This document shows, piece after piece, positions 1 through 64,000 of a stretch of 64,000 nucleotides of DNA (within the stretch, counting starts at the first letter, position 1; every line of letters begins with the position of its first letter). The notes under the pieces are model-generated. The model saw only the letters and a list, made by a program, of their open reading frames with translations, did no database searches and had not been told where the DNA came from. The position numbers and the translations under genes are program-made. This stretch comes from an uncultured Chloroflexia bacterium. GTDB taxonomy: Bacteria > Chloroflexota > Limnocylindria > Limnocylindrales > CSP1-4. Location: positions 14-64,013 of the forward strand of contig CAVOVX010000007.1 of NCBI GenBank assembly GCA_963699965.1. Reading direction: 5' to 3'.

Positions 1-338
1 ACCGCTCGCGACCTCCGTGGCGCAGGACCGCCCGCCCGCCGGCAGCCCGCACGTTCCGCACCCAATTCGAGTCCTCGCCGAGCATCGACACGAGGTAGCG
101 CTGGCCGCCGAGGTCGGCGACGACGAGCGGGTACGCGAGCGTCCGCCCGGTACGCCGCCCGGGCACCTCGAGGGTGACGAGGCGCGACGGCAACAGCCCG
201 GTCGCGTGGAGGACGGCCCCAGGCTCGGTTGAGCAGCCGCGCCAGGCGGTTCGGCCGACCGTCGGGATACATCCAGCGCTCGAGCCGTGCGCTCCGGTCG
301 CGCGGACGGTAGTCGGGGTATCGCTCGATGAGGCTCAC
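1..338 (-). CDS. F420H2-dependent nitroreductase family protein (DUF385/Ddn-like), N-terminal part; 3' end lies off the window; one frame break near 225
   Basis: Minus-strand translation from GTG at 338 gives VSLIERYPDYRPRDRSARLERWMYPDGRPNRLARLLNRAW. In another frame it continues LHATGLLPSRLVTLEVPGRRTGRTLAYPLVVADLGGQRYLVSMLGEDSNWVRNVRAAGGRAVLRHGG, which matches the DUF385 core as I remember it. Confidence 0.55.
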   Translation of the reverse strand, partial: MSLIERYPDYRPRDRSARLERWMYPDGRPNRLARLLNRAWGRPPRDRAVAVAPRHPRGARAAYRADARVPARRRRPRRPALPRVDARRGLELGAERAGCRRAGGPAPRRSRA

Positions 339-568
339 GTCACACCCCGACCGCTCGCAGGCGCTGCCCCACGGCGGCGCCGACAGACCGGGTGGCGCGG
401 CCGGGCAGGAACCGCGCGCCACGCTCGACAGTGTGCTCGAGGGCCGGAGCCGCCGGCCGTCGGTCCCTCCAGGTCAAGGCCGGCCGCCGAGAGCAGCAAC
501 TTCCGCGGCCGACTGACGACGAGCTCACTGGCCAGGCCAAACCAGGGTCGACGTGGTCAGGTTCGAGG

Positions 569-2329
569 TCAGCCGGGGCTGCCAGGTGTATTGAATGGCA
601 TCGGCTCTCGGATGGCCCGTTCCCGTTCGGATCCAGTCTCGCTGCCCACTTGCGCGCGGTAGCGGATCACTTGCTGCACGGCCGCCGAGCCCTCACCCAC
701 GGCCGCGGCGACGCGCTTGAACGAGCCGGAACGGACATCGCCCAGGGCGAAGACGCCCGGGATCGTCGTCTCATACGGGGAGCCGGAGTTGGCCCGGGCG
801 CCTGGACCGGTGGGCCGTCTTCGCCAGTCAGGACGAACCCCGGGTTGTCGCGGGCGAGCTCTGCTGGCAGCCAGTCGGTTCGTGGGACCGCGCCGATCAT
901 GACGAACAGACCGGCGACCGAGAGCTCGCGCGCCTCTCCGGACGTCCGATCGCGCACGACCACCCGGCGCAGCTGCTGGTCATCCCTCGCCTCGGCGATC
1001 TCGCTGTTCAGGTGGACCGTCACGTTGGGCAACGCCTCGACCTGTTCGACCAGGTAGTCCGAGGCGCCGTGCGCCAGTGTGCTGCCGCGAACGATGAGAT
1101 GGACGACACGGGCGTGGCGAGCCAGGTGGGCGGCGGCCTGGAGTGCCGAGTTCGGCTCCGCCGACGATCGCAACGTCGAGCGCCCCGGACATCGCCTGCG
1201 CGTCTCCTGCTGCATAGCCGTAGAACACGCCTCGGCCGATCAGGCGATCGACGCTGGGGACCTCGATTCGACGGTAGTCCACGCCGATCGCCAGAGATCA
1301 CGGACATCGGTCGTCACCTCGGGAACCGTCGTCCAACAGCACGACGTTCCGGCCTGCCGCCCGGCGAAGGCCTGGTCGCTCTTCGCCCAATTCGGCCAAC
1401 AGCGCCGAACGTGAGGGCCTGCGTCCAGGCGCGGCGCATCGTTCGGCGCCACTCACGCCGGCCGGGAACCAGAGGTAGTTCCTGATCATCGGGCTGGAGC
1501 TGGCCTGGCTGAACGTGTCGTTGATCAGGATGACGCGCATGCCCTCCGAGGCAGCGTTCACGGCGGCCAGAAGCCGGCGGGTCCCAGTCCGACGATCGCG
1601 ACGTCTTAGGTGGTTCAGCGCGTGTCACCCCGCGCCGACCATATCCGACACCTGGCCACCGTCGCCCCGGACAGGAACCTGCCGTCGGTCACCGCGACGA
1701 TAGGCAGCGGGCCATCGATCCCGCGCTCGGGCCAGGAATGTCCGGCCCTCGCGGCGTTCCCGCCACCGATCATGGAACCGGATAGGTCTGCCAGCGCTCA
1801 GCACCTCGCCCAACAGGGCGGATGTCGGGTCCCCACGCTCGCCGACGATGGTCATCGCGAGTCGCCGCGGCCGTTTTCGAAGGTCCAGTCGGCCAGGATG
1901 TCGCTGACGCGGCGAGCAATTGCTCATCGATCTCGCCCCACGGCAGATAGTCGAAGTGGTCGACCTCGCCCAGCGTTGACGATGCGCGATCGAGGGCATG
2001 ACCGAGTTGTCGCCGAAGTCGGCCAGGACAAGCCGTCGCGCCGTCGGGTAGATGTCGCGCGTGGTCGCCAGAAAGTCGGTCCCCGTCCCCGTGGTCAGAT
2101 GCTCGTTTGCCACGATCAGGGCGGCGTCAGCACCGGCGCCGCGCAATCGCCCGAGTTCGCTCCGGGCGGCCTCCGTGCCGCCGGGCACGACGACCTCGTA
2201 GTCGGATCCGAATCGTCGTCGAAGAGAATTGGCCGCGAATCCCCGCGTGGACTCCTGGTCATCGACGACGACCAGGACGGGGCGGCCACGACCAGCCGTC
2301 GCACGGTTGTCGCCATTGATCGACGTCAT
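569..2329 (-). pseudogene. Fused response regulator / thioredoxin-disulfide reductase family protein, frame broken at least 6 times in this sequence
   Basis: GGAGG lies 5 nt upstream of ATG 2329. Receiver-like N-terminus PVLVVVDDQESTRGFAANSLRRRFGSDYEVVV. TrxR-like blocks DVAIVGLGPAG, AAVNAASEGMRVILI, IRNYLWFPAGVSGAE, VDYRRIEVPSVDRLIGRGVFYG, NSALQAAAHLARHARVVHLIVRG and IPGVFALGDVRSGSFKRVAAAVGEGSAAVQQV are spread over all three minus frames. TGA stop at 569-571. Confidence 0.75.
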
Positions 2330-2613
2330 GGATGTCCTCCATTCCCTCGTCGACGCACTCTTGCGTCTCGAATGGAACGTCAGACCACGTTGCAAACGTC
2401 ACAACAAAGCGGCGGCAGGGCAGGGGTTTTGCGTGAGACTCACGCGGCGTGGCGATGCGCACCCTGCCATCGAACGCGACCCGGCCCAGATGAAGGCTCG
2501 TGCCGCCTACCTTGCGGCTGGCGGATCTGTCCCCGGATGCGGCCGCGCTCGCGGGCATTCGGCCGAGGACCGTGACGCGACCGCCGGGGATGTTCTTGTG
2601 AGACCCGGGCCGG

Positions 2614-2995
2614 TCAGGCCGGCATCGGCCTCGGCTGCCACAGCTCGATCTTCGTCCCTTCCGGGTCGAGGATGTGGGCGAAGCGGCCATTGGGCTCGTC
2701 GGGAAGAACGTTCGCCTCCACGCCATGCTCCGCGCAGCTCGCCAGGATGCCGTCGAGATCGTCGACCGCGAGATTGATCATGAAATCCTTGGTCGATGGC
2801 GCAAATAGGTGGTGTCGGCCTCGAACGCGCTGAACACCGTGGCCGGCGCCCGGATGGGCGGCCATCGCCTCGGGCCTAAGACGACGCCGCCCCAATCCTG
2901 CAATTCGAGGCCGATCACGTCGCGGTACCAGTTGTGAGCGTGCCAGGGTCCTTCGCCTTGAAGAACACGCCGCCAATTCCGAGAACTCTGGCCAT
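2614..2995 (-). pseudogene. VOC (glyoxalase/bleomycin-resistance/dioxygenase) family protein, at least 2 frame breaks
   Basis: GGAGGG RBS then ATG 2995. The sequence MARVLGIGGVFFKAKDPG..NWYRDVIGLELQDWGGVV..FMINLAVDDLDGILASCAEHGVEANVLPDEPNGRFAHILDPEGTKIELWQP was reconstructed across frames. Confidence 0.6.
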
Positions 2996-3194
2996 CTGAC
3001 CCTCCTGACCAGCTGAACATACCCGAGCGGCGGCCCGGAAGGAGAAGCAGACCTAATGCAACGCGATCTGCGAGCGGATCCCATTGCCTGGACCCGAGAT
3101 CGTCGGTGTCAGGCTGACCGCGGGCGACCTTACGCCTACTAGCAGCAAGGATCTCTGGTCGCGACGCCTAGACTTGGCGTCGTGACCGCCCTCG

Positions 3195-3753
3195 ATGACG
3201 CCCCGGAGGGTCGCGCTGAGATCGCGATACCTGGCGCGCGTGGTTGCAGGCGAACCACGCCGGCGCGACGGGCGTCTGGCTGGTGACCTGGCGCCGTCGA
3301 TCGGGGCGGATCGGGCTCGACTACGAGGCCGCGATCGAGGAGGCGCTCTGCTTCGGCTGGGTCGACAGCACCGGGGGCCGGGTAGACGACGAGCGCGGCA
3401 AACTGTATTCGCGCCACGCAAGCCGCGGAGTCCGTGGGCAGCATCAAACAAGGCGCGGGTCGAGCGATTGATAAGCGAGGGCCGGATGGAGCCGGCCGGG
3501 CTAGCGGCGATCGAGCGGGCGAAATCGAATGGTTCCTGGGAAGTTCCGACAGCGGCGAGCGCATGGAAGTGCCCATGGATGAGCCGCAGCCCTCAGGCGC
3601 GGCCGTCCGCCGCGTCCAACTTCGCCGCCTTCCGGCCGTCGGCGCGCAAGTCGCTGCTCGGCTGGGTGGCGCTGGCGGTCAAGCCGGAGACGCGCGCATC
3701 GCGGATCGCCGAGATCGCGGAGCAGCGGTCCGGAATCGGCGCGCGAGGGCTGA
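3195..3753 (+). pseudogene. YdeI/OmpD-associated family protein, at least 3 frame breaks; the 3' end is uncertain
   Basis: WRAWLQANHAGATGVWLVTWRRRSGRIGLDYEAAIEEALCFGWVDS, then FAPRKPRSPWAASNKARVERLISEGRMEPAGLAAIERAKSNGSWE, then FRPSARKSLLGWVALAVKPETRASRIAEIAEQ, each in a different plus frame. Confidence 0.5.
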
Positions 3754-4151
3754 CGTGGCGTCGCCCCGACCTGGCATATTCGCCCTCGGATCGCCGCCGG
3801 CCTCAAACTCGACCTCACAAGATCAACGATTGTCCAGTCGCTCCAGGAAGAGATCGTGGTCCGCGGGACAAGGTCGTCGCCTCGCGCTCGCCGTGCTGCA
3901 TAGCCCGGTCTCCGAGGACCTTGCGGCGGGTCGTGCCATCGACCGTGAGGTCGGCGTGGTCGCAGCGGTCCTAGTCGCCGGATCGGAGAAGGCAGCGGCC
4001 GCAGCCTCGGCCTGTCGCATTCGACCGGCAAGCACCACGTGGCGAATGCGCGGTCGAAGGTCGGCGCGACGACGACGGCGCAGCTCTGTGGATCCTCGCG
4101 GCGCGGCTACCGGAGCCGGAAGCACGCGCCGACGAACATCGATCGACGACT

Positions 4152-4642
4152 TCATGACCGTCCCGCGCTCGCGCCCAGGGTGACGAGAAGCTCGTCCAGT
4201 TGCTCGAGCGTCTCGGGCATCCCGGCCGTCGCCCCGGAGGCGATGGCACCGTCGAGAGCTTCCTTCGAGGGATAGAGGTCGTGCAGACCAGCAGCGTCTT
4301 GCCGCCCTTTTCCTCGAAGGTCACCGTGGTGACGGGCCCACCCTCATCCGCCTTCCTCGTTGGTCCAGACGAGGCGCGAGTGCGGCGTCACTTCGAGGTA
4401 CGTGCCGAAGAACGCCATGGGCTCGAGGCCTCGTGGCCGAACACGAGGCGGTACCTGCCCCCGACACGGACATCCATCTCGCAGGAAAGCAGGGACATGC
4501 CCAACGACTTCGGCACCCACCACCGCTTGAACAGCTCGGGCTTGGTCCACGCCTCGAACACGATGCGCGCCGGGCCGTTGAAGGTTCGCGTGACGACGAG
4601 CTCACGCTCGGACTTCCGTTCCACCGTCGTGCGGTTCTTCAT
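4152..4642 (-). pseudogene. SRPBCC (AHSA1/Aha1-like) family protein, 3 frame breaks
   Basis: MKNRTTVERKSERELVVTRTFNGPARIVFEAWTKPELFKRWWVPKSLGMSLLSCEMDVRVGGRYRLVFGHE / MAFFGTYLEVTPHSRLVWTNEEGG / ADEGGPVTTVTFEEKGGKTLLV / LHDLYPSKEALDGAIASGATAGMPETLEQLDELL. Sits immediately downstream of an ArsR gene, which is the classic pairing. Confidence 0.65.
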
Positions 4643-4652
4643 GGGGGTGGGC

Positions 4653-5018
4653 TCACTCTCTCTTCTTGCGTCCATCGACCTTCTCCTTCCGTTTCAGTTC
4701 CTCGACAACCTTGTCCAACTCGTCGAAGCGTGCGTCCCAGAGCTGGCGGTACTGCTCGATCCATGCCGTCTCTTCTTCGAGTCGGCGCGGGCCGAGCCGG
4801 CAAGTCCGCACGCGCCCGACCTTCTCCGTGGTGACGAGCTCGGCCTGCTCCAGGACGCCGACGTGCTTCCTCATGCCCGTGAGGGTCATGTGGAACGCTT
4901 GGGCCAGATCCGTGATCGAAGCGTCGGCACGTCCGAGCTGCTCCAGAACGCCGCGTCGGGTGGCGTCCGAGAGCGCGGCGAACGAGGCATCGAGTCGGCC
5001 GCTCGAATACTGAACCAT
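4653..5018 (-). CDS. ArsR/SmtB family transcriptional regulator (intact)
   Basis: MVQYSSGRLDASFAALSDATRRGVLEQLGRADASITDLAQAFHMTLTGMRKHVGVLEQAELVTTEKVGRVRTCRL is a winged-HTH ArsR pattern. The ORF extends to 5054, but the family-typical start is the ATG at 5018. Confidence 0.8.
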   Translation of the reverse strand: MVQYSSGRLDASFAALSDATRRGVLEQLGRADASITDLAQAFHMTLTGMRKHVGVLEQAELVTTEKVGRVRTCRLGPRRLEEETAWIEQYRQLWDARFDELDKVVEELKRKEKVDGRKKRE

Positions 5019-5030
5019 ACGGTTCAGTAT
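5007..5030. promoter_or_regulatory. Perfect 10-4-10 inverted repeat ATACTGAACC-ATAC-GGTTCAGTAT, candidate ArsR operator overlapping the ArsR start codon
   Basis: Read directly. The arms 5007-5016 and 5021-5030 are exact reverse complements. The ATG (cat at 5016-5018 on plus) straddles the end of the left arm and the spacer. Confidence 0.5.
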
Positions 5031-5138
5031 GCACCAACGAATCCGCGAATGCAAGGGGGCTCAACGAAGGCGGGGATGGCCGTCTCCGGGGACCCAAAGG
5101 GCCGCCGGTACGCCTCAGTCCGGCGGTGGGATCAGTAA

Positions 5139-5214
5139 TGGCGCGCCCGACAGGATTCGAACCTGCGACCTTCGGCTCCGGAGGCCGACGCTCTATCCAC
5201 TGAGCTACAGGCGC
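5139..5214 (-). tRNA. tRNA-Arg (anticodon CCG)
   Basis: The reverse complement folds as a cloverleaf. Acceptor GCGCCTG/CGGGCGC, D arm GCTC-AGTGGATA-GAGC, anticodon arm TCGGC-CTCCGGA-GCCGA, T arm GCAGG-TTCGAAT-CCTGT, then G-CCA. Confidence 0.9.
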
Positions 5215-5255
5215 GCGGACCGGCGATGATACCGGCTGATGAACGGGGAGTGCGG

Positions 5256-5699
5256 TCAGGTCGCGCGCCAGCGCTGCCGCTGAGGCCGCCCGTCGGCTCC
5301 GTACGTGGTGGAGAACGCCGACCCGATGCCGAGCTGGTACAGCAGGAACCGCTCGTCGCGCGGGAAGGCCGAGCCGGCGTTGGCCGCGGAGCGGCCATCC
5401 GGATCGTCGACACGCCGAGCGGTGCCCTCCACGCCGAACTCTCGCAGGTCCCATGGTCGGTCGCTCGTGGCCGTGGCGTGGAGCGCGTATCGCGGGTCAC
5501 GCTCGAGATCGCGGACCTTCGGTGAGGTGGCCTCCATGAACACGAACAGGCGCCCGACGGTGACCACGGGCCGGACGGGATGGAGGCGCGGCGACCCATC
5601 GGGCTTGAGGGTGGCCAGGTAGGCGACCTGATCGTGGAGCCGCTCGGCTCCGAACGCCGCCAGTTCGGGTGCCGCGTCGGCGAGGGCCTGCCAGCTCAT
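5256..5699 (-). CDS. Pyridoxamine 5'-phosphate oxidase family (FMN/F420-binding split-barrel) protein
   Basis: Intact 147-aa ORF. LATLKPDGSPRLHPVRPVVTVGRLFVFMEATSPKVRDLERDPRYALH is typical of the PPOX-class fold. Confidence 0.7.
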   Translation of the reverse strand: MSWQALADAAPELAAFGAERLHDQVAYLATLKPDGSPRLHPVRPVVTVGRLFVFMEATSPKVRDLERDPRYALHATATSDRPWDLREFGVEGTARRVDDPDGRSAANAGSAFPRDERFLLYQLGIGSAFSTTYGADGRPQRQRWRAT

Positions 5700-5713
5700 C
5701 GGCGGAGCCGTCC

Positions 5714-6648
5714 TCAGGCGATGGCTACGATGCCCCGCGGGTCGGCCGCCTCGACGTCGCGGAGCTGGGGCAGGACCCGGCTGCCCAGCAGTTCGATCAG
5801 CGCCGGGTCATTCGCCTCGGCGAAGTTGACGATGACGTGTGGACGCCCGCTTCGGCGAGGCGGCCGAACCGCTCGACGATCGCGTCCGGCGACTCTGGCG
5901 CACGGCTCCAGGCACCGGCGGTGCCGAGGCCGACGCCCTGCATGTTCGTCCGCTCGATCTCGGCGAAGTCGCGACCGACCGCGGCGCAGTGCTCGGCCAG
6001 GATCGCGTACTTCGCAGAGCTGGTCGGGGCCGCCGAACAGGTTCGAGGCGTCGGCGTACTGGGCGACGAGGCGAAGGGTCTTCTTCTCGCCGCCACCGCC
6101 GATGAGGATCGGCACCCGCGGCCGGGAGATCGACTGGGGGACGTTGAGGAGCCGGGTCGCGTGGAACTGGCGGCCGCGGAAGTCCTCCTCCGAGCCGCGC
6201 TCGCCCTGCCACATGCCGTGGGCGATCTGGAGCGTGTCCTCGAGCATCTCGAACCGGTCGGCTGTGCTCGGCCAGGGGAACCCGAGGCCCTCCGACTCGG
6301 CCTGGTTCCAGGCGGCGCCGATGCCGAGCCAGGCCCGGCCGCCGGAGAGGACGTCGAGGGTCGTCGCGGCCTTGACCCACAGCCCGGGGTTGCGGTAGTG
6401 GACGCCGCCGACCATCAGCCCGAGCCGGGCGCGTTGGCTGTGGGCGGCCATGAAGCCGAGCGTCGTCCAGCCCTCGAGCATCGGCTGCAGCTCTGAGCCA
6501 GGCGGGCCGATCTGCCAGAAGTGATCCATCACCCAGATGGAGTCGAAACCGACCTCGTCGGCGGTCCGACGGAGCGGGCGAGGGTCGGTCCGATCGCCTC
6601 CGGTCCGCCGGGCCAGGTGAACGAGTAGATCTGGAGTCCGAGCTTCAC
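5714..6648 (-). pseudogene. LLM-class (luciferase-like) F420-dependent oxidoreductase, 3 frame breaks
   Basis: VKLGLQIYSFTWPGGPEAIGPTLARS / DSIWVMDHFWQIGPPGSELQPMLEGWTTLGFMAAHSQRARLGLMVGGVHYRNPGLWVKAATTLDVLSGGRAWLGIGAAWNQAE...PILIGGGGEKKTLRLVAQYADASNLFGG. The GTG at 6648 overlaps the upstream stop (GTGA). Confidence 0.7.
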
Positions 6649-7616
6649 GACGTGGCTCCTTTCGCGTCGCCGCGCCAGGCGGCGGTGGCCCGATCGAGGG
6701 CCTCGATCTCGGCGGGGCTGAGCGAGAAGGCGAGGGCGCCGGCGTTGTCGGCCGCCTGGCGGCCGTTCTTGGCGCCCGGGATCGGCAGGACGAGCTCGTT
6801 CTCGATGAGCCAGCGGAGCGCGACCTGGGCCGGGCTCCGGCCGTGGGCGTCGCCGATCTCTCGGAGCAGCGCGACGACCGGGGTCGCGCCTCCCGCTCCT
6901 TGGCCGCGGAAGCGGGGCATGAAGCGGCGGAACCCGGAGGGCCTCGCCCCGGCCACGAACTTGCCGGTGAGGGCGCCGTTGGCCAGCGGCTGGTTGGCGA
7001 TGAGCGTGACCCCCAGCTCGCGGCAGGCGTCGAGGACGCCGTCGGTCTCGGGCTGGCGGTGGAGCAGCGAGTACTCGATCTGGTTCGAGGCGAGCGGGAT
7101 CCCGCGCTCGGCGAGCACCGCGTGGGCGAGTCGCATCTGGTCGGCCGAGTAGTTGCTGACGCCGACCGCCCGGACCTTGCCTTGCTCGACGGCGTCGGCC
7201 ATCAGGTTCATGAGCCGCGGGATCGAGACCCAGCGCGAGGGGTAGTGGTGCATGTACAGGTCGACGGTCGTCCGCTGGAGGAGCTCGAGGCTCCGCTCGA
7301 GCGCCCGGGGCATCGCGTCGGTCCGGGACAGCATGTTCGGCGGGAACTTCGTCGCGATGAGGACATCCCGCCCGTGGGCCAGCTCGCCGAGCCGGCGCTC
7401 GGAGGCGCCGGCGCCGTACATCTCGGCGGTGTCGAAGAGCGTCGCGCCGGCGGCGACGCTGGCGTCGAAGGCAAGCTGCTCCTCGTCGCGGCTCGCGGGG
7501 CCGCCACCGTAGGCGAGCTTCGCCGGGGTCCATCGGGCGCGGCCCGATGGGTCGCCCCAGGTCATGGCGCCGACGCCCAAACGAGGAACCGGAGGTCGCT
7601 CCTTCCGAGCGTCCAC
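6645..7616 (-). CDS. Aldo/keto reductase (intact)
   Basis: 323-aa ORF with LFDTAEMYGAGASERRLGE, IATKF, VDLYMHHYP, AVGVSNYS, SNQIEYSLL, LANGALTGKF and VALRWLI..LPIPGAKN. Confidence 0.85.
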   Translation of the reverse strand: MDARKERPPVPRLGVGAMTWGDPSGRARWTPAKLAYGGGPASRDEEQLAFDASVAAGATLFDTAEMYGAGASERRLGELAHGRDVLIATKFPPNMLSRTDAMPRALERSLELLQRTTVDLYMHHYPSRWVSIPRLMNLMADAVEQGKVRAVGVSNYSADQMRLAHAVLAERGIPLASNQIEYSLLHRQPETDGVLDACRELGVTLIANQPLANGALTGKFVAGARPSGFRRFMPRFRGQGAGGATPVVALLREIGDAHGRSPAQVALRWLIENELVLPIPGAKNGRQAADNAGALAFSLSPAEIEALDRATAAWRGDAKGATS

Positions 7617-7650
7617 GGTCGGTCATGGCTTGAGCATACGTCGGACTAGT

Positions 7651-7675
7651 CAATGATTGCAAGTGCCAACCATTG
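7651..7675. promoter_or_regulatory. Inverted repeat CAATGATTG-N7-CAACCATTG (8/9 match) in the AKR/MarR divergent region, candidate MarR operator
   Basis: Read directly in the 106-bp region between the AKR start (7616, minus) and the MarR start (7723, plus). Confidence 0.4.
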
Positions 7676-7722
7676 TCGTGTCGGATGAATGAGCAGGCCT
7701 TGCATCAGGGTAAGATGCGCGC

Positions 7723-8217
7723 ATGAGCGACACACCGACCGCGCGCGAGACCGCCGGTCTCGTCGACCTGATGTGGCTGGTCATGCGCCGCATCTGGGAC
7801 CACGCCGAGGAGCGCCTCGCCCCGTACTCGTTGAGCCTCAAGCACAACTGGGCACTCCATGCCCTCGACGAGCCGATGTCGATGAGCGCCCTCGCGGACC
7901 GACTCGGGATCGACGCGTCCTATGTCACGACGATTGCCGACCAGCTCGAGGAGCGCGGCCTCATCGAGCGCCAGCCGCACCGACCGATCGGCGCATCAAG
8001 AGCCTGGCCCTCACGGCGGAGGGGCGGCGACTCCGCGAGAAGCTCGCGGACGAGCTGTGGGTCGAGGTGCCGGTCCTCGATGCGCTCACGGCCGACGAAC
8101 GACGAGAGCTCTGGCGGCTACTCTCGCGGACCATCGACACGGCATCGGCGGACCAGCAGGGCCACGATGGGCGCGCCGATCGGCGCGACCACCGAGGGCC
8201 GCGGCGCCTCGTCGTGA
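7723..8217 (+). CDS. MarR family transcriptional regulator, one frame break near 7985; the 3' end is uncertain
   Basis: MSALADRLGIDASYVTTIADQLEERGLIERQPH, then in another frame PTDRRIKSLALTAEGRRLREKLADELWVEVPVLDALTADERRELWRLLS. Confidence 0.7.
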   Translation: MSDTPTARETAGLVDLMWLVMRRIWDHAEERLAPYSLSLKHNWALHALDEPMSMSALADRLGIDASYVTTIADQLEERGLIERQPHRPIGASRAWPSRRRGGDSARSSRTSCGSRCRSSMRSRPTNDESSGGYSRGPSTRHRRTSRATMGAPIGATTEGRGASS

Positions 8218-8231
8218 GCTCGACGCCGCTC

Positions 8232-8639
8232 CTAGCTCCCGGGCGGTTGGCATCGTCGGGCCCGAGCATGCTCGCGACCTGGATCAGGTTGCCGCAGGTG
8301 TCGTCGAAGACCGCGGTCACGACGACCCATCTCGGCCGGCTCCTGGACGAACCGGACGCCGGCCGACTTGAGCCGCTCGTAATCCTCGCGGGCATCGGCG
8401 ACGCCGAACGAGGTCCACGGAATGCCGTCGGCGACGAGCGCTTCCTTGAACGGTCGTGCAGCCGGATGGACGTCTGGCTCAGGGGAGCTCCGCCGTCTGG
8501 CTGTCGGGCGAAACGACCGTGAGCCACCGGTATTCGCCGGCGGGACGTCGGTCTTCTTCTGGAAGCCGAGCGTGTTCGTGTAGAACTGGAGTGCCTTCTC
8601 CTGGTCGTCGACGAGGACGCTGGCCGTCGTAATCCGCAT
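8232..8639 (-). pseudogene. VOC/glyoxalase family protein, several frame breaks
   Basis: MRITTASVLVDDQEKALQFYTNTLGFQKKTDVP / AGEYRWLTVVSPDSQTAEL / EPDVHPAARPFKEALVADGIPWTSFGVADAREDYERLKSAGVRFVQEPAEMG / VVTAVFDDTCGNLIQVASML. Confidence 0.55.
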
Positions 8640-8644
8640 GTCTT

Positions 8645-8922
8645 CGCTCCTCTCCGTCGAGCCATCGGTCGGCAAGGTGCCGGAGCGGCTCGCGTCGATC
8701 GAATGGAACTTGTAGCGGCCTTCGCGGCGGGTCGGATCAGGCCCGCCGACTCGAGGAAGTCGAGATGCTGGGAGATCGCCTGGCGGGTCGATGCCAGGCC
8801 ATGGTTGGTGATCAATCGCGAGCAGAGCTCGAAGAGTGTCCGGTCGTCGCGTTCGGCAGCTCGTCGAGGATCGTCCGGCGGGCTGGCTCGGCAAGGCATC
8901 TGAACACGTCCTCGTCGCCCAC
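8645..8922 (-). pseudogene. ArsR/SmtB family transcriptional regulator, several frame breaks. The boundary with the downstream VOC gene is unclear and the two may be fused.
   Basis: From GTG 8922: VGDEDVFRCLAEPARRTILDEL / ERDDRTLFELCSRLITNHGLASTRQAISQHLDFLESAGLIR / TRREGRYKFHSI / REPLRHLADRWL. Confidence 0.5.
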
Positions 8923-8931
8923 CGACCCAGA

Positions 8932-8955
8932 ATATGCAAGTCAGGACTTGCATAT
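8932..8955. promoter_or_regulatory. Perfect 11-2-11 palindrome ATATGCAAGTC-AG-GACTTGCATAT, candidate operator of the adjacent ArsR regulator
   Basis: Read directly. It lies 10 nt upstream of the proposed ArsR GTG (8922, minus) and about 120 nt upstream of the Gfo/Idh/MocA gene start (9074, plus). Confidence 0.5.
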
Positions 8956-9001
8956 CAAGTTCCCCCACCCTCGCCTCGGCGTGGTCCTTTGTCGTCCGTT
9001 G

Positions 9002-9015
9002 CGCAACCGATTTCT
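9002..9015. promoter_or_regulatory. Weaker copy (11/14, inverted orientation) of the LacI-type operator: CGCAACCGATTTCT, preceded by TTGCGCAA
   Basis: The reverse complement reads AGAAATCGGTTGCG and shares the AATCGGTTGC core with sites B and C. It lies 59 nt upstream of ATG 9074. Confidence 0.35.
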
Positions 9016-9073
9016 GGCGCACGTCCGGTTCGACTACGATCGGTCGCGACGAGCGCTTGACCGCGGAGGACAG

Positions 9074-10089
9074 ATGGCATCCCGGATCGGCCTGGCGATC
9101 ATTGGCGCCGGGCGGATGGGTCGCAACCACGCTCGGTTGATCGCGGCCGGCGTGCCCGAGCTGTCGATCGTCGCGATCGGCGACGTCGACGGCGCCGCAG
9201 CCGACCGTCTGGCCGACGAGATCGGGAGCGCGACGGGCTTCGCCGACCCGCTCGCCGCGATCGCGGCGCCGGGCGTCGACGCCGTGCTCATCGCAGTCTC
9301 TTCCGACCAGCATCGGCACGTCGTGGAGGCCGCCGCGGCCGCGGGCCGGGACATCCTGTGCGAGAAGCCGCTGGCGCTGACCTCGCGGGCACGGAGCGCG
9401 ATCGCGGCCGCGGAGCGGGCCGGGGTCCGCCTCCAGGTGGGGCTCATGCGGCGCTGGGACCCGGACTACGTCCGGGCGCGTGCCCGGATCGCGGCCGGCG
9501 ACCTCGGACGGCTGTTGCTCTTCACGCCGCTGCAGTACGACAGGGACCCTCCACCGCTCGCGATCCTCGACCCGGCGGTAGCGGCGGGATCATGCTCGAC
9601 ATGGGCATCCACGAGTTCGACCTAGCTCGGTTGCTGATGGGCGCCGAGGTCGTCGAGGTCCAGGCAACCGGCTCGATCGTCCAGGCCCCGAGACCGCCGC
9701 GTTCGGGGACGTCGACACCGCCGTGGTGAGCCTCCGGTTCGCCTCGGGCGCGATCGGGACCGTCGAGATGAGCCGCGGCGACGACGTACGGCGAGGACGT
9801 CCGGACGGAGGTCCACGGCACCGACGGGAGCGCGTTCATCGGCGGCCTGCCGATCGCTGGCGGGTCGGCGATCGGCCGGGAGGGCGGTATCAGCTGGGAT
9901 GCGACGTCGCCGTCGATGCCGCGCTTCGCCCCGGCTTACATCGACCAGGCACGCGCCTTCGGCCGGTCGATCCAGAACGATGAGCCGGTAAGCCCCTCCG
10001 GCGCCGATGGCCGCGCAGCCTTCGTCATCGCGATGGCTGCCTCGCGCGCCCTGCAGGAGGCGGGGACCGTGGCCGTTGACGTGGTGTAG
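9074..10089 (+). pseudogene. Gfo/Idh/MocA family oxidoreductase (inositol dehydrogenase-like), at least 4 frame breaks
   Basis: GGAGGA RBS then ATG 9074. MASRIGLAIIGAGRMGRNHARLIAAG...DAVLIAVSSDQHRHVVEAAAAAGRDILCEKPLALT / GGIMLDMGIHEFDLARLLMG / VVSLRFASGAIGTVEMSR / YGEDVRTEVHGTDGSAFIGG...ADGRAAFVIAMAASRALQEAGTVAVDVV, stop TAG at 10087. Confidence 0.7.
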
Positions 10090-10100
10090 CATCTCGTAGT

Positions 10101-10114
10101 TGCAAACGGTTGCA
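10101..10114. promoter_or_regulatory. LacI-type operator site A: TGCAAACGGTTGCA
   Basis: Fits the TGnAAnCGnTTnCA pattern exactly. It lies 25 nt upstream of the P450 GTG (10140), with GGAGGG at 10128-10133. Confidence 0.65.
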
Positions 10115-10139
10115 CGATCCACGACCGGAGGGCCACAGT

Positions 10140-11333
10140 GTGGCAACTCTCGATTCGCTGATGTCACCGGAGGCGCCGGTCCGGTGGGACCCGCTCCGGG
10201 TGGTCGACGATCCGTATCCGACCTATCGCCGGCTTCGCAACGAAGCACCCCTTTATCGGGACGAGGAGCGAGCGATCTGGGCTCTATCCCGCTTCGACGA
10301 CGTCCAGGCCGCGGCGCGGGACTGGAAGACGTTCTCGAGCAGCGAAGGCAACGATCACGACGACGGACACCAGCTGTTCGAGCCGGCGGGTGACGTCGCC
10401 GGGATCGATCCGCCCGACCACACGCGCTTACGCAAGGCCCTTCACAGTGCCTTCAGCCCGTCGGAGATCAGAGCCAGGTTCGAGCCGTCGGCTCGCCTCA
10501 AGGCGAGGAGCCTGATCGACGCGTTCGCCGATCTCGGCCGGGCCGATCTGGCGCGTGACCTGGCCAGGCCGCTCCCCGGCGCGATGGTCTGCACGTGGCT
10601 CGGCTTCCCGGAGGACGACCATCCGCAGCTGCTGGACTGGTTCGGGCACTTGCTCGACCGCGTGCCCGGCGAGCATGGGCTGCCGGCGTCCGCACTCGAA
10701 GCCCGAGACCGGATGCGCGCCTACGTCGAGGCAGCGGCGGCTGAGCGTCGGGTCGCGCCCCGCGCCGATCTGTTGACGGTGCTCGTCCAGGCCCAAGCCG
10801 ACGGCGCCATCAGCGGGGATGAAGTGCTCGGCTGCTCGCTGCTCCTCTTCCTGGCTGGCATCACGACCACATCTGGGCTGATCTCGAATTCGCTCCTTCA
10901 CCTCGACCGATTCCCCGACCAGCGCGAGCTCATGCGTCTCGAACCGGAGCGCATTCCGGCCGCGATCGAGGAGCTCCTTCGCTTCGAGGCGCCAATCCAG
11001 ACCCTGATCCGGACGACCTCGAAGGAGGTCGAGATGCATGGGACGATCATTCCCAGGGGTGCCCACGTGAGCCTCATCTGGGCGTCAGCGAACCGCGACG
11101 AGCGACGCTGGACGGATCCGGATCGGCTCGACATCGGGCGTGCGCCGGAGCGGCACGTCGCCTTCGGCGAAGGGATCCACCACTGCATCGGAGCGCCGCT
11201 CGCGCGCCTCGAGGCCCGGATCGCCTTCGAGGAGCTGTTCGCGCGGATCCCGACGTATGCCGTCACTGGACCGATCAGACGGGTCAGCACACCGACCGAT
11301 CGCGCCCTGGAGAGCCTGCCCGTGGAGTTCTGA
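10140..11333 (+). CDS. Cytochrome P450 (intact)
   Basis: Heme-binding loop FGEGIHHCIGAPLARLE, ExxR in EELLRFEAP, I-helix-like LLLFLAGITTTSG, N-terminal YPTYRRLRNEAPLYRDEE. The start is taken as the GTG 6 nt after GGAGGG. Confidence 0.9.
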   Translation: MATLDSLMSPEAPVRWDPLRVVDDPYPTYRRLRNEAPLYRDEERAIWALSRFDDVQAAARDWKTFSSSEGNDHDDGHQLFEPAGDVAGIDPPDHTRLRKALHSAFSPSEIRARFEPSARLKARSLIDAFADLGRADLARDLARPLPGAMVCTWLGFPEDDHPQLLDWFGHLLDRVPGEHGLPASALEARDRMRAYVEAAAAERRVAPRADLLTVLVQAQADGAISGDEVLGCSLLLFLAGITTTSGLISNSLLHLDRFPDQRELMRLEPERIPAAIEELLRFEAPIQTLIRTTSKEVEMHGTIIPRGAHVSLIWASANRDERRWTDPDRLDIGRAPERHVAFGEGIHHCIGAPLARLEARIAFEELFARIPTYAVTGPIRRVSTPTDRALESLPVEF

Positions 11334-11349
11334 GCGGACCGCCGCTCGC

Positions 11350-12216
11350 TCAGGCGGTCGTCGACGCGCCTTCCAGGAGCCCTCGGATCTGCTCGAACAT
11401 GAAGCGCGACGACTCCACGGCGCGCTCTTCCCAGGCGAAGACACAGCTCGTCAGGATCCCATCGAAGCCGACTCGCCGGAGCGCGTCGAAGCAGGCCACG
11501 AAGTCCACCTCGCCCTGGCCGATGTCGAGGTGCTGGTGGACGCGGGCCGGCGATCCGGGCGGGTTCACGATGTAGCGGTTGCCCGACGACGCCCGGTGGT
11601 TGAGCACGTCGGCGACGTGGACCTGGGTCAGGACGGGTGCGGCATAGTCGATCATCGCCCCGATGTCGTCGCCCAGGTAATAGGTGTGCGGCGCACAGAA
11701 CACGTAGCCGACGATCGGTGAGTCGATCCCTCGGACCAGGTCGACCGCCTCGGTGTTGCGCTCGATGAAGTCGTCCGGATGGGCCTCCAGGTTCAGCCGG
11801 ATCCCTTCCCGCTCGAAGATCGGCAGCAGCTCGTCCATCGAGCGCCAGAACTGCGCCTCGCTCCGGGCGGCCTGCTCCGGGCGACCGTTGAACTCGGAGT
11901 TCATGACCCCGCAGCCGACGTCGGCGGCGAGCTGGATCGCCCGCTTCCAGTAGCCGACGGCGGCCAGCCGCTCGTCTTCGTCCGGGCTCGACCAGCGGTA
12001 GAGGGGCAGGATCGACGCCAGCTCCATCCCCGTGTCGCGGAGCGCCGCCCGGAACTCCGCGACCTTGGCCCGATCCGCGCGCGGGTGCGTGAAGAACGGG
12101 ATGAAGTCAGGTCGTGGCGAGAGCTCGATCGAGTCGTAGCCGATGTCGGCTGCGATCCGACAGACCTCGGCGAACGGACGGTCGCGGAGCATGTACGGAT
12201 CGAGGGCGATCTTCAC
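11350..12216 (-). CDS. Sugar phosphate isomerase/epimerase (xylose isomerase-like TIM barrel), intact
   Basis: 288-aa ORF with IGYDSIELSP, MNSEFNGRP, RLNLEAHPDDF and HVHVADV..HLDIGQGEVDF. The start lies 2 nt downstream of the stop of the upstream large gene. Confidence 0.85.
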   Translation of the reverse strand: MKIALDPYMLRDRPFAEVCRIAADIGYDSIELSPRPDFIPFFTHPRADRAKVAEFRAALRDTGMELASILPLYRWSSPDEDERLAAVGYWKRAIQLAADVGCGVMNSEFNGRPEQAARSEAQFWRSMDELLPIFEREGIRLNLEAHPDDFIERNTEAVDLVRGIDSPIVGYVFCAPHTYYLGDDIGAMIDYAAPVLTQVHVADVLNHRASSGNRYIVNPPGSPARVHQHLDIGQGEVDFVACFDALRRVGFDGILTSCVFAWEERAVESSRFMFEQIRGLLEGASTTA

Positions 12217-12217
12217 G

Positions 12218-14823
12218 TCACGAGCTCTCCCGTTTGGCCGTACCGATCCGCCTGCGGAGGTCGGCTCCGCTCGCCGCGATCCGGTCCACCATCCGGGTCC
12301 GCTGAGCCGGGTCCGCGATGGTGGCCATGGAGTCCAGCCATCGTACGGTGCCGTCGATGACCGCGAGGATCGCCTCGGCGTCCGACGTGACGCACAGCGG
12401 CCGGTCGACGACCTCCACGTAGACCGGCGACGTATGGGCGGCCATGCTCGTGTTGTAGGCCGACCGGATCTCGTAGTCGCTGCGCGACCTGGCCGCGATC
12501 CAGGACCCCGCCGCGATGGAGATCTCGGCGGCGAGCTGGAGGTCGTCCGTCGCCCGGTCGACCGTTCGCTCGGCCACGACGCGACCGTTCACGACGAGCT
12601 CGACGGACCGGATGATCGATTGGGCCGCTCGAGCCCGGGCGTGCACGGTGAGCCGGCCGCCGCCCGCGGGCAGGACCAGGACGTCGCCGGGTTCGTGCCC
12701 ATCGACCGACAGCGCCAGCATCGGACCGGAGGTCGCAAACGTCCGTCCGGCACGAACCGCCGCGGACCAGGCGGCGAACGTCGCCGCCGCGTCGGGATCG
12801 AGCCGGGCGTAGGTCCGGATGGCGCCGACCGGCATCTCGGCCGACATCTTGTCGGTCCCACCCAGGACCGGCACCCGGTAGCCGCAATTGAGGAAGCGGT
12901 ACCACTCGCTGATCGACGGGTTGTCGAGGCCAGGAGCGAACGTCTGCATCTCGACGGCGTCGATCCGGCCGGCCACGATCTCGGCAGCGATCTCGGCGAA
13001 CGGCAACGGGAAGTGCGCCCCGACGACGAGGCCGCCCTCGGCGTGGCAGCGGTCCGCCCAGTCGCCGAGCAGCTCGGTGACGGCTCCCCCGATCCGGCCC
13101 TCGGGCCCGCCGCCCGAGGCGAGCGGAACGGTGGGCCGGCGCGCTCCGAGCAGGGCGAGATGGCCGAGCACGTTCTGGCGGTTCTCGGTCCCGACGATGA
13201 CGATGTGACGACCGTCGGGATCGGCCTGTGAGCCCCAGGCGAGGTCGGTGACGTTGGTGAACTCGTCGCCCAGCTGGGTCGCCAGCAGGTGGACGAACAC
13301 GACGTCCTCGGCGGCCGCCTGGAGGAGCGCCGTCGAGGGGGCCAGGAAGTGGACATGGGAGTCCGCGGAGCGCCAGCCGTCCGGCCGCAGATCGATCGCT
13401 CGCTCGAGCGCGACCGTGACGTCACGAGTCCCCGGCTCGACGACCAGCGTGCGACGCACAGGGCGGTGATCGAACCCCTTCACGACCTCGATCGCCACCT
13501 CGCCCAGCGGCAGGTCGATCGAGAACGCGCCGGGCACGTACGCGTAGGTGTCACCTCCGAGGATCAACCCGGCGCCAGAGTCCTCCAGGAGCCCCGGATT
13601 GATCTCCTCGCGGTGACCGAGCGGCGGCAGGTAGCGCCCGTCCGCGGCCACGAACCGCACCCGGGACGGCGTTGGCGCGTCGTCGGCCAGGATCCGGACG
13701 TCGACCCGGACCTCGGGCGTCGGCAGCGGACGGATCGTGATCCCGCCGTCCGGGCTCGTCGTCCGGGAGCCGAGCCCGGCGACCGCGACCTCCCAGTCGC
13801 CGAACGTCAGCCGCGCGTCGGGCGCTGCAGCGACGTCGAGGACTGTTCGCGCTGATCCGCCAGCTCGATTGGAGCCGTCGCGGGTGAGTGGCTCCGCGGA
13901 TCCCCAGCCGACCGGTCCACGGTCCGGGCCGTCGTCCGACCCGCGCGGCAGCGGGAGCGGTCGGGCCCCGATGGCGACCCCCAGGTCCACCTCGGGCAGG
14001 CCGTCTGCCGGGCCTTCGACCAGGAGCTGCCGGCGTGGCTCCAGGACGAGCGGGTCCGCGGTGCCCGCGAAGAGGGTCAGCGCCGCAAGGACGACCGCCG
14101 TGCCCGGACGGCCTCCGCCGAGCGGCACGAGACGCAGCTCGACCGGATCGCCATCGCCCAGCGGGATGGCGTGGAGCCAGTAGGTCGCGTCGTCGTCCGC
14201 GGTCGGGACGAAGTCGGCGATGCCCACCTGGGCAGCGCCCCACGAGCCGGGCAGCATCGCGAGCAGCCCGGCCTGGCCGGCGGCGACGCGGCGGCCCGGT
14301 TCCTGCCGTGGATGTGGGCCACGCCAGTCGAGCGTCTCGTCCGCCCGGTGACCGATCGCCGCGAACGGGATGAACCCCCAGCCGATGATCCCGTCTGCGA
14401 TCTCGAATTGACGGCGGATCTCGACGGCTCGGGTCGTGCCATCGGCGAACGTGATCGCGTACCGGGCGAGCCGCTCGCCGGTCGGCAGGACCCAGCCCAC
14501 GGGTGTTTCGGACGCTCGCTTCCCCGCGGCATCGCGCCAGCTGTCCGCGAAGTGGGCCACCACGAGGTGGCTGGCTCGGCCCTGACCCCGGAGGTCGATC
14601 GTCAGCTCGTCATCGAGGAGCAGCCAGCGCCGTCCCGCAGCCCGTCGTCCGAGCTCGAACGGGAGGCCCCGGAACACGACGGGGCCGTCGGGCAGCCGCG
14701 CCAGGGCGGACCGGTACGCGGATCGAGCCGTTCGCCCAATTCGGCATCGGACGCGTTCCACGCCGCCGACAGGTCCACCGGACGCGCCAGAGGCGTCGCG
14801 ATGCGGCCTCGCCCGATGGCCAT
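12218..14823 (-). CDS. Large (about 868 aa) uncharacterised protein, paralog 1. N-terminal half unknown; C-terminal metal-dependent hydrolase-like domain. One frame break near 14720.
   Basis: ATG 14823 (MAIGRGRIATPLARPVDLSAAWNASDAEL), then the 898-aa ORF frame. Motifs ADSHVHF, GTENRQNVLGHLALLG, VVGAHFPLP and GGTDKMS give an HxH...H...H...D pattern. About 50-70% identical to the gene at 27013-29588. Confidence 0.7.
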
Positions 14824-14879
14824 GGCTGCGACCCTCCCGACCGATATTGACGCGAGGAGAGTTGCGATGATACCTTCGT

Positions 14880-14893
14880 TGCAATCGGTTGCG
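14880..14893. promoter_or_regulatory. LacI-type operator site B: TGCAATCGGTTGCG, in the 83-bp divergent region
   Basis: 13 nt upstream of the iolD ATG (14907, RBS AAGGAGGG) and 56 nt upstream of the divergent large gene (14823). Overlaps the palindromic octamer TTGCGCAA (14889-14896). Confidence 0.65.
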
Positions 14894-14906
14894 CAAGGAG
14901 GGATCG

Positions 14907-16797
14907 ATGGACACCGTCCGGCTGACCGTGGGTCAGGCCATCGTCCGCTTCATGGCCAACCAGTACGCCGAACGAGACGGCCGCGAACAGCGCTTCATCG
15001 CCGGGGTCTGGGGCATCTTCGGGCACGGCAACGTCGCCGGCTTCGGCCAGGCCCTCGAGGAGCTCGGGGACGCCGAGGACATGCCCTACTACCGGCCCCA
15101 GAACGAGCAGGCCCAGGTCCATCTGGCGGCCGCGTTCGCGCGGCACAACAACCGCCTCCGGACATACGCCTGCACCTCGTCCGTCGGCCCGGGCGCGATG
15201 AACATGATCACCGGGGCTGCCGGCGGCGACCGTCAACCGGATCCCGGTGCTGCTCCTGCCGAGCGACTACTTCGCCAACCGGACGCCGGATCCCGTCCTC
15301 CAGCAGATCGAGCATCCGACCGAGCGCGACTTCGAGCGCCAACGACGCGTTCCGCCCGGTCTCCCGGTTCTTCGATCGGATCTCGCGTCCCGAGCAGCTG
15401 ATCGCCTCGCTGCCGGCGGCGTTTCGCGTGCTCACCGATCCGGCCGACACCGGGGCGGTCACGATCTCGCTGCCCGAGGACGTCCAGTCCGAGGCGTTCG
15501 ACTGGCCCGAGCGGTTCTTCGAGCGGCGGGTCTGGCGAGTTCGCCGACCGTTGCCTGAAGCGGCCGACGTGGCCGACGCGGTTCGCCTGATCCGGGCGTC
15601 GACGGCACCGGTGATCGTCGTCGGCGGGGGCGTGATCTACTCCGAGGCGACCGAGGCGCTGTCGGCGTTGGCGACGCAGTTCGGGATCCCGGTGGTCGAG
15701 ACGCAGGCTGGCAAGGGCGCCCTGCCCTGGAACCATCCAATGAATGCCGGCCCGGCGGGGACCAACGGCGGTCTGGCCGCCAACCGGCTCGCCCGCGACG
15801 CGGACCTGGTCATCTGCGTCGGGACGCGGATGGGCGACTTCGTGACCGCCTCACGCACGACGTTCCAGCACCCCGAGGCGAGGTTCATCGGCATCAACAT
15901 CGCGCCGATGGACGCCCACAAGCTGCGCGCGGTCCCGGTCGTGGCCGATGCCCGCGAGGCCCTGCGCGCGCTCGAGCGTGAGCTGGCGGCCGCCGGCTAC
16001 GCGGGGACCGCCGAACCGTATCGGCGGCGCGTCGCGGGGCTCAAGATGGAGTGGGACGACATCGTCACCAGCCTGCGAACGCGTGGATGGCGCTCCGGGC
16101 GATCTCGGCCAGGCCGAGGTCATCGGGATCGTGAACGACGTCGTGGGCGGTCACGCGACCGTGATCTGCGCCGCGGGCAGCCTGCCTGGTGACCTGCTCC
16201 GGCTGTGGCGACCCGAGGACCCCAAGGCCTACCACGTCGAATACGGCTTCTCGTGCATGGGCTACGAGATCGTGGCCGGGCTGGGCGTCCGGCTGGCCGA
16301 CCCGGATCGCGAGGTCGTCGTGATGGTCGGCGATGGCTCGTACCTGATGTTGAACTCCGAGATCGTCACCGCGGTCGCCGAGGGCCTCAAGCTCACGATC
16401 GTGGTCCTCGACAACCACGGGTTCCAGTGCATCCTCGCGCTCCAGCGGCTGGTCGGCGTGCCGGACTTCGGCAACGAGCTCCGCTTCCGCGACCGGTCGC
16501 GCAACCGGCTGACGGGCCCATACGTCCCGATCGACTTTCGGAAGCACGCCGAGGCGATGGGGGCCCTGGCGCCTCCAGGCGAACACGGCCGACGAGCTGC
16601 GCGCGGCGCTCGCCACGGCGCGCGCCGCCGATCGGATCGCGGTGATCGCGGTGCCCACCGAGCCGGAGAAGCGCGTCCCCGGCTTCGAATCGTGGTGGGA
16701 CGTCCCGGTGGCCGGTGCGAGCGAACAGGCCTCCGTCCGCGGCGCCCGGACGGCCTATGACGAGAAACGCCGCGAGCAGCGGACGGACATCCAGTAG
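14907..16797 (+). pseudogene. iolD: 3D-(3,5/4)-trihydroxycyclohexane-1,2-dione acylhydrolase IolD (ThDP enzyme), at least 4 frame breaks
   Basis: MDTVRLTVGQAIVRFMANQY...GIFGHGNVAGFGQALEE / [28 protein letters not shown] / [19 protein letters not shown]...VIVVGGGVIYS...ETQAGKGALPWNHP / GYEIVAGLGV..VVVMVGDGSYLMLNSEIVTA...LDNHGF / ...EKRVPGFESWWDVPVA, stop TAG at 16795. Confidence 0.85.
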
Positions 16798-16810
16798 ACA
16801 GGAGAAGCCC

Positions 16811-18049
16811 ATGCCTGGTCCCGGGATCGAGCTCATCGGTGCCGAAGAGACGGCCGAGGTCATGGAGGTGCTGCAGAGTGGCTACCTGAGTCGCTACGGC
16901 CCCTCGGACGATCCACGGTTCGGCGCCAAGGTGCATCACATCGAGCAGACGATCGCCGGCCTGACCGGCGTCCGCTATGGGCTCGGTCTCCACGGTGGTG
17001 GGTCGGCGGCGCTCTGGATCACGCTGCTCAGCCTCGGGGTGGGTGCCGGCGACGAGGTGATCGTGCCCGGCTTCACCTATGTCGCCTCGATCTCGGCGAT
17101 CGTCTACACCGGCGCGACGCCGATCCTGGCGGAGATCGACCAGACCTTTGATCTCGACCCGGCCGACGTCGAAGCCAAGATCACCCCTCGGACAGCAGCC
17201 ATCCTCGTCGTCCACATGCTCGGCGCCCCGGCCCGGATCAACGAGTTGAAGGCGATCGCCGACCGGCACGGGATCCCTCTCGTCGAGGACTGCGCCCAGG
17301 CGTTCGGGGCGACCTACGAAGGGCGGGGCGTCGGCGGGTTCGGGACGGCGGGGACGTTCAGCTTCAACGAGTTCAAGACGATCACGTGCGGCGACGGCGG
17401 GATGATCGTCACCGATGACGAGACGCTGTACGAGCGATGCTTCGCGATGCACGATCAGGGTCATGCTCCTGACCGGCTCGAGTCGAAGTACGCTCCGAGG
17501 CCATTCCTGGGCATGAACTTCCGGATGACGGAGCTGTCCGGCGCCGTCCTTCTCGGCCAGGTTCGGAAGCTGGACCTGATCACCTCGCACCTGCGGGCCA
17601 ACAAGGCGATCATCAAGGACATGCTCGAGGAGGTCCCGACGATCGGTTTCCGGACCCTGACCGATCCGGAAGGCGACCTCGCGACACACCTCGTGGTGGT
17701 GCTCCCGTCTGCGGAGATCGCCGCGAATGTCGCCGAGGAGGTGGGCTCCAAGCCCCTGTCCGAGTCGGGCTGGCATACCTACAGCCGGATGAACCACCTG
17801 CTCGAGAAGCGGACGATCACCGGCAAGGGCTGCCCATTCGACTGCGCCGACCCGAGCCATCCGCACGGCGACTATCGGGCAGGCATGCTGCCCCAGACCG
17901 ACGCTCTCCTGGAGCGCTCGCTGAGCATCGGGATCGGGGTGAGCGATCCCAACCTCGCGCCGTTCGGCCTCCGGATGCGCGACGGGGAAGCCGAGGCCAG
18001 GCAGGTCGGGGCCACCTTCCGCGATGCCGTGATCAAGCACCGGGCGTGA
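16811..18049 (+). CDS. DegT/DnrJ/EryC1/StrS family PLP aminotransferase (intact); candidate inosose/inosamine aminotransferase
   Basis: 412-aa ORF with a GGAGAAG RBS. GGGSAALWITLLSLGVGAGDEVIVPGFTYVAS, LVEDCAQAFGA, and FSFNEFKTITCGDGGMIV (lysine motif). Lies between iolD and iolC. Confidence 0.85.
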   Translation: MPGPGIELIGAEETAEVMEVLQSGYLSRYGPSDDPRFGAKVHHIEQTIAGLTGVRYGLGLHGGGSAALWITLLSLGVGAGDEVIVPGFTYVASISAIVYTGATPILAEIDQTFDLDPADVEAKITPRTAAILVVHMLGAPARINELKAIADRHGIPLVEDCAQAFGATYEGRGVGGFGTAGTFSFNEFKTITCGDGGMIVTDDETLYERCFAMHDQGHAPDRLESKYAPRPFLGMNFRMTELSGAVLLGQVRKLDLITSHLRANKAIIKDMLEEVPTIGFRTLTDPEGDLATHLVVVLPSAEIAANVAEEVGSKPLSESGWHTYSRMNHLLEKRTITGKGCPFDCADPSHPHGDYRAGMLPQTDALLERSLSIGIGVSDPNLAPFGLRMRDGEAEARQVGATFRDAVIKHRA

Positions 18050-18065
18050 CCGTCGGCGGCGCGCC

Positions 18066-19029
18066 ATGATCCAGGCTGTCGTGGTCGGCCGGGTCGGCGT
18101 CGACTTCACGCCAACGACGCCTCGGACGACCCTGGCCGCGGCCGAATCGTTCAGCCGGGCGGTCGGCGGCTTTGCCGGGAACATCGCGACCGGTCTGGCC
18201 CGACTCGGCATCCGCGCGGCGGTCGTGTCGGCCGTTGGCGACGATGGTCACGGCGATCACGTCCGAGGATTCCTCGAAGGCGAGGGCGTCGACGTCGGCC
18301 ACATCGTCACCCGGGCCGGTTCCAGGACCCAGGTGGCCTTCTTCGAGACCTGGCCGCCGGACCGCTTCCCGGTGACCTTCTACCGGCCGTCGCCGGCCCC
18401 GGAGACGCGGCTCACGGTCGCCGATCTGCCGGCGGCCATGCTCGAGGTCGCGCCGCTCGTGGTCCTTTCAGGAGCCCTGTTCGCCGAACAGCCGGCCAGG
18501 TCGATGGCGCTTGCGCTCCTCGACGTCCGACGAGCGTCGCGGGACCGGCGACGCGTCTCGACGACGATCCTCGATCTCGACTGGCGACCGACCCTGTGGC
18601 CCGACCCGAGTGAGGCGCCCACGTTGATGGAACGCGCGGCACGGCTAAGCGACATCGTCATCGGCAGCAGCGAGGAGTTCGCGGCCGCCGGCCTGCGACC
18701 CGAGACCGGCTCGGGCGGCGGACCTGACCTGGTCGTCCTCAAGCACGGATCCGATGGCGTTTCGCTGGTGACCGATGGCGAGCGGCGCTCGCTGCCCGGA
18801 AATCGACGTGGAGGTCGTGTGCGCCACCGGTGCTGGCGATGCACTCGCGGCCGCCTTCGCCGCCGGCCTCCTGAACGGCCTCGACCCGCTCGTCGCCGTC
18901 GAGCGTGGCAACGCCGCGGGAGCCATCGTCGCGACGAGGCTGATGTGCAGCACCGCGATGCCGACGCCCGCCGAGATCGACCGACTGCTCGCCGACCAGG
19001 TGGTCGAGTCGCACGGAGCCAGGCCGTGA
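18066..19029 (+). CDS. iolC: 5-dehydro-2-deoxygluconokinase IolC (PfkB family), one frame break near 18795
   Basis: MIQAVVVGRVGVDFTP..FSRAVGGFAGNIATGLARLG...DLDWRPTLW..., then in another frame EIDVEVVCATGAGDALAAAFAAGLL..GNAAGAIVATRLMCSTAMPT. The TGA at 19027 overlaps the iolB GTG. Confidence 0.8.
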
Positions 19030-19952
19030 CGGCCGCCGACGAACGAGCCGCTCCGGTCATCCATCCGGCCAAGCTGCCGCAGCGCCAGCCACCCGAGTCG
19101 CTTCACGTCCGCCCGGATCCCGACGGGGTCGTCGCGACTGACCCCGTCCGCGCCGGGTGGCGCTACCTGTCCTTCCGGGCGTTCGCGCTCGACGCGGATG
19201 AGATCGTGCTGCTCGACCGCCCGGAGCAGGAGGCGGCGATTGTCACGATCTCGGGCGGCGGCGTCGAGGTCGCACTCGACGACGGTGCCCGCCTCCAGCT
19301 GACCGGGCGACCCACGGTGTTCGAGGGCATGCCGTGGACGGCCTACGTCCCCGCCGGCACGACCGCCCGGATCGTCGGCCGACCGCTCCCGGGGCGACGC
19401 GCGGTCGTCGCGGTCGCCCAGGCGCCGCTCAGCGGCCGGCCGATCGGGAAGCTGCGCCCCGAGATCGTCCGACCCGAAGACGTGGAGATCGAGATCCGGG
19501 GCGCCGGCAACGCCACCCGCCAGGTCAACAACATCATGATGCCCGACTTCGCGGCCGATCGGCTCCTCATCTGCGAGGTGTTCACGCCGTCGGGCAACTG
19601 GTCCGGTTGGCCGCCTCACAAGCACGACATCGACGATCCGCCGCGGGAGGCCGTGCTCGAGGAGACCTACTTCTACCAGCTGAGCCGTCCCGAGGGCTGG
19701 GCAATCCAGCGGGTCTACCACCGCGATGGGTCGGGCGATCGGATGATCGTCGTCCGCCATGGCGACCTGGTGATCGTCGACCAGGGGTACCACCCATTCG
19801 CTGCCACCCAGGGCTACGACGCCTACTACCTCAACGCCCTGGCGGGTGATCGCCGGACCATGGCCAACACGGACGACCCCGACCTCGCCTGGGTCCGTTC
19901 GCTGTGGCCGGCGATGGCGCCGGATCCGCGGCTTCCGCTGGTCCACCCGTGA
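19026..19952 (+). CDS. iolB: 5-deoxy-glucuronate isomerase IolB (intact)
   Basis: GWRYLSFRAF, EIRGAGNATRQVNNI, LLICEVFTPSGNWSGWPPHKHD, EETYFYQL, VVRHGDLVIVDQGYHPFAATQGYDAYYLNALAG. Confidence 0.85.
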   Translation: MTAADERAAPVIHPAKLPQRQPPESLHVRPDPDGVVATDPVRAGWRYLSFRAFALDADEIVLLDRPEQEAAIVTISGGGVEVALDDGARLQLTGRPTVFEGMPWTAYVPAGTTARIVGRPLPGRRAVVAVAQAPLSGRPIGKLRPEIVRPEDVEIEIRGAGNATRQVNNIMMPDFAADRLLICEVFTPSGNWSGWPPHKHDIDDPPREAVLEETYFYQLSRPEGWAIQRVYHRDGSGDRMIVVRHGDLVIVDQGYHPFAATQGYDAYYLNALAGDRRTMANTDDPDLAWVRSLWPAMAPDPRLPLVHP

Positions 19953-20947
19953 CGCCGGCGTCCGGCGCGGCTGGCGGTCGATCGACTGCGACCGCTGCGC
20001 CGAGCAGCGTCGCCGCAGCAGCGGTTGGCCGGCAGCGCCGGCTGCTCCGGCTCGGCGGCCAGCGCGGCGTCATCGCCGGGATCGCGATCGATCACCGCGA
20101 CAGCCTGCGAGTGATGCTCGACCGACGGGGCTCGACCGGCCTCGGGACGGCCGAGCTCCGCTCGTTGAAGCTCGCCCTGACCCGAGCCCTGGCCCCGGCC
20201 GCGACCGCCGTCATGCTCGACGAAGAGCTCGGCGGGCTGGCGCTCGAGGCGGGCGCCGTGCCGGCCACGGTCGCGTTGATCATGCCGCTCGAAGCCCAGG
20301 GCTACGAGACGACCGGCGACGGGCCGGCGACCACGCTGCTGGACGACTTCTCGCCGGCCGCCGCGCTTCGCTACGGCGCGGACGCGTGCAAGTTGCTCCT
20401 CCCGTACCGGATCGACGATGCCGGCGCGGCCGCCGGGCAGGAGGCGCTGGTCAGCTCGACGGCCGCTGCCTGTCACGAGCACGGCCTGCCACTCGTCATC
20501 GAACCTGTCGCCTACCGCCGGACCGGTGAGACCGAGGCAGCCTACCGCCGCTCGTATCCGCAGCTCGTGGTCGGTGCCGTGGAGCGACTCCAGCCGCTGG
20601 GCGCCGATCTGCTCAAGCTGCCGTTTCCCGTGCTGGACCTCGAGACGGCCCCCGAGTCGGTCGCCGTCGATGCCTGCCACGCGCTCGGTGCTGCCTGCCG
20701 GGACACGCCCTGGGCCCTCCTCGGGGCCGGCGCTGACGCCGACACGTTCGTCGAGCAGATACGATTCGCCGGCAGCGCCGGGGCGTCCGGCTTCCTGGCT
20801 GGCCGCGGCATCTGGGGCGCGGCGCTGAACGCCGATCCGGCAGAGGCCGAGCGGATCGCGATCGAGACCTGCCGGCCCGCCCTCGAACGATGCCGCGCGG
20901 TCGCCGAACGGTTCGCGAGGCCCCTGGGCGGGGCCCCGTTCGGCTGA
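19949..20947 (+). CDS. Class I aldolase (LacD/YihT-like); candidate functional replacement for the DKGP aldolase IolJ
   Basis: The GTG overlaps the iolB stop (GTGA). IAGIAIDHRDSLRVML, GADACKLLLPYRIDD, LPLVIEPVAY, GADLLKLPFP, GASGFLAGRGIWG. The ORF track starts it at 19904. Confidence 0.65.
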   Translation: MTPASGAAGGRSTATAAPSSVAAAAVGRQRRLLRLGGQRGVIAGIAIDHRDSLRVMLDRRGSTGLGTAELRSLKLALTRALAPAATAVMLDEELGGLALEAGAVPATVALIMPLEAQGYETTGDGPATTLLDDFSPAAALRYGADACKLLLPYRIDDAGAAAGQEALVSSTAAACHEHGLPLVIEPVAYRRTGETEAAYRRSYPQLVVGAVERLQPLGADLLKLPFPVLDLETAPESVAVDACHALGAACRDTPWALLGAGADADTFVEQIRFAGSAGASGFLAGRGIWGAALNADPAEAERIAIETCRPALERCRAVAERFARPLGGAPFG

Positions 20948-20973
20948 CAACGGAACTCCGTCAGGAGCGGTCG

Positions 20974-21816
20974 ATGCAGCTCGTCTACAACTCCAACTCG
21001 ACGATGCACCTCCCCGTGCTCATGCAGATCCGGGTCGCCCGGGAGACCGGCTGGGACGGGGTCTTCCTCCGAGCGGAGCACATCCGTCGGTACCTCGCCC
21101 AGGGCTACGAGGCGGCGAGCCTGCGCACGGCCCTGGCCGGCCTGGGCCCGCTGAATCTCGGGGCACTGCCCGACGTCGAACGCTGGCGACCTGCCGAGCA
21201 TGCGGCCATGCTCCGCGAGGCGGCCGGCCTCACCGAGCTGGCCGCGGAGATCGGCGCGTCGTACGTCCAGCTGCTGACCGGACCCGTGGCGCCGGGCGGG
21301 GCGTACAGCGGACCCTCGAGCCTGTCCGACGCCGAGCTCATCAAGGTGACCGCCCGGGCGGTTCGCTCGGTGGCCGACCTGGGCGGCCCGGCCGGCCTGC
21401 GCTACTACCTCGAGCCGGTTGCCTGGACGCCGCTGTCGACCATCGCCCAGGCGGTCCGGGTGATCGACGCCGCTGAGCGCGACAACGTCGGGCTGGTGCT
21501 GGACTTCTGGCATCTCTGGCAGCGAGGCACCACCCCGGACGGCATCGCCCGTCTCGATCCCCGGATCATCTTTGGCGTCGACCTCGGGGACTCCCTGGGA
21601 CCGCCGGGCGCCGGCACGGCCGACCAGCGGAGCCGGTGCGTCTGGCCCGGCGATGGTGACATCCCGCTCCGCGAGTGGGTCGCCGCGGTCCGCTCGACCG
21701 GCTTCGACGGCTGGTGGGACAACGAGCTCTACAGCCCGCTCCACTGGGAGTCTGCTGACCCGTTTGCCGTCGGAGCGGGCTTGCTCGAGGTGCTCCGGAC
21801 GTTGCTGCGGGACTGA
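20974..21816 (+). CDS. Sugar phosphate isomerase/epimerase (xylose isomerase-like TIM barrel), intact
   Basis: MQLVYNSNSTM..., YVQLLTGP, RYYLEPVAWTP, GLVLDFWHLW, PGDGDIPLREWVAAVRSTGFDGWWDNELY. Confidence 0.8.
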   Translation: MQLVYNSNSTMHLPVLMQIRVARETGWDGVFLRAEHIRRYLAQGYEAASLRTALAGLGPLNLGALPDVERWRPAEHAAMLREAAGLTELAAEIGASYVQLLTGPVAPGGAYSGPSSLSDAELIKVTARAVRSVADLGGPAGLRYYLEPVAWTPLSTIAQAVRVIDAAERDNVGLVLDFWHLWQRGTTPDGIARLDPRIIFGVDLGDSLGPPGAGTADQRSRCVWPGDGDIPLREWVAAVRSTGFDGWWDNELYSPLHWESADPFAVGAGLLEVLRTLLRD

Positions 21817-21863
21817 CCCGCGGTTCACAATGTTGACGTTGCGCAGGGCCGATGCTACGGTTG

Positions 21864-21877
21864 CGCAATCGGTTGCA
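21864..21877. promoter_or_regulatory. LacI-type operator site C: CGCAATCGGTTGCA, upstream of the lacI-family gene
   Basis: Preceded by TTGCGCAA (21861-21868) and followed by AAGGGG, then GTG 21887 / ATG 21899 of a short ORF. Confidence 0.6.
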
Positions 21878-22070
21878 GCACAAGGGGTGCGGTCCACGAT
21901 GCGTGCTTCTCCGCGCGATTTCGCTGCGGTCGAGGTCGCGTGGTCGGACGACCCGCGCTGCCATCGCGGCGGGTCGCCGCACCTGGCCCGCCAGCGGTCC
22001 GAGCTGGGCACCGGCGAAGATCGGCCCGACCGCGCCGTGCGCGTCGCGGTCTAGGCGGAGCCGCCGGCCC

Positions 22071-23153
22071 GTGCCATCCAGCGACGGCCAGCGCCGGACC
22101 GACGGTCAACACCGGACGGGCGGCCCGCGTCGTCGGATCCTCCTCAAGGATGTCGCCCAGCGAGCGAACGTCTCGGGCTCGACCGCGTCGCGGGCCCTGG
22201 CCGACGACAAGCGGATCAGCGCTGCCACCCGGCAGCTGGTCAAGGCCGCCGCCGCCGAGCTGCACTACGTGCCGGATGCGACGGCCCGCAGCCTTCGGGT
22301 CCGGCGGACTCGGACGCTGGGTCTCCTCCTGCCCGACCTGCGCGACCCGGTCCACGGCCAGGTCGCGTCGGCGTTCGAGCAGGAGGCGCGCCAGCAGGGG
22401 TACGTCGTGATGGTCGTGGCTGGCGAACGCGACCTCGCGCGCGAGCGGCTCGCCTTGAGGGCCTTTGCCGAGCACGGGACCGATGGGGTTGCGGTCGTGT
22501 CCGGCGTGTTGCCGCCGAACGAGCTGCGCGAGCGGGTCGATCCCGACCGGCTCGTCCTCGTCTGGCCCGACCATCGGAGCCTGCCTCGACACGCTGGCCC
22601 TAACGTCCCGGGCGTCATCCAGACCGATGACGCGAGCGGCGTGCGGGCTGCGGTTGACCACCTGGTCGACAGCGGCTGCCGGCGGGTCGCCTATGCCGAG
22701 AGCGGGCGGCGCGCCTCGAACACGATCCGAGCCGAGACCGTCGCCGCGACCCTCCGCGATCGAGGCATCCGCGCTCCGCTGCGCAGGTTCCCCGCCCCGG
22801 TCGATTCGTGGCGGGCACCCGCGGCGCTCGCTGCGGAGATCGCTGCGGACCCCCCCGAGGCCCTCGTCTGCTACGACGACCAGCTCGCGCTCGGGCTCAT
22901 GGACGCGCTCCGTGGCCTGGGCGTCCGGATCCCCGACGACATGGGCATCGTCGGGTTCGACGGGATCCCCTTTGCCGCCATCTCGAACCCCCGGCTGACG
23001 ACCGTGGTGGTTCCGTCGGCGGAGATGGGCCGGGCTGCGGCGTCGTCGGCGATCCAGGCCGTACACGACGGCCGGCTGCCGGACGGCGTGCTGTTGCCGG
23101 TCGAGATGGTCGTCCGCGAGAGTACCCGGGTCGTGTCCGTGAGCCGTCCATGA
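22071..23153 (+). CDS. LacI family transcriptional regulator (intact core; start uncertain)
   Basis: HTH ILLKDVAQRANVSGSTASRALADDKRISAATRQLVKAAAAELHYVPDATARSLR, then a periplasmic-binding-fold effector domain. The start is taken as the in-frame GTG at 22071 with GGAG upstream. The ORF track opens at 21852. Confidence 0.85.
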   Translation: MPSSDGQRRTDGQHRTGGPRRRILLKDVAQRANVSGSTASRALADDKRISAATRQLVKAAAAELHYVPDATARSLRVRRTRTLGLLLPDLRDPVHGQVASAFEQEARQQGYVVMVVAGERDLARERLALRAFAEHGTDGVAVVSGVLPPNELRERVDPDRLVLVWPDHRSLPRHAGPNVPGVIQTDDASGVRAAVDHLVDSGCRRVAYAESGRRASNTIRAETVAATLRDRGIRAPLRRFPAPVDSWRAPAALAAEIAADPPEALVCYDDQLALGLMDALRGLGVRIPDDMGIVGFDGIPFAAISNPRLTTVVVPSAEMGRAAASSAIQAVHDGRLPDGVLLPVEMVVRESTRVVSVSRP

Positions 23154-23208
23154 TCGTCGACCGCCGGCCGCGGATGCCGACCGAGCTCCGCCTCGCCCGG
23201 TCGTTCCG

Positions 23209-24106
23209 TTGCCGCTGACACCGGATGGGGGCGTCGACCCCGGGGTCGACCTGGCCGACCTCGCCCGGCGCGGCCGGCTGCTCGTGATCGACTCGGTCGC
23301 GCACAGCGGTGCCGGGCACATCGGCGGCCCGCTATCCGCGATGGACCTCCTCGTCGCGCTCTACTTCAGGGTCCTGCGCATTCGTCCGGACGCACCCGAC
23401 TGGCCTGACCGCGATCGGTTCATCCTGTCGAAGGGCCACTCCGCGATCGGACTCTACGTGGTCATGGCCCTGCGCGGCTACTTCCCGGTCGAGGAGCTCG
23501 CGACCTTCGATGCGGGTGACAGCCGGCTGCAGGGGCACCCCGACATGACGCGGCTACCTGGGCTCGAGGCATCGACGGGTTCGCTCGGCCAGGGCCTCGC
23601 CGTCGGGCTCGGGATCGCCCTCGGAGCCCGCCTGCGCGGGCTCGGGTTCCACACGTTCGTGATGCTCGGCGACGGCGAGACCCAGGAAGGGATGGTCTGG
23701 GAGAGCGTGATGGTCGCGGCCAAGTACGGGCTCGGCAATCTCACCGCGATCGTCGACTGCAACGGCCTCCAGCAGTACGGCTGGCCGCCGGTGCCGGGCG
23801 AGGATGCGCGCGGCGACCGACGCGACCCGCTCGCCGGGACCCGCCTCCGCGACGCCCTCGAAGCCTTCGGCTGGCGGGTCCTGGAGATCGACGGGCACGA
23901 CCATGAGGCGATCGTGGCCGCCTGCGAGGACGCTCGCGGCGCTGGCCGGGCCGGCCGGCCGACGGCGATCCTGGCGGCAACCGTCAAGGGGCGGGGATTG
24001 TCGTTCACGGAGGGTCGCACCGAGTGGCACGCGCGCGTGGCGACGGCCGACGACGTTGCGGCGGCCCGAGTCGGAGCTCGGTCTCGCCGAGGACGCCGGG
24101 TCGTGA
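23209..24106 (+). CDS. Transketolase, N-terminal (ThDP pyrophosphate-binding) section. As written it is fused to the C-terminal section; a 1-nt shift near 24065 restores a stop at 24104.
   Basis: HSGAGHIGGPLSAMDLLVALYF, ILSKGHSAIGLYV, RLQGHPD, STGSLGQGLAVGLG, MLGDGETQEGMVWES, DCNGLQQ. The alternative frame ends ...ELGLAEDAGS-TGA. Confidence 0.75.
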
Positions 24107-25071
24107 CCCGCCCGATGCGTGACGCGTGGGCGGAGACCCTGCGCGAGCTGGCCGTCGACAACCCCGACCTGCTCGTCCTCGACGGCGACCTCGCCTCGTC
24201 GACCCGAGCCGATCGGTTCGCCGCCGCCCATCCGGACCGGTTCCTGCAGATGGGCATCGCCGAGCAGAACCTGGTCGGGGTGGCGGCCGGCCTGGCGACC
24301 CTGGGTTACGTTCCGTGGCTGTCGTCGTTCGCCGTGTTCTTCACCCATCGCGCGATCGACCCGATCAGGATGCTCGTCGCCCAGACCCATGCCAACGTCA
24401 AGATCGGTGCGGCGTACACGGGCCTCCTGACCGGCTTCACCGGGAAGACACACCAGGACGTCGAGGACCTCGCGATCATGCGGGCGATGCCGGGCATGAC
24501 GGTCATCGCCCCGTGCGATGCAAGCGAGTGCGTGGCGGCCGTGAGATGGGCGACCGAGACCCAGGGACCGGTCTATCTCCGCCTGGCGCGCGATGCGGGC
24601 CCGGACGTCTTCGACGACGCCTACCGGTTCGAGCCGAGCCGGGTCATCCGATTGCGCACCGGGTCCGACGTCCTGTTGGTCTCGACCGGTGTCCAGACGA
24701 CGCGGACCCTCGAGGCGGCCGCGATCCTCGCGTCGAGGGGGATCTCGGCCGGCGTCCTCCACGTCCCCTGCCTGAAACCGGTCGATGCGGACGCGATCGC
24801 CGAGGCGGGACGCGGCGTCCCGCTCGTCGTCACGACCGAGGAGCACACGGTCCTGGGCGGTCTCGGCGGGCTGGTCGCCGAGATCCTCGGCGAGCGCGCG
24901 CCGCGCCGGCTCGCGCGGATCGGGATCGCCGACACCTGGGGCGAATCGGCCCCAAACGCCTTCCTGCTCGACCGGCACGGGCTGTCGGCGGAGCGCGTCG
25001 CGGAGCGCGTGGCGCTCGAGCTGTCGCAGGTCGAGCTCGTCGAGGGTGCCGCAAGCGAGTCCGGACGATAG
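24103..25071 (+). CDS. Transketolase, C-terminal (pyrimidine-binding plus C-terminal domain) section
   Basis: GTG 24103 (overlapping the TGA) or ATG 24115. MRDAWAETLRELA, RFLQMGIAEQNLVGVAAGLA, GKTHQDVEDLAIMRAMPGMTVIAPCD, VTTEEHTVLGGLGG. Confidence 0.75.
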   Translation: MTRPMRDAWAETLRELAVDNPDLLVLDGDLASSTRADRFAAAHPDRFLQMGIAEQNLVGVAAGLATLGYVPWLSSFAVFFTHRAIDPIRMLVAQTHANVKIGAAYTGLLTGFTGKTHQDVEDLAIMRAMPGMTVIAPCDASECVAAVRWATETQGPVYLRLARDAGPDVFDDAYRFEPSRVIRLRTGSDVLLVSTGVQTTRTLEAAAILASRGISAGVLHVPCLKPVDADAIAEAGRGVPLVVTTEEHTVLGGLGGLVAEILGERAPRRLARIGIADTWGESAPNAFLLDRHGLSAERVAERVALELSQVELVEGAASESGR

Positions 25072-25087
25072 CGGTCGAGGAGATCAG

Positions 25088-26132
25088 ATGAGCGGATTCA
25101 GGGTGAAGAACCCGAGCAGCATCGGCGTCGCGTTCCTCGGCGTCGGACGGATCGGAACGTCCCACCTCCGGACGCTGGCCGGGATCGGCAACGCCCGGAT
25201 CGTCGTCGTCGCAGACCTGGATCCCTCGGAAGCCGAGCGCGGGCGGGAGATCGGGCGCGCCGAGCGGGCCACCGCCGATGCCCTCGACGCGATCGGCGAC
25301 CCGGCCGTCGAGGCCGTCGTCATCGCGACGCCGACCAGCACGCACGCGGGCCTCATCGAGGCGGCGCTGCGCGCCGGCAAGGCGATCTGGAGCGAGAAGC
25401 CGATCGCCCTCGACCTCGCCGAGACGACTCGCGTCGTCGAGCTCTGGCGCGAGACCGGCCTGCCGGTCCAGATGGGGTTCATGCGCCGGTTCGACCCTGG
25501 CTACGTTCGGGCCAAGGAGCTCATCGAGTCGGGGGAGCTGGGCCGCGTGGAGCAGTTCCGTGCCTATTCACGCGACACCTACCCGCCGCCGCCCAAGTTC
25601 ATCCGCGACAGCGGCGGGTCGTTCCTCGACATGAGCGTCCACGACTTCGACCTGGCCCGGTTCCTCGTCGGCGAGGTCGAGGAGGTGTCCGCCTGGGGCA
25701 GCAACATCATCGACAAGCGGTTCGAGGAAGGCGGCGACGTGGATACCGCGGTGACCATGCTCCGCTTCCGCAACGGTGCCCTCGGGGTGGTCGAGATGTC
25801 GCGCCGCTCCGCGTGGGGGTACGACATCCGGACCGAGGTCGCCGGCGCGCTCGGGCAAGGTCGTCGTCGAGGCCGCCCACAAGACGCCGCTGACCTGGTC
25901 GCGTCGGTTCGGCTTCGAGGGCGATCACTACGAGAACTTCCCCGATCGGTTCGAGGTCGCCTACCGGCTCGAGTTCGAGGCGTTCTTCCGAACCCTGGCC
26001 GAAGGCGGCACGCCGACGCCCGGGCCCGAGGAGGCCCTCGAGACGCTCCGACTCGCCCTCGCCGCCAAGCGGAGCTGGCTGGAAGGGCGGCCGGTCCGGG
26101 TCGACGAGGTCGCGGCCGGGGTGGATCGATGA
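25088..26132 (+). CDS. Gfo/Idh/MocA family oxidoreductase (inositol 2-dehydrogenase-like), one frame break near 25855
   Basis: IGVAFLGVGRIGTSHLRTL, AVVIATPTSTHAGLIEAALRAGKAIWSEKPIAL, GGSFLDMSVHDFDLARFLVG, then VVVEAAHKTPL...YRLEFEAFFRTLAEGGTPTPGPEEAL. Confidence 0.75.
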
Positions 26133-26967
26133 GCCCCGCCGTGACCCGCCACCTGCGCCCCAGGGGCAGTCTGGGGACGCATCCTCGAGATCACGCCGGA
26201 GAGCATCGGCTGGCGATACCTGTCGTTCCGGGTGCGTCGCCCTGGGACCCGGCGAGACGGTCGATGCCGACACGGGTGAGACCGAGGTCGCGCTGGTCCC
26301 GCTCGGCGGTTCCGGCTCGTTCACGTTCGGGGGCGCGACGTACCCGATCTCCCGCCGGGACGTGTTCAGCGAGAAGCCGCACGTCCTCTACCTGCCGCCG
26401 CGATCGGCGTTTGCGATCCGCGCCGAGGAGGCGTTCGAGGTCGCGATCGGGGCGGCTCCGGCCGTCGGTCGTTATCCCGCCCGCCTGTACCTGCCGGGCG
26501 AGCTGCCGAGCTTCGTCCGCGGCGGCGCCAACGTGAGCCCGCGGGGTGACCGCGACCCTCGATCCCGGGTTCCCGTCAGAGCGGCTCATCGCCTACGAGA
26601 TCCTCACCCCGAGCGGCAACTGGTCGAGCTTTCCGCCACATCGCCACGACGGTCGGTTCGGGACGACCTACCACGAGGAGACCTACTACTACCGGCTCTC
26701 ACCACGCGATGGCTTCGCGATCCAGCGCCTGTACACCCGCGACACCGAGCTCGACGTCTCGATTGCGGCGGCCGACGGCGACCTGGTGCTCGTCCACGAG
26801 GGCTATCCATACGGTCGCGACGGCGCCGGGGACAAACGCCTACTACCTCAACTTCCTCGCCGGTGACTCCAAGCCCGTGGTCCAGCTCAACGACCCGGCC
26901 TACGACTGGATCGTCGAGGACTGGGCAGGGCGGCCGATCGGCGATTCCGCTCGAACCGGCGACCTGA
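26129..26967 (+). pseudogene. Second IolB-like 5-deoxy-glucuronate isomerase paralog, at least 5 frame breaks
   Basis: The ATG overlaps the upstream stop (ATGA). ILEITPESIGWRYLSFRV / GETEVALVPLGGSGSFTFGG..DVFSEKPHVLYLPP / ERLIAYEILTPSGNWSSFPPHRHD..EETYYYRL..VLVHEGYP / GTNAYYLNFLAGD...DWAGRP / AIPLEPAT stop at 26965. Confidence 0.7.
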
Positions 26968-27012
26968 CCCGGGTTGCCGAGGGTGCGCGCCCCCGGCCGG
27001 GCCGGACCCGAG

Positions 27013-29588
27013 TCACCGGTCCAATCCACTGCGGCGACGGCGGAACGTCTCGAGGCTGGCGTCGAAGAAGCGCACCATCCGGGCGCGATCGGCCGGCTCC
27101 TGCACGGCCGCCAGCTCGGCGACCCAGGTCCTGGCGCCGGCGATGACCTGCTCGACCACGTCGCCTCCGCCGCCGGCGCGACGAGCGGCCGATCCTCGAC
27201 CTCGACGTAGACCGGCGACGTATGGGCCGCCATCGACGTCGCGAAGGCAGACCGGATCTCGGCCGGCTTCGCGACCGGGCGGCGATCCAGGCGCCGGCCG
27301 CGATCTCGACGGTCTCGTGGAGCGTCAGCTCGGCGGCGTCGGGCGAGCTCGTGGCCGCGACGACCCGCCCGTTGACGACCAGCTCCAGGTCGCTGAGCAC
27401 GGCCTGGGCGGCCCGCGCCCGGGCCACGACCTCGAGCCGGCCGCTCGATCGCAGCCGGATCACGTCGCCTGGCTCGTGGCCCTCGACCGTCAGCTCGAGG
27501 ATCGGACCCGAGGTGACGAAGGTCCGACCCGCTCGGACGGCCGACGCCCACGATTCGAACGTGAGCGGGCCGTCAATCTGAAGGTGACCGTAGGTGCGGA
27601 CCGCCCCGATCGGGACCTCGGCCGACATCTTGTCGGTCCCGGCCACCACCGGGAGCCGGTAGCCGAGGTTGAGGAAGCGGTACCACTCGAGCACGGACGG
27701 GTCGTCGAGCCCGGGCGCCAGCGCCTGCGTCTCGATCGCGTCGATCTTGCCGGCGACGATGTCGGCGGCGATCTCCGCGTAGGGCAGCGGGAAGTGGGCC
27801 GCGACGACGAGCCCCCCGGCCGCCCGGCAGCGATCCGCCCAGTCGGCCAGCAGGACGCCCAGGGCGCCGCCCAGCCGGCCCTCGGGCGGACCGCGCTGGC
27901 GAACGGGATCACCGGCCGGTGAGCGCCGAGCAGGGCCAGGTGGCCGAGCATGTTCTGGCGGTTCTCGGTCCCGACGACCACCATCCGGCGACCCGATGGG
28001 TCGGCCATCGAGCCCCACGGCAGGTCGGTCACGTTCGTGTACAGGTCGCCCCACTGGGCGGCGAGCAGGTTCACGAGGTCGACGTCCTCGGCCGCCGCCT
28101 GGAGGAGGGCGGTCGAGGGCGCCAGGAAGTGGACGTGGCTGTCGGCGGTGACCCAGCGCCCGCCGTGCAGGTCGATCGTCCGGTCGAGCGGGAGCTCGAG
28201 GTGGCCGGTCGACCGGTCGACCTCGATCCTGCTGCGATGCGGTGCCCGGTCGAACCCGCCGACGACCTCGACCTCGACCGCGCCGACCGGCAGCTCGATC
28301 GCGAACCGGCCCGGGACGTAGGCATAGGCCGACGATCCCAGGATGAGATCGCCACCGGTGTCCTCGTAGAACCCCGGGTTGACCTCGTCGCGATGGCCGA
28401 CCGGCGGCAGGTAGCGACCGTCGGCGGCGGTGAACCGGACCCGGCCGGGCACGCGTTCGCCGGTCGTGCCGTCCACGATCTCCACCTCGACCGGCACCCG
28501 CGCCGGCCGGAGGACCTCGATCGATCGCCGGCGGCCGGGGTCGTACAGCGGCGCTCCCGCCAGGAGGTCCGGCCCGGGGACGTCCCAATCGTCCAGGGTC
28601 AAGATCGCGTCGGGTGACAGCGCGAGGTCGACGAGGCTGGATCCGGGTCTCGCCGCCTCTGGATCGGCACGGGCCGTTCCCCATCCGACGATCTCCCCGC
28701 CTGGCTCGCCGGCCGGCAACGGCGCCGGGGCGGGCAGGGTACGGATGATCGTGCCGAGGTCGACATCCGGCGGACGCCCGTCGAGGCCGCCGATCCGGAC
28801 CTGGAGCCGCGGACCACGGGCGAGCGGGTTGGCGGATCCGCGGAACAGGGTCACCGCCGCCACGATCAGGTCGCTCCCCGGCCGGCCGCCGGCCAGTGGT
28901 TCAAGCCGGAGGGCGACCGGTTCGGAACCGGCGTCGAGCTCGATCGCGTGGAGCCACAGCAGGGCATCGTCGGTTGGGCTCGGGACGTAGTCGGACATGC
29001 CCACCTGGTTTCCGCCGTACGTTCCCGGCATGATGGTCAGGGACCCGGACTGACCGGTCGCGGCGTAGCGGCCGGGTCCCTGGGCGGCATGCGGCCCGCG
29101 CCAGTCGAGGATCTCGTTCTCCAGGTGCGGGATCGCGGCAAACGCGCCCGAGCCCCAGCCGAGGATGCCGTCGTTGACCTCGAACCGGCGCCGGATGATC
29201 CGGCTCGTCGTCCGTCCCGTCCGGTCGACGATCGTGTAGCGGGCGAGCGGCTCGCCGACCGGGACGACGTGCCCGACCGCCAGCCCGGCCGGTCTCGCTC
29301 CCAGCATCGTCCCGCCACGCATCGCACAGGTGGGCCACGACGACGTGGCTGGCGGCCCGCCAGCCGGCAGGTCGACGGCTGTCGTCTCCGTCGAGGAGGA
29401 TCCAGCGCTCGGCGTCCGGCGTCCGGTCCGAGCTCGAACGGCAGGCCGTGGAAGACGCGGCGCCCGGCTGGCAGGCGAGCCAGCGCCGGCCCGTACTGGG
29501 CGTGGAACCGGGCAGCGACCTGCCGCTCGGTTGCGTTCCGAACGGGACCGAGATCGACCGTCCTGGCGAGCGGGCTCGCGCGTCCCAT
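27013..29588 (-). pseudogene. Large (about 858 aa) uncharacterised protein, paralog 2, same architecture as 12218-14823; at least 5 frame breaks
   Basis: MGRASPLARTVDLGPVRNATERQV..RLPAGRRVFHGLPFELG / ERWILLDGDD..VVAHLCDAWRDDAG / ...RVRFTAADGRYLPPVGHRDEVNPG..ADSHVHFLAPSTALLQAAAED..GTENRQNMLGHLALLG / VVAAHFPLPYAEI..AGTDKMSAE / SMAAHTSPVYVEVEDRPL / VVEQVIAGARTWVAEL..FRRRRSGLDR stop at 27013. Confidence 0.7.
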
Positions 29589-29654
29589 CAGGCTCGCTTC
29601 GGGCGCTCGGAGCGAGCTCTGTATTGACGCGTCATGGGCCGGACGCTAGCATCG

Positions 29655-29668
29655 TACAAACGGTTGCA
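29655..29668. promoter_or_regulatory. LacI-type operator site D: TACAAACGGTTGCA, in the 95-bp divergent region
   Basis: 12 nt upstream of GTG 29681 / ATG 29684 (RBS AAGAGGG) and 66 nt upstream of the divergent large gene start (29588). TAGCAT at 29647-29652 is a possible -10. Confidence 0.6.
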
Positions 29669-29683
29669 CAAGAGGGTGCCGTG

Positions 29684-30928
29684 ATGCTCGCCTCCTGTCC
29701 GACGTCCCCGTCCGACGAGACGGGGACGCGGCGACGCGTCGGTCTCGATCAGCGCGATCCGGCTACCGCGGAGAACGGCTGGCGGTGGCCCTGGCCAGCC
29801 GGCCGACGGCGTGTGCGAGCGGCTCGACAGGGCTCGGACTTGGCTGAGTCGACACCCGCCATCGAGTTGCGCCACGTCACGAAACGCTACGGCGATACGG
29901 TGGCCCTCGACGACGTGTCGATGGACATCGAGCCCGGCGAGTTCTTCTGCCTCCTCGGGCCGTCCGGCTGCGGCAAGACGACGACCCTCAACCTCATCGG
30001 CGGGTTCATCCCGATGTCATCGGGCGAGCTGCGGATCGAGGGCCGGAAGGTCAACGACCTGCCGCCCCACAGGCGCAACGTCAACACCGTCTTCCAGAAC
30101 TACGCCCTGTTCCCCCACATGACGGTCGCCCAGAACGTCGCGTTCGGGTTGCGCATGGAGAAGCTGCCGACCGCGGAGATCGCCGTCGGACCGGCGAGTA
30201 CCTCGACCTCGTCGGGCTCGGCGGCTTCAACCGGCGGATGCCGTCCGAGATGTCCGGCGGCCAGCAGCAGCGCGTCGCGCTGGCCCGCGCCCTGGCCAAG
30301 CGTCCGGCCGTGCTGCTGCTCGACGAGCCGCTCGGTGCGCTCGACCTCAAGCTCCGCAAGCAGATGCAGACGGAGCTGTCGCGGATCCATCGCCAGGTGG
30401 GCACGACGTTCGTGTTCGTGACCCACGACCAGGAGGAGGCCCTCTCGATGGCGACCCGCATCGCGATCATGTCGGGCGGCAACGTCAGCCAGACCGGCAC
30501 CCCGCGCGAGGTCTACGATCATCCGGTCGACCGGTTCGTGGCCAGACTTCGTGGGCGAGACGAATTTCGTCTCGGGCGCGGTCACGACGGAGGACGGCCG
30601 GCGGATCTTCGCGATCCCGGGACGAGGCCGGGTCGGCGGCCCCGACCGGCTCGCCCGATGGGCCGGCGACGATCATGGTCCGGCCCGAGTACGTCGTGCT
30701 GCGACCGGCCGGCGGACCCGACCCGGAGCCGGGGATCCCCGGCCGGATCGCCAACGTCGCCTTCCTCGGCGACCACACTCGGATCACCCTGACGACGGAT
30801 GCCGGCGACATCGTTGCGGTCCGTCCCCACGGCACGAATGGTCGAATCGACTCACCTGGAGGAGGAGCATGGGGGAGGAGGTGTGCGTATGGTGGCCCGC
30901 GGACGACGCCGCATTGATCGACGACTGA
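29684..30928 (+). pseudogene. ABC transporter ATP-binding protein, PotA (spermidine/putrescine) type, at least 4 frame breaks. The true start could be TTG near 29841.
   Basis: [70 protein letters not shown] / [44 protein letters not shown] / [10 protein letters not shown] / [23 protein letters not shown]. Confidence 0.75.
29703..29728 (+). other. Perfect 10-bp stem / 6-nt loop hairpin CGTCCCCGTC-CGACGA-GACGGGGACG, in the transporter leader or in an N-terminal extension
   Basis: Read directly. It is followed by the self-complementary CGACGCGTCG (29733-29742). Confidence 0.3.
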
Positions 30929-30964
30929 CGCAGGTCCGACACGCGGACGATGGAAGGGACTGGA

Positions 30965-32160
30965 ATGACTGATCCGACGCGCGATATCAGCCGACGGGAC
31001 TTCCTCAGAGTGGTGGGAGCGGCCGGGGCAGTCGGTCGGGCTCGGCGGCATCGTCGCCGCCTGCTCGACGGCGGCCAGCAGCTCGGCACCTGCGGCCCCC
31101 AGCGCTGCGGCGGCTTCGGCCGCGGCGACCAGCGCCGCCGCCTCCCCGTCGGCGGCACGCAGCAGCGCCGACCGGCACGTTCAACTGGATGACCTGGGGC
31201 GACCACTGGTACCAGGCCCAGGTCGACGACATCGCCAGCCGCGAACAACATCAAGGTCAACAGCACGCTCTTCAGCGACAACATCGACGCGCTACACGAA
31301 GCTCAAGGAGGTCGGCGGGCAGCTCGACATGGTGTCGGGCGATGCGCTGTGGGTGCCCCACTACTTCGAGTCTGGGCTGATCGAGGCCTGGGACATCAAC
31401 TCGCTGGCGGTCGCCAAGCAGCTCTACTCGATCGCCCGGTCGTTCCCGATCTGGACGAAGCCGGAGGGCTACCTCGGCTACCCGTTCGGCTGGTCGCCCG
31501 TCCAGGTCTACTACGACCCGGCCAAGGTCTCGCCGGCGCCCGATTCCTGGGAGGTCCTCCTCGACCCGAAGTACAAGAAGCGGGTCGTCGTCGAGGACCA
31601 GCCGGTCGAGATCATGGCCTACATGGGCAAGCTCACCGGAGCGAAGAACGCCTACAGCATGACCCCCGAGGAGATCGCCAAGGCCAAGGAAGCCGCTCAA
31701 GCAGCTCAAGCCGAACGTCCTCACGCTGGCCAACCAGGCCACCGACACCATCGCCATGCTCAAGACCGGGGAGGCCTGGATCGCCACCGGCAACCTCGGC
31801 ACGGAGGCGCGGGTCAAGGACCAGGGCGGCCCGGACCTCAAGGTCTTCACCCCCAAGGAGGGGACCATCGGCTGGATGGACTCCGAGATGATCGTCAAGG
31901 GCGGCGCCAACAAGAAGCTCATCATGCCGTTCCTCGAGCTGGCCGAGCAGGCCGAGTACATCGCCGCCAACTTCCTGCTCAACGGCCGGCCGCTGTTCAA
32001 CGAGGCGGCCTACAAGATCCTGGTCAACCAGGGCCAGCAGGAACGAGCCGACCGGTTCCTGTACAACAAGCCCGAGACGGTCCAGACGATGGACCTCAAG
32101 GGCCCGGGCACCTCGACCCAGGCCGTCGATCGACGCCTTCAACGAGGTGTTCGGCGCTAG
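30965..32160 (+). pseudogene. ABC transporter substrate-binding lipoprotein, PotD/PotF (polyamine) type, with Tat signal; at least 4 frame breaks
   Basis: MTDPTRDISRRDFLRVVGAAGAVG / GGIVAACSTAAS (lipobox) / MTWGDHWYQAQVDDIA / YTKLKEVGGQLDMVSGDALWVPHYFESGLIEAWD...GYPFGWSPVQVYYD / IAMLKTGEAWIATGNLG..GTIGWMDSEMIVKGGANKK. Confidence 0.7.
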
Positions 32161-32186
32161 CCGATCGGCCGGGATCGGACTCAGGC

Positions 32187-33115
32187 ATGACGACCGAGAT
32201 CCGCCGGCGGGGCCGATGAGGCTCCGCTCGCCGGGATCGCGCGTCGGGGCTCGGCGCGCGACTGGGTCGGGCCGCTCCGTTCCTGCCGGGCCTCGCTCAT
32301 GCTGGTCGTCCTGTTCCTCGTCCCGATGGCGATCATGTTCGTCTTCAGCTTCTGGCGGACGAACGACGAACTTCGACGTCGTCCGCGACGTGGAACCTCG
32401 ACAACTACGTCAGGTTCTTCAACCAGCCCGACCTACGTCCGGACGTTCCTCAAGACGCTGGTCATGGGCGGCGCTGGTGACCGCTCGCCGGCCTGGCGCA
32501 TCGCGCTCGCCGTTCACCTACTTCCTCGTCCGCTACGTCAGCCGGCGCTGGCAGCGCGTCGTCCTGCTGGCGGTCATCGTCCCGTTCTGGACGAGCTACC
32601 TGCTGCGGGTCTACGCGTGGCAGGCGATCCTCGGTGAGACGGGCGCGCTCAACCAGTCCTCATGGGCCTCGGCCTCATCGAGGAGCCGTCGACGCTGTTC
32701 GTCTACAACGACGTCGGGGTCTTCATCGTGCTCGTGTACGTCTACTTCCCGTTCGCGGCGCTGGCCCTCTACGCGGCGCTCGAGAAGTTCGACTTCACCC
32801 AGCTCAACGCCGCCCAGGACCTGGGCGCGCGACCCGGACCAGGCGTTCCGGCACATCCTGCTGCCGCAGATCCGGACCGGGATCATCACCGCCTGCATCT
32901 TCGTGTTCATCCCGATCCTCGGCGAGTTCCTGACGCCCGACCCTGGTCGGCGGGGCCCAGGGCATCCTGATCGCGAACCTCATCGTCAACTTCTTCCGAC
33001 AGGCGCCAGATCCCGAGGGCGCCGCCCTGGCGATCGTCATCGCCGCGTTCGTCACGATCGTGCTCATCGTCTTCCGGCGATCCTGCGGGTCGAGGACGTG
33101 GTGGCCCGTGGCTAG
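32187..33115 (+). pseudogene. ABC transporter permease (PotB-like), at least 5 frame breaks
   Basis: MLVVLFLVPMAIMFVFSFW / NYVRFF / YVRTFLKTLVM / FLVRYVSRRWQRVVLLAVIVPFWTSYLLRVYAWQAILGETGALN / MGLGLIEEPSTLFVYNDVGVFIVLVYVYFPFAALALYAALEKFDFTQLNAAQDLGA / AFRHILLPQIRTGIITACIFVFIPILGEFLTP. Confidence 0.65.
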
Positions 33116-33138
33116 GCGGATCGAGCCCGCTCGAGACG

Positions 33139-33965
33139 ATGCCGGTCAGCCCGTACGCGCGGCTGACGCGCGGCCTGCTCGCGGTCCTGGCCGGCGCGAT
33201 CCTGGCGTTCCTCTACCTGCCGATCGCGTTCCTCATCCTGTTCTCGTTCGAGAAGGCGGACACGCCGGGCTTCCCGATCACCGGCCTGACCCTGCACTGG
33301 TACGAGGTGATGCTCGCCGACAGCGCCGATCCACTCGGCGCTGCTCAACTCGGTGCGCGGTGGCGATCGTCGTGGCGATCCTGGCGACGGTCATCGGGAC
33401 GATGGCCGCGTTCGCCGCTCGTGCGCGGCGGCATCCGCTTCGCCGGCACCGGCCCGGCTCGCTGTTCACCCTGCCGATCATGATCCCGGGCGTGCTGCAT
33501 CGGGATCGGCCTGCTGATCTTCTTCCGACGCGCGCTGGGGCTCCCGCTCGGGCTGCACACGGTCGTCGCCGGCCACCTCGTGTTCACGACGCCGTTCGTC
33601 GTGCTCATCGTGGCGGCCCGGCTGCAGGGCTTCGACCGACGCCTCGAGTGGGCGGCCGCCGACCTCGGGGCGAGACCGGGCCAGACCCTCCGCCACATCG
33701 TCCTGCCGCTCATCGCGCCGGCGATCATCGCCGGCGCGCTGCTCAGCGTGACCCTCTCGATCGACGAGTTCGTCATCACCTTCTTCACGATCGGGCCGCA
33801 GCTGACCCTGCCGCATCTACATCTACACGCAGATCAAGTTCGGGGTCACCCCCGAGGTCAACGCGGTGGCGACGGTCATCCTCGTCGCCACGCTCGGCGG
33901 CGTTCGCCATCGGCACGCTCCTGCTGAGCGGCGGGCGTCGCTTCCGCCGACAAGGGTCGGGATGA
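33139..33965 (+). pseudogene. ABC transporter permease (PotC-like), at least 4 frame breaks
   Basis: LAVLAGAILAFLYLPIAFLILFSFEKADTPGFPITGLTLHWYEVML / LNSVRVAIVVAILATVIGTMAAFA / FTLPIMIPGV / VVAGHLVFTTPFVVLIVAARLQGFDRRLEWAAADLGARPGQTLRHIVLPLIAPAIIAGALLSVTLSIDEFVITFFTIGP. Confidence 0.65.
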
Positions 33966-34017
33966 GTCCGATCGACGGGCCGGCTGCCGGTCGGCGCCGG
34001 CCGGATCGGTCCGGATC

Positions 34018-35052
34018 GTGACCGCGCCGACCGGAACGCCGCTAGTCCGTGGCGGGTTGCTCGGGCCGCGGCCGGATCCGAGCGAGCCGATCCGGATCGG
34101 TTTCCAGATCTGGGAACAGGCCGTCGCCTGGCCCGAACTGATGGCGGCCGGCGAGCGAATCGAGGCACTAGGGTTCGCCAGCCTGTTCGCCAACGATCAC
34201 TTCATGCCGATCCTGGGCGATGCTGACGGCCCGGTCGTCGGATCCGCCGGCTCCGTCTTCGAGGGCTGGCTGACGCTCGCGGCCTGGGCCGCTCGCACGA
34301 CCCGGGTGCCGCTCGGGATCCTGGTCTAGCTCGGTCAGCTACCGCAACGTCGGGCTGACGGTCAAGATGGCGACTACGCTCGATCACGCCAGCAACGGCC
34401 GGGCGATGCTCGGCCTGGGCGCCGGCTGGCACGCGCCCGAGCACTGGGCGTTCGGCTACGACCTGCTCTCGTTGGGCGATCGGGTGAGCCGCTTCGACGA
34501 GGCCAGCCGGGTCGCCCGGGGCCTGCTCGATGGCGAGTCGGTGACGTTCGATGGGCGCTGGGTTCGCGCTGCCGGCATGCGCAACGACCCCCGCCGGTCC
34601 AGGCGCGGATGCCGTTGCTGATCGGCGGCGAGCGGCGAGACGACGGACGCTGCGGATCGTCGCCCGCGACGCCGACATCTGGAACGGCGAGGGCGACCCG
34701 GCGACGTACGCTCACAAGTCCGCGCGTGCTGGACCGGCACTGCGCCGAGCTCGGTCGCGACCCGCTCGCGATCCGGCGGACCGTCGGCGTGCCACCGGTC
34801 TGCATCCGGGCGACGCGCGAGGCGGCCGTGGACGCGCTGGCGGCGACCTTCGAGCGCAACGGGAGCAGTCCCGCCGCCGCGCGCGCCTGGGCGGCGAGCT
34901 CCCCGCTCGCCGACTCGCGGGACGCCGTGGTGCGGCTGTTCCGCGCCTGGCACGCGGCCGGTGCCGAGGAGGCGATCATCGACCAGCCGTCGCCGCTCGA
35001 CGACGAGACGATCGAGCTCCTGGCCGGCTCCGTTCGAGAGCGTCTCGGGTGA
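34018..35052 (+). pseudogene. LLM-class F420-dependent oxidoreductase, at least 3 frame breaks
   Basis: IRIGFQIWEQAVAWPELMAAGERIEALGFASLFANDHFMP..EGWLTLAAWAARTTRVPLGILV / VSYRNVGLTVKMATTLDHASNGRAMLGLGAGWHAPEHWAFGY / MPLLIGG / ..LDRHCAELGRDPLAIRRTVG. Confidence 0.65.
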
Positions 35053-35081
35053 TGGCCGTGTCGAACTGGAGGTCCTGACCG

Positions 35082-36085
35082 ATGCGCGCCGCAGTCTACG
35101 AGGGCGAGGGCCGGCTCGTCGTGCGCGACGTGCCCGATCCGACGCCGGGTCCCGACGAGGTGCTGATCGAGGTCGAGGCGTGCGGCGTGTGCGGCTCGGA
35201 CGTCCAGATCATCAACGTCCCGCCGGGCCACCCATCGACCCCGCCCGTCATCATCGGCCACGAGTTCGTCGGCTGGGTCCGGGCGGCCGGATCGGCCGTC
35301 CGTGACGCCCCGATCGGGGCGCGGGTCGTCGTCGATCCCGATCCGAAGTGCGGCGCCTGCGAACCGTGCCGCGCGGGTCGACCGGCGAACTGCACGAACA
35401 TCGTGGCCCTCGGCGTCTATCGCGACGGGGCGCTGGCCGCGCTACGTTACCGCCCCGGCCAACAGCGTGTACGCCATCTCGCCCGAGGTTCCCACCGAGC
35501 TGGCGGCCCTGGTCGAGCCGCTGTCGTGCGTCGTCAACGGGACGAACCGGGCGGCGATCCGGCCGGGCGAATCGGCGGTCGTGTTCGGAGCGGGAGCCAT
35601 CGGCTGCCTGTTCAGTGCGGTGTTCCGCGCGGCCGGCGCGGGGCGGATCGTCGCCGTCGAGCCGAGCGCCCAGCGCGCCCCGGTCGCCCTGGCCGTCGGG
35701 GCCGACTACGTCCTGACGCCCGACGAGTGGACGGCCCGCCGCGCCGAGCTCCTGCCGAGCGGAGCGGACGTCGTGGTCGACGCGGTCGGCAGCGTCCTGC
35801 CCGACGCGATCTCGGCCGCCGGCATGGGCGCCCGGGTCGTGGTCTTCGGGATGAACGGGACGGCCCGCCCGCAGGTCCACCAGGTCGAGATCGTCGAGAA
35901 GGGTCTGACGATCCTCGGCTCGTACATCTCGAACTTCACGTTCCCCGCCGCGATCCGACTCGTCGAGAGCGGCAAGCTCGAACCTCGCTCCGCTGATCAG
36001 CGCGACGATCCCGCTCGAGGACACCCTCGCCGGGATCGCCCGGATCCGATCGGGCGAGGCAGTCAAGATCGTCATCAAGCCGTAG
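35082..36085 (+). pseudogene. Zinc-dependent alcohol/polyol dehydrogenase (MDR family), 2 frame breaks
   Basis: GGAGG RBS. MRAAVYEGEGRLVVRDVPDPTPGPDEVLIEVEACGVCGSDV..IIGHEFVG..DPDPKCGACEPCRAGRPANC / EPLSCVVNG..AVVFGAGAIGCL..VVVDAVG / LAPLISATIPLEDTLAGIARIRSGEAVKIVIKP stop at 36083. Confidence 0.7.
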
Positions 36086-36107
36086 TCGCGTCCCTGGAGG
36101 AACCCCG

Positions 36108-37033
36108 ATGCCCCCGCCCTGCGGGTCGCCAGCGCCCCGGTCTCATTCGGTGTCGACGAGATCATGTTGGACGACGCCTGGATGCCGGCCCCGGACGACA
36201 TGCTCGACTGGATGGTCGACATCGGGTTCGAGGGCACCGAGCTCGGCACTCCCGGTTACCTCGGCGACGCGAGGCAGGTCAACGAGCGCCTGTCGTCGCG
36301 CGGCCTGGAGTTCGTCGGTTCGTTCATGCCCCAGCACTTCAGCCGCGCGGAGAAGGCCGACGAGGATCGCGCCTGGCTGCGCGACAACCTCCGCCTGATG
36401 AAGGAGGGCTCGCCGGCCGGCTCGCGGCCGTTCGCGATCCTGTCCGACCAGTTCGACGAACCCGACCGCCGGGCCTTCTCGGGGCGGATCCCGGACCATC
36501 CCGAGACGTGGCTGTCCGCGACTCGGTTCGACACGCTCATCGACAATCTCCACCGGGCGGCCGAGATCTGCCGGGCCGAGGGGCTCGAGCCGGTTCTCCA
36601 TCCCCACGCCGGGACCTACGTTGAGACGGCGGACGAGATCGCCCGGGTCATGGACCGGATCGACCCGTCGCTCATCGGCCTCTGCCTCGACACCGGCCAC
36701 TTCCGGTTCGGTGGCGCCGATCCGGCCACCTCCGTCCATGATTACCACGAGCTCGTTCGGCACGTCCACATCAAGGACTGTCGGACCTCGGTCATGGATG
36801 ACGTCAAGCGAGAGGGCAAGGGTCTCGACGAGGCGCTCCGCCGAGGCGTGTTCTGTCCCTTGGGCGAGGGCGACGCCGGGATTGACGCCGTCATCGAGGC
36901 GCTGCGAGCGCACGACTACACGGGCTGGCTCGTGATCGAGCAGGACCAGGCCCTTCGATCGTCGGATACGCCCCAATCGGTCATCGCCGGGCAGCGAGGC
37001 AATCGCGAGTACCTGCGCCGGCTCGGGATCTGA
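36108..37033 (+). CDS. Xylose isomerase-like TIM-barrel protein, IolE (inosose dehydratase)-like; one frame break directly after the ATG
   Basis: GGAGGAA RBS then ATG 36108, then LRVASAPVSFGVDEIMLDDAWMP...GFEGTELGTPGY...LHPHAGTYVET..GLCLDTGHFRFGG..HVHIKDC..GWLVIEQD. Confidence 0.7.
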
Positions 37034-37097
37034 CCGCGCTGGCCGGCGGCCGACGATCGGTTCGGCGGCCAACGGGTCAGCCCGTCGCGACCTGCGG

Positions 37098-38477
37098 TCA
37101 GAGCACGTCCCGATACTCCTGGAGGAACGACGCCGTGGCCTCGACCAACTGGTCGACGTCGTCCTCGGTATGGGCACCGGTCAGGAACCCCCGGATCATG
37201 TAGTGCGGGTGGACGTAGATCCCCCGCTCGAGGAGCCAGTCCCGGTAGCCGCGCTGGACGGGGTGGTTCTTGTCCATCGCGAACCGGGCGAAGTCCCGGA
37301 AGCGTCGGATCGGCTCGTCGGTGAAGTAGATCGTCCAGACCCCGGCGATCGCGCGGACCTGTGCCCGCGCGCCGGTCTCATCGATGGCGGCCTGGATGCC
37401 CGAGGTCAGCCGATCACCGAGCCGGGCCAGGTGCTCGTGGATCGTTCCCTCGAGCACGATCCGCGTCACTTCGAGCGCGACCGCACAGTTCAGCACCTGG
37501 CCGGCGAACGTCCCGGCGAACAGGACGTCGCCCTTGGGGCCGAGGTGGTCCATGACGTCGGCTCGGCCGGCGAGCACCGAGATCGGGAAGCCGTTGCCGA
37601 TGGCCTTGCCCATCGTCGTGAGATCGGGCGTCACCCCATACCGGCCCTGAGCTCCGCCGGGACCGTGGCGGAAGCCGGTGATGACCTCATCGAAGATGAG
37701 GAGCGAGCCGGACGCCGTGCACGCCTCGCGCAGCGTCTCGAGGAAGCCAGGCTCGGGCATGACCGCACCGGCGTTGTGGAAGACGGGCTCCAGGATGACC
37801 GCCGCGATCGTCTCGCCGTCCTCGGCGAGAAGCTCCCGGACACCGGCCGAATCGTTGTACTCGCGGACCTCGACGAGGTCCCGGATGGCAGCCGGGATCC
37901 CGGCCGACGCGGCGATCGGCGTGGGTACCCCGCCGCCCTCGTCCGTCGCGAAGTGATGGCTCCACGCCACGTAGTCGTGCCAGCCGTGGTAGTTGCCCTC
38001 GAATTTCAGGATCCGTTCCCGCCCGGTGAAGCCGCGGGCCAGGCGGATCGCGTGGTAGGTCGCCTCGGTGCCCGTGCAGCTGAACACCACCCGCTCCGCG
38101 GACGGGATCATCGCGATGAGCCGCTCGGCAAGCTCCACCTCGAGCGGATTGGCCGTCGAGAACGACACGCCGTGCTCGTCCATCGCCCGGCGAACGGCGG
38201 CATTGATCCGCGCGTCGTTGTGCCCCAGCAGGACCGCCCCAAACGACGAGTGGAAGTCGATGAACTCGTTGCCGTCGACATCCCAGATCCGCGACCCCTG
38301 GGCACGGGTCATGAACAGGGGATAGGGGCTCGCGCTCCGTCCTTCGCCCTGGACGCCGCCAGGTGACACGGCAGTCGCCCGGGCAAAGAGCTTCTCGGAC
38401 TCCGTCGTCGTGACGGGCCAGCCCGACGCCGCCGGTCGGGTGGCCGCTCCACTTCGGGTCGGGTCGACGGTCGTCAC
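37098..38477 (-). CDS. Class III (aspartate aminotransferase superfamily, GSA-aminomutase-like) PLP aminotransferase, intact
   Basis: 459-aa ORF with GSRIWDVDGNEFIDFHSSFGAVLLGH, VVFSCTGTEATYHAIRLAR, ILEPVFHNAG, LLIFDEVITGFRHG and DLTTMGKAIGNGFP (PLP lysine). Confidence 0.85.
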   Translation of the reverse strand: MTTVDPTRSGAATRPAASGWPVTTTESEKLFARATAVSPGGVQGEGRSASPYPLFMTRAQGSRIWDVDGNEFIDFHSSFGAVLLGHNDARINAAVRRAMDEHGVSFSTANPLEVELAERLIAMIPSAERVVFSCTGTEATYHAIRLARGFTGRERILKFEGNYHGWHDYVAWSHHFATDEGGGVPTPIAASAGIPAAIRDLVEVREYNDSAGVRELLAEDGETIAAVILEPVFHNAGAVMPEPGFLETLREACTASGSLLIFDEVITGFRHGPGGAQGRYGVTPDLTTMGKAIGNGFPISVLAGRADVMDHLGPKGDVLFAGTFAGQVLNCAVALEVTRIVLEGTIHEHLARLGDRLTSGIQAAIDETGARAQVRAIAGVWTIYFTDEPIRRFRDFARFAMDKNHPVQRGYRDWLLERGIYVHPHYMIRGFLTGAHTEDDVDQLVEATASFLQEYRDVL

Positions 38478-38497
38478 GGTGCCTCCAATCCTCGATG

Positions 38498-39688
38498 TCA
38501 GAGCCCGGCGGGCAGCACGACTGCCGTGCGGGTGCCGCTCGCTGCCGCCTCGTACAGCGCGTCGAGGACGGCGCTGTCACGAACGCCATCCGAGAAGTCG
38601 GCGGAGCCCGGCCGGCCGCCCGCGATGGCGTCGACGAACTCGGCCCACATTGCGCACTCCTGGCCGAGCCAGCCGATCGACGTTCCATCGGTGCCGGCGA
38701 TGAGCAGCTCAGGCGCGCCCGGGTGGGCGGGGTTCACGAGGACCCGCCGGAAGCCGAACGTGAACGGGTCGCCGGGCAGGCAGACCCGGAACTCATCCGG
38801 TCGCTCGAGGTCCCAGTCCGCGGATCCGCGCGAGCCGAACACCTCGAGCTGGAGCGAGATCCGCTTGCCGATCGCGACGCGGCTCGCCTCGAGCACCCCA
38901 TAGGCGCCGCTCTCGAAGGTCACGAGCGCCGCCGCCGCGTCCTCGACGTCGACCGGTCCGGTCTCGCCCCGGCCCGATCGGGCGGCGTCGCCGCCGCGGT
39001 TGCCGACCGCATCGGCGCCGGGGAGCGGTCGCTCGGCGATGAACGTCGCCGCCAATGCCTGCACGGTCACGATCTCCCCGACCAGGAATCGGGCGCAATC
39101 GACGAGGTGATACCCGGTGTCGATCGCGATCCCGCCACCGGCGAACCGCTTCTGGAATCGCCACAGGAGCGGAACGTCTGGATCGGCGGCGTAGTCGAGC
39201 ATGAAGGCTGCCCGGATGCTGCGGATCGTTCCGAGCTCGCCCTCGCGGATGAGCCGCTCGATGGCGCGGACGGCGGGCGACCAGCGATAGCCCGCCCCGA
39301 GGCCGTGGAACACCCGCGCCGCTCGACAGGCACGAAGCATCAGGGCGGCGTCCTCGGCCGACTCGGCCATCGGCTTCTCACACACGATGTGCTTCCCGGC
39401 GGCGGCGGCGGCGAGCACGATGTCGCGGTTCAGGGCGGGCGGCAGGCAGACGACGACGAGATCGATATCGGCCGCGGCGATGACCGCATCGGCGTCGTCG
39501 GCGACCCGCTCGTAGCCGAAACGATCGGCCAGGCTGGTCGCGAGGCCCCGGTTCACGTCGGCCACCGCGACGAGGCGCGGTCGACGTGGGAGCTGCCGGT
39601 AGAGGGCCGCGAGGTTTGCCAGGGCCGCGCTGTGCGCACCGGCCATCGTGCCGGCCCCGATCATCCCGATCCGCAGCTCGTCGGTCAT
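38498..39688 (-). CDS. Gfo/Idh/MocA family oxidoreductase, intact
   Basis: 396-aa ORF with LRIGMIGAGTMAGAHSAAL, DLVVVCLPPALNRDIVLAAAAAGKHIVCEKPMA and GGIAIDTGYHLVDCARFLVG. Confidence 0.85.
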   Translation of the reverse strand: MTDELRIGMIGAGTMAGAHSAALANLAALYRQLPRRPRLVAVADVNRGLATSLADRFGYERVADDADAVIAAADIDLVVVCLPPALNRDIVLAAAAAGKHIVCEKPMAESAEDAALMLRACRAARVFHGLGAGYRWSPAVRAIERLIREGELGTIRSIRAAFMLDYAADPDVPLLWRFQKRFAGGGIAIDTGYHLVDCARFLVGEIVTVQALAATFIAERPLPGADAVGNRGGDAARSGRGETGPVDVEDAAAALVTFESGAYGVLEASRVAIGKRISLQLEVFGSRGSADWDLERPDEFRVCLPGDPFTFGFRRVLVNPAHPGAPELLIAGTDGTSIGWLGQECAMWAEFVDAIAGGRPGSADFSDGVRDSAVLDALYEAAASGTRTAVVLPAGL

Positions 39689-39806
39689 CGAAGCTCCAGA
39701 TCCGTGCGTCGGCCAGGTTGACCGGGCCAGAGCGTATCAAATGCGGGAACGATTGCACACGCCCCGGCTGGACGCTGGCCGGAGGCAGGTCGCCGAGAGG
39801 CGACCG

Positions 39807-40733
39807 TCAGGCGATCAGGGGCCGGATGAAGGCGGCGGCCTCCTCGACGCCTTCCACCGCGGGCTGATACGGATCCTCGTTCTCGATCGAGAGCGGGCCG
39901 TCGTAGCCCACCGACCGAAGAGCGGCGATGAACGAAGACCACCACGTTCGGTCATGGATGCGACCGACGGTTCGGAAGACCCACGCCCGATCGCGAGCGT
40001 CGCCAAACGCCGTCGTATCGAGCACGCCCGCCAGCGCCAGGCGATCGGGCTGCAGGCCGGTGTCCTTGAGGTGGACGTGCTGGATGGCCGTCCCGAGGGC
40101 CGCGATCGCGGCCAGCGGGTCCATCTGCTGCCAGAACAGGTGCGACGGGTCCATGTTCGCGCCGATGACCGGGCCGACGGCCTCGCGCATCCGACGCAGG
40201 GTCGGGACGTTGAACACGAGGTGGAGGGGATGGAGCTCGAAGGCGATCTGCTTGACCCCGCACGCGGTGGCGTGGGCCGCCATGTCCTGCCAGAAGGGGA
40301 TCGCCGCGTCCCACTGGCGGGCCTGGAGGGCGACGGCGTCGGCGGGCCAGGGGTAGAACACCCAGTCGACCGTGGTGGCACCCGGTCCGTCACCGGGCGT
40401 GCCGGACATCGAGACGACCGTTTCGACGCCGAGCTCACCGGCTAGCCGGATCGTGTCCCGGATGATCCGCTCCTGGGCGGGCCCGTGGGCCGGATGGAGC
40501 GGCCAGGCGGAGCAGTTGAGGGCCGCGATGCGCAGCCCGCGGGTCGCGAATGCACTGGCGAACGCCGTCCGCTTGCCCCGGTCGCCCAGGAGCACTCCGA
40601 GCTCGAGGTGGGGCGCCGAGGACTGGCCACCGCCGGCGATCTCGATCGAGCCGCAGCCGATCCGCGCCGCGAGGTCGAGGGCGGCCTCGAACGACAGCTC
40701 GGCCACCGAGTCCGTGTACAGGCACAGGTCCAA
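39807..40733 (-). CDS. Sugar phosphate isomerase/epimerase (xylose isomerase-like TIM barrel), intact
   Basis: 308-aa ORF with GCGSIEIAGGG, IAFELHPLHLV, GANMDPSHLFWQ, HVHLKD and GYDGPLSIENED. Confidence 0.85.
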   Translation of the reverse strand: MDLCLYTDSVAELSFEAALDLAARIGCGSIEIAGGGQSSAPHLELGVLLGDRGKRTAFASAFATRGLRIAALNCSAWPLHPAHGPAQERIIRDTIRLAGELGVETVVSMSGTPGDGPGATTVDWVFYPWPADAVALQARQWDAAIPFWQDMAAHATACGVKQIAFELHPLHLVFNVPTLRRMREAVGPVIGANMDPSHLFWQQMDPLAAIAALGTAIQHVHLKDTGLQPDRLALAGVLDTTAFGDARDRAWVFRTVGRIHDRTWWSSFIAALRSVGYDGPLSIENEDPYQPAVEGVEEAAAFIRPLIA

Positions 40734-40804
40734 GGCATGACTCCGTCTACGGGGCGCTGGCCGACCCGACGCGCGGCCCGTTCAGCCGGGGCAGCGCTCG
40801 GGCA

Positions 40805-41905
40805 TCAGGACCGGAGGTCCGGGTTGGGCAGGACGGCGTCGCCGACCTGGTGGAGGAGCTCGTGGTACGAGGCGATGAAGGCCCGGAGCGTGCGGACGGT
40901 CGGCGGGAATCCGTCGAACTCGTCGACAGTCAGTCCATCCGGTTCATAGGCCCGCACGAAGTCGGGAAAGTGGCGGGCCAGCTCGCCGACGATCGCCGGG
41001 TCGACCGGTTCGTCCATGCGCGGGCGAACCTCCACGTCGGAGGCGTTGAAGCGGCGTTGCCAGACGGACGGCAGGGTGACGATGACGTCGCCGCCGATGA
41101 GCTGGCTCCAGTGGTAGTGGTGGCGGATCGCAGCGCCGAGCAGCCGCGCCCGGAGGCCGCGCGTCCGGAAGATTTCGTACGCCCGCTTGAACACCGCGAC
41201 CCCCGACCAGGGCAGGGCGACCGGATCGACGACGATCCCGTCGCGCTCGGTCTGGACCCGGAGCCAGTCCTCGATCCGGCCCATCATGATCGTGATGACC
41301 GGACCCATCCGGTCCACCGGCAGGCCCTCGTTCTGGCGCCGCTGGAGGCCACGCTCGACGGCCTCGGCCGCCGCGACGGCCTGGCTGACGCTGAAGCTCA
41401 CGGTGCAGTTGACGCTCACCCCGCGATAGGTCGCCTCTTCCATGACCGCGATCCCGACCGAGGTCGCCGGGAACTTCACCACGATGTTCGGGGCGAGCCC
41501 GTCGAACCGGACGCCCTGGGCGAGCATCTGGTCGGGCGTTCGCCAGAAGGTCGGGTTCGTCTGGACCGACAATCGACCCTGGCGCCCCTCGAACCGATCG
41601 AATGCAGGGAGCAGGAGCGGAGCGGCCCGGACCGACATCGCCTCCACGATCGCCCAGGCCAGATCGACTTCGGTCCACCCGGGATGCTCCGTCGCCAGGC
41701 CCGCCGTCACGGCCCGCCAGTACGCCGGATCCGCCTTCCAGACGTCGTGGACGATCGTCGGATTGGCCGTCGCGCCGACCGCACCGTTCGCGATCGCGTA
41801 CTCCAGCTCGTCGACGGCGCACGAATCGTTCCAGATGTCCGTTGCGGTCTCGGCCACCGTTCGGGCTAACGGGCTGAGCGCGGTCGTGTCCACCTGGCTA
41901 CCCAT
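40805..41905 (-). CDS. tal: Transaldolase family protein, intact
   Basis: 366-aa ORF with DIWNDSC, GATANPTIV, GRLSVQTNP, NIVVKFPATSVGI (Schiff-base lysine context) and GVSVNCTVSFS. Confidence 0.8.
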   Translation of the reverse strand: MGSQVDTTALSPLARTVAETATDIWNDSCAVDELEYAIANGAVGATANPTIVHDVWKADPAYWRAVTAGLATEHPGWTEVDLAWAIVEAMSVRAAPLLLPAFDRFEGRQGRLSVQTNPTFWRTPDQMLAQGVRFDGLAPNIVVKFPATSVGIAVMEEATYRGVSVNCTVSFSVSQAVAAAEAVERGLQRRQNEGLPVDRMGPVITIMMGRIEDWLRVQTERDGIVVDPVALPWSGVAVFKRAYEIFRTRGLRARLLGAAIRHHYHWSQLIGGDVIVTLPSVWQRRFNASDVEVRPRMDEPVDPAIVGELARHFPDFVRAYEPDGLTVDEFDGFPPTVRTLRAFIASYHELLHQVGDAVLPNPDLRS

Positions 41906-42203
41906 CGACCGACACGAGAATCGGCCCGGCGTCGGTCTCCATCTCGATGTGCTGACGAACGCCTGCAGCCGCGAGCCAGTCGCGGAACCGTTCCGCCCCC
42001 GGCGTGCCCTGGTCGGCCAATTCCCATTCGGCGACGGCGATGGTCGTTCGCGGTCCCGCGCGCATCAGCCGATAGCGGACGAACCCGGGTTGCGCTCGGA
42101 ACACCGTGCTGCCGTCCCGGGCGATGAGCTCCACGAGGTCACGGCCCGCCTCGCTGTCCAGGTCGACATCCCAGGTCGCACGCGTCGTGCGCAGGTACCT
42201 CAT
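41898..42203 (-). CDS. Small ABM/Dabb-fold (antibiotic biosynthesis monooxygenase-like) protein; first gene of the minus-strand operon
   Basis: 101-aa ORF whose end overlaps the transaldolase start by 8 nt. GFVRYRLMRAGPRTTIAVAEWELADQ is reminiscent of the ABM fold; the assignment is weak. Confidence 0.45.
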   Translation of the reverse strand: MRYLRTTRATWDVDLDSEAGRDLVELIARDGSTVFRAQPGFVRYRLMRAGPRTTIAVAEWELADQGTPGAERFRDWLAAAGVRQHIEMETDAGPILVSVDG

Positions 42204-42245
42204 GTCGCATTCTAGGCTCGGCGCGATGGCTCAGAGAGGCGCGCG

Positions 42246-42695
42246 TCAGCGAGCGCGACCCTCGCCCAGGGTGGCGACCGACCTGGCGATCCGCCGCTGG
42301 CGCGTCTCGTCGGTCTTGGCGCCCTCGACCTGGAGGACGTGCCATTGCCGGTTGCTGTACGACAGGCCGTCAAACGTGCGCCTGGCTGGAGGCTCGGCGT
42401 CGAGCGCCGCCGCGAAGTCAGCCGGCACGGTCACCTCGCGCGGTGCGCTATCGAGCTCGATGTCGACGTCGACCTCGTCGCCGCCGGCGACACCGGCTCC
42501 GGCCCGGTGCTGGGCGCTCACGCCGACCCAGAACTCGCCGCCCATCACGGCGATCGTGTTGCGATAGGTGTAGCCCTTGATCGTCACCCGGACCGGTGGG
42601 CGCTTGCCCGCCCCGAGTCCCTCGACGATCTCGTCAGGCACCCGGATCCCGGTGGCCGTGCCGTCGCTCTGATGGATGGTCGTGCGGAATCGCAT
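42246..42695 (-). CDS. DUF1905 plus YdeI/OmpD-associated domain protein
   Basis: GAGGAG RBS. MRFRTTIHQSDGTATGIRVPDEIVEGLGAGKRPPVRVTIKGYTYRNTIAVMGGEFWVGVS...FDGLSYSNRQWHVLQVEGAKTDETRQRRIARSV. Confidence 0.65.
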   Translation of the reverse strand: MRFRTTIHQSDGTATGIRVPDEIVEGLGAGKRPPVRVTIKGYTYRNTIAVMGGEFWVGVSAQHRAGAGVAGGDEVDVDIELDSAPREVTVPADFAAALDAEPPARRTFDGLSYSNRQWHVLQVEGAKTDETRQRRIARSVATLGEGRAR

Positions 42696-42788
42696 CGTGC
42701 CGCTCCTCGAGGTCGTGGTCCGTGTCAAGGGATCGAACACCAGATTGGCGCGGTCGTCTTGCACCTTAGCGGGGTGCGACAGTAGTCG

Positions 42789-43367
42789 ATGAAGCGCATT
42801 GGCCGCTTCGCGCATCTGGTAGACATGAGCGGGATCGCACCGAGTGCGGCGATCGAGCGGTCGGACGTCGAGCTGGCGGCCGAGGGTGACGAGAACGCCT
42901 TCGCCCGGCTCGTCGCGGTGCACCACGCCGACATGGCGCGGGTCGCGTACGTCGTCACCGGCGATGGCGCTCTGGCCGAGGACGCCGTCCAGTCGGCCTG
43001 GGTCATCGCCTGGGAGAAGCTCCCGTCGCTTCGGGATCCGCTGCGCGTCCGCTCGTGGCTCCTTTCGATCGTCGTCAACGAGGCCCGCCAGATCGTTCGT
43101 CGTCGGCGGCGGGTCACGATCGTCGAGATCGACTCGGAGCTCACGGCCGCCCAACAAGCCGACCCGGCCACCACGATCGCCCGCCTGGATCTCGTCCGGG
43201 CGCTCGGGCAGATCTCTCCAGACGATCGCGCTCTCCTCGCGCTCCGCTACGTCATGGGCCTCGATGCGGCCGAGCTCGGGGAGCTGACCGGTCGATCGGC
43301 CTCCGGAACCCGGGCCCGCCTGTCCCGGCTCACGGCTCGTCTCCGACAGGAGCTCGGCCATGATTGA
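42789..43367 (+). CDS. ECF-type RNA polymerase sigma-70 family factor
   Basis: FARLVAVHHADMARVAYVVTGDGALAEDAVQSAWVIAWEKL (region 2) and LGQISPDDRALLALRYVMGLDAAELGELTGRSASGTRARLSRL (region 4). The start could instead be ATG 42825. Confidence 0.85.
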   Translation: MKRIGRFAHLVDMSGIAPSAAIERSDVELAAEGDENAFARLVAVHHADMARVAYVVTGDGALAEDAVQSAWVIAWEKLPSLRDPLRVRSWLLSIVVNEARQIVRRRRRVTIVEIDSELTAAQQADPATTIARLDLVRALGQISPDDRALLALRYVMGLDAAELGELTGRSASGTRARLSRLTARLRQELGHD

Positions 43368-44502
43368 GCGCAACGCCTTCGACCGCCGCCTCGCGGACGC
43401 CCTGCTCGACTACGCATTGGAGGCTCCGACTGAGATCGATCCGCTCGATCTCGCTCGGTCCGTGGCGCGCAGCCATCCGAGGACGTCGGGCTGGTCGCGG
43501 ATCGTCCGAGGCCATCCGCTGCTGGCCTGGGCTGTTCTCGGCACGATCCTCCTGCTCGCCTCGATGCTCGCGCTCGCTGTCGTGGGTGCGGTCTGGAAGC
43601 ACGCCGATCCCGTCACGATCGACCAGCGGATGCTCGTGAGCGACGAGTTGTACGGAGACTGGCAATCCGAGATTCCGGCTGCCGGATTGACCGTGCCGGC
43701 CGGCCGCTACCGAATGAACCTCGGTGCCGTCCCGCTCATCAGCGGCCCAGACAACCTTCCCCTCGAGTGGGTCGGCCGCGTGACCAGGTTCTCGTCAATC
43801 GGACCTGGAGCCTGGGAGCTGGAAGTCATGTCGCAGGGGTCGTGCGGCGACGGGCGGTACGTCGTTCGCCGCTACGGCGACGGGCTGCGCTTCACCGACC
43901 CGATCGACACCTGCCAAGGTCGCGCCGCGATCCTGGTTGGCGCGTTGATCTGGTCTCGTCCGGAAGCACGAGTGCCCCTGACCGCCGGCGAGATCTATGG
44001 GTCGTGGACGTTTCCGGAGCCGTTCCACTTCATCATGCCCGCGATCCAGGCCATCATGGATCCCGACGATCAGCATGGGGTCCTGCACGTCCAGCACGGC
44101 TGTTGCTGGGTGATGACGTTCCTCGACGACGTCCAGCTACGCCTCGACGATTGCGATCCGACCCGGACCCTGCCTGACGTTCCCGCAACGCCCGAGGCCG
44201 TTGGTGAGTGGCTGCGGTCGAGCCCAGGAATGATCGTCTCCGACCCGGTCGCGATCACTGTCGACGGTCGGACCGCGCTCCGCTTTGACGTGCGGCGCAC
44301 GACAACGTCATGCCATCAGCCCGCGACTCCAGTCCAGGTCCCAAACCTGATGCTGGGGGACGGCAATTCGTCCTCCAGCCAGATCTTCGCCATTCCGACG
44401 GACGACGACGTGATCCTCCTCGTGGCCTGGGCAGACCGAGGCAGCCGCTCCGACGTCGAACGCGCGGCCGACCAGATCGTCCGCTCCATGACCTTCGACT
44501 AG
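43360..44502 (+). CDS. Putative anti-sigma factor / membrane sensor: one transmembrane helix and a Cys-containing extracytoplasmic domain
   Basis: The ATG overlaps the sigma stop (ATGA). Short cytoplasmic N-terminus, TM helix LLAWAVLGTILLLASMLALAVVGAV, about 300 aa outside. No HxxxCxxC zinc motif seen. Confidence 0.5.
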   Translation: MIERNAFDRRLADALLDYALEAPTEIDPLDLARSVARSHPRTSGWSRIVRGHPLLAWAVLGTILLLASMLALAVVGAVWKHADPVTIDQRMLVSDELYGDWQSEIPAAGLTVPAGRYRMNLGAVPLISGPDNLPLEWVGRVTRFSSIGPGAWELEVMSQGSCGDGRYVVRRYGDGLRFTDPIDTCQGRAAILVGALIWSRPEARVPLTAGEIYGSWTFPEPFHFIMPAIQAIMDPDDQHGVLHVQHGCCWVMTFLDDVQLRLDDCDPTRTLPDVPATPEAVGEWLRSSPGMIVSDPVAITVDGRTALRFDVRRTTTSCHQPATPVQVPNLMLGDGNSSSSQIFAIPTDDDVILLVAWADRGSRSDVERAADQIVRSMTFD

Positions 44503-44512
44503 GGACTGTGAG

Positions 44513-45286
44513 GTGACCCTCATGAACACGTCGGGCCGGATCTCGCTGGGTGGAGCCGCGCTTGTCACGGCGATCGTCGTGATCGCGTGCTCGTCCAGCG
44601 AGGCCGTGACGAGCCCTCCAGGAACTGCGCCCCTCGCCGGCCCAGCCTCGTCCGGCAGCCCATCACCGACTCCGACGAGTCCACGACCGACTTCGACGCC
44701 GCTGGCACTCCCGAACGATGCGCCGGTCGCGCCCGGGTCGTACATCCTGGCCGCTGACAACCCCAACGGCGTGGCGCCGCTCCGGATCGCGTTCGACGTA
44801 CCGGCGGAGGGCTGGGACTCGTGGGGTCCCGGGATCAGCAAGGACGGCGGCGGGCTCGTTGGGATCGGCTTCCTGGCAGTCGCGAACCTGTACAAGGACC
44901 CATGCCATCGGAACCAAGGGCGGCTCGACCCAGCGGTGGGTCGAGCCGTAGCCGATCTGGCCGCCGCCCTGGCGAGCCAGCCGGGGATCAGGTCAACGAC
45001 GCCGACCGAGGTTACCCTCGGCGGGTATCCGGGACGCTACGTCGAGCTGAGGGTTGACCCGCCTGTCGCCTTTGCGGATTGCGACGACGACTTCTTCAGC
45101 GCCGGCTGGATCACGACCGGGGGCGACAGCGTGCCCGTGCTCGATCCGGGGCAGGTCTCCGGGTTCTGGATCCTCGACGTCGCGGGGACGAGGCTCGTCG
45201 TGACCACCTTCCATCAGCCTGCGGCATCCGAGCGTGACCGAGCCGAGCTCCAACAGGTGCTGGACTCCATCCGCATCGAGCCCTGA
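44513..45286 (+). CDS. Lipoprotein of unknown function, sharing a domain with 43360-44502 and 46541-48049
   Basis: Signal peptide plus lipobox AALVTAIVVIACSSS, Pro/Ser/Thr-rich linker, then AFDVPAEGWDSW...VTLGGYPGRYVELRV...WILDVAGTRLVVTTFHQPAASERDRAELQQVLDSIRIEP. Confidence 0.55.
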   Translation: MTLMNTSGRISLGGAALVTAIVVIACSSSEAVTSPPGTAPLAGPASSGSPSPTPTSPRPTSTPLALPNDAPVAPGSYILAADNPNGVAPLRIAFDVPAEGWDSWGPGISKDGGGLVGIGFLAVANLYKDPCHRNQGRLDPAVGRAVADLAAALASQPGIRSTTPTEVTLGGYPGRYVELRVDPPVAFADCDDDFFSAGWITTGGDSVPVLDPGQVSGFWILDVAGTRLVVTTFHQPAASERDRAELQQVLDSIRIEP

Positions 45287-45322
45287 GGGCAGCGTCCCCC
45301 AGCCCTGACGTCGTCAGCCCGT

Positions 45323-46444
45323 TCAGCTGGCGGGGGCGAACCGAACCGCGTGGATCTTGGAGTCGGCCGCGACGAAGTCCAGCAGCCGCTCGCCCTCCTC
45401 GGACAGCTCGGCGCGCGTCCTGGCCGTCAACCGATCGAGCGGCTCGATCTCGAGCGTGGCCGAGCCCTTCTCCCGAGCGATCCGCCAGAACCCAGCGACG
45501 AACCCGTCGACGAGGACCGTCGGTCGGCCGAGGCTCGTGACGACCAGGTTGCGGTGCTCGTCCGGGATGATCCTCGACCGGTCGGCGTAGGCCACGAGGA
45601 CGTTGTCGAATTCGGGCAGGAACCGGATCGGGACCGCCGCGTCCGGGTCGGGCAGCGGTCCGTCCGGGACGTCGAGCAGCTCACGGCCGCGCTCGTCGCG
45701 GAACGTTCGCAGGCGCGGCCGCAGGCGTTCGACCATATCGCGCACGCCGTTGAGTCCCGACCACGCGCGGATGTCCGCGATCGAGGCGGGACCGAACGCG
45801 GCCAGGTAGCGTTCGATCGCCCGATCCGGAGCTGGGTCGGGGTCGAGCGGCCGACCGAGCCATGACTCGAGCGTGGTCAGCGCAGCTGGCCCCGACTCCT
45901 TCCACAGGCCACGCGGCGGCACCTGGACGAGTGGGACGAGGTAGCTGATCGAATAGGCCATCGATCCGGGATCCCGATCCGGCCAGCGCTCTCCGAGCAG
46001 GCGAGCGAGCTCGGCACGAGTGCGCGGCCGGTCGGCGAGGATCTCCCGGCCGACGGCCAGCAGCAGCTCGAGGTTCATCCCGGCAACCGGCCGGGCGAAT
46101 GGGCTGCCGGTGTAGAAGCCGCGCTCCATCGCCGCCTGCATGACCGGCCGGAGGGCAAAACTGTCCCGTGCCGTGACGAGATGGAGGGTCGCCCGCATCA
46201 GGCCCATTCGCACGGCGCGCCGGTCCGCAATGGCCCCGGACAGCTCGTCGGGACGGAAGTCGACGAGGCGTGACCAAAGCCCGACGTAGGGTGCCCGGGG
46301 TACCTGGGCCTGCATCCCCACGAGGTGCTCGACCGCCTGGAGGGCGTCCAGCTCCTGGCGTCGGACCAGCAGCTGCCTCTGGAGCAGGGCTCGATTGAGC
46401 GCGCGCGCGGTCAGGACGGTGGTAGATGAATCGACGATCGTCAC
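45323..46444 (-). CDS. Winged-helix DNA-binding domain protein (YcaQ/DUF1006 family, interstrand-crosslink glycosylase-like)
   Basis: 373-aa intact ORF with [55 protein letters not shown] and [18 protein letters not shown]. Confidence 0.7.
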
Positions 46445-46540
46445 CCCCTGATGGTGGCACGACCGACGGTCAGGAGCTGACCGGAATCAAGGACCGGCTG
46501 TGCACCGCGCCGGAGCAGGTTCGGAGCGATCCCGGGGCGC

Positions 46541-48049
46541 TTGGCGTCGAACGCGGCGACCGCGTGGCCTGCAGCGGCCAGCCAAGTCGGCGGCGCGTAT
46601 CATGCAGCCACCTCGCTGGTGAGTGCGTTGACCGGACCGTCGTCCACGGGACCCTTGACCCACGGTTTCCTGTTCGCCGACCTGCGCGGGTACACCGCGT
46701 ACGCCGAGCAACGCGGCGACGCGGCGGCGGCCGATCTGCTGGATCGGTATCGCGTCCTGGTCCGCAACGTGGTCGCCCAGACCGGCGGCGCCGAGATCAG
46801 GACCGAAGGCGATAGCTTCTATGTGGTCTTCCCGTCGGCGTCCCGAGCGGTCGCGGGCGGTCTCGCGATCGTGGCGGCCGCGCACGAAGCGACCGCCGCC
46901 GACCCGACCCACTCAATCGAGGTTGGGATCGGTATCCACGCCGGTGAGGCCGAGGAGCGGCCCGATGGCTACGTTGGCTCCGCGGTCAATCTCGCCGCCC
47001 GCGTATGCTCGGTGGCTCAGCCAGGCGAGGTCCTGGTGACCGAAACGGTCCGCGTCCTGACTCGGACTAGCGGCCGGTATCGATTTACCGCCCGCGGCAA
47101 GCCGACGCTGAAGGGCATCGTCGAGCCGGTCGCCCTGTTCCGGGTCGATCCGATGGGTGAGGCCGCGCACGGGGCACGACCGAGGACGCTGCCACGAGTT
47201 CGCATCGTCAGCGCCGGCGCACTCTTGCTCGCGAGCGCGCTCGTCTTCGTTGGCGTCGCCTTCGTCGCCCGTGGGAGCTCCAGGGCGACGCCGCCTCCAG
47301 GCCCCTCGACGGGGGCCGGAGCAGGAGCGGCCCTGAGCCCATCAGCGAGCTCACTCAAGACCGGATCCTCGCCGCTTCCGTTGATTGGCGGACAGAACGA
47401 GCCGGGGACCCATTGCTCGACGACCTTCAAGCCGACGGTCTGCCTCACGCTCCCAGAGGGATGGTCCGTGATCTCCGAACTGGCCAGCGAGATCCTGATC
47501 AGCGACGAGCCGGCAGTCCTGGATCAGTATCAGGGGGGTGCGCTCACGGGGGGCCGGATCTATCGGGCGCCCGAGATGGGCAAGCACTGGAAGTCGATCA
47601 CGATCTCGCGGCCGTCCTTCTCGGTTGTTCCGTGCTCGAGCTACCCGCCGGCTGGGCCCGGATCCTTGCGCGCGCCCGTCACGGTCCCGATCGGGTCGAC
47701 GCGGGAGGCATTCGCGGCTCAGCTGCGAGACCGCCCGGGATTGCAGGTCAGTGCAACGGTTCCGTCTCAGCTCGGCGCCAACGATGCCTTCGTCGTCGAC
47801 GTTTCGCTGATCAGGTCGTGCGGCGCCGTCCCGATCGTGTACCTCGACTGGTTCGGCCCCTGCTCGTGTCCGGATGGGCTTCCCGACTATGCTGGTTTTG
47901 CTGCGGTCACGGGTGCCACGAGCCGTCTGTTCATGTTGGATCACGAGAACCAGACCATCGTGATCGCCGCCACGGCTCCGACCAGCGCGTTCCCTACCTA
48001 CGTCGAGACCGCCAAGGCGGTCCTGTCGTCGCTCACGTTCGCACCCTGA
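46541..48049 (+). CDS. Membrane-anchored class III adenylate/guanylate cyclase with an uncharacterised extracytoplasmic C-terminal domain
   Basis: GFLFADLRGYTAYAE, IRTEGDSFYVVF, GIGIHAGEAE..GSAVNLAARV, TLKGIVEPVALFRV, then TM helix AGALLLASALVFVGVAFV and about 250 aa of Cys-containing domain. The exact start is uncertain. Confidence 0.75.
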   Translation: MASNAATAWPAAASQVGGAYHAATSLVSALTGPSSTGPLTHGFLFADLRGYTAYAEQRGDAAAADLLDRYRVLVRNVVAQTGGAEIRTEGDSFYVVFPSASRAVAGGLAIVAAAHEATAADPTHSIEVGIGIHAGEAEERPDGYVGSAVNLAARVCSVAQPGEVLVTETVRVLTRTSGRYRFTARGKPTLKGIVEPVALFRVDPMGEAAHGARPRTLPRVRIVSAGALLLASALVFVGVAFVARGSSRATPPPGPSTGAGAGAALSPSASSLKTGSSPLPLIGGQNEPGTHCSTTFKPTVCLTLPEGWSVISELASEILISDEPAVLDQYQGGALTGGRIYRAPEMGKHWKSITISRPSFSVVPCSSYPPAGPGSLRAPVTVPIGSTREAFAAQLRDRPGLQVSATVPSQLGANDAFVVDVSLIRSCGAVPIVYLDWFGPCSCPDGLPDYAGFAAVTGATSRLFMLDHENQTIVIAATAPTSAFPTYVETAKAVLSSLTFAP

Positions 48050-48097
48050 TCCGGCGTTCGACGAGCCGCCTCATGGCTCCCGCCAGCGCAGCAGAGA

Positions 48098-48370
48098 CTT
48101 GGTCCGGGGCCCCCGAAAAGGTTCGGAGCGGTCTCCCGAGGGAAACCGCTCCGATGCTGTCCCGGTGAAGGTGTCCGCCGAAACGGACTCTTCTGCCACG
48201 CCACAAAGGCATCTATCACGTCGGCTGCACCGACTACCCTGACCCTACCTACCCATGACCTTGAAGCTGGGGCAGCAGGCTGCACAAGCAGCACCCTTAC
48301 TGTACCGATTGGAGAGCCCGAATCCAAGGGTTTTGTCAGGTTCTGCGGTGAAAATTCCTTAACCTAACCG
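48098..48370. ncRNA. Candidate structured non-coding RNA or long structured 3' UTR; family not identified
   Basis: 350-bp gap between convergent genes. My hand counts of three 60-nt lines give 48-60% GC against about 70% around it. Local hairpins at 48124-48153, 48173-48188, 48220-48234 and 48279-48292. Possible long-range pairing 48098-48126 with 48318-48328. No credible ORF. Confidence 0.25.
48116..48153 (-). terminator. Terminator-like hairpin on the minus strand: CGGAGCGGT..ACCGCTCCG followed by AACC-TTTT
   Basis: 9-bp GC-rich stem (48124-48132 / 48145-48153) with further inner pairs. A four-T run lies 4 nt downstream on the minus strand. The tail is weak. Confidence 0.35.
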
Positions 48371-48400
48371 GCGTCACAGCCAGCCGTCCGCGCGAGCGGA

Positions 48401-48892
48401 TCAATCGTCCGTGATCGTCACGCCGGTGATCGCGACCGGCTGGTCGGGCAGGTCGCGCGAGTTGCGCGGAGCGGACACGATCTTGTCGACGACGTCCATG
48501 CCCTTGGTCACCTGGCCGAACAGGGTGTAGTTCTTGGGCAGCCTCCCGGTCAGGTCGTCGGTGCAGACGAAGAACTGGCTGCCGTTCGTGTTCGGGCCCG
48601 AGTTGGCCATCGCCAGCGCTCCGCGGACGTAGTCGCCCTTGACCGGTTCGTCCTCGAACTTGTAGCCCGGCCCGCCGGTCCCGACCCGACCGGCGTTGAG
48701 CGACGACTTCTTGCCGTGCTCCCCGTCGCCGCCCTGGATGACGAACCCCGGGATCACCCGGTGGAAGATCACGTCGTCGTAGAAGCCCTTCTGGGCGAGG
48801 TCCACGAAGTTCTGGGCGGCCTTCGGGGCGCTGTCGGTGAACAGGTCGACCTCGATGTCGCCAAGCTCGGTCGTGATGATCGCGTGGGTCAC
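48401..48892 (-). CDS. Peptidyl-prolyl cis-trans isomerase, cyclophilin type (cytoplasmic)
   Basis: 163-aa ORF with FHRVIPGFVIQGGD, GGPGYKFEDE, GALAMANSGPNTNGSQFFV and FGQVTKGMDVVDKI. Confidence 0.9.
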   Translation of the reverse strand: MTHAIITTELGDIEVDLFTDSAPKAAQNFVDLAQKGFYDDVIFHRVIPGFVIQGGDGEHGKKSSLNAGRVGTGGPGYKFEDEPVKGDYVRGALAMANSGPNTNGSQFFVCTDDLTGRLPKNYTLFGQVTKGMDVVDKIVSAPRNSRDLPDQPVAITGVTITDD

Positions 48893-48928
48893 GGGTGCTC
48901 CTCTCTTGGGCTGGGCCGGCGCGGCCCG

Positions 48929-49710
48929 CTACTGGCTGACGGTGACCTTGGTCATCGGGACCGGGTCGATCGCGGCGTTGCCCGCGGCCTCACCGGCGTT
49001 CGGCATGGCTGCGATCGCGTCGACGACCTCCATCCCCTCGGTCACCTTGCCGACGATCTGGTAGGTGTTGTACGAGGCCAGGATGTCACCAGCCTGATCG
49101 TCGAGCACGATGAAGAACTGCGACCCGACGGAGTCCGGGGCGTCCGTCCGGGCCATCGCCACCACGCCACGGCCGTACTTGGCGGTGACCTCCTCGTCCT
49201 TGATCGTGTAGCCAGGGCCACCCTGACCGGCCTTCCCGGAGTCGGCCAGCTTGCCGTCGGCGCCGATCCGGCCGAACTCACCGTCCCCGCCCTGGATCAC
49301 GAAGCCAGGGACGAGACGGTGGAAGACGACACCGTCGTACCAGCCACACTCGGCGAGCGCGACGATGTTGCCGGCGGCGATCGGCGACAGCGCCCCGTCG
49401 ATCTCGATGACGATCGGGCCCTTGGACGTGTCGATCGTGAGGTCCGCTTCTGGCCCGCCGGGAGCGGAGCGGGCTGGCTCTTCGGGCAGTCGGACAGGTC
49501 GACCGAGGCGCCCGGTGCGGCCGAGCCCTGAGCCCCGGCCGAGCCCGGTGCCGAGGAGGTCGACGGGGCCGTGCTGAGCGGCGTGGTCGCAGCGGACGAT
49601 GGAGTGGCCGAGCCGGCGCCCGCTCCGGTGCACCCGGCGACGAGCAGAACAACAGCGGCCAGCGTGCCGAGCGGCAGTGGGACGAGACGCAGGGATGGAC
49701 GACGGGTCAT
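48929..49710 (-). CDS. Cyclophilin-type peptidyl-prolyl isomerase lipoprotein, one frame break near 49470
   Basis: MTRRPSLRLVPLPLGTLAAVVLLVAGCTGAG (lipobox), Ser/Ala/Pro-rich linker, then in another frame IDTSKGPIVIEIDG..FHRLVPGFVIQGGDG..GVVAMARTDAPDSVGSQFFIV..VGKVTEGMEVVDAI. Confidence 0.75.
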
Positions 49711-50408
49711 GCGGCGGCCTCCAGGGCGGCGGGGAAGTCGATGGCTCCGGACAGGAGCGATTCTCCGAGGATGAGGCCGGCCACGCCCGCATCGCGGATG
49801 CGCGAGATCGTGGCCGGGTCGCTGGCTCCGCCGGCGACGAGGATCTCGGCATCGTACGACCGAACGAGCCGAGCCAGCAGATCGAGGTCCGGACCGGACC
49901 GGCCGTGGCCGAGGACGAGTCGCCGGACGCCGTGCCCGACGAGCTCGGTGACGAGCGTCTCGAGCGTCGGTGGGGTGGCCCGCTTCCAGGGGAAGGCCGT
50001 CAGCCGCTCGGGGCGCGGATCGAGACCGACCGCCAGCCAGTCGCCGGCGACCTCGAGACATGCCCGCAGGCGGTCCGGGTCCTCGACGATCGACATCGCC
50101 AGCACGGCCCGGGTTGCTCCCGCGGCGAAGGCGAGCCGGATCCCGTCGGCGCTCTCCAGCCCCCCGGCAACCTGGAGCGGGACGGCCACCCTGGCTGCGA
50201 CCGAGCCGATCGCCTCGAGGTTCACCGGCTCACCGGCCCGGGCCCCATCGAAGTCGACCAGGTGGATGATCCGGGCGCCCTGCTCGACGAACCGCGCCGC
50301 GATCCGCTCCGGCCGGTCGGTCGGTGTGCCGACGCCGGCCGAGGCCCCCGGCCACGAGACGACTCGCGAGCGCCCGCTCTCGAGGTCGATCGCCGGGATG
50401 ATCTGCAC
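49707..50408 (-). CDS. HisA/HisF family TIM-barrel protein (ProFAR isomerase-like)
   Basis: 233-aa ORF with MQIIPAIDLESGRSRVV, IIHLVDFDGA, VPLQVAGGLES, VGLDPRP and ILVAGGASD. Its end overlaps the next start (ATGA). Confidence 0.7.
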   Translation of the reverse strand: MQIIPAIDLESGRSRVVSWPGASAGVGTPTDRPERIAARFVEQGARIIHLVDFDGARAGEPVNLEAIGSVAARVAVPLQVAGGLESADGIRLAFAAGATRAVLAMSIVEDPDRLRACLEVAGDWLAVGLDPRPERLTAFPWKRATPPTLETLVTELVGHGVRRLVLGHGRSGPDLDLLARLVRSYDAEILVAGGASDPATISRIRDAGVAGLILGESLLSGAIDFPAALEAAA

Positions 50409-50417
50409 CGGCGACGG

Positions 50418-52152
50418 TCAGCGCGCGGCGGCGCGATCGGCGCCCGATCCGCCGCCGAGCTGGGCCGCGCCGCCTTCGCCGGCCAGGAGCCTGCGCTGGA
50501 AGCTGATCGGCAGGCTGCCGTTGCGAAGGAGGGCATCGTGGAACCGGCGGAGCGAGAACCCGGCGCCGAGCCGGGCCGACTCGTCGGCACGGAGCTGGAG
50601 CAGGAGCACCTTCCCGAGCAGGTAGCTCAGCTGGTACGTCGGCGTGTAGGTGTAACGGAGGATCTCGGCCCGGGCGTTCGGCTCCTCGAAGCTCGTCTGG
50701 TCGACCATGAACCGGATCGCGTCCTCGACCCCGATCTCGCCCCGGTGCATCCGCACGTCGAGGATGATCCGGCACGCCCGCCAGATCGCGTCGGTGTACA
50801 TGTTCAGGCGGAAGTTCGGGGCGTCGTCGAAGCCCTGCTCGCGCATCATCTGCTCGGAGTACATGCCCCAGCCCTCGACGAACTCGGGAGCGTTCGTGAG
50901 CGCCCGGGTCAGGCTGGGGTGCTTCCCGGCGACCGACAGCTGGAGGTGGTGGCCGGGATACGCCTCGTGGATGCTCGTGTTGCTGATCGAGCTGTAGTTG
51001 TGCTCGCGCATCGCGTTCGGGTCGTCGCCGACCGACGGCGTGACGATGTAGATCCCGCTCGGGTTCGCGTCGAACTTGGGCGGGTCGAAGTACGCCGCGA
51101 ACGGGATGACGTTGCGGATGTACTCGGGGGTCGGGATGACCTCGATCCGTTCGTCGTCGGGGACGGTCACGATGTCGCGATCGATGAGGTGCTGGCGGGC
51201 CCGGAACATGACGTCCCGATAGGCGTCGAGCGCGGCCGCGAAGGTCGCCGGATGGTCGCTCTTGATTCGGCCCACGACTGTCGGCTCGTCGACGGATGGA
51301 TCGATCTCCCTGGCCGCTGCGACCCGGGCCGCCCGGTTCAGCTCGAGCTGCTCGAGACCGACCTCGAGGATGTCGTCCGCGTCGAGGCTGTCGAACGCGC
51401 GCAGGCCGACGAGCTCGTCGTAGCGCTCGCCACCGAGCGCCCAATCGTCGGTCCCCCCGGCCAGCGTGCTCTCGAGCCAGGTCCGATAGTCGATGACGGC
51501 GGCCCGCGCCCCGTCGGCAGCGGCCCGCAGCCGGCGCAGGTCAGCCGGCCCGAGGATGCCCTCGCCGGCCGCGACGACCTCGTCGAACAGGGTCGGGATC
51601 TCGCCGGCGGTCTCGATCTCGATCGCCTGCCAGAGGCGGACCTGGGGGACGACCGCCCGGCTGCGCGAGGCGTCGAGGAAGGCCGGGGTCGCCTCGAGCC
51701 GGCTGGCGATCGCATCGAGCCGCTCGTCGAGCGGGGCGAAGTCACGGGCAAACAGCGCGAACAGCGGATCGCCGACGCCGTCGAGCGCAGTCGACCGGCG
51801 TTCCCAGACCCGGACGACGTCGGTGTCGAAGATGTCCCGGCGGACGTTGTGGATCTCGAGATCGCGCTCGAACCGGGCCTCGGCCGACAGCCCGGCCGGA
51901 TCGAGCGCCTCGATCGAGAGCGAGATGGGCGCGGTCGGCGGCGACCTCGCCGAGCACGGCATCGCGCTCCCCGTTGGCCAGCCGGTGGTCCTCCGAGTGG
52001 ATCCCCACGAACGTGGCGAAGTCCGGGTGATCGCGGACGATCCGCCGGAAGCGGTCCTCGACGAGACCGTAGAACCGGTCGTCGAGCGGGCCCCGGTCGG
52101 CAGCCGGTCCGGGCCTGGTGAGCGCGATCTCGTCGAGCGTCTGGCGGGTCAC
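50418..52152 (-). CDS. DUF885 family protein (putative metallopeptidase-like), one frame break near 51930
   Basis: GGGGAGGA RBS then GTG 52152. DDRFYGLVEDRFRRIVRDHPDFATFVGIH, then the 514-aa frame with IHEAYPGHHLQL, FVEGWGMYSEQMM, and RYTYTPTYQLSYLLG. Confidence 0.8.
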
Positions 52153-52189
52153 GTCGGTCCTCCCCGACGGCCGGTCCGGCAACCGAACG

Positions 52190-53297
52190 TCACTGTGCCC
52201 CGGCGGTGGCCGGTGCCGTCTCGCGCAGGACGGCGGCCACGGCCGCCAGGGTCGTCTCGATGTCGGTCGCGTCGATCCCGTAGTGGGTCACCGCGCGGAC
52301 CTGACCGTGCGGATATTCCACCATCAGCACGTTCCGCGCACGGAGCGCCTCGAGGAACGCGGCCCGGTCGCGGGCAACCCGGAAGACCACGAAGTTCGTC
52401 CGGACGCGAGCCGGATCGAGGGGGCCCGGATCGGGCTGGGTGATGCCGCCGGCCGACAGGATCCCGTCGAGCTCGGCCAGGCCGTCGGCCAGCCGGCGGG
52501 CGTTGGCATGGTCCTCGGCGAGGCGCTCGATCATCCCGGCCGGGCCGGGTCGCAGGGCGAGCAGCCCCGGGTGCGGCGAGGACCCCGGCCTGGCGCATGC
52601 CGCCGCCGACGAGCTTGCGCCCGCGGCGCGCTCGCCAGATGACGTCGCGGCTCCCGACGACGACCGAGCCGACCGGACAGGCGAGGCCCTTGCTCAGGCA
52701 GAACGTGACCGTGTCGGCCGGGGCGGCCAGCTCGGTCGGCGTGACCCCGAGCGCGACGACGGCGTTGAAGAACCGGGCACCGTCGACGTGGAGCGGAACC
52801 GCGTGGCGATGGGCCACCCCCGCGACCTCGGCGGTGTACCCGACCGACAGCGGCTGGCCCATCGAATGGGCGTGGGTGTTCTCGATCGCGACCAGGCCGC
52901 TGATCGGCTCGTGCGGGTCGCCCGGGTCGCGGAAGGCATCGTCGATCTCGGCCGGGTCGATGGTCCCGTCCGGCCGCTCGCGCAGGGTCCGAACGCTCGT
53001 CCCGACGATGACCGCGTGACCGGCCGCCTCGTCGAGCACGACGTGGCTGCTCGCTGCCGCGATCGTCTCCTGGCCCCGGGCGAGGTGGGCCAGCTGGGCG
53101 ACGAGGTTGCCCTGGGTCCCGCTCGTCACGAACAGGCCGGCTTCCTTGCCGAGCAGCTCGGCCGCCCGCTCCTCGAGCGCGTTGACCGTGGGATCGTCGC
53201 CGAACACGTCGTCGCCGACCTCGGCTGCGGCCATCGCCCGACGCATCTCGTCGGTCGGCTTCGTGACGGTGTCCGAGCGCAGATCGATCCGGTCCAT
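52190..53297 (-). CDS. ltaE: Low-specificity threonine aldolase / beta-eliminating lyase family, one frame break near 52555
   Basis: MDRIDLRSDTVTKPTDEMRRAMAAAEVGDDVFGDDPTVNALE, SGTQGNLVA, LVAIENTH, HVDGARFFNA, FCLSKGLACPVGS, then MIERLAEDHANARRLADGL. Confidence 0.8.
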
Positions 53298-53377
53298 GGG
53301 GGACCGAGTATAGGTCGCCGGCCGGTCAACCAAGGACAACCGGGGTGCCACCTGCTATCCTCCGCATTCGCCGCACT

Positions 53378-53454
53378 GGACCCGTGGTGTAGCGGCCCAA
53401 CATGCCAGCCTGTCACGCTGGAGATCGCCGGTTCGAATCCGGTCGGGTCCGCCA
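53378..53454 (+). tRNA. tRNA-Asp (anticodon GUC)
   Basis: Acceptor GGACCCG/CGGGTCC, anticodon arm CCAGC-CTGTCAC-GCTGG with GTC at 53412-53414, T arm GCCGG-TTCGAAT-CCGGT, then G-CCA. Confidence 0.9.
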
Positions 53455-53469
53455 TCGACGCTTCTACCC

Positions 53470-53506
53470 AACGCCCCGTCCCCCGCCCGGACGGGGCGTT
53501 CTTCAT
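53470..53506 (+). terminator. Intrinsic terminator after tRNA-Asp
   Basis: Perfect 12-bp stem AACGCCCCGTCC / GGACGGGGCGTT with a 7-nt loop, followed by CTTC. Confidence 0.6.
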
Positions 53507-53548
53507 GGTCGGGCCGACCAGAACCCGTCCTTCTGGCAGACTCCACCA

Positions 53549-55243
53549 GTGACCCCGCCACGTCGCCGACCGCGCACGCACGCCCACCGCCTCGTCGAGG
53601 GCACGCGGCGCCCGACGGTCGGTCCGGTCGCGATCGCCGTGGGAGTCGTCGCGGTCCTCGCCGTCGCCGTCATCCTGCTGGCCGGTCCGAGCTCGGCGCC
53701 GAGCGCCTCCCCGCAGCCGAGCGGCTCGGTCGCCGCGGCTTCGCAGGTGGCGGTCGGATCGCCCGCTCCGTCGGTCGCGCCGGTCGGCTCGCCGGTCGCC
53801 AGCCCCTCGGCGGGCTCGTCAGGCGGCGGCGCGGCCGCCGTCCCGATCGTCCCGGTCGTCGACTTCCGGTCGACCGAAGGGTCGGTCAAGGCGTCCGACG
53901 TGACGGCCACGCTCGGCACGGGCTCGGGTCGGTACGAGGCCCTCGAGCTCATCGCCGACGACGCCGATCGGATCCTCGCCGCGCTCGGCGCCTCGCGGCC
54001 GGCGACCGCCAGCCGATTGATCCTGGCCAAGGACGCGTCGACGCTGGCCAGGGACCTGGCCAAGCACCGGAACCGGCTCGCGTTCCTTCGAGCGGACCAG
54101 GTGACCCCGGCCGTCCGGGCCCTCGCCTGGGGCGCCAGGAGCCTGTTCGGGGTCGATCGCGTGTCCAAGGCGTCCGACTGGCCGCTCAAGGCCGAGCTGC
54201 CGAGCTCGGACGGTGCCGCGGCCTTCGATCCGGCCGCCACCTGGACGATCGTGGCCGCCGGCGACATCATGCTCGACCGCGGCGTGGCCAAGGTCGTCAA
54301 GCTCCAGGGCAAGGGCTCCGACTTCCCGTTCAACGGCGGCTCGGCGACGATCACCGGCAGGACCTGCTGCTCCGCCCTCCACAACCCGGTCCCGGTGACC
54401 CGCCGAACTGGAGGAGCCGGCGCCGTGCGCGACCTCCTGACGTCGGCCGACCTGACCGTGGCCAACTTCGAGAACCCGGCTCCGGACGCCTTCCGGTACC
54501 ACACCCAGGGCACGGTCTTCTCGGCCGATCCCAAGCTCATCGCCGGTCTCAAGAAGGCCGGCTTCGACGTCGTCTCGATCGGGAACAACCACATCCGGGA
54601 CGCCGGCGCCAAGGGGATCCTCGACACGATCAAGAACCTCAAGAAGTACGGGATCAAGTCGACCGGTGCCGGCGCGAACCTGGCCGCCGCCCGGAAGCCG
54701 GCCGTCGTCGAGACCCACGGCCAGAAGGTCGCGATCCTCGGCTACGACACGATCGCCAAGTACTACGCCGCGGGGCCGTCGACCGCGGGCAGCGCCCAGC
54801 TGTCGAAGTCGGTCGTGCGAGCGGACATCAAGAAGGCCCGGGCCGCCGGCGCCGACGTCGTCATCGTCTACCCGCACTGGGGCACCGAGTACACGCCGAG
54901 GCCGTTCGCCGCCCAGCAGGCGCTGGCCCGGGCGATCATCGATGCCGGCGCCGACATGGTGATCGGCAACCACGCCCACTGGGTCGGGGCGATGGAGGTC
55001 TACAAGGGCCGTCCGATCTGGTACGCGCTCGGCAACTTCGTGTTCGACCAGGACTGGTCTGAGCCGACGATGGAGGGGATCACGCTCGAGCTGACGTTCA
55101 GCGGCGCCGACCTGGTCCAGGCCCGGATGCGGCCCCACGTGATCCTCGACAAGTCCCAGCCGAACTTCATGGACCCGGCCGGCACCGGCCGGGTCGTGAT
55201 GGGCCAGCTCTACGACGCCTCGAAGCGGTTCCTGCCCTGGTAG
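53549..55243 (+). CDS. CapA family protein (poly-gamma-glutamate capsule synthesis-like metallophosphoesterase), membrane anchored
   Basis: GTG 53549. TM helix VAIAVGVVAVLAVAVILLAG, Ala/Ser/Pro linker, IVAAGDIMLDRG, ADLTVANFENP, VVSIGNNHIRDAG, VIVYPHWGTEY, MVIGNHAHW. Confidence 0.75.
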   Translation: MTPPRRRPRTHAHRLVEGTRRPTVGPVAIAVGVVAVLAVAVILLAGPSSAPSASPQPSGSVAAASQVAVGSPAPSVAPVGSPVASPSAGSSGGGAAAVPIVPVVDFRSTEGSVKASDVTATLGTGSGRYEALELIADDADRILAALGASRPATASRLILAKDASTLARDLAKHRNRLAFLRADQVTPAVRALAWGARSLFGVDRVSKASDWPLKAELPSSDGAAAFDPAATWTIVAAGDIMLDRGVAKVVKLQGKGSDFPFNGGSATITGRTCCSALHNPVPVTRRTGGAGAVRDLLTSADLTVANFENPAPDAFRYHTQGTVFSADPKLIAGLKKAGFDVVSIGNNHIRDAGAKGILDTIKNLKKYGIKSTGAGANLAAARKPAVVETHGQKVAILGYDTIAKYYAAGPSTAGSAQLSKSVVRADIKKARAAGADVVIVYPHWGTEYTPRPFAAQQALARAIIDAGADMVIGNHAHWVGAMEVYKGRPIWYALGNFVFDQDWSEPTMEGITLELTFSGADLVQARMRPHVILDKSQPNFMDPAGTGRVVMGQLYDASKRFLPW

Positions 55244-55277
55244 CCCTCGGCTAGCGTTCTGCGCGAGCGCGATCTGA

Positions 55278-55297
55278 GCCGTCGGGCGAGCGACGGC
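55278..55297. terminator. Hairpin GCCGTCG-GGCGAG-CGACGGC between convergent genes
   Basis: 7-bp stem read directly, with no U-tract. Weak evidence. Confidence 0.3.
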
Positions 55298-55302
55298 GTC
55301 GG

Positions 55303-56247
55303 TCAGCCGAGCTCGGCGAACAGGCTCGTCTCGGGGAGCAGCGGCTCGAACCGGCTCTCGCGCAGGATGAAGGTCTCGGTCGACCACCAGCGGCGCCAGC
55401 CGTCCAGCCCAAACAGGATGAACGGCGACTGGTCGCTGATCTGGGTCACGTGCTCGCGCATGGCGGCCCACTTCGCATCGACGTAGGGTTCCACGTCGAC
55501 CCGGGTCGTGATCGCGTCGTCCGGCACGAGCAGCTTCGCCATGTACTCCTCGTGCTCGGCGATCTGTTCGGGCGTGGCGTCCTCGGGCGGCATCCAGAAC
55601 GAGCGCTGGCCGAGCGCCTCAAGTGCCTCGTTCATCGCGTTGCGGACGGACGCCGGAAAGGCCTGCTCGTAGAGCTTCGACGGAGCCCATGGGGCGAGAC
55701 CGCCGTCGGCCTCGGCCAAACCCGTCCCACCGTGCTCCGGGGCGAGCTGCCCGGCGTAGCGGGCCGGGTCGCCTGCTCGCTCGTACGCTCCGACGGCCAC
55801 GAGGTGGGTCCGGATGTGGTCGGGGTGACCGTAGCCACCGAACGCGTTGTAGGTGGTCACGACGTCCGGGCGATGGCGCCGGATCAGCCAGACGAGCCGG
55901 CCGATCGCCTCGTCGAGGTCGGCCTGCCAGAAGGCCCGTGGGTCGATGTTGCCGGCGGTCCCCATCATCCCCGAGTCGCGGTAGCCGAGGTTCTCCCACT
56001 CGGTCACCCCGAGGTGGGCCATCGCCCGCTCGAGCTCGCCGGCCCGGATCTCGCCGAGCCGGCGGTGGTTGTCGGGCGTGTCGAGGTCCGGCACGACGAT
56101 CTCGCCGAGCTCGCCACGGGTGCAGGTCACCAGGACCACCCGGTGGCCTTCGGCGACGGCCTTGGCCATCGTCCCGCCGGTGCCGATCGCTTCGTCGTCG
56201 GGGTGGGCGTGGACGGTCATCAGGGTCGGGGGTCGTGGGTCAGCCAT
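55303..56247 (-). CDS. PIG-L/LmbE family deacetylase-amidase, Mca/MshB (mycothiol conjugate amidase)-like
   Basis: MADPRPPTLMTVHAHPDDEAIGTGGTMAK, VVLVTCTRGELGEI, YRDSGMMG, GGYGHPDHIRTH. The ORF track extends to 56433; the family-typical start is ATG 56247. Confidence 0.7.
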   Translation of the reverse strand: MADPRPPTLMTVHAHPDDEAIGTGGTMAKAVAEGHRVVLVTCTRGELGEIVVPDLDTPDNHRRLGEIRAGELERAMAHLGVTEWENLGYRDSGMMGTAGNIDPRAFWQADLDEAIGRLVWLIRRHRPDVVTTYNAFGGYGHPDHIRTHLVAVGAYERAGDPARYAGQLAPEHGGTGLAEADGGLAPWAPSKLYEQAFPASVRNAMNEALEALGQRSFWMPPEDATPEQIAEHEEYMAKLLVPDDAITTRVDVEPYVDAKWAAMREHVTQISDQSPFILFGLDGWRRWWSTETFILRESRFEPLLPETSLFAELG

Positions 56248-56308
56248 GGTGGCATCGTACCCGGGCTCGTCCGAGCGGGCCGGCGCGGCTACCATCGGCG
56301 GCGTGCCC

Positions 56309-57566
56309 ATGCTTGACCACGCCAGCCATCCACCCGGTCCCCTCGCGGGGATCGTCGTCGCCGACTGCTCGACGGTGCTGGCCGGCCCGTACTGCACGAT
56401 GCTCCTCGCCGACCTCGGGGCGGATGTCGTCAAGGTCGAGCCGCCTGACGGCGACGGGACCAGGGCCTGGGGGCCGCCGTGGGTCGGAGCGGGGCGGCTG
56501 GGCCCCGACGATCCAGGCGTGGCCGCCTACTACCTCGCGGTCAACCGGAACAAGCGCTCGATCCGCCTCGACCTCAAGACCGAGCCGGGACGGGCCATCC
56601 TGCGGCGTCTGCTCGCCCGGGCGGACGTCCTCGTCGAGAACTTCCGGGTCGGCGGCTTCTCCGGGCTCGGCTTCGGCGACGACGTCCTCGAGACCATCAA
56701 TCCGCGACTCGTCCACCTCGCGATCAGCGGTTACGGACCGACCGGTCCCGAGGCCGCCAAGCCCGGCTACGACTTCGTGATCCAGGCGGCCGCCGGGTTG
56801 ATGTCGATCACCGGCGGCGCCGGACGAAGCCGGCGGTGAGCCGACCAAGGTCGGCGTCGCGATCGCCGATATCGTCACCGGGCTCCACGGGGCCGTCGCG
56901 GTGCTCGCCGCGCTGTCCGGCCGGGATCGTGCTGGTGCGCCGGGCGCGGGCCGCGGGCAGCGGATCGACGTCTCGATCCTCGAATCGACCCTGGCGGTTC
57001 TCGTGAACCAGGCCCAGAACGCGTTCGCCACCGGCGTCGCGCCGACGCGGCGCGGGAACGCCCATCCGAACATCGTCCCGTACGAGACCTTCGCCACGGC
57101 CGACGGCCAGATCGCGGTCGCCGTCGGCTCGGAGCGCCAGTGGTCGCGGTTCTGCGCGGCGCTCGGGCTGGGGTCGCTGGCGACGGATCCGCGCTTCGCG
57201 TCGAATGCCGGGCGAGTCGCCAATCGTGAAGCCCTGCGATCCCTGCTCGCTGCGCGCCTGTCGGTCGAGTCGTCCTCGACCTGGCTCCGCCGGCTCGAGG
57301 CCGCCGAGGTCCCGTGCGCGCCGATCAACGACGTGCTGGCCGCGCTGACGAGCCCCCAGGCGCTGGCCCGGAACATGGTCGTCGACGTCGACCATCCGGG
57401 CCTCGGGCCGATCCGGCAGGTCGGCGTTCCGGCCAAGCTCGCAGCCACTCCGGCCACGATCCGGTCCGCGCCGCCGCTGCTCGGCGAGCAGACCGACGAA
57501 GTCCTCGCCGAGCTCGGCTACGACCGGGACGAAGTCGCCAGCCTGCGAGCGGCCGGGGTCATCTGA
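56309..57566 (+). CDS. CaiB/BaiF family CoA transferase, one frame break near 56830
   Basis: LAGIVVADCSTVLAGPYCTMLLADLGADVVKVEPPDGDGTRAWGPP, YYLAVNRNKRSIRLDLK, DVLVENFRVGG, GYDFVIQAAAGLMSITG, then VGVAIADIVTGLHGAVAVLAAL..NAHPNIVPYETF. Confidence 0.8.
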
Positions 57567-57579
57567 TCCGGGTGGCCGG

Positions 57580-58354
57580 TCAGAGCTCCTGGTGACGGAA
57601 GGAGAGCCAGGAGCCCAGCCCGGCGAGCACGATGAGACCGATGCTCCCGGCGATCGCCGTGGCCAGCTCGCCGCTGGCCAGGCCCTCGATCCGGTCCGTC
57701 GCCAGGGCAAGCGCCGGGCCGTCGAGCCCCGGTGGCAGGAATCGGCCCGACGACCGGGATCGCCGAGATCACCGACAGGCCGATGAGCGCCGTCACGCCG
57801 ATCACCGCGGCGGCCGCGGCCGAGTCGAAGACGGTCGAGGCCAGGAACGTGATCGCCGCCCAGCTGGCCAGCCCGAGCCACAAGAGAAGCGCGAGACTGG
57901 CCCAGCCGCCGATCGGCTCGGGCTCGAACAGGATCGTCGTGTAGATCCAGCCCACGACGACCGCGACCAGCGTGGCCAGCGCGAGGACGAACCCGAGGCT
58001 GAGCAGCTTGGCGCCGAGGAAGGCTCCGCGGCCGACCGGGTTGGTCAGGATGAATCCGGCCGTCCCTCGCTCCTTCTCGCTCGATACCGCGCCCATCGCC
58101 AGGACGATCGCCGCGAAGGCCCCGAGCTGGCCGAGGTTCTTCTGGAGCTGGAGCACGGCATCGGCCGGCGTCGGAGTGGGGATCGGCACGGTCAGCTGGT
58201 CGCCGAGCGCGGCCTTGACGATCTCGGGGAGGTAGCGGGCAGTGAGCGGCGACAGGATTCCGATCACCGCGAACATGACGAGGACGGCCGGCAGGCGGCG
58301 CGATCGCCACGCCTCGCGGAGCTCCTTGCGAACGAGGATCGAGAGCCCGCTCAT
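57580..58354 (-). CDS. ABC-2 type transporter permease, one frame break near 57740
   Basis: MSGLSILVRKELREAWRSRRLPAVLVMFAVIGILSPLTARYLPEI plus five or more further hydrophobic segments. The C-terminus was reconstructed as ...LIVLAGLGSWLSFRHQEL with stop at 57580. Confidence 0.65.
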
Positions 58355-59694
58355 GCGGCGGACTCAGTCGGTCGTGCGCCGGTCAGCTGGAGGAAGACGT
58401 CCTCGAGCGTGGGCCGGACCCGCTCCACGCCGGCCACGGCAAGGCCGGCCGCGACGATCGCCGGCAGCAGCTCGCTTGCCGCCCGTCGCGGGTCGTTGAC
58501 GGTCACCCGGATCAGCCCCAGCTCGACGCTCACGTCGGTCGCCCAGCTCGTCGCCCTGAGGGTGGCGACGAGTCGCTCGACGGCCTCGGTCTGGCCGCGT
58601 TCGGGCTCGACCCGGTAGATCGGCAGGGCGTAGCGGTCGAGCAGCTCGGCGAGCGGGCCCTCGGTGACGAGCCGGCCGTGGTCAAGGATCGCGATCCGGT
58701 CGCAGATCCGCTCCACGTCGGCCAGGACATGGGTCGAGAAGAGAACGGTCGCGGAGCCGCGCAGCTCGGAGATGAGGGCCAGCAGGTCGCGCCGCCCCTC
58801 CGGGTCGAGGGAGCTGACCGGCTCGTCGAGGATGAGGACCGGCGGTCGATGGACGAGCGCCTGGGCGATCCCGAGCCGCTGGCGCATCCCACCCGAGTAT
58901 GTGCCGATCCGCCGATCCGCCGCCTCGGCCAGGCCGACCCGGCGGAGCACCTCGTCGACGCGTGCGGCGAGGGCCGCCCCGGTCAGGCCGTGGAGCTCGC
59001 CGACGAGCCCGACCAGCTCGCGGCCGGTCGACCAGCCGTAGTAGCGCGGGTCCTGGTCGAGGAACCCGATCCGCCGGGTCAGCTCGGCGCCTCCGAGCGC
59101 GATTCCGGCGACACTGGCCGAGCCGGTCGTCGCCCGGGCGAGGCCGACGAGGAGGCGCAGCGTGGTGGTCTTGCCCGCACCGTTGGGACCGAGCAGTCCG
59201 AAGACGGATCCCTGCGGAACCTCGAGATCGAGCCGGTCGAGGGCCAGGACGCCGCCCGGGTAGCGCTTGGTCAGCCCGTGACTTTCGATGGCGAGCGGTC
59301 CCGGCTCACGGGTCACCGGGAGCGCCGCCCTGGCCGCCGTCGGCGGGACGGCGAGCGGCGTCGGGATAGCCGCCTCCGTGGAACCAGCATCGACGAGAGG
59401 CGCGACCAGCGCCGGCGGGGCCACTGGAGCCGTGGGCTCCGCGACCGCGGGCGCCGCCGTGGGCCAGCTCCGCGGTTCGGGCTCGGCGTCGCCCTCTTGG
59501 CGACCGATGACGAGGTAGAGGATCGGTCCGATGAGCGAGACGAGCAGGATGATCAGGCCCCACATCAGCCGGCTCTCACCGCGCACCCGTCGGCCCGGCC
59601 GAGTCAGGTCCCAGAGCGCCCAGATCGCGAGGCCGATCTCGAGGAGGACGAGCGGCGCCAGCAGGGCGATCAGGCCTGGATCGACTCCGGTCAT
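58351..59694 (-). CDS. ABC transporter ATP-binding protein with an N-terminal PLDc_N-type two-helix membrane domain
   Basis: MTGVDPGLIALLAPLVLLEIGLAIWALWDLTRPGRRVRGESRLMWGLIILLVSLIGPILYLVIGR, Ala/Pro linker, then GLLGPNGAGKTT, SGGMRQRLGIAQAL, and VLILDEP. ATGA overlaps at both ends. Confidence 0.8.
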   Translation of the reverse strand: MTGVDPGLIALLAPLVLLEIGLAIWALWDLTRPGRRVRGESRLMWGLIILLVSLIGPILYLVIGRQEGDAEPEPRSWPTAAPAVAEPTAPVAPPALVAPLVDAGSTEAAIPTPLAVPPTAARAALPVTREPGPLAIESHGLTKRYPGGVLALDRLDLEVPQGSVFGLLGPNGAGKTTTLRLLVGLARATTGSASVAGIALGGAELTRRIGFLDQDPRYYGWSTGRELVGLVGELHGLTGAALAARVDEVLRRVGLAEAADRRIGTYSGGMRQRLGIAQALVHRPPVLILDEPVSSLDPEGRRDLLALISELRGSATVLFSTHVLADVERICDRIAILDHGRLVTEGPLAELLDRYALPIYRVEPERGQTEAVERLVATLRATSWATDVSVELGLIRVTVNDPRRAASELLPAIVAAGLAVAGVERVRPTLEDVFLQLTGARPTESAA

Positions 59695-60368
59695 GTCCGT
59701 TCGCCGATCTTGAGCTTGGCCGGATCGGCCTTCCAGACCTGGTAGGAATAGACGAAGGAGACGACCAGGACGACGACGATCCCGCCGATCAGCACCGCGA
59801 CGAACGCGGTCGTCCCGCCGACCACGCCGGCGACGATCGTGGCTAGCCCGAGCAGCACGAAGAGGCGGCCGACGAGGCGGTGGGTCTTGTTCCACGAGAG
59901 ATCGCTCGACAACGTCCACGGGGTCCGGACCCCGAACATGAAATTGCTCCGGACCTTGCCCAGGACGTTGCCGATGACGATCAGCAGCAGTCCGGTTGCC
60001 ACGCTCAGGATGAGATTGATGTCGAGCGGCGAGCCAACCGCGGCCAGGACCACCATCAGCTGGAGCGCGACCATCAGGACGAGCAGCGCGACGCAGACCT
60101 GGACGTACGCTGGCCCCGACTGGGCGAGGTTCTGGGCCCGGGGCTCGAAGCGCGGCAGGTAGTAGAGCAGGGCTCCAAGGAAGACGGTCAGGACGGGGGT
60201 CAGGAGCAGGGCCAGCTCCTTCGAAGCGAAGCCGTCCGGTTGCCCGTCGATCCCCCAGTGGATCGGGACCCGGGCTGCGGGCGGGATCTGCGTCCAGGCC
60301 CAGGCCGCCAGGCCGAGCATCGCCCCGACCGCGACGACGCCCGCGACCGCAACTGGACGAAGGTTCAT
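59691..60368 (-). CDS. sdpI: SdpI family membrane protein (DUF1648 plus SdpI immunity-like domain)
   Basis: 225 aa. VPIHWGIDGQPDGFASKE, NFMFGVRTPWTLSSDLSWNKTHRLVGRLF, and multiple TM segments. Confidence 0.75.
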   Translation of the reverse strand: MNLRPVAVAGVVAVGAMLGLAAWAWTQIPPAARVPIHWGIDGQPDGFASKELALLLTPVLTVFLGALLYYLPRFEPRAQNLAQSGPAYVQVCVALLVLMVALQLMVVLAAVGSPLDINLILSVATGLLLIVIGNVLGKVRSNFMFGVRTPWTLSSDLSWNKTHRLVGRLFVLLGLATIVAGVVGGTTAFVAVLIGGIVVVLVVSFVYSYQVWKADPAKLKIGERT

Positions 60369-60658
60369 CGATCGGACCTCCCCGGATCGAGCTTGAACGC
60401 ATCCATCAGCGCCATCATCGCTTCCTCGAGGACGGACAGGTTGAGTCGGTAGGTGATCGTCGAGCCGTGGCGGTCGGCCTGGACGAGGCCGGCAGCCTTG
60501 AGGACCGCGAAGTGACCGGACATCGTCGGCGCCGCCAGCTCGAACTCCGCGGCGAGCTCCCCCGCTGTCATGTCGCCCTCTCGAAGGAGGGCCAGGACGC
60601 GTCTCCGGGTCGGATCGGACAGCGCCCGATAGACCTTGTTCATCGTTTCGTCGACCAC
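60365..60658 (-). CDS. sdpR: SdpR-type autorepressor (ArsR family)
   Basis: MNKVYRALSDPTRRRVLALLREGDMTAGELAAEFELAAPTMSGHFAVLKAAGLVQADRHGSTITYRLN. The start is GTG 60658 or ATG 60643. Confidence 0.8.
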   Translation of the reverse strand: MVDETMNKVYRALSDPTRRRVLALLREGDMTAGELAAEFELAAPTMSGHFAVLKAAGLVQADRHGSTITYRLNLSVLEEAMMALMDAFKLDPGRSDR

Positions 60659-60659
60659 C

Positions 60660-60681
60660 TAATTTGGCAAACGACAAATTA
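60660..60681. promoter_or_regulatory. Inverted repeat TAATTTG-N8-CAAATTA directly upstream of sdpR, candidate SdpR operator
   Basis: Read directly. It is an AT-rich island in a GC-rich region. Confidence 0.45.
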
Positions 60682-60860
60682 GCGCTCGGCATGGTTTACC
60701 GTCAAGCGATTCTCGCTGGGCGGCGGCAGCCCCGGTGGCCGGTCAGATCCGTGCACCGATGCACGGACTGCGGGGTTGAGGCCGACCTACCGCTGCTAGA
60801 CTCGGTCAACCGGGATCCCCGTGGCCGCCGCGCCGGCCCTCGACGGAGGCACGAACGCCG

Positions 60861-61682
60861 ATGACCGACGATCGCGAGCGCTGGGCCGTCATCCTCGGCG
60901 CGTCGTCCGGGATGGGGGAGGCGACCGCCAGGGCGCTGGCCGGGGCGGGCTATCGGATCTTCGGCGTCCACCTCGACTTCCGGGCCGGCCTCGCCCACGT
61001 CGACGAGGTCAAGGCAGCGATCGAGGCTGCCGGCTCCGAGGCGCTGTACATCAATATGAACGCGGCCGACGACGAGAAGCGCGCGAGCGCCCTGGCCACG
61101 CTCCGGGCGCGGTTCGATCGGTCGACGACCGAAGGCCGCCACTCGTACGTGCGGGTCGTGATGCACTCGCTCGCGTTCGGCTCGCTCGTGCCGTTCATCG
61201 CCGACGACCCGAAGGAAGCGGTCGATCGCAAGAAGATGGAGATGACCCAGGACGTCATGGCGAACAGCCTCGTCTACTGGGTCCAGGATCTCTACCGGGG
61301 CGGGTTCCTCGAGCAGGGCTCGAAGATCTTCTCGATGACGTCCGAGGGCTCGAGCCGCGTCGTTCCCTCGTACGGCGTCGTCTCGTCGGCCAAGGCGGCG
61401 CTCGAGTCCCACACCCGACAGCTGGCGATGGAGCTGGCCCGAACCGGCAGGGGGATCACGGCCAACACGATCCGGGCCGGCGTGACGGTGACCCCGGCGC
61501 TGCTCAAGATCCCCGAGCACGAGCTGATGATCGAGATCACGAAGAAGCGCAACCCGACCGGGCGGATGACCACCCCGCAGGACGTCGCAGCCACGATCGT
61601 GGCGCTGAGCGGCGAGGGCGTCGATTTCATCAACGGCGAGACCATCGGGGTCGACGGCGGCGAGTTCATCACCGGCTCGTGA
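60861..61682 (+). CDS. SDR family oxidoreductase (enoyl-ACP reductase-like)
   Basis: 273-aa ORF with AVILGASSGMGEATARALAGAGYRIFGV, YGVVSSAKAALES (YxxxK) and ITANTIRAGVTVTPA. Confidence 0.8.
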   Translation: MTDDRERWAVILGASSGMGEATARALAGAGYRIFGVHLDFRAGLAHVDEVKAAIEAAGSEALYINMNAADDEKRASALATLRARFDRSTTEGRHSYVRVVMHSLAFGSLVPFIADDPKEAVDRKKMEMTQDVMANSLVYWVQDLYRGGFLEQGSKIFSMTSEGSSRVVPSYGVVSSAKAALESHTRQLAMELARTGRGITANTIRAGVTVTPALLKIPEHELMIEITKKRNPTGRMTTPQDVAATIVALSGEGVDFINGETIGVDGGEFITGS

Positions 61683-61689
61683 CCGCCCG

Positions 61690-62667
61690 GTGAGCGGCGG
61701 CCGCGTCGTCGTCGTCGGCTCGGTCAACGTCGACCTGGTCATCCGCGGCGAGCGACTGCCGTCGCCCGGCGAGACGGTGACTGGCGACGCATTTGAGCAG
61801 CACCACGGAGGCAAGGGCGGCAATCAGGCGGTCGCTGCCGCCCGGCTCGGTCGTCCGGTCTTGTTCGTCGGGGCGGTCGGCAACGACGATTTCGGGGCCG
61901 ATGAGCGAACTGCGCTGGCCGCCGAGGGCGTCGACGTCTCGTTCCTCGCGACGCTCGAGGGCAGCCCGACCGGCGTGGCCCTCATCCTCGTCGACCGGCG
62001 TGGCGAGAACCTCATCTCGGTCGCGCCCGGTGCCAACGCCAGGGTCGCGCCGGAGTGGGTCGGGTCGTCGCTCGAGCGGATCGGGATCCGGGCCGGCGAC
62101 ATCCTGCTCGTCTGTCACGAGCTGCCGACGGCAACGGTCGGCGCAGCGCTTCGCGCGGGGCGGACGGGCGGCGCGCGGACCGTGCTGAACCCGGCACCTG
62201 CGGACGGCCTCGATCGAACAGTGCTGGCCTTCGCCGACGTCATCAGCCCCAACCAGGGCGAGCTGCTGACGCTTGCGGCCACCGACGCGCGGCGCTCGGG
62301 CCGGCTCTCGAGCGCGGGTTCTGCCGCGGCCGCGGACGTCGCCCGGGCAGCCGCGTCGCTCCTCGAGACGTCGGCGGTGGGCCCCGGCGTTCGGGAGGCG
62401 GTGGCCGTCACGCTCGGACCGGCCGGCGCTCTCCTGGTCACGCCCGACGCGACCGTCGACGTGCCGTCGTTCCAGGTCGAGGCGGTCGACAGCACCGGCG
62501 CCGGGGACGCATTCAACGGCGCCCTGGCCGCAGGACTGGCCGAGGGACGCGAGATCCACGAAGCCGTCCGTCGGGCGGTGGTCGCCGGTGCCCTCGCCAC
62601 GACGAAGGCCGGAGCGCGCGAGGGCCTTCCGACGACGCTCGAGCTCGAGGCCGCGCTAGCCCGCTGA
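61690..62667 (+). CDS. rbsK: Ribokinase (PfkB family)
   Basis: VVVVGSVNVDLVIR..LPSPGETV, HGGKGGNQAVAAARLG, VLNPAP, DSTGAGDAFNGALAAGLA. Confidence 0.85.
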   Translation: MSGGRVVVVGSVNVDLVIRGERLPSPGETVTGDAFEQHHGGKGGNQAVAAARLGRPVLFVGAVGNDDFGADERTALAAEGVDVSFLATLEGSPTGVALILVDRRGENLISVAPGANARVAPEWVGSSLERIGIRAGDILLVCHELPTATVGAALRAGRTGGARTVLNPAPADGLDRTVLAFADVISPNQGELLTLAATDARRSGRLSSAGSAAAADVARAAASLLETSAVGPGVREAVAVTLGPAGALLVTPDATVDVPSFQVEAVDSTGAGDAFNGALAAGLAEGREIHEAVRRAVVAGALATTKAGAREGLPTTLELEAALAR

Positions 62668-62699
62668 CGACCGAACCGGCTTGCCGGTCGGCGGGCGGG

Positions 62700-63698
62700 T
62701 CAAGCCTCGGCGGCCAACCAGGTCGTCCTCGCCCGGGCGGCCGCGGTCATCTCCACCCGGCCGTCGTCGAGGACCCACCAGGCCGCGAGGCCGCGCGCCC
62801 GGGCCGTAGTGGCGATCCCCGCTGCCCCGCACAGGAACAGGCTCTTCGACCAGACCTCGGCCCAGGCCGGATCCGGGCCGGCGACCGTGACCGCCAGCAG
62901 GCCGGCCCCACCGGGCTCGCCGGTTCGCGGATCGACGAGATGGTGGACCGCTCGACCGTCCGGGCCGGTCCAGCGATGGACGAGGATCGACGAGGTGGCC
63001 AGCGCGCCGCTCGGGACCGCGACCGTCGCGACCGGTTCGCCGCCTCCCTCCGGATCCTCGATCGCGATGATCCACGGCCCGCCCTGCGGCGCCGGACCGC
63101 CGGCCACCAGGTCGCCACCAGCCTCGAGCAGAGCCCCGCCCTCCGCATCGACGATGCGGGCCCGCTCGAGGCGCCGCCAGGCCCAGCGCAGCGCGAGGCC
63201 CTTGCCGATCCCACCGAGATCGACCGGCTGGGCGAGCGCAACTGCCGTCGACCGCGGATCGACGGCCAGCCAGCGTCGCTCCCAGCCGGGTCGGGCGCCA
63301 GCTCCCCGGAGCAGATCGGCAGGCAGGGCATCAGGTCCAGCGTCGGGCCCGGGCTCGAGCCCGACGCCTTCGTAGCCGAGCCGCTCGAGATCCGCCACGA
63401 CCCGGGCGTCGAACAGCCCGTCCGTGATCCGGCCGGCCCGGTCGGCCGCGACCAGCGCGCGCGTCAGCCGTCGATCGACGCAGATCCGGCGCCCACTGCC
63501 GGCGGCACGGTTGATCCTCGTCAGATCGCTCGACTCCCGGAACCGCGACATCGCCTGCTCGGCGAGCTCGAACTCATCCGAAACCGCGCGCCACGCGTCG
63601 GCGGCGGCCCCCTCGGCGGCGCCGACGATCGTCAGCCGGAGCGGCGAGCCCATCGCCCGGCGCTCGAAGCGTTCGCCGGCGTCGAACGAGCCGGTCAT
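62700..63698 (-). CDS. apbE: FAD:protein FMN transferase (ApbE family)
   Basis: MTGSFDAGERFERRAMGSPLRLTI, MSRFRESSDLTRINRAAG, DLGGIGKGLAL, ALATSSI, HHLVDPRTGEP. The ORF track extends to 63971 through an Arg-rich, non-coding-looking extension. Confidence 0.8.
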   Translation of the reverse strand: MTGSFDAGERFERRAMGSPLRLTIVGAAEGAAADAWRAVSDEFELAEQAMSRFRESSDLTRINRAAGSGRRICVDRRLTRALVAADRAGRITDGLFDARVVADLERLGYEGVGLEPGPDAGPDALPADLLRGAGARPGWERRWLAVDPRSTAVALAQPVDLGGIGKGLALRWAWRRLERARIVDAEGGALLEAGGDLVAGGPAPQGGPWIIAIEDPEGGGEPVATVAVPSGALATSSILVHRWTGPDGRAVHHLVDPRTGEPGGAGLLAVTVAGPDPAWAEVWSKSLFLCGAAGIATTARARGLAAWWVLDDGRVEMTAAARARTTWLAAEA

Positions 63699-63762
63699 GG
63701 CCGCGGGTCTCCGCGCCGGCCATCGATCGGGCCGTCCGCGGGCCGGAGTCGTGGCCGGTCGG

Positions 63763-64000
63763 TCAGTGGCCGGATGCTCCGGTCGAGCCGTTGGAGGCCG
63801 GCTTGGACGCACGTGGGGCGCTGCGCGACACGCTCGGCATGCGAACCGACGGTGCGACCCACGAGGCACTCCCCTCGACCTTCGAGACCTGGCCGGCAAG
63901 CTTCCCGAGCCGGTCCTCCAACCGGGCGAGCCGGTCGGTGATGTCCGAGTATGCGGCCGCCGTCGTGCCATACGTCGCTCCGGCGGAGGTGAGCCGTGCC
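63763..64000 (-). CDS. Partial ORF (C-terminal 79 aa) of a hypothetical protein with a short coiled-coil-like segment; 5' end off the window
   Basis: ...YSDITDRLARLEDRLGKLAGQVSKVEGSASWVAPSVRMPSVSRSAPRASKPASNGSTGASGH, stop at 63763. No family recognised. Confidence 0.3.
   Translation of the reverse strand, partial: ARLTSAGATYGTTAAAYSDITDRLARLEDRLGKLAGQVSKVEGSASWVAPSVRMPSVSRSAPRASKPASNGSTGASGH

What the first reader, a model, noticed from the sequence alone, without database searches (positions are those of the whole stretch)
16811..18049. DegT/StrS-type aminotransferase inserted between iolD and iolC
An intact sugar/cyclitol-type PLP aminotransferase sits inside the core catabolic operon, with spacings of 14 and 17 nt to its neighbours. 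This family contains the L-glutamine:scyllo-inosose aminotransferases of aminocyclitol antibiotic biosynthesis (StsC, BtrS type).

In a catabolic operon the reverse reaction, inosamine to scyllo-inosose, would route an aminocyclitol directly to the IolE/IolD steps. Canonical iol operons that I know of do not contain such a gene.
Basis: partly seen in the sequence, partly recalled or inferred. Interest (0 to 1): 0.65.

Follow-up and report, generated by a model that had tools for sequence, protein, structure and literature searches.

The report
Aminotransferase gene inside inositol-breakdown operon
A well-conserved sugar-type aminotransferase gene sits inside the inositol-degradation operon of uncultured soil Chloroflexota; it most likely removes the amino group from amino-inositols so the ring can be degraded by the ordinary inositol pathway, but no enzyme assay exists.

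Summary
Window 16811..18049 (+) is an intact 412-aa DegT/DnrJ/EryC1/StrS aminotransferase lying between iolD and iolC, 13 and 16 nt from them.

In this window iolD carries four net 1-nt insertions. One more insertion makes iolC and iolB look fused. A 93%-identical contig has all of these genes intact, so I read the frameshifts as probable long-read assembly errors.

The enzyme is under strong purifying selection: 49 of 52 differences from that relative are at third codon positions. It is not specifically related to StsC/BtrS-type inosose aminotransferases. Its closest solved relative is KdnA (37% identity), which was reported to make Kdo8N from Kdo before incorporation into lipid A. It fails every NDP-sugar aminotransferase equivalog cut-off.

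In the Chloroflexota clade of this protein, 33 of 51 species-level loci have IolD within the fetched flanks (at most 10 kb each side). They show three operon architectures with different lower pathways. Inositol-dehydrogenase-like, IolE-/IolI-like and PotABCD-type (amine) transporter genes recur nearby.

Best reading, at about 0.45: a catabolic inosamine:2-oxoacid transaminase that supplies inosose. This rests on context only. I found no prior description.

The parts
16811..18049 (+). DegT/DnrJ/EryC1/StrS-family PLP aminotransferase, 412 aa, intact; the finding
   Evidence: PF01041 E 3.6e-80. KdnA 5k8b scores 266 bits, 37% identity over residues 4-378. K189, D160 and Q163 are conserved. 49 of 52 nt differences from L003 are at third codon positions.
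14907..16797 (+). iolD (THcHDO acylhydrolase), broken in this window by four net 1-nt insertions (15224, 15330, 16082, 16570)
   Evidence: Three-frame translation. Indel map against L003. The intact orthologue in L001 scores 876 bits against TIGR04377, cut-off 715.
18066..19029 (+). iolC (5-dehydro-2-deoxygluconokinase); a 1-nt insertion at 18801 makes it read through into iolB
   Evidence: TIGR04382 matches residues 3-238 of the fused ORF. Indel at 18801. The L001 orthologue is 320 aa and scores 249.5 bits against a cut-off of 300.
19026..19952 (+). iolB (5-deoxy-glucuronate isomerase)
   Evidence: TIGR04378 scores 265 bits, cut-off 205.
19904..20947 (+). DeoC/LacD-family aldolase, the presumed IolJ equivalent; start uncertain (20114 by homology to L003)
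   Evidence: PF01791. PRK12858 scores 180.6 bits against a cut-off of 184. Coordinates.
20974..21816 (+). Xylose-isomerase-like TIM barrel, IolI-like (inosose isomerase type)
   Evidence: PF01261. Best solved relative is B. subtilis IolI 1i60, E 1e-14. No IolE-model hit.
22071..23153 (+). LacI-family regulator
   Evidence: PF00356, PF13377. Coordinates by homology.
23170..25071 (+). Split transketolase (TktN 23170-24106, TktC 24115-25071); reads as one ORF here, with a 1-nt insertion at 24073
25088..26967 (+). Second inositol-dehydrogenase-like Gfo/Idh/MocA gene (25088-26132) and second iolB-like gene (26129-26967); both frameshifted here
   Evidence: The L003 orthologues score 333 bits on TIGR04380 (cut-off 355) and 245 bits on TIGR04378 (cut-off 205). 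Indels.
12218..14823 (-). Lineage-restricted protein of about 868 aa with a CehA/McbA-type metallohydrolase domain, divergent from iolD; function unknown
   Evidence: NF038032 scores 148 bits. No Pfam hit and no PDB hit. Only 438 relatives at E<=1e-5 among the 8,000 candidates scored. A paralogue is present in 27 of 51 loci.
11350..12216 (-). Xylose-isomerase-like TIM barrel immediately downstream of the 868-aa gene
   Evidence: PF01261 E 2.8e-50. Only weak IolO and IolE hits.
10200..11333 (+). Cytochrome P450
   Evidence: PF00067. Coordinates.
9074..10089 (+). Inositol 2-dehydrogenase-like Gfo/Idh/MocA gene, heavily frameshifted here
   Evidence: TIGR04380 matches partially. The L002 orthologue scores 309 bits against a cut-off of 355. 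Indels.
26990..29631 (-). Second metallohydrolase-domain protein of about 864 aa (paralogue), frameshifted here
   Evidence: NF038032, 144 bits in L001.
29834..34000 (+). PotABCD-type ABC transporter: PotA-like ATPase, PotD-like binding protein and permeases; frameshifted here
   Evidence: tblastn hits. The L009 ATPase scores 364 bits on TIGR01187, cut-off 355.6, and its binding protein hits PotD weakly. The solved relatives carrying a functional name are polyamine-binding proteins.
35079..41905 (.). Second cyclitol-type module: IolM-like Zn-ADH (35079-35993 +), IolE-like TIM barrel (36164-37033 +), class-III aminotransferase (37098-38477 -), Gfo/Idh/MocA (38498-39688 -), TIM barrel (39807-40733 -), transaldolase-like (40805-41905 -)
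   Evidence: The same module adjoins the iol cluster in L006 and L010.

Best explanation
The gene encodes a cytoplasmic PLP-dependent aminotransferase that works on a free aminocyclitol, meaning one not linked to a nucleotide. It transfers the amino group of an inosamine (scyllo-, myo- or chiro-type) to a 2-oxo acid and releases the matching inosose.

The inosose then enters the inositol pathway. If needed it is first isomerised by the IolI-like TIM barrel. An IolE-like dehydratase acts on it, IolD opens the ring, and IolB/IolC/aldolase finish the breakdown. In sister clusters the last steps are done by a transketolase or by an HpcH-aldolase lower branch instead.

Uptake probably goes through the neighbouring PotABCD-type transporter, with control by the LacI-family repressor.

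Shown here: family membership, catalytic residues, intactness, purifying selection, operon position and conserved gene neighbourhood. Inferred: substrate identity, reaction direction, amino acceptor and transporter specificity.
For: 1. The enzyme looks competent. PF01041 matches at 270 bits. The Schiff-base lysine K189 (SFNEFK), D160 and Q163 are invariant. The family length of 412 aa is kept. Against a 93%-identical relative, 49 of 52 nt differences are third-position and only 2 aa change, the most third-position-biased pattern in the cluster.

2. It is not an NDP-sugar enzyme by the available tests. Every NCBIfam NDP-sugar aminotransferase equivalog falls far below its cut-off. None of the neighbouring genes I annotated matched a family used in NDP-sugar synthesis or glycosyl transfer.

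3. The closest solved relative by a wide margin is KdnA, at 266 bits against at most 172 for the rest. Kdo was reported to be converted directly to Kdo8N before incorporation into lipid A (review PMC4402001).

4. Neighbourhood. In the Chloroflexota clade, 33 of 51 species-representative loci have IolD within the fetched flanks (at most 10 kb each side), 38 have a xylose-isomerase-like TIM barrel and 32 have a Gfo/Idh/MocA gene. In the sister clade only 1 of 25 has IolD.

5. The gene recurs in three architectures whose lower pathway differs: IolC/IolJ, transketolase, or HpcH aldolase with a 2-hydroxyacid dehydrogenase. IolD, dehydrogenase and TIM barrel stay constant, which places the aminotransferase at the ring level.

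6. IolD passes the equivalog cut-off in types A and B, at 876 and 810 bits against 715. In type B the gene is divergently adjacent to an IolE-like dehydratase (172 bits) and is followed on the same strand by a Gfo/Idh/MocA gene.

7. A PotA/PotD-type transporter lies within the fetched flanks in 16 of 51 loci. In L029 it follows the gene directly, and in type C it follows aminotransferase-LacI.

8. MosB shows that a DegT-type enzyme can interconvert scyllo-inosose and scyllo-inosamine with glutamate (PMC6668481).
Against: No biochemical data exist for this protein or for any relative above 37% identity.

It is no closer to characterised inosose aminotransferases (5w70 157 bits, 7b0d 143, BtrS 128) than to perosamine synthetase or ArnB (172 and 167 bits).

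KdnA transaminates a terminal aldehyde of a sugar acid, not a ring ketone.

No gene inside the type A operon reaches the IolE model. The IolE-like genes score 161-172 bits against a cut-off of 290.

In the sister clade at 51-58% identity, the few loci I annotated show other carbohydrate contexts: GH39- and AXE1-like genes, DeoR with a DeoC aldolase, or M81 peptidase with PhyH. The family's substrate range is therefore broader than cyclitols.

No abundant environmental inosamine source is known to me.

The AlphaFold model was too poor (pLDDT 56) to inspect the pocket.
Confidence: 0.45

Rival explanations
1. The enzyme deaminates a free amino sugar or another amino-polyol that is not a carbocycle. 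The resulting keto-sugar is handled by the Gfo/Idh/MocA and TIM-barrel enzymes. The link to IolD then reflects a multi-substrate carbohydrate island rather than a shared pathway.
For: Aminotransferase + Gfo/Idh/MocA + TIM-barrel triads occur without IolD in some loci (L052, L080). Annotated sister-clade contexts include glycoside-hydrolase and esterase genes. The PotD-type transporter and LacI regulator fit any amino sugar. A second GFO/TIM/aminotransferase module lies in the window.
Against: Within the Chloroflexota clade IolD is the most frequent specific partner, at 33 of 51 loci, across three architectures. IolD has no known role outside cleavage of the cyclohexane-1,2-dione ring (established knowledge of the iol pathway). 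In type A the gene sits between iolD and iolC.
Confidence: 0.2
2. The enzyme works on an open-chain aldehyde formed after ring opening, as KdnA does on 8-oxo-Kdo. Candidates are 5-deoxy-glucuronate, the aldehyde left by transketolase, and malonic semialdehyde (giving beta-alanine, in place of the IolA that was not found in the window).
For: KdnA, the closest solved relative, aminates the terminal aldehyde of a free sugar acid (own knowledge of the reaction). No aldehyde dehydrogenase of IolA size was seen among the window ORFs I annotated. In type C the gene follows iolB and transketolase.
Against: The gene persists where the lower pathway changes (IolC/IolJ, Tkt or HpcH), so no single downstream aldehyde other than 5-deoxy-glucuronate is common to all. 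Type B loci other than L030 show no IolB within the flanks. Aldehyde-to-amine conversion would divert carbon from catabolism. No DegT-family enzyme is known to me to act on malonic semialdehyde.
Confidence: 0.12
3. The enzyme runs in the biosynthetic direction. Together with an inositol dehydrogenase it turns inositol into an inosamine, as in the IdhA + MosB route, to make a signal, a solute or a building block.
For: In type B loci the aminotransferase is followed on the same strand by a Gfo/Idh/MocA gene. That pair is the two-enzyme set shown to make scyllo-inosamine from myo-inositol (PMC6668481). Transamination is reversible.
Against: In type A the gene is embedded in iolD-iolC-iolB-aldolase next to a LacI-family regulator. 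No tailoring, export-only or glycosyl-transfer genes were found. An uptake-type ABC system is linked.
Confidence: 0.1
4. It is an ordinary nucleotide-sugar aminotransferase, as IMG names it ('dTDP-4-amino-4,6-dideoxygalactose transaminase'), and lies in the iol operon by chance.
For: The automatic name appears in many sources. Perosamine synthetase and ArnB are the next best solved relatives after KdnA.
Against: WecE-type models score 119-151 bits against cut-offs of 375-435, and every other NDP-sugar equivalog also fails. None of the annotated neighbours belongs to a family used in NDP-sugar synthesis or glycosyl transfer. Linkage to IolD is conserved in 33 of 51 loci and three architectures.
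Confidence: 0.03

Closest known systems
KdnA of Shewanella oneidensis (8-amino-3,8-dideoxy-D-manno-octulosonate transaminase, PDB 5k8b)
   Same: It is the best solved relative: 266 bits, 37% identity over almost the full length. It shares the DegT fold-type-I motifs, including the SF..K lysine. Kdo was reported to be converted to Kdo8N directly, before incorporation into lipid A.
   Different: KdnA is biosynthetic, serving LPS. It aminates a terminal aldehyde made by the Fe-alcohol dehydrogenase KdnB, and no such partner is present here. The CPF(D)C motif at residues 341-345 of this family is absent from KdnA. At 37% identity the two are not orthologues.
MosB of Sinorhizobium meliloti L5-30 (3-O-methyl-scyllo-inosose / scyllo-inosose:L-glutamate aminotransferase, rhizopine synthesis)
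   Same: MosB is an aminotransferase shown in vitro to interconvert inosose and inosamine, and it works together with an inositol dehydrogenase (PMC6668481). This is the reaction proposed here, run in reverse.
   Different: MosB is biosynthetic, sits in a mos locus and is expressed in nodules. I could not obtain its sequence, so its relatedness to this protein is untested.
StsC / BtrS / NeoB-type L-glutamine:(2-deoxy-)scyllo-inosose aminotransferases of aminoglycoside biosynthesis
   Same: Same Pfam family, acting on free cyclitol ketones.
   Different: There is no special affinity. 5w70 scores 157 bits, 7b0d 143 and 2c7t 128, all below KdnA and below two NDP-sugar enzymes. They are biosynthetic and lie in antibiotic gene clusters.
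Canonical myo-inositol catabolic operon (Bacillus subtilis iolABCDEFGHIJ and relatives)
   Same: IolD, IolB, an IolC-like kinase, an aldolase, an IolG-like dehydrogenase, an IolI-like isomerase and a repressor are all present.
   Different: It contains the aminotransferase. It lacks an equivalog-grade IolE inside the operon and has no IolA in the window. It is flanked by two metallohydrolase-domain genes of about 870 aa, a P450, a split transketolase and a PotABCD-type transporter instead of an IolT/IolF-type or ribose-type transporter.
Rhizopine (scyllo-inosamine) catabolism genes mocCABRDEF of S. meliloti
   Same: That system also feeds an aminocyclitol into inositol catabolism. It also uses a Gfo/Idh/MocA dehydrogenase (MocA), and MocC is reported as essential for catabolism with unknown function. 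From memory MocC belongs to the xylose-isomerase-like TIM-barrel family; I did not check this. The P450 here could stand in for the MocDEF demethylase.
   Different: The gene set mocCABRDEF described in the papers read contains no aminotransferase, and those papers describe no deamination step. Here the regulator is LacI-type rather than MocR, and the transporter is PotD-type rather than MocB.

Membership tests
DegT/DnrJ/EryC1/StrS aminotransferases (Pfam PF01041) | Score above the Pfam gathering threshold | tested here: met
   270.3 bits against a threshold of 19.8, E 3.6e-80.
DegT/DnrJ/EryC1/StrS aminotransferases (Pfam PF01041) | Schiff-base lysine in the SF(H/N/D)xxK motif, and the aspartate that binds the PLP ring nitrogen | tested here: met
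   K189 in SFNEFK aligns with the lysine of the SFDSVK motif in KdnA. D160 and Q163 lie in EDCAQA. All three are invariant in the 14-sequence alignment and across the 82-sequence alignment inspected.
PMP-dependent sugar 3-dehydratases of the same Pfam family (ColD / E1 type) | Catalytic lysine replaced by histidine | tested here: not met
   Lysine is retained at position 189. ColD and E1 entries score only 78-97 bits.
Nucleotide-sugar aminotransferase equivalogs (ArnB, PseC, LegC, DesI, WecE) | Score at or above the NCBIfam curated cut-off | tested here: not met
   LegC 186 bits against a cut-off of 420. ArnB 179 against 631. PseC 173 against 423.5. DesI 164 against 650. WecE-type 151 against 375 and 119 against 435.
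Nucleotide-sugar aminotransferase equivalogs (ArnB, PseC, LegC, DesI, WecE) | Neighbourhood with nucleotidyltransferase, 4,6-dehydratase or glycosyltransferase genes | tested here: not met
   Genes from 8.7 to 42 kb were assigned to other families. Related loci show the same pattern.
L-glutamine:scyllo-inosose / 2-deoxy-scyllo-inosose aminotransferases (StsC, BtrS, NeoB type) | Specific sequence affinity: closer to these than to other DegT subfamilies | tested here: not met
   These score 128-157 bits, against 266 for KdnA and 167-172 for perosamine synthetase and ArnB. This is a ranking by score, not a full phylogeny.
L-glutamine:scyllo-inosose / 2-deoxy-scyllo-inosose aminotransferases (StsC, BtrS, NeoB type) | Transamination between inosose and inosamine | not testable with these tools
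   This needs an enzyme assay.
KdnA orthologues (Kdo8N synthesis) | High identity to KdnA and a KdnB Fe-alcohol-dehydrogenase partner in an LPS context | tested here: not met
   37% identity. No Fe-ADH or Kdo gene was found in the cluster.
myo-Inositol catabolic (iol) operon | IolD equivalog (TIGR04377) | tested here: met
   The orthologues in L001 and L030 score 876 and 810 bits against a cut-off of 715. The window copy gives only 224 bits on one frame piece because of the frameshifts.
myo-Inositol catabolic (iol) operon | IolB equivalog (TIGR04378) | tested here: met
   265 bits against a cut-off of 205 in the window.
myo-Inositol catabolic (iol) operon | IolC, IolG and IolE equivalogs | tested here: inconclusive
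   IolC scores 249.5 against a cut-off of 300. The IolG-like genes score 309 and 333 against 355. The IolE-like gene at window 36164-37033 scores 161 against 290. All are the best family hits but fall below the cut-offs.
myo-Inositol catabolic (iol) operon | IolA (malonate-semialdehyde dehydrogenase) | tested here: not met
   No aldehyde dehydrogenase was found among the annotated window ORFs. Frameshifted stretches were not searched exhaustively.
Rhizopine catabolism (moc) locus | MocR regulator, MocB binding protein and the MocDEF oxygenase system | tested here: not met
   The regulator is LacI-type. The transporter is PotA/PotD-type. A P450 is present, and no Rieske-oxygenase or ferredoxin-reductase family was hit among the annotated ORFs.

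The most novel reading that the evidence does not exclude
The aminotransferase is the key enzyme of a dedicated aminocyclitol-utilisation island in uncultured soil Limnocylindria-type Chloroflexota. The island would combine PotABCD-like uptake, two lineage-restricted 870-aa metallohydrolases that free the aminocyclitol from a conjugate, a DegT-type and a class-III aminotransferase (enough for mono- and diamino-cyclitols), and entry at the inosose level into three alternative lower pathways. That would be the first described catabolic route for inosamines by direct transamination. It would also offer an answer to a step the rhizopine papers I read do not describe, namely how the amino group is removed.
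Probability: 0.35. Interest if true: 0.7.

Novelty: new variant of a known kind. Interest (0 to 1): 0.5.

Why it matters
Aminocyclitols include rhizopines and the cores of aminoglycosides and of hygromycin-type antibiotics. Their biosynthesis is well studied. The rhizopine papers I read describe no deamination step, and MocC is still described as a protein of unknown function.

A conserved transaminase wired into the inositol ring-cleavage pathway gives a concrete, cloneable candidate for that step. It would also correct a widespread automatic name ('dTDP-4-amino-4,6-dideoxygalactose transaminase').

In addition it points to a nitrogen-and-carbon resource used by an abundant but uncultured soil lineage. 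If the enzyme is reversible and selective, it could serve to make or sense inosamines in the rhizopine-signalling work.

Tried and rejected
1. AlphaFold2 model of the aminotransferase from a 14-sequence alignment. Mean pLDDT was 55.7, too poor for pocket analysis, so I ran no fold search on it.

2. The 868-aa neighbour. It has no Pfam hit even at E<=5 and no PDB sequence or profile hit. The AlphaFold2 model reached pLDDT 66.8, with the presumed catalytic part below 50. Foldseek against the PDB returned only Ig-like or beta-sandwich domain matches, none at E<=0.001. Its function remains unknown.

3. Obtaining MosB for a direct comparison. It was not in the paper's supplements. The top tblastn hits in plasmids were unrelated DegT genes in heptose/LPS-type or NRPS clusters. 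No full phylogeny with characterised inosose aminotransferases could be built, so I used phmmer score ranking against the PDB as a proxy.

4. LacI operator search. No inverted repeat was reported in the iolD upstream region. TTGCAA and TTGCGCAA palindromes are visible by eye but I did not pursue them.

5. Reading iolD, iolC and iolB as genuine pseudogenes or a genuine fusion. I rejected this as the likelier reading. Substitutions against L003 remain third-position biased in iolD (75 of 93). Similar 1-nt indels hit many genes in this window, and split genes appear in other long-read MAG contigs.

6. Recent insertion of a foreign gene. Rejected, because GC3 (0.86) matches the neighbours and synteny is conserved across species.

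7. The Gattis et al. 2013 KdnA paper is not held, so I used a review instead.
Full report
OBSERVATION. Window 16811..18049 (+) is a 412-aa ORF starting at ATG, with AGGAGA 6-11 nt upstream. It matches Pfam DegT_DnrJ_EryC1 (PF01041) at E 3.6e-80.

The list of mechanical ORFs also offers a GTG start at 16715. The 16811 start fits better. The 120 best-scoring homologue clusters are 411-430 aa, nearly all 412, at 80-100% identity, and they cover the query from residue 1.

The upstream gene stops at 16795-16797 and the downstream gene starts at 18066. The true gaps are therefore 13 and 16 nt. No + strand terminator-like or promoter-like site lies in between.

The neighbours are iolD upstream and iolC-iolB downstream, followed by a DeoC/LacD-type aldolase, a TIM barrel and a LacI-family regulator.

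STATE OF THE NEIGHBOURS. Its parts lie in three frames.

I aligned the window to a 93.4%-identical contig (L003; ENA ERZ25039492 contig_78415). That contig encodes an aminotransferase differing by only two residues, and its iolD (628 aa), iolC (320 aa) and iolB (308 aa) are intact. The alignment shows single-base insertions in the window at 15224, 15330, 16082 and 16570 within iolD. It shows another at 18801 in iolC, which makes iolC run into the iolB frame and look like a 628-aa fusion. Many more indels lie in the IolG-like gene, transketolase, the second dehydrogenase, the second iolB and the ABC transporter.

Substitutions in iolD are still 75 of 93 at third codon positions. Other contigs of the same kind (names of the form contig_NNNN, MFD isolates) show different split genes. 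I therefore read these frameshifts as probable long-read consensus errors rather than decay. This is an inference that only read mapping can settle.

THE PROTEIN. It keeps the Schiff-base lysine (K189, SFNEFK) together with D160 and Q163 in EDCAQA. All three are invariant in the family. It is therefore a transaminase and not a ColD/E1-type dehydratase.

Against NCBIfam it reaches no curated cut-off. LegC-type scores 186 against 420, ArnB 179 against 631, PseC 173 against 423.5, DesI 164 against 650, and WecE-type 151 against 375.

Against all PDB sequences the best match is KdnA of Shewanella (5k8b) at 266 bits over residues 4-378, with 37% identity. It stands far ahead of perosamine synthetase (172 bits) and ArnB (167). 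It is also far ahead of the inosose enzymes: 5w70 at 157, 7b0d at 143 and BtrS 2c7t at 128, with NtdA at 103.

Kdo was reported to be converted directly to Kdo8N before incorporation into lipid A (review PMC4402001). The protein therefore belongs to a large KdnA-like branch. In the 50%-identity representative library, 4,445 clusters match at E<=1e-30. It has no special kinship with StsC/BtrS.

Types A and B carry HGGGSAAL where relatives have SGTSAL. A CPF(D)C motif at residues 341-345 is shared by the family but not by KdnA. I do not know what either feature means.

SELECTION. Against L003 the gene has 52 nt differences. Forty-nine are at third positions and only two change the amino acid. 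This is the most third-position-biased pattern of any gene in the cluster.

COMPARATIVE CONTEXT. A scan of one genome per GTDB species returned 80 loci. All are MAGs. Those above about 59% identity are almost all titled Chloroflexota (many 'Candidatus Limnocylindrales'). Those at 51-58% are mostly Acidobacteriota, Planctomycetota and Anaerolineae.

I mapped neighbours with tblastn, using intact reference proteins from L001-L004 and L030. I also built a neighbour-joining tree rooted on KdnA. In the Chloroflexota clade, 33 of 51 loci have IolD within the fetched flanks (at most 10 kb each side). Thirty-eight have a xylose-isomerase-like TIM barrel, 32 a Gfo/Idh/MocA gene, 27 the large metallohydrolase-domain protein and 16 a PotA/PotD-type transporter. 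In the sister clade 1 of 25 has IolD. Several loci without IolD are short contigs.

Three architectures recur.

- Type A is the window plus 13 species: TIM- Big- | IolD AT IolC IolB aldolase [EamA] IolI-like-TIM LacI [Tkt GFO IolB2] Big-.
- Type B covers about 16 species: Big+ [SDR IolD HpcH-aldolase GFO 2-hydroxyacid-DH IolE-like]- | AT GFO+.
- Type C covers about 7 species: GFO- TIM- Big- | IolD TktN TktC IolB AT LacI PotA PotD.

IolD passes the TIGR04377 cut-off in types A and B (876 and 810 bits against 715). IolB passes TIGR04378. The type B neighbour is IolE-like at 172 bits.

The aminotransferase of type B is closer to that of type A. The IolD of type C is closer to that of type A. The two genes therefore did not simply co-diverge, and the pairing was kept or re-made. 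The lower pathway changes between types (kinase/aldolase, transketolase, or HpcH aldolase) while IolD, dehydrogenase and TIM barrel persist. This argues that the aminotransferase acts at the ring level.

THE WIDER ISLAND IN THE WINDOW. Upstream lie an IolG-like dehydrogenase (frameshifted), a P450, a TIM barrel and the 868-aa protein.

Downstream of the second large protein lies a PotABCD-type ABC system. The ATPase passes the TIGR01187 polyamine subfamily cut-off in L009. The binding protein's solved relatives that carry a functional name are polyamine-binding proteins, all distant, at E 1e-12 or weaker.

Beyond it come an IolM-like Zn-ADH, an IolE-like TIM barrel (161 bits), a class-III aminotransferase, a Gfo/Idh/MocA gene, a TIM barrel and a transaldolase-like gene at 35-42 kb. 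In L006 and L010 this second module abuts the iol cluster. The in-operon TIM barrel at 20974-21816 is IolI-like (1i60, E 1e-14).

MECHANISM. The best-supported reading runs as follows. An amine-bearing cyclitol is imported. The DegT-type enzyme transfers its amino group to a 2-oxo acid. The inosose is isomerised if necessary (IolI-like), dehydrated (IolE-like) and opened by IolD.

The feasibility of the chemistry is shown by MosB, which interconverts scyllo-inosose and scyllo-inosamine with glutamate (PMC6668481). Everything about substrate and direction is inference from context, and I put it at 0.45.

The rivals and their weights are as follows.

- A non-carbocyclic amino sugar, 0.2.
- An open-chain aldehyde after ring opening, by analogy with KdnA, 0.12.
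- The biosynthetic direction, since GFO + aminotransferase equals the IdhA + MosB module, 0.1.
- A stray NDP-sugar enzyme, 0.03.

COMPARISON AND NOVELTY. The protein is a member of PF01041. It is not a member of any curated NDP-sugar equivalog, nor of the StsC/BtrS group by score, nor an orthologue of KdnA.

The operon is an iol operon by IolD and IolB. It deviates through the aminotransferase, the missing in-operon IolE, the absent IolA, the two large hydrolase-domain genes, the P450 and the amine-type transporter.

It resembles rhizopine catabolism (moc) in purpose, but it shares neither regulator, transporter nor demethylase type. The moc gene set described in the papers I read has no aminotransferase, and those papers describe no deamination step. 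Full-text searches found no description of a DegT aminotransferase in a catabolic iol operon.

I class it as a new variant of a known kind.

LIMITS. There is no biochemical evidence and no cultured carrier. No usable structure model was obtained. No true phylogeny with MosB or StsC could be built. The large neighbour's function is unresolved. The window itself is error-prone.

Noticed in passing
window 9000-34000 (e.g. 15224, 15330, 16082, 16570, 18801, 24073, 25856, 26179-26942): Many single-base indels relative to a 93%-identical contig break iolD, the IolG-like gene, the second dehydrogenase, the second iolB and the ABC transporter. They also create false iolC-iolB and TktN-TktC fusions. 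Substitution patterns remain third-position biased, so these look like long-read assembly errors rather than pseudogenes.
   Followed up: partly
window 12218-14823 (-) and about 26990-29631 (-): Two paralogous proteins of about 865 aa flank the iol cluster. They have no Pfam domain, no PDB relative and only an NCBIfam CehA/McbA metallohydrolase domain. Only 438 relatives were found among the 8,000 candidates scored, and all that carry an organism name are Chloroflexota. They co-occur with the aminotransferase in 27 of 51 loci. Structure prediction and fold search did not reveal a function.
   Followed up: yes
window 35079-41905: A second cyclitol-type module holds an IolM-like Zn-ADH, an IolE-like TIM barrel, a class-III (HemL/GntE-like) aminotransferase, a levoglucosan-dehydrogenase-like Gfo/Idh/MocA gene, another TIM barrel and a transaldolase-like gene. 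It abuts the iol cluster directly in L006 and L010. Two different aminotransferases in one island would suit a diaminocyclitol.
   Followed up: partly
window 29834-34000; L029 11278-13529; L035, L042 and L043 about 12300-14600: A PotA/PotD-type (polyamine-family) ABC transporter lies next to the cluster. In several species it directly follows the aminotransferase, or aminotransferase-LacI. This differs from the ribose-type or MFS transporters usual for inositol.
   Followed up: partly
window 10200-11333 (+): A cytochrome P450 sits between the IolG-like dehydrogenase and the TIM/868-aa pair. It is present in only some species (4 of 51 loci). It may be an O-demethylase for methyl-inositols such as pinitol or ononitol, or for O-methyl-inosamine. 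This was not tested.
   Followed up: no
window 20974-21816 (+): The TIM barrel inside the operon is IolI-like (inosose isomerase, 1i60, E 1e-14) and not IolE-like. No gene in the type A operon reaches the IolE model.
   Followed up: yes
aminotransferase residues 60-68 and 338-352 (window about 16988-17014 and 17822-17866): Type A and B proteins have HGGGSAAL, with one extra residue, where relatives have the usual SGTSAL motif. A CPF(D)C pair (C341, C345) is conserved across the family but absent from KdnA. The significance of both is unknown.
   Followed up: partly
L018 and L069 (same contig CAWHRB010000003.1); L036; L075: Single genomes carry two or three paralogous DegT-type aminotransferases (38-71% identity to the L001 reference copy) in neighbouring cyclitol-type clusters. 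This suggests several related substrates.
   Followed up: no
window 55303-56433 (-): A PIG-L family (GlcNAc-PI de-N-acetylase type) protein lies elsewhere in the window. Its link to the island, if any, is unknown.
   Followed up: no
window 14824-14906: The divergent intergenic region between the 868-aa gene and iolD contains TTGCAA and TTGCGCAA palindromes that could be a LacI-type operator. The repeat finder reported nothing, and I did not search for the motif elsewhere.
   Followed up: no

Follow-up and report, generated by a model that had tools for sequence, protein, structure and literature searches.

In the window, by which we mean the whole 64,000-nucleotide stretch of DNA from an uncultured Chloroflexia bacterium that was analysed, the gene p2 (paralog 2) is, as read from its sequence, a true second copy of a largely uncharacterised, predicted metal-dependent hydrolase of about 860 residues. 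It probably encodes a functional cytoplasmic enzyme whose frame breaks are errors in the sequence, and which as a member of a LacI-repressed cyclitol regulon would deconjugate an imported cyclitol or aminocyclitol. The features on which this proposal is based are collected in Table 1.

Table 1. Features of the p2 locus and of related loci in the window (positions are those of the window).
Feature	Position	Strand	Description
p1 (paralog 1)	12218-14823	-	868 aa with a single -1 correction near 14719; transcribed divergently from the iolD-DegT-iolC-iolB-iolJ-iolE operon
Operator, p1/iolD intergenic region	14880-14896	.	candidate LacI-type operator, TGCAATCGGTTGCGCAA
LacI-family regulator gene	22071-23153	+	candidate repressor of the regulon; operator-like site upstream at 21861-21880
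p2 (paralog 2)	27013-29588	-	858-aa predicted CehA/McbA-type metallohydrolase with N-terminal beta-rich domain; 4 ORF fragments, 7 single-base indels
p2 indel	27162-27163	-	missing base (-1) relative to orthologs
p2 indel	27263-27264	-	missing base (-1) relative to orthologs
p2 indel	27892-27895	-	missing base (-1) relative to orthologs
p2 indel	29301-29302	-	extra base (+1) relative to orthologs
p2 indel	29356	-	missing base (-1) relative to orthologs
p2 indel	29385-29393	-	extra base (+1) relative to orthologs; exact place ambiguous inside the stretch
p2 indel	29419-29420	-	extra base (+1) relative to orthologs
p2, residues 477-796	27201-28158	-	NF038032 CehA/McbA metallohydrolase domain: beta/alpha barrel-like unit, C-terminal beta-sandwich, AAHTSP motif
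p2, residues ~363-475	28162-28500	-	Ig-like or carboxypeptidase-regulatory-like beta-sandwich with the RVRFTAADGRYLPP and YAYVPG motifs; model strands 364-469
p2, N-terminal ~362 residues	28501-29588	-	conserved beta-rich domain and small beta unit; no Pfam or PDB match
Promoter of transporter operon	29624-29652	+	sigma-70-like; TTGACG, 17-nt spacer, TAGCAT; conserved in L001 and L002
Operator, p2/transporter	29655-29671	.	candidate LacI-type operator, TACAAACGGTTGCACAA, core CAAACGGTTG; identical in L001 and L002, flanks divergent in L002
ABC importer, divergent	29840-33965	+	PotA-type ATPase (29840-30928), SBP_bac_6 (30965-32160), permeases (32187-33115 and 33120-33965); indels in all four
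Transporter operon, continued	34018-37033	+	LLM/F420-type oxidoreductase, Zn-ADH (IolM-like, below cut-off), IolE-like AP_endonuc_2 protein

A sequence-only reading had described p2 as a paralog of p1 with the same domain order, and we found this likeness to be full-length and collinear. When the p1 ORF (12218-14914) was searched against the window with tblastn, four collinear HSPs in three frames were obtained between 27034 and 29580 (best E = 2.9e-144), and a frameshift-aware alignment of p1 with p2 had 851 columns, of which 55% were identical, and 5 frame switches. The start of p1 itself lies at the ATG at 14823, not at the GTG at 14914 of the mechanical ORF list. The motifs quoted in that reading were all present in the ORF translations, and p2 runs on the minus strand from an ATG at 29588 to a stop codon at 27013-27015, exactly the ends which that reading had given. 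We corrected the frame of p2 with the intact, syntenic ortholog P0001 (858 aa) as a guide, to which p2 is 94% identical after seven single-base corrections. The corrected product also has 858 aa and contains neither an in-frame stop nor a larger deletion. The earlier estimate of at least 5 frame switches agrees with the p1-guided alignment, but the closer guide raises the number to seven.

Between p1 and the corrected p2 the identity amounts to 56% over 858 residues, with 48% in residues 1-362 and 62% in residues 363-858, much as had been judged by eye (roughly half in the N-terminal part, higher in the C-terminal part). The N-terminal similarity persisted after frame correction: the Smith-Waterman score of the two N-domains was 794, compared to a mean of 50 (sd 8, maximum 79) for shuffled sequences. 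Separate orthologs of the p1 clade and of the p2 clade occur in other genomes, and both are present on one contig in at least 7 of them; p1 and p2 are, by their sequences, ancient paralogs. That their orthologs stay separate in many genomes suggests that the two proteins act on different substrates or in different steps.

The C-terminal ~320 residues belong, by sequence, to the CehA/McbA family of metallohydrolases, a label that comes from one NCBIfam domain model, NF038032. The catalytic region matched this model end to end at 146-149 bits against a cut-off of 80 (p2 145.6, model positions 1-315 of 315; p1 148.3; P0001 148.9), and no other model was matched in an NCBIfam scan of p1. The product had been called an unknown protein, which fits the N-terminal ~360 residues, for which Pfam and PDB gave no match, but not the C-terminal part, which passes the NF038032 cut-off. 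Eight residues, D482, H484, H486, E541, H549, H598, D652 and H789, were invariant in an alignment of 41 sequences whose members extend down to 55% identity, and their conservation suggests a role as metal ligands. As in CehA and McbA, conserved His, Asp and Glu residues are found in the p2 family. CehA and McbA are likewise large proteins, of ~800 residues. McbA is periplasmic; in p2, by contrast, no signal peptide is evident on reading the N-terminus, and the product is predicted to be cytoplasmic. A further difference is that CehA and McbA serve in plasmid- or transposon-borne degradation of carbamate pesticides in Proteobacteria, whereas the p2 family is found in a cyclitol regulon of uncultured Chloroflexota.

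The order of the conserved residues also resembles that of the PHP/amidohydrolase (beta/alpha)-barrel hydrolases such as histidinol phosphatase and YcdX, with DxHxH on the first strand followed by E, H, H, D and H, and the AlphaFold model of the p2 family shows predicted beta and alpha elements alternating in residues 478-700. Unlike in these barrels, the last conserved His follows an inserted beta-sandwich, and matches to PF02811 or other Pfam families and to PDB sequences were absent. No Pfam family, PHP (PF02811) included, was hit at E <= 10 by p1 or the three orthologs P0001, P0062 and P0112, nor at E <= 1 by any of 32 distant family members. Profiles built from the full-length alignment and from a diverse core alignment gave no meaningful match to PDB sequences. 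When the full model was compared to the PDB with Foldseek, generic Ig-like sandwiches (query TM-score <= 0.11) dominated the matches, and no barrel enzyme was among the top 50 listed; the barrel of the model has low-pLDDT segments.

The conserved N-terminal blocks had been taken as a sign of a real folded domain, and the alignment and models bear this out. The region has 45 invariant columns in 41 sequences reaching down to 41% identity to p1 over the region, and AlphaFold predicts its beta strands confidently, with block pLDDT values of 83-96 outside one loop. Model confidence was low in parts of the barrel and in this loop, residues 143-202 of P0001, which is the most conserved of the N-domain. 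Searching the N-domain model against the PDB with Foldseek gave nothing at E <= 0.001. Two candidate fold matches were discarded as uninformative: AziU3/U2, the most plausible one, had a probability of 0.98 but a query TM-score of 0.29, and jelly-roll capsid proteins superposed with an rmsd of ~19 A. From N- to C-terminus, p2 would begin with a family-specific, beta-rich N-domain of ~300 residues that contains the highly conserved loop, followed by a small beta unit and then an Ig-like beta-sandwich. The CehA/McbA-type catalytic barrel (DxHxH...E...H...H...D...H) would come next, and a second beta-sandwich and a helical hairpin would complete the protein.

Such a large, beta-rich, multi-domain architecture with a conserved loop could also suit a protein that is no catabolic enzyme of this pathway, be it regulatory, sensory or structural, and whose gene just happens to lie across an intergenic region from the operons. 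We regard this as very improbable. The hydrolase model was matched above its cut-off, the putative metal ligands are invariant down to 55% identity, and neither Pfam nor NCBIfam showed a DNA-binding or signalling domain. Moreover, family forms of ~500 aa lack the N-domain and begin at the Ig-like sandwich, which marks the catalytic core as the conserved unit. The consensus of these more distant forms shows the motifs again.

With seven single-base indels, p2 has the disrupted frame that is typical of pseudogenes, and the gene caller on the source contig gave only a 605-aa fragment of it (P0093). The disruption extends well beyond p2. Compared to contig L001 (93.6% identical), the window carries 70 indels between 22014 and 39623 (17.6 kb), and these fall in 13 of 15 consecutive genes. 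p2 and the transporter operon might accordingly be a genuinely decaying region, in a lineage that has lost the pathway and accumulates frameshifts, but this is improbable in our view. Bacterial pseudogene decay is biased towards deletions and variable in length, whereas 68 of the 70 events are exactly one base long and 55 are insertions; the corrected p2 has neither in-frame stops nor larger deletions. Relaxed constraint on p2 was not found either, its dN/dS of 0.225 lying within the range of its neighbours: the disrupted genes (13 indel-bearing genes, 0.07-0.25) are no higher than five indel-free ones (0.12-0.21). Furthermore, the adjacent stretch 16906-21918 has the same identity to L001 (93.8%) with a single indel, and indels also occur outside the regulon segment, with four +1 indels in iolD and one -1 in p1. 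Many of the indel positions were also gapped against the independent contig L002.

Among 79 near-complete family copies elsewhere, 75 are uninterrupted ORFs. The four broken ones are all from assemblies that we classed as long-read by their record names (4/40, compared to 0/39 in the others, which are small numbers). The indels are spread over the whole neighbourhood, and the frame switches of p2 are best read as sequence errors and not as a trait of p2; as judged from the sequence, they are most likely assembly errors rather than gene decay. L001 is apparently a long-read assembly too, so that technology alone does not account for the local cluster of errors. Annotators of this assembly should be aware that, in a long contig, erroneous single-base insertions can give the appearance of pseudogenes and of fused genes. 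An apparent 620-aa 'fused transketolase' is an example of a fusion mimicked in this way.

The family is concentrated in, and essentially limited to, Chloroflexota (Limnocylindrales-type) MAGs, with 943 cluster representatives at E <= 1e-30, shorter forms without the N-domain included. The association with cyclitol and transport genes that had been suspected from the window recurs across these genomes. In almost all of the 77 loci with enough flank, the family gene adjoins iolD, DegT or iol genes or a PotA/SBP_bac_6 ABC importer, and the neighbours on the context map are IolD, DegT, IolE/B/C/J, LacI and the ATPase-SBP6-permease genes. In most loci, iolD has a DegT/DnrJ/EryC1-type aminotransferase gene as its direct neighbour, and many loci also have a gene for a class-III aminotransferase close by.

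In the window, IolB scored 245 bits with NCBIfam (cut-off 205), an IolG-like protein 333 (cut-off 355) and the IolE-like copy at the operon end (36108-37033) 164 (cut-off 290), while IolD, IolC, IolJ and the main IolE copy (20974-21816) were identified by their Pfam families and by synteny. The DegT-family protein matched sugar-nucleotide aminotransferases best, all below cut-off. The importer ATPase reached 360.8 bits with the PotA subfamily (cut-off 355.6) and 353 bits with PhnT2. Its substrate-binding protein gave 66 bits with PotD (cut-off 582), 33 with PotF (cut-off 636) and a weak match to phnS2; an equivalog-level PotD or PotF match was not reached, and the protein is 'PotD-type' in its fold family (SBP_bac_6) alone.

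This set of genes is similar to iolABCDEFGHIJ/iolR of Bacillus subtilis in that homologs of iolB, C, D, E, G and J are clustered, promoters are divergent and a dedicated repressor gene is present, here with its own candidate operator. Unlike the B. subtilis IolR, which is of the DeoR type, the candidate repressor belongs to the LacI family. In contrast to the classical iol pathway, the cluster also includes DegT-type and class-III aminotransferases, a split transketolase, the PotA/SBP_bac_6 importer and one or two copies of the 860-aa hydrolase.

The sequence-only reading had noted an operator and a divergent operon at both paralogs, and had seen in this repetition a sign of selection on co-regulation. 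The candidate sites end 57 nt (p1) and 67 nt (p2) from the respective ATG. In the window, the near-palindromic motif CAAnCGnTTG, with its central CG, has 6 matches where 0.11 are expected; these are 5 distinct sites, at 8999, 10101, 14880, 21861 and 29655. It was also found in 67 of 76 non-redundant upstream regions of other genomes, mostly 55-128 nt from the start, although the overall density predicts only ~0.04 sites per region; the recurrence of the arrangement in other genomes supports selection on it. Related loci totalling 1.46 Mb contain 149 sites, nearly all of them between mapped genes, and those in front of LacI, the family gene, IolD/DegT or the ATPase make up the largest classes.

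The promoter scan returned one sigma-70-like candidate for the transporter operon, compared to 0.0 in shuffled sequences, and the p2 operator begins 3 nt past its -10 hexamer. On the minus strand, no promoter for p1 or p2 passed the consensus scan, so that only the geometry points to the operator as a means of repressing the hydrolase gene itself. By eye, weak minus-strand candidates overlapping the operator can be seen at p1 (TTGCGC-18-TATCAT) and at p2 (TTGTGC-17-TAGCGT); they are below the scan threshold and are conjecture. No Rfam family matched the 5' leader of the transporter operon, and an N-terminal extension or leader peptide in this leader was rejected, since the ORF is not conserved across loci.

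In our proposal, p2 would be part of a LacI-repressed regulon for the catabolism of cyclitols (inositol or inosamine) in Limnocylindrales-type Chloroflexota. The operator lies where the divergent transcript is predicted to begin, ~60-75 nt away from the ATG of the hydrolase gene, and with this placement one repressor could shut both the importer operon and the hydrolase gene. The hydrolase may strip a substituent, such as a phosphate, acyl, carbamoyl or similar ester or amide group, off an imported cyclitol or aminocyclitol derivative, and the ring released in this way would be fed into the aminotransferase and IolG/E/D/B/C/J route.

Two narrower forms of this proposal differ in the bond that is cleaved. 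In one, the enzyme would be an amide, carbamate or amidino hydrolase that deblocks an N-substituted aminocyclitol before transamination to a keto-inositol, the substrate being an inosamine derivative, a rhizopine-like compound or an aminoglycoside fragment. To our knowledge, CehA and McbA are the only characterised members of NF038032, and both hydrolyse carbamate esters. In addition, the aminotransferases that recur at the loci would find a use here, and a PotA/PotD-like importer suits cationic amines. The similarity to CehA is, however, confined to the domain model, and the DegT assignment is generic. Searches of the literature on the family or on Limnocylindria in connection with inositol, and on the catabolism of inosamines, turned up nothing relevant, and such a catabolic pathway was not found documented there. 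We consider this form tentative and rather unlikely.

In the other form, which we hold to be unlikely, the enzyme would be an inositol-phosphate or glycerophospho-inositol phosphoesterase, acting on phosphorylated cyclitols that the SBP_bac_6 transporter brings into the cell and releasing their inositol. CehA/McbA-type domains have relatives in the PHP-type barrels, whose characterised enzymes are for the most part phosphoesterases. Phosphorylated or phosphonate ligands are carried by some SBP_bac_6/PotA-type systems, the ATPase matches PhnT2 and the binding protein weakly phnS2, and the family is tightly linked to a complete iol pathway. Against this, no PHP Pfam match was found, the binding protein is most similar to the polyamine-binding PotD and PotF, though far below their cut-offs, and no pho-type regulation is evident. 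Dephosphorylation would also leave the recurring DegT-type and class-III aminotransferases unexplained. If true, this activity would give these bacteria access to organic phosphate and carbon of the soil.

A more far-reaching idea, speculative and in our estimate improbable as a whole, is that the family is a new enzyme class with which the abundant, uncultured soil Limnocylindrales unlock conjugated cyclitols, be it the large pool of inositol phosphates in soil or inosamine conjugates derived from plants or microbes. The N-domain, which has no match and carries the invariant loop GWG...H...DWRGPH...PGRY, would then be a new module that recognises the substrate or acts as a lid above a metal centre of the CehA type, and the paralogs would handle two different conjugates.

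Returning to the cyclitol deconjugation that we propose for p2, the conserved synteny and operator offer a clean and testable system, in which one repressor, an operator motif, an importer and one or two hydrolases lead to the iol pathway. If the proposal holds, the family would mark a so far undescribed way in which the use of cyclitols or aminocyclitols begins in a widespread soil lineage that has no cultured models.

No single long open reading frame (ORF) appeared on the minus strand of 27013-29588 in a mechanical ORF list. The second copy of the hydrolase gene, paralog 2, is instead spread over four overlapping fragments, which together hold every motif quoted for it in the sequence-only reading. 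The other copy, paralog 1, was listed as one ORF of 898 aa (12218-14914) and, used as a tblastn query against the window, yielded HSPs in collinear order (frames -2, -1, -3 and -2) that span 27034-29580. A custom frameshift-aware dynamic-programming alignment of the two copies (55% identity, 851 columns) contained five frame switches, in line with the earlier estimate of at least five. With the closest intact relative P0001 (858 aa) as guide, seven single-base corrections were needed. The corrected product has 858 aa, no stop codon and 94% identity to P0001, and runs from the ATG at 29588 to the stop codon at 27013-27015, exactly the limits first assigned to it. Paralog 1 is not clean either: one -1 correction near 14719 links the ATG at 14823, where its start had been placed, to the long ORF, and the mechanical start (GTG 14914) overshoots this true ATG. 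The corrected proteins are 56% identical overall and 72% in the catalytic core. As estimated by eye, about half of the N-terminal part is identical (48%, residues 1-362) and more of the C-terminal part (62%, residues 363-858), and the N-terminal similarity survived frame correction (score 794 versus 50 ± 8 in shuffles).

Coordinates of operator sites, paralog 2 fragments and corrections (window positions) and of structural units (P0001 residues)
Feature	Position	Strand	Location or source
Operator site	8999-9015		upstream of GFO_IDH-like gene (start ~9075)
Operator site	10101-10117		upstream of cytochrome P450 gene (10110/10161-11333)
Operator site	14880		paralog 1/iolD intergenic region
Operator site	21861-21880		upstream of LacI gene
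Operator site	29655		paralog 2/importer intergenic region
Four overlapping ORF fragments, three frames	29037-29588, 27490-29322, 26900-28684, 26604-27551	-	mechanical ORF list
Extra bases (+1)	near 29419, 29385, 29301	-	P0001-guided correction
Missing bases (-1)	near 29356, 27892, 27263, 27162	-	P0001-guided correction
Beta-rich N-domain	residues 1-290		AlphaFold2
Small beta unit	residues 316-358		AlphaFold2
Beta-sandwich	residues 364-469		AlphaFold2
Alternating beta/alpha unit	residues 478-700		AlphaFold2
Second beta-sandwich	residues 709-797		AlphaFold2
Helical hairpin	residues 806-854		AlphaFold2

A homology search with corrected paralog 2 returned 536 relatives. Of the 120 best, the majority are unbroken proteins of ~860 aa; the product of the window itself is represented solely by a 605-aa fragment, encoded on a contig of 694,430 bp. 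The window is syntenic across 22.7 kb with L001, the contig carrying P0001. Between 22014 and 39623 the two are 93.6% identical with 70 indels. Of these, 68 involve a single base and 55 are insertions on the window side, for the most part away from homopolymers; between 16906 and 21918, at 93.8% identity, just one indel separates the two. This abrupt jump in indel density (70 in 17.6 kb versus 1 in 5 kb, at an equal identity of ~93.7%) suggests a local loss of consensus quality in the source assembly, through coverage or strain mixture. Gaps against a second, independent contig (L002) recur at many of the same positions. In a run of 15 consecutive genes, which extends from the one for the N-terminal part of the transketolase to the IolE-like gene at 36108-37033, 13 carry indels: paralog 2 has seven, the ATPase gene five, the binding protein gene seven and the permease genes 17 and 11, for example. 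Relative to L001, dN/dS (Nei-Gojobori) was 0.07-0.25 in indel-bearing genes (0.225 in paralog 2), indistinguishable from the 0.12-0.21 of indel-free genes. Paralog 2 is very unlikely to be a real pseudogene: the one-base, insertion-biased spectrum, the spread over many genes and the undiminished purifying selection together make a strong case that the indels are assembly errors and not decay. The frame breaks are thus very probably a property of the sequence and not of the gene, and the switches themselves ordinary artefacts. Among 79 near-complete family members in other genomes, 75 have an unbroken reading frame; the other four all lie in assemblies that we classed as long-read by record name, small numbers that are supportive only. 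Elsewhere in the window, iolD (14907-16791, +), divergent from paralog 1, needed four +1 corrections. A 620-aa 'fused' transketolase ORF (23209-25071, +) was rejected as artefactual, since the N-terminal subunit gene loses its stop codon to an insertion of one base at 24074, and in L001 the subunits are separate genes (311 and 318 aa).

Even with a threshold of E <= 10, Pfam gave no match for paralog 1 or any of three orthologs; it returned nothing relevant among 32 distant family members and no support for PHP membership. The NCBIfam domain NF038032 ('CehA/McbA family metallohydrolase') matched over its full length and exceeded its curated cut-off of 80 bits, with 148 bits in paralog 1, 146 bits in corrected paralog 2 (residues 477-796) and 149 bits in P0001. 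The protein, initially described as large and unknown, is therefore not wholly unknown: CehA/McbA metallohydrolases are the closest named family, both copies belong to it by domain, and several relatives carry this name in their sources; the activity is predicted. Invariant in a 41-member alignment are D482, H484 and H486 (ADSHVHF), E541 (GTENRQN), H549 (LGHLALLG), H598 (AAHFPLP), D652 (GTDKMS) and H789 (MAAHTSP), putative metal ligands in a His/Asp/Glu pattern that metal-dependent barrel hydrolases typically show. Among 1.84 billion cluster representatives, a profile search found 943 with E <= 1e-30, some full-length (~840-870 aa) and others of ~500 aa that begin at the beta-sandwich (query position ~365) and lack the N-domain. 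Judged from these forms, the catalytic core is a widespread unit and the N-domain a clade-specific addition. On direct reading the N-terminus has no apparent signal peptide, so the enzyme is taken as cytoplasmic.

No solved structure matched the protein by sequence. AlphaFold2 modelled P0001 with a mean pLDDT of 76 and a pTM of 0.73, and a fold search with the whole model, which bears on PHP-type likeness, returned only generic Ig-like sandwiches. The N-domain of paralog 1, modelled separately (pLDDT 71), had no PDB match at E <= 0.001. With 45 invariant columns and a predicted beta-rich fold, the N-terminal region is a real conserved domain, as had been proposed, without a recognisable relative. 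AlphaFold cannot place the stretch that is most conserved in this domain, GILGWG...H...DWRGPH...PGRY...: residues 143-202 of P0001 (window ~28980-29160, -) include columns of invariant G, W, H, R and P, at a pLDDT of ~30. This stretch may act as a functional loop, or form contacts between domains or between the subunits of an oligomer.

A family scan in which each species was represented by a single genome yielded at least 353 relatives, and the 73 loci returned are almost all Chloroflexota MAGs labelled Limnocylindrales or 'Chloroflexia'. When 23 reference proteins were placed on 77 loci, the family gene nearly always adjoined at least one of three groups: IolD-DegT(-IolC-IolB-IolJ-EamA-IolE), a LacI regulator, or an ATPase-SBP_bac_6-permease-permease importer. 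This bears out the suspected tie to cyclitol and transport genes. Genes of the paralog 2 clade are typically divergent from the importer, and those of the paralog 1 clade from iolD or DegT. A third clade (L042-L058, L061, L070-L071, L074-L076) is ~50-53% identical to both; in most such loci a single copy lies between importer/LacI genes and an iolD-GFO_IDH-AP_endonuc_2 block, which may be the pre-duplication arrangement. The duplication is old, as both paralogs share one contig in no fewer than seven other genomes. Among the window's neighbours, mapped from the L001 alignment, IolB scored above its cut-off and an IolG-like protein just below; IolE-like, IolM-like Zn-dehydrogenase, F420/LLM-type oxidoreductase, class-III aminotransferase and PotA-subfamily ATPase matches were also scored, and the binding protein is PotD-like only remotely. 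Directly downstream of paralog 1 lies an intact 288-aa ORF (11350-12216, -) resembling by eye a sugar-phosphate isomerase/epimerase (AP_endonuc_2-type), on which the P450 gene (10110-11333, +) converges. Two tRNA genes (5142-5214, -; 53378-53451, +) are the window's sole Rfam matches at the gathering threshold.

The operator is a LacI-type near-palindrome with the core CAAnCGnTTG, found at five distinct sites in the window (6 matches on two strands versus 0.11 expected). The copies at 8999, 10101 and 21861 extend the regulon beyond the two paralogs. Related loci contain 149 sites, nearly all between mapped genes and most often in the same region classes. A site like those first seen at the two paralogs is present in 67 of the 76 non-redundant upstream regions of family genes, mostly 55-128 nt from the start, where ~0.04 sites per region would be expected. 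At paralog 2 the operator is identical in L001 and L002, the latter with divergent flanks, and it begins 3 nt past the -10 element of a plus-strand promoter close to consensus (TTGACG-17-TAGCAT); its position is thus demonstrably one from which transcription of the importer could be blocked. That it also controls the hydrolase gene we only infer, since no minus-strand promoter for it passes the consensus scan; weak -35-like hexamers overlap the operator on this side by eye. Between operator and ATPase start lies a leader of ~170-190 nt (29672-29839) with a perfect 9-bp hairpin at 29704-29727 (GTCCCCGTC-N6-GACGGGGAC). It lacks both an Rfam match and an ORF that other loci share.

Overall the regulon resembles classical iol operons, from which it differs by its LacI-type repressor and by added aminotransferases, a split transketolase, the PotA-type importer and the CehA/McbA-type hydrolase. 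The LacI protein (22071-23153) would repress all five sites; upon induction, the importer would take up a cyclitol or aminocyclitol conjugate, the hydrolase would strip its substituent in the cytoplasm, and the freed ring would enter the aminotransferase, IolG and IolE/D/B/C/J reactions. Such deconjugation of an imported cyclitol or aminocyclitol is, in general terms, probable. For the bond cleaved, two candidates carry nearly equal weight, each unlikely on its own: an amide, carbamate or amidino compound, to which the CehA precedent, two aminotransferases and the PotA/PotD-like importer point and which rates slightly higher, and a phosphoester, suggested by PHP-like chemistry and PhnT/PhnS-like transporter matches. 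We found no literature on this family in an inositol-regulon context; for enzyme discovery it is a clearly delimited candidate from a soil lineage that remains uncultured.

Follow-up and report, generated by a model that had tools for sequence, protein, structure and literature searches.

A PotD-fold importer operon in a soil Limnocylindrales genome as a candidate entry module for cyclitol catabolism

Related uptake and catabolic systems

The Escherichia coli PotABCD and PotFGHI systems (TC 3.A.1.11) are four-component polyamine importers. The locus described here, found in a soil Chloroflexota genome, resembles them in its four components, in a TOBE-domain ATPase that passes the PotA subfamily model, in permeases whose top matches are PotB and PotC, and in the fold of its substrate-binding protein (SBP), which keeps five contact residues. 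It differs from them in that the SBP shares only 19-22% identity with PotD, falls below the equivalog cut-offs and has eight of the 13 contacts replaced (polar or charged), and also in that this SBP is a Tat lipoprotein, control is of LacI type and the importer is merged into an apparent cyclitol catabolic operon. MotA, the Agrobacterium SBP for mannopine and glucopine (6tg3), and AfuA, a sugar-phosphate SBP (4r73), belong to the same fold class and match the SBP model with a Foldseek probability of 1.0 and TM scores of 0.68-0.77, at an identity of only 16-18%, so PotD-like proteins can bind polyol-bearing ligands. The step from PotD fold to amine ligand, as it was made in the initial annotation, is not supported, since the fold also accommodates sugar phosphates and mannopine-type opines.

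Canonical myo-inositol catabolism, as in Bacillus subtilis iolABCDEFGHIJ and in actinobacterial iol clusters, uses IolG, IolE, IolD, IolB, IolC and an aldolase, all of which have counterparts here, and both its uptake and its catabolism are repressor-controlled. Uptake in these systems is by MFS proteins (IolT/IolF) or by RbsB-type ABC transporters (IatABC/IbpA), whereas the present transporter is of another family and IolE sits in the transporter operon. The island to which the operon belongs has several genes beyond the canonical set, which encode the LLM protein, the Zn-dehydrogenase, DegT-family and class-III aminotransferases, a P450 and large metallohydrolases.

The rhizopine (scyllo-inosamine) catabolism locus mocCABR(DEF) of Sinorhizobium meliloti L5-30 combines a regulator, binding-protein-dependent uptake, a dehydrogenase of the GFO/IDH family (MocA) and an IolE-like TIM barrel (MocC) (PMC6668481). 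The present module has the same kind of composition and, like the moc locus, relies on the general iol pathway of its host, a likeness of logic. Here the importer is of PotD type and the regulator is LacI, and the Limnocylindrales dehydrogenase is a Zn-dependent enzyme. In the moc system the binding protein, MocB, belongs to the RbsB type and the regulator, MocR, to the GntR/MocR type.

Organisation and control of the operon

The window is a 64,000-nt stretch of assembly GCA_963699965.1 (contig CAVOVX010000007.1, positions 14-64,013 of the plus strand; Limnocylindrales, CSP1-4). It has seven co-directional plus-strand genes behind one promoter and operator, which encode a PotA-like ATPase, the SBP, PotB-like and PotC-like permeases, an LLM oxidoreductase, a Zn-dehydrogenase and an IolE-like protein. 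This content and order, first read from the window, agree with those of intact same-genus orthologues, on one of which the Pfam and NCBIfam searches were run, and the arrangement, whose gene order is repeated at 61 of 74 species-level loci, is far beyond chance. The potA stop (30926-30928) is followed by the SBP start ATG at 30965, and the SBP gene ends at about 32160, ahead of the potB ATG at 32187. The potB stop (33113-33115) overlaps or abuts potC. The last three gaps are as tight as first reported, with 52 nt between the potC stop (33963-33965) and the LLM start GTG at 34018, 29 nt between the LLM stop (35050-35052) and the dehydrogenase ATG at 35082, and 22 nt between the dehydrogenase stop (36083-36085) and the IolE-like ATG at 36108, a gene that ends with its stop at 37031-37033.

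All seven genes lie downstream of operator D, TACAAACGGTTGCA (29655-29668), a pseudo-palindromic 14-bp LacI-type site just downstream of the -10 box of the sigma-70-like promoter D (29624-29652, plus strand; TTGACG, 17 nt, TAGCAT). Promoter D is the sole promoter-like site within 29.3-38.7 kb; it is also found in relative L035, and its sequence is kept in all same-genus relatives. The operator consensus YRCAAWCGGTTGCR occurs at exactly four sites in the 3.56-Mb genome, at window positions 10101, 14880, 21864 and 29655, so that all of them are within the island, each behind a TTGACG...TAnnnT promoter and one of them in front of lacI itself. The operator is also found upstream of the orthologous operon in relatives. 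Thus a putative operator that abuts the promoter, is conserved and is shared with the regulator's own gene is present, as in a LacI-repressed operon.

A search for plus-strand terminator-like sites between the operon genes found none. Together with the single promoter-like site and the tight, conserved junctions, this makes one operator-controlled transcription unit from 29.65 to 37.03 kb plausible, as had been proposed. An RBS (AGAGGG) and leader occupy 29671-29838 on the plus strand. Two readings of the leader are possible. It may extend the PotA-like protein at its N terminus, with little conservation, from ATG 29684, a codon that shares the potA frame in the window sequence as it stands, or it may be a short ORF upstream of potA; in many relatives an ORF of 15 or 21 codons begins 5-8 nt past the RBS and stops before potA.

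Frame breaks and gene integrity

Every gene of the operon is frame-broken in the window as written, which is why the initial annotation doubted its integrity; the breaks include one just after the IolE-like ATG and the loss of 1 nt in the SBP stop codon. They amount to about 38 net +1 insertions, and the most heavily affected gene, potB, has 17 frameshifting insertions and 7 deletions. The breaks are very probably consensus errors of a long-read metagenome assembly and not gene decay, because insertions are in excess, the patchiness is genome-wide, in-frame identity is high and differences are biased to codon position 3.

Decay of the block as a pseudogene cluster in this strain would account for a break in every gene and for the almost intact state of the adjoining genes at 36.1-42 kb, and the insertion errors, moreover, are not homopolymer-linked (12 of 64), an unusual trait for which we have no explanation. 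Real bacterial gene decay is deletion-biased, whereas among the events that only the window shows, insertions outnumber deletions by about 5:1. The in-frame pieces, which are 89-98% identical in protein to those of the intact relative G005, and the 65-76% of nucleotide differences that fall at codon position 3 indicate purifying selection that has lasted to the present. Comparable broken patches cover about 40% of the genome and lie beside perfect stretches, the other 60% being in long clean ORFs; the assembly has 15 contigs and an estimated completeness of 70%. A second long-read genome of the same genus, L005, is likewise broken across the operon, with 90 alignment gap openings relative to the window as against 58 for the intact L006. 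We consider decay very improbable, and the doubt about integrity is resolved towards assembly error, the breaks themselves being present in the text.

ATPase and permeases

The PotA-like ATPase gene (29684-30928, with an alternative start at TTG 29839) runs through three frames of the window, with tblastn pieces at 29828-30184 (frame 2), 30184-30576 (frame 1) and 30636-30845 (frame 3) that are 83-96% identical to the G005 orthologue. The intact orthologue has ABC_tran and TOBE_2 domains and scores 367.2 bits against TIGR01187, the PotA subfamily model (cut-off 355.6), and 385 bits against the PotA equivalog NF006987, below its cut-off of 482. Orthologues of the PotB-like permease (32187-33115) and of the PotC-like permease (33100-33965, start approximate, overlapping the potB end) have BPD_transp_1 domains, and their top-ranked families are PotB (181 bits, below the equivalog cut-off of 348) and PotC (205 bits, below 326). 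With the ATPase above the TIGR01187 cut-off and an SBP of PotD/PotF fold, the assignment to polyamine/opine/phosphonate-type importers stands.

Binding protein and its pocket

The SBP gene (30965-32160, frame-broken) encodes a predicted Tat-exported lipoprotein of the PotD/PotF fold, whose orthologue matches SBP_bac_6 and TAT_signal. The protein carries MTDPTRDISRRDFLR and GIVAAC; the previously noted Tat motif, SRRDFLR (from 30965), and lipobox (31050) are thus confirmed, each being read in a different frame of the window. The piece at 31293-31676 shares 98% identity with G005, and the piece at 31696-32127 shares 93%. In a structural search with the AF2 model (pLDDT 84.2), PotD/PotF proteins and their close homologues make up the top 25 PDB matches (E-values of 1e-21 to 1e-24); TM scores are 0.85-0.89 for the best matches and 0.80-0.89 for the entries named as PotD/PotF of E. 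coli and Vibrio.

Sequence scores are far lower, with 47.6-66.5 bits against the PotD equivalog (cut-off 582) and 28-36 bits against that of PotF (cut-off 636), a likeness too remote to carry the earlier argument for an amine ligand. In the comparison with PotD that the initial annotation had proposed, only five of the 13 polyamine contacts of E. coli PotD are kept, namely W34, E36 (as D), E171 (E/D), W255 (W/F) and D257. The other eight differ: T35, Y37 (to H), S83 (to D), Y85 (to L), D168 (to Q), W229 (to N) and, with their equivalents placed by sequence alignment alone, Y293 (to R) and Q327 (to K). The replacing residues (D, H, L, Q, N, R, K or G) are invariant across phyla, and these changes, with the low PotD scores, point to a non-polyamine system.

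A true putrescine or spermidine importer that stands beside cyclitol genes by happenstance is accordingly extremely unlikely, in line with the view taken at the outset. The ATPase score above the PotA subfamily cut-off, the conservation of E171, W255 and D257 and the spermidine/putrescine-binding label of the family in source databases would suit such an importer. Against it stand the SBP scores, the loss of W229, Y85, Y293 and D168, apparent control by a sugar-type repressor of the LacI family, with operator sites in the iol island only, and linkage to dehydrogenase and IolE-type genes across three phyla.

Oxidoreductases and IolE-like protein

The luciferase-like (LLM) oxidoreductase gene (34018-35052, plus strand, frame-broken) has an orthologue that matches Bac_luciferase with 123 bits and whose top family matches are all F420 subfamilies, with scores below their cut-offs (TIGR03560, 186.7 vs 231.4; TIGR03856, 165 vs 244). 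Of 74 loci, 25 have the gene between potC and the dehydrogenase gene, and the others lack it there. The genus has CofD (317 bits) and, in 19 of 19 genomes, CofE; CofG was sought in the same 19 genomes and found in none, and CofH was found in one, as a partial match below cut-off. Use of F420 by the LLM protein would therefore require an outside Fo precursor.

The Zn-dependent medium-chain dehydrogenase of polyol/threonine-dehydrogenase type (35082-36085, plus strand) has two frame switches and is read in pieces at 35064-35465, 35428-35982 and 35981-36082. Its orthologue has ADH_N and ADH_zinc_N domains, and its top PDB match is 4ej6. The top named family is IolM, the scyllo-inosose 3-dehydrogenase of Thermotoga maritima (NF041097), which is likewise a medium-chain Zn-dehydrogenase in an inositol locus. 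The orthologue scores less than half of the IolM cut-off (224 vs 450), and L-threonine dehydrogenase is almost equal (Tdh, 205 vs 380). A search for IolN and IolO partners found neither.

The IolE-type TIM-barrel protein (36108-37033, plus strand, AP_endonuc_2, one frame break just past the ATG) is a probable inosose dehydratase and matches the IolE structures 3cny and 9zmu. A role as a side-branch enzyme is contradicted by its being the sole good match of the genome to IolE (TIGR04379; 160.9 bits, the next having 25). Its 155-161 bits do not reach the equivalog cut-off of 290, and the IolE proteins of the full iol operon of Solirubrobacteraceae score alike (149 bits). All three enzymes score under curated family cut-offs, so the reactions given for them here are inferred.

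Inositol island and conservation across lineages

The operon holds the only transporter of the regulon as well as this sole good IolE match. Elsewhere the island encodes IolD, an IolC-IolB fusion, a DeoC-type aldolase, IolG (338 bits, cut-off 355), LacI and a DegT-family aminotransferase, the last within the core iolD operon. An intact class-III (GSA-aminomutase-like) aminotransferase gene (37101-38477, minus strand) is the convergent neighbour, outside the operon.

A core of importer, dehydrogenase and TIM barrel is found in 74 Limnocylindrales species loci, in 61 of which the dehydrogenase gene follows potC directly or past the LLM gene. A linkage of aminotransferases to the locus recurs among these loci, with a DegT-family gene at most 10 kb away in 39 and a convergent class-III gene in 25 of the 74; the DegT-family gene is also found in Gaiellaceae. 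The core itself extends to Solirubrobacteraceae, Gaiellaceae, Dormibacterota and the cultured Mycolicibacterium litorale. In Dormibacterota and M. litorale it takes the form LacI, potABCD, GFO dehydrogenase and IolE-like protein, which is exactly moc-type content. In M. litorale there is, besides, a canonical iol cluster that is complete and has an ABC transporter of RbsB type next to it, so the Pot-type module of this species would be an add-on.

In Solirubrobacteraceae the core lies inside a complete iol operon (IolG-like, IolA, IolE, IolC, IolD, IolB), and the Pot-type family, with identical pocket residues, is its sole transporter. No aminotransferase was found near this operon and no orthologous DegT gene in the genome, which argues for plain inositol as the ligand.

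Ligand and proposed role

The Solirubrobacteraceae operon is one reason to see in the system the ordinary inositol importer of the lineage, with a PotD-fold SBP re-tooled for neutral myo-, scyllo- or chiro-inositol, no amine in transport, and a dehydrogenase and LLM protein that merely widen the range of oxidisable inositol isomers. The importer is also the sole transporter of the present regulon and is apparently co-transcribed with the only IolE gene; the aromatic polyamine-box residues have given way to Asn, Arg, Lys, His and Gln, residues that typically line a site for neutral polyols; AfuA binds sugar phosphates with the same fold; and inositols are abundant in soil. This reading is nevertheless doubtful. 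To our knowledge, DegT-family aminotransferases have no role in plain inositol catabolism, yet one lies within the iolD operon, and its linkage to the importer recurs in many lineages. M. litorale has the module on top of its canonical cluster and RbsB-type transporter, four pocket positions have retained or acquired an acidic residue, and every characterised TC 3.A.1.11 member that we know of imports an amine-bearing compound.

The ligand is most likely a ring-shaped sugar alcohol, possibly with an amino group. An amine-bearing cyclitol is possible, and we regard an amine-bearing ligand as close to an even call and plain inositols as rather unlikely. The proposal of amino-polyol or aminocyclitol uptake thus survives in part: a non-polyamine importer and the aminotransferase linkage speak for it, and the remote PotD likeness and the same pocket in an aminotransferase-free iol operon weaken it. 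We lean towards a cyclitol other than myo-inositol, most likely of inosamine type, with neutral inositols possibly co-imported, on account of the kept residues W34, E36 (as D), E171, W255 and D257, the DegT linkage and the add-on module of M. litorale.

In the proposed mechanism, the LacI-family repressor, whose gene lies at about 22.1-23.2 kb, would bind the 14-bp operator abutting the -10 box, and its release would allow one transcript from 29.65 to 37.03 kb. This transcript would supply an ABC importer, made of the PotA-like ATPase, the lipid-anchored, Tat-exported SBP and two permeases, together with the LLM oxidoreductase, the Zn-dehydrogenase and the only IolE-type dehydratase of the genome. 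The Zn-dehydrogenase may oxidise the imported cyclitol to an inosose, possibly with help from the LLM protein, and in this predicted order the inosose would next be dehydrated by the IolE-type enzyme; the product would then pass to the enzymes IolD, IolB, IolC and IolJ of the operator-B operon. On balance, and with moderate confidence, we take the operon, its frame breaks being assembly errors, to be the uptake-and-entry module of a LacI-controlled catabolic regulon for cyclitols of inositol type.

Composition and integrity of the predicted operon

The third-position G+C frame plot shows a plus-strand coding signal with repeated frame changes between about 29.8 and 37.0 kb of the window, and the same block is intact in the same-genus relatives G003, G004, G005 and G010. 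Domain and family annotation was done on the intact G004 copy. The ATPase, which has ABC_tran and TOBE_2 domains, matches the PotA subfamily model TIGR01187 with 367 bits against a cut-off of 356. The binding protein matches the SBP_bac_6 and TAT_signal models and has PotD as its best family (48 bits, cut-off 582), while the two permeases, each with a BPD_transp_1 domain, are closest to PotB (181 bits, cut-off 348) and PotC (205 bits, cut-off 326), respectively. The LLM oxidoreductase is a Bac_luciferase protein with TIGR03560 as best family (187 bits, cut-off 231), the Zn-dehydrogenase has ADH_N and ADH_zinc_N domains and scores 224 of 450 bits for IolM and 205 of 380 for Tdh, and the TIM-barrel protein has an AP_endonuc_2 domain and IolE as best family (155 bits, cut-off 290). 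A Thermotoga-type IolM-IolN-IolO route was rejected, as IolN had no match, the IolO match, to a different gene, had only 31 bits and IolM reached half its cut-off.

The tight spacing reported in the initial annotation was recovered at the window junctions, with gaps of 52, 29 and 22 nt ahead of the LLM, ADH and IolE-like genes, and the window has both the Tat signal SRRDFLR and the lipobox GIVAAC. A Tat signal and a lipobox are found in all members of the binding-protein family.

The initial annotation also described frame breaks in every gene and considered the integrity of the block unproven; the breaks are there, but they are very probably assembly errors. Compared with three relatives, the window has 51 indels of its own from 29.8 to 37.1 kb, about 33 of them single-base insertions and 7 single-base deletions, and the region from 35.98 to 37.05 kb has none except the deletion of 4 nt at 36113, immediately behind the start of the IolE-like gene. 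In the pairwise alignment with G005, the closest intact relative (86% identity), insertions are in excess in each gene from potA to the ADH gene. ATPase and binding-protein pieces read in the correct frame have 89-98% protein identity to G005, and the third codon position takes 65-76% of the nucleotide differences. Gene decay would favour deletions and relax the codon pattern, which argues for errors of assembly instead. Nanopore errors of the homopolymer type were discarded as the cause, since an identical base adjoins only 12 of the 64 single-base insertions in the G005 alignment.

The source genome, of which contig C7 gives the window, has 3.56 Mb in 15 contigs, 70% G+C and an estimated completeness of only 70%. 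The MFD genomes are presumably long-read metagenome bins. Long clean ORFs cover only 60% of the bases of the source genome, with bins at 0.0-0.1 beside bins at 1.0, and another long-read genome of the genus (L005) is likewise broken across the operon. Broken-frame patches and perfect stretches alternate throughout the source genome, as at 25.1-36.1 kb of the window, and the error profile of the studied patch, mainly single-base insertions outside homopolymers, is unusual. The loss of 1 nt at 32156-32160 removes even the stop codon from the binding-protein gene: the relatives have GCC TAG there and the window GCT AGC.

Genes encoding CofD (source genome, contig C4, 244628-247044) and CofE (19/19 genomes of the genus) were found; of the Fo synthase genes, cofG is absent from all 19 genomes and cofH was detected in one of them as a partial match. 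Judged from this gene content, the genus may rely on outside Fo for its F420.

Predicted promoter and operator

TTGACG-17-TAGCAT (29624-29652) is the sole promoter-like site within 29.3-38.7 kb, and in the same scan the junctions between the operon genes are free of terminator-like sites on the plus strand; the only one on this strand, at 29605-29617, overlaps the promoter region upstream of potA. The related locus L035 likewise has one promoter-like site and no plus-strand terminator-like site between genes. Directly 3' of the -10 box is TACAAACGGTTGCA, the putative operator D. The operator consensus YRCAAWCGGTTGCR occurs at exactly four sites in the whole genome, all inside the window: at 10101 before a P450 gene, at 14880 before iolD, at 21864 before the LacI gene and at 29655 before the operon studied here. 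Because the predicted operator has only those four sites, the operon would hold the sole transporter of the regulon. Promoter, operator D and RBS hardly vary across the whole set of same-genus relatives.

Many relatives (loci L002-L004, L018, L019, L022, L024, L027, L042 and L094) carry a short ORF downstream of operator D and the RBS that terminates ahead of potA (window 29671-29838). It has 21 codons, as in MAVARPEVLCAARARAGSTEA, or 15 codons, as in MSGQGPDRPCLELLA, its position and length are better conserved than its sequence, and it is possibly a leader peptide.

The inositol island and the IolE-like gene

The surrounding island encodes IolD, a DegT-family aminotransferase, an IolC-IolB fusion, a DeoC-type aldolase, LacI, a transketolase, IolG (338 bits against 355), two large CehA/McbA-type metallohydrolases and an AP_endonuc_2 protein without IolE match. 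Across the genome, only the final gene of the operon gives a good match to IolE, with 160.9 bits against 25 bits for the next match, and for this reason the IolE-like gene is probably the dehydratase of the pathway and not a side activity.

The AP_endonuc_2 gene at 20737-21816 lies in the iolD operon at the position expected of iolE and has only a faint QuiC match. It was rejected as the pathway IolE, given its zero match to the IolE model, and may be an isomerase of the IolI/IolH type.

An intact module of four genes (37101-42064) lies on the minus strand, convergent to the operon. It encodes a class-III aminotransferase that resembles GSA aminomutase, a dehydrogenase of the GFO family that scores best against levoglucosan dehydrogenase (302 of 650 bits), an AP_endonuc_2 protein and a transaldolase-like protein. 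This combination is reminiscent of pathways for oxidative 3-keto-sugar or glycoside cleavage. The aminotransferase exceeds a broad subfamily model, though with 387 bits against 527 for the hemL equivalog it was not accepted as HemL and is left as a GSA-aminomutase-like transaminase.

Ligand pocket of the binding protein

The AlphaFold2 model of the binding protein (pLDDT 84) has PotD and PotF as top matches, with TM-scores of 0.85-0.89 at 19-22% identity, and further matches MotA, which binds opines, and AfuA, which binds sugar phosphates. The 13 ligand contacts of PotD were mapped on sequence alignments, made with HMMER against the E. coli protein and with MAFFT. In this comparison with PotD, which the initial annotation had proposed, five contacts are kept, namely W34, E171 (E or D), W255 (W or F), D257 and E36 (as D), and eight are changed (Y37 to H, S83 to D, Y85 to L, D168 to Q, W229 to N, Y293 to R, Q327 to K and T35 to G, S or N). 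By these alignments the pocket has lost the aromatic box for the polyamine chain, has gained polar residues typical of polyol sites and retains four acidic positions. Candidates for holding an ammonium group are D83, D129, E218 and D308 (L004 numbering). It is very unlikely that the operon serves polyamines as such. The mapped residues are near-invariant from Chloroflexota to Mycolicibacterium, therefore the ligand class is probably the same everywhere.

Conservation across lineages

The species-level scan, with one genome per species, gave 80 loci with the binding protein, of which 74 had downstream sequence and were counted. An IolE-like or related TIM-barrel gene lies within three genes in 53 of the 74 loci, a large hydrolase is part of 58 and a DegT-family gene is found within 10 kb in 39. 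The ADH gene directly follows potC in 36 loci and the LLM gene stands between them in 25, which indicates that the LLM gene is a clade-specific insertion; the stable core, as read from gene order, is importer, dehydrogenase and TIM-barrel protein.

Solirubrobacteraceae have the order LacI-potABCD-GFO dehydrogenase-IolA-DUF2090-IolE-IolC-IolD-IolB, with no aminotransferase near the operon and no orthologous DegT in the genome. A LacI-potABCD-GFO-IolE-like module is present in both Dormibacterota and the cultured Mycolicibacterium litorale, and Gaiellaceae have a DegT gene in addition. In M. litorale (CP019882.1; loci L095, L100 and L101) the module is at 5.64 Mb; 3.6 Mb away, at 2.0 Mb, is a complete canonical iol cluster under GntR control, next to an ABC transporter of the RbsB type. 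The M. litorale binding protein (B1R94_27025) has at most 66% identity to any other sequence found, which points to horizontal acquisition.

Ligand and biological meaning

The operon would encode an importer for a cyclitol together with the enzymes that first oxidise and dehydrate it. The initial annotation had proposed uptake of an amino-polyol or aminocyclitol; of this, the cyclitol importer is retained, and an amine-bearing or otherwise non-canonical cyclitol as ligand is favoured tentatively, at somewhat less than an even chance. To our knowledge, all characterised members of the transporter family import amine-bearing compounds, which favours an amine, as do the retained acidic pocket core, the DegT gene within the core iolD operon, which would be pointless for plain inositol, and the M. 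litorale module, which is an add-on to a canonical iol cluster. Plain inositols are a less probable alternative; the Solirubrobacteraceae operon, complete without an aminotransferase, the lack of any other transporter in the regulon and the polar pocket speak for them. Other ligands take the remaining probability. For the amine-bearing reading, candidate substrates are free inosamines, aminoglycoside cores of the deoxystreptamine or streptamine type and glucosaminyl-inositol from mycothiol. It is possible, though less likely than not, that PotD-fold ABC importers, a cross-phylum family present in Limnocylindria, Solirubrobacterales, Gaiellales, Dormibacterota and one Mycolicibacterium, are the missing route by which amine-bearing cyclitols are taken up, and that with the aminotransferases, Zn-dehydrogenase and IolE-type enzyme linked to them they define an aminocyclitol pathway.

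Known inositol uptake is by MFS or RbsB-type systems. The literature search returned no inositol regulon described with a transporter of the PotD type and nothing relevant on iolE or iolG with putrescine transporters, or on Limnocylindria and inositol. The question is directly testable, since the module occurs in the cultured M. litorale. If the assignment is true, a PotD-fold importer in the iol regulons of three phyla would be a new, third type of cyclitol transporter, and thousands of soil-metagenome proteins annotated as "spermidine/putrescine-binding protein" would have that annotation corrected. Limnocylindria are a dominant, uncultured soil group, and the aminocyclitol pathway, if true, would be an undescribed one in abundant uncultured soil bacteria. 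Were the ligand an amino-cyclitol, inosamines or aminoglycoside cores would for the first time have a breakdown route besides the rhizobial moc system, and a nitrogen- and carbon-scavenging niche would be indicated for Limnocylindria.
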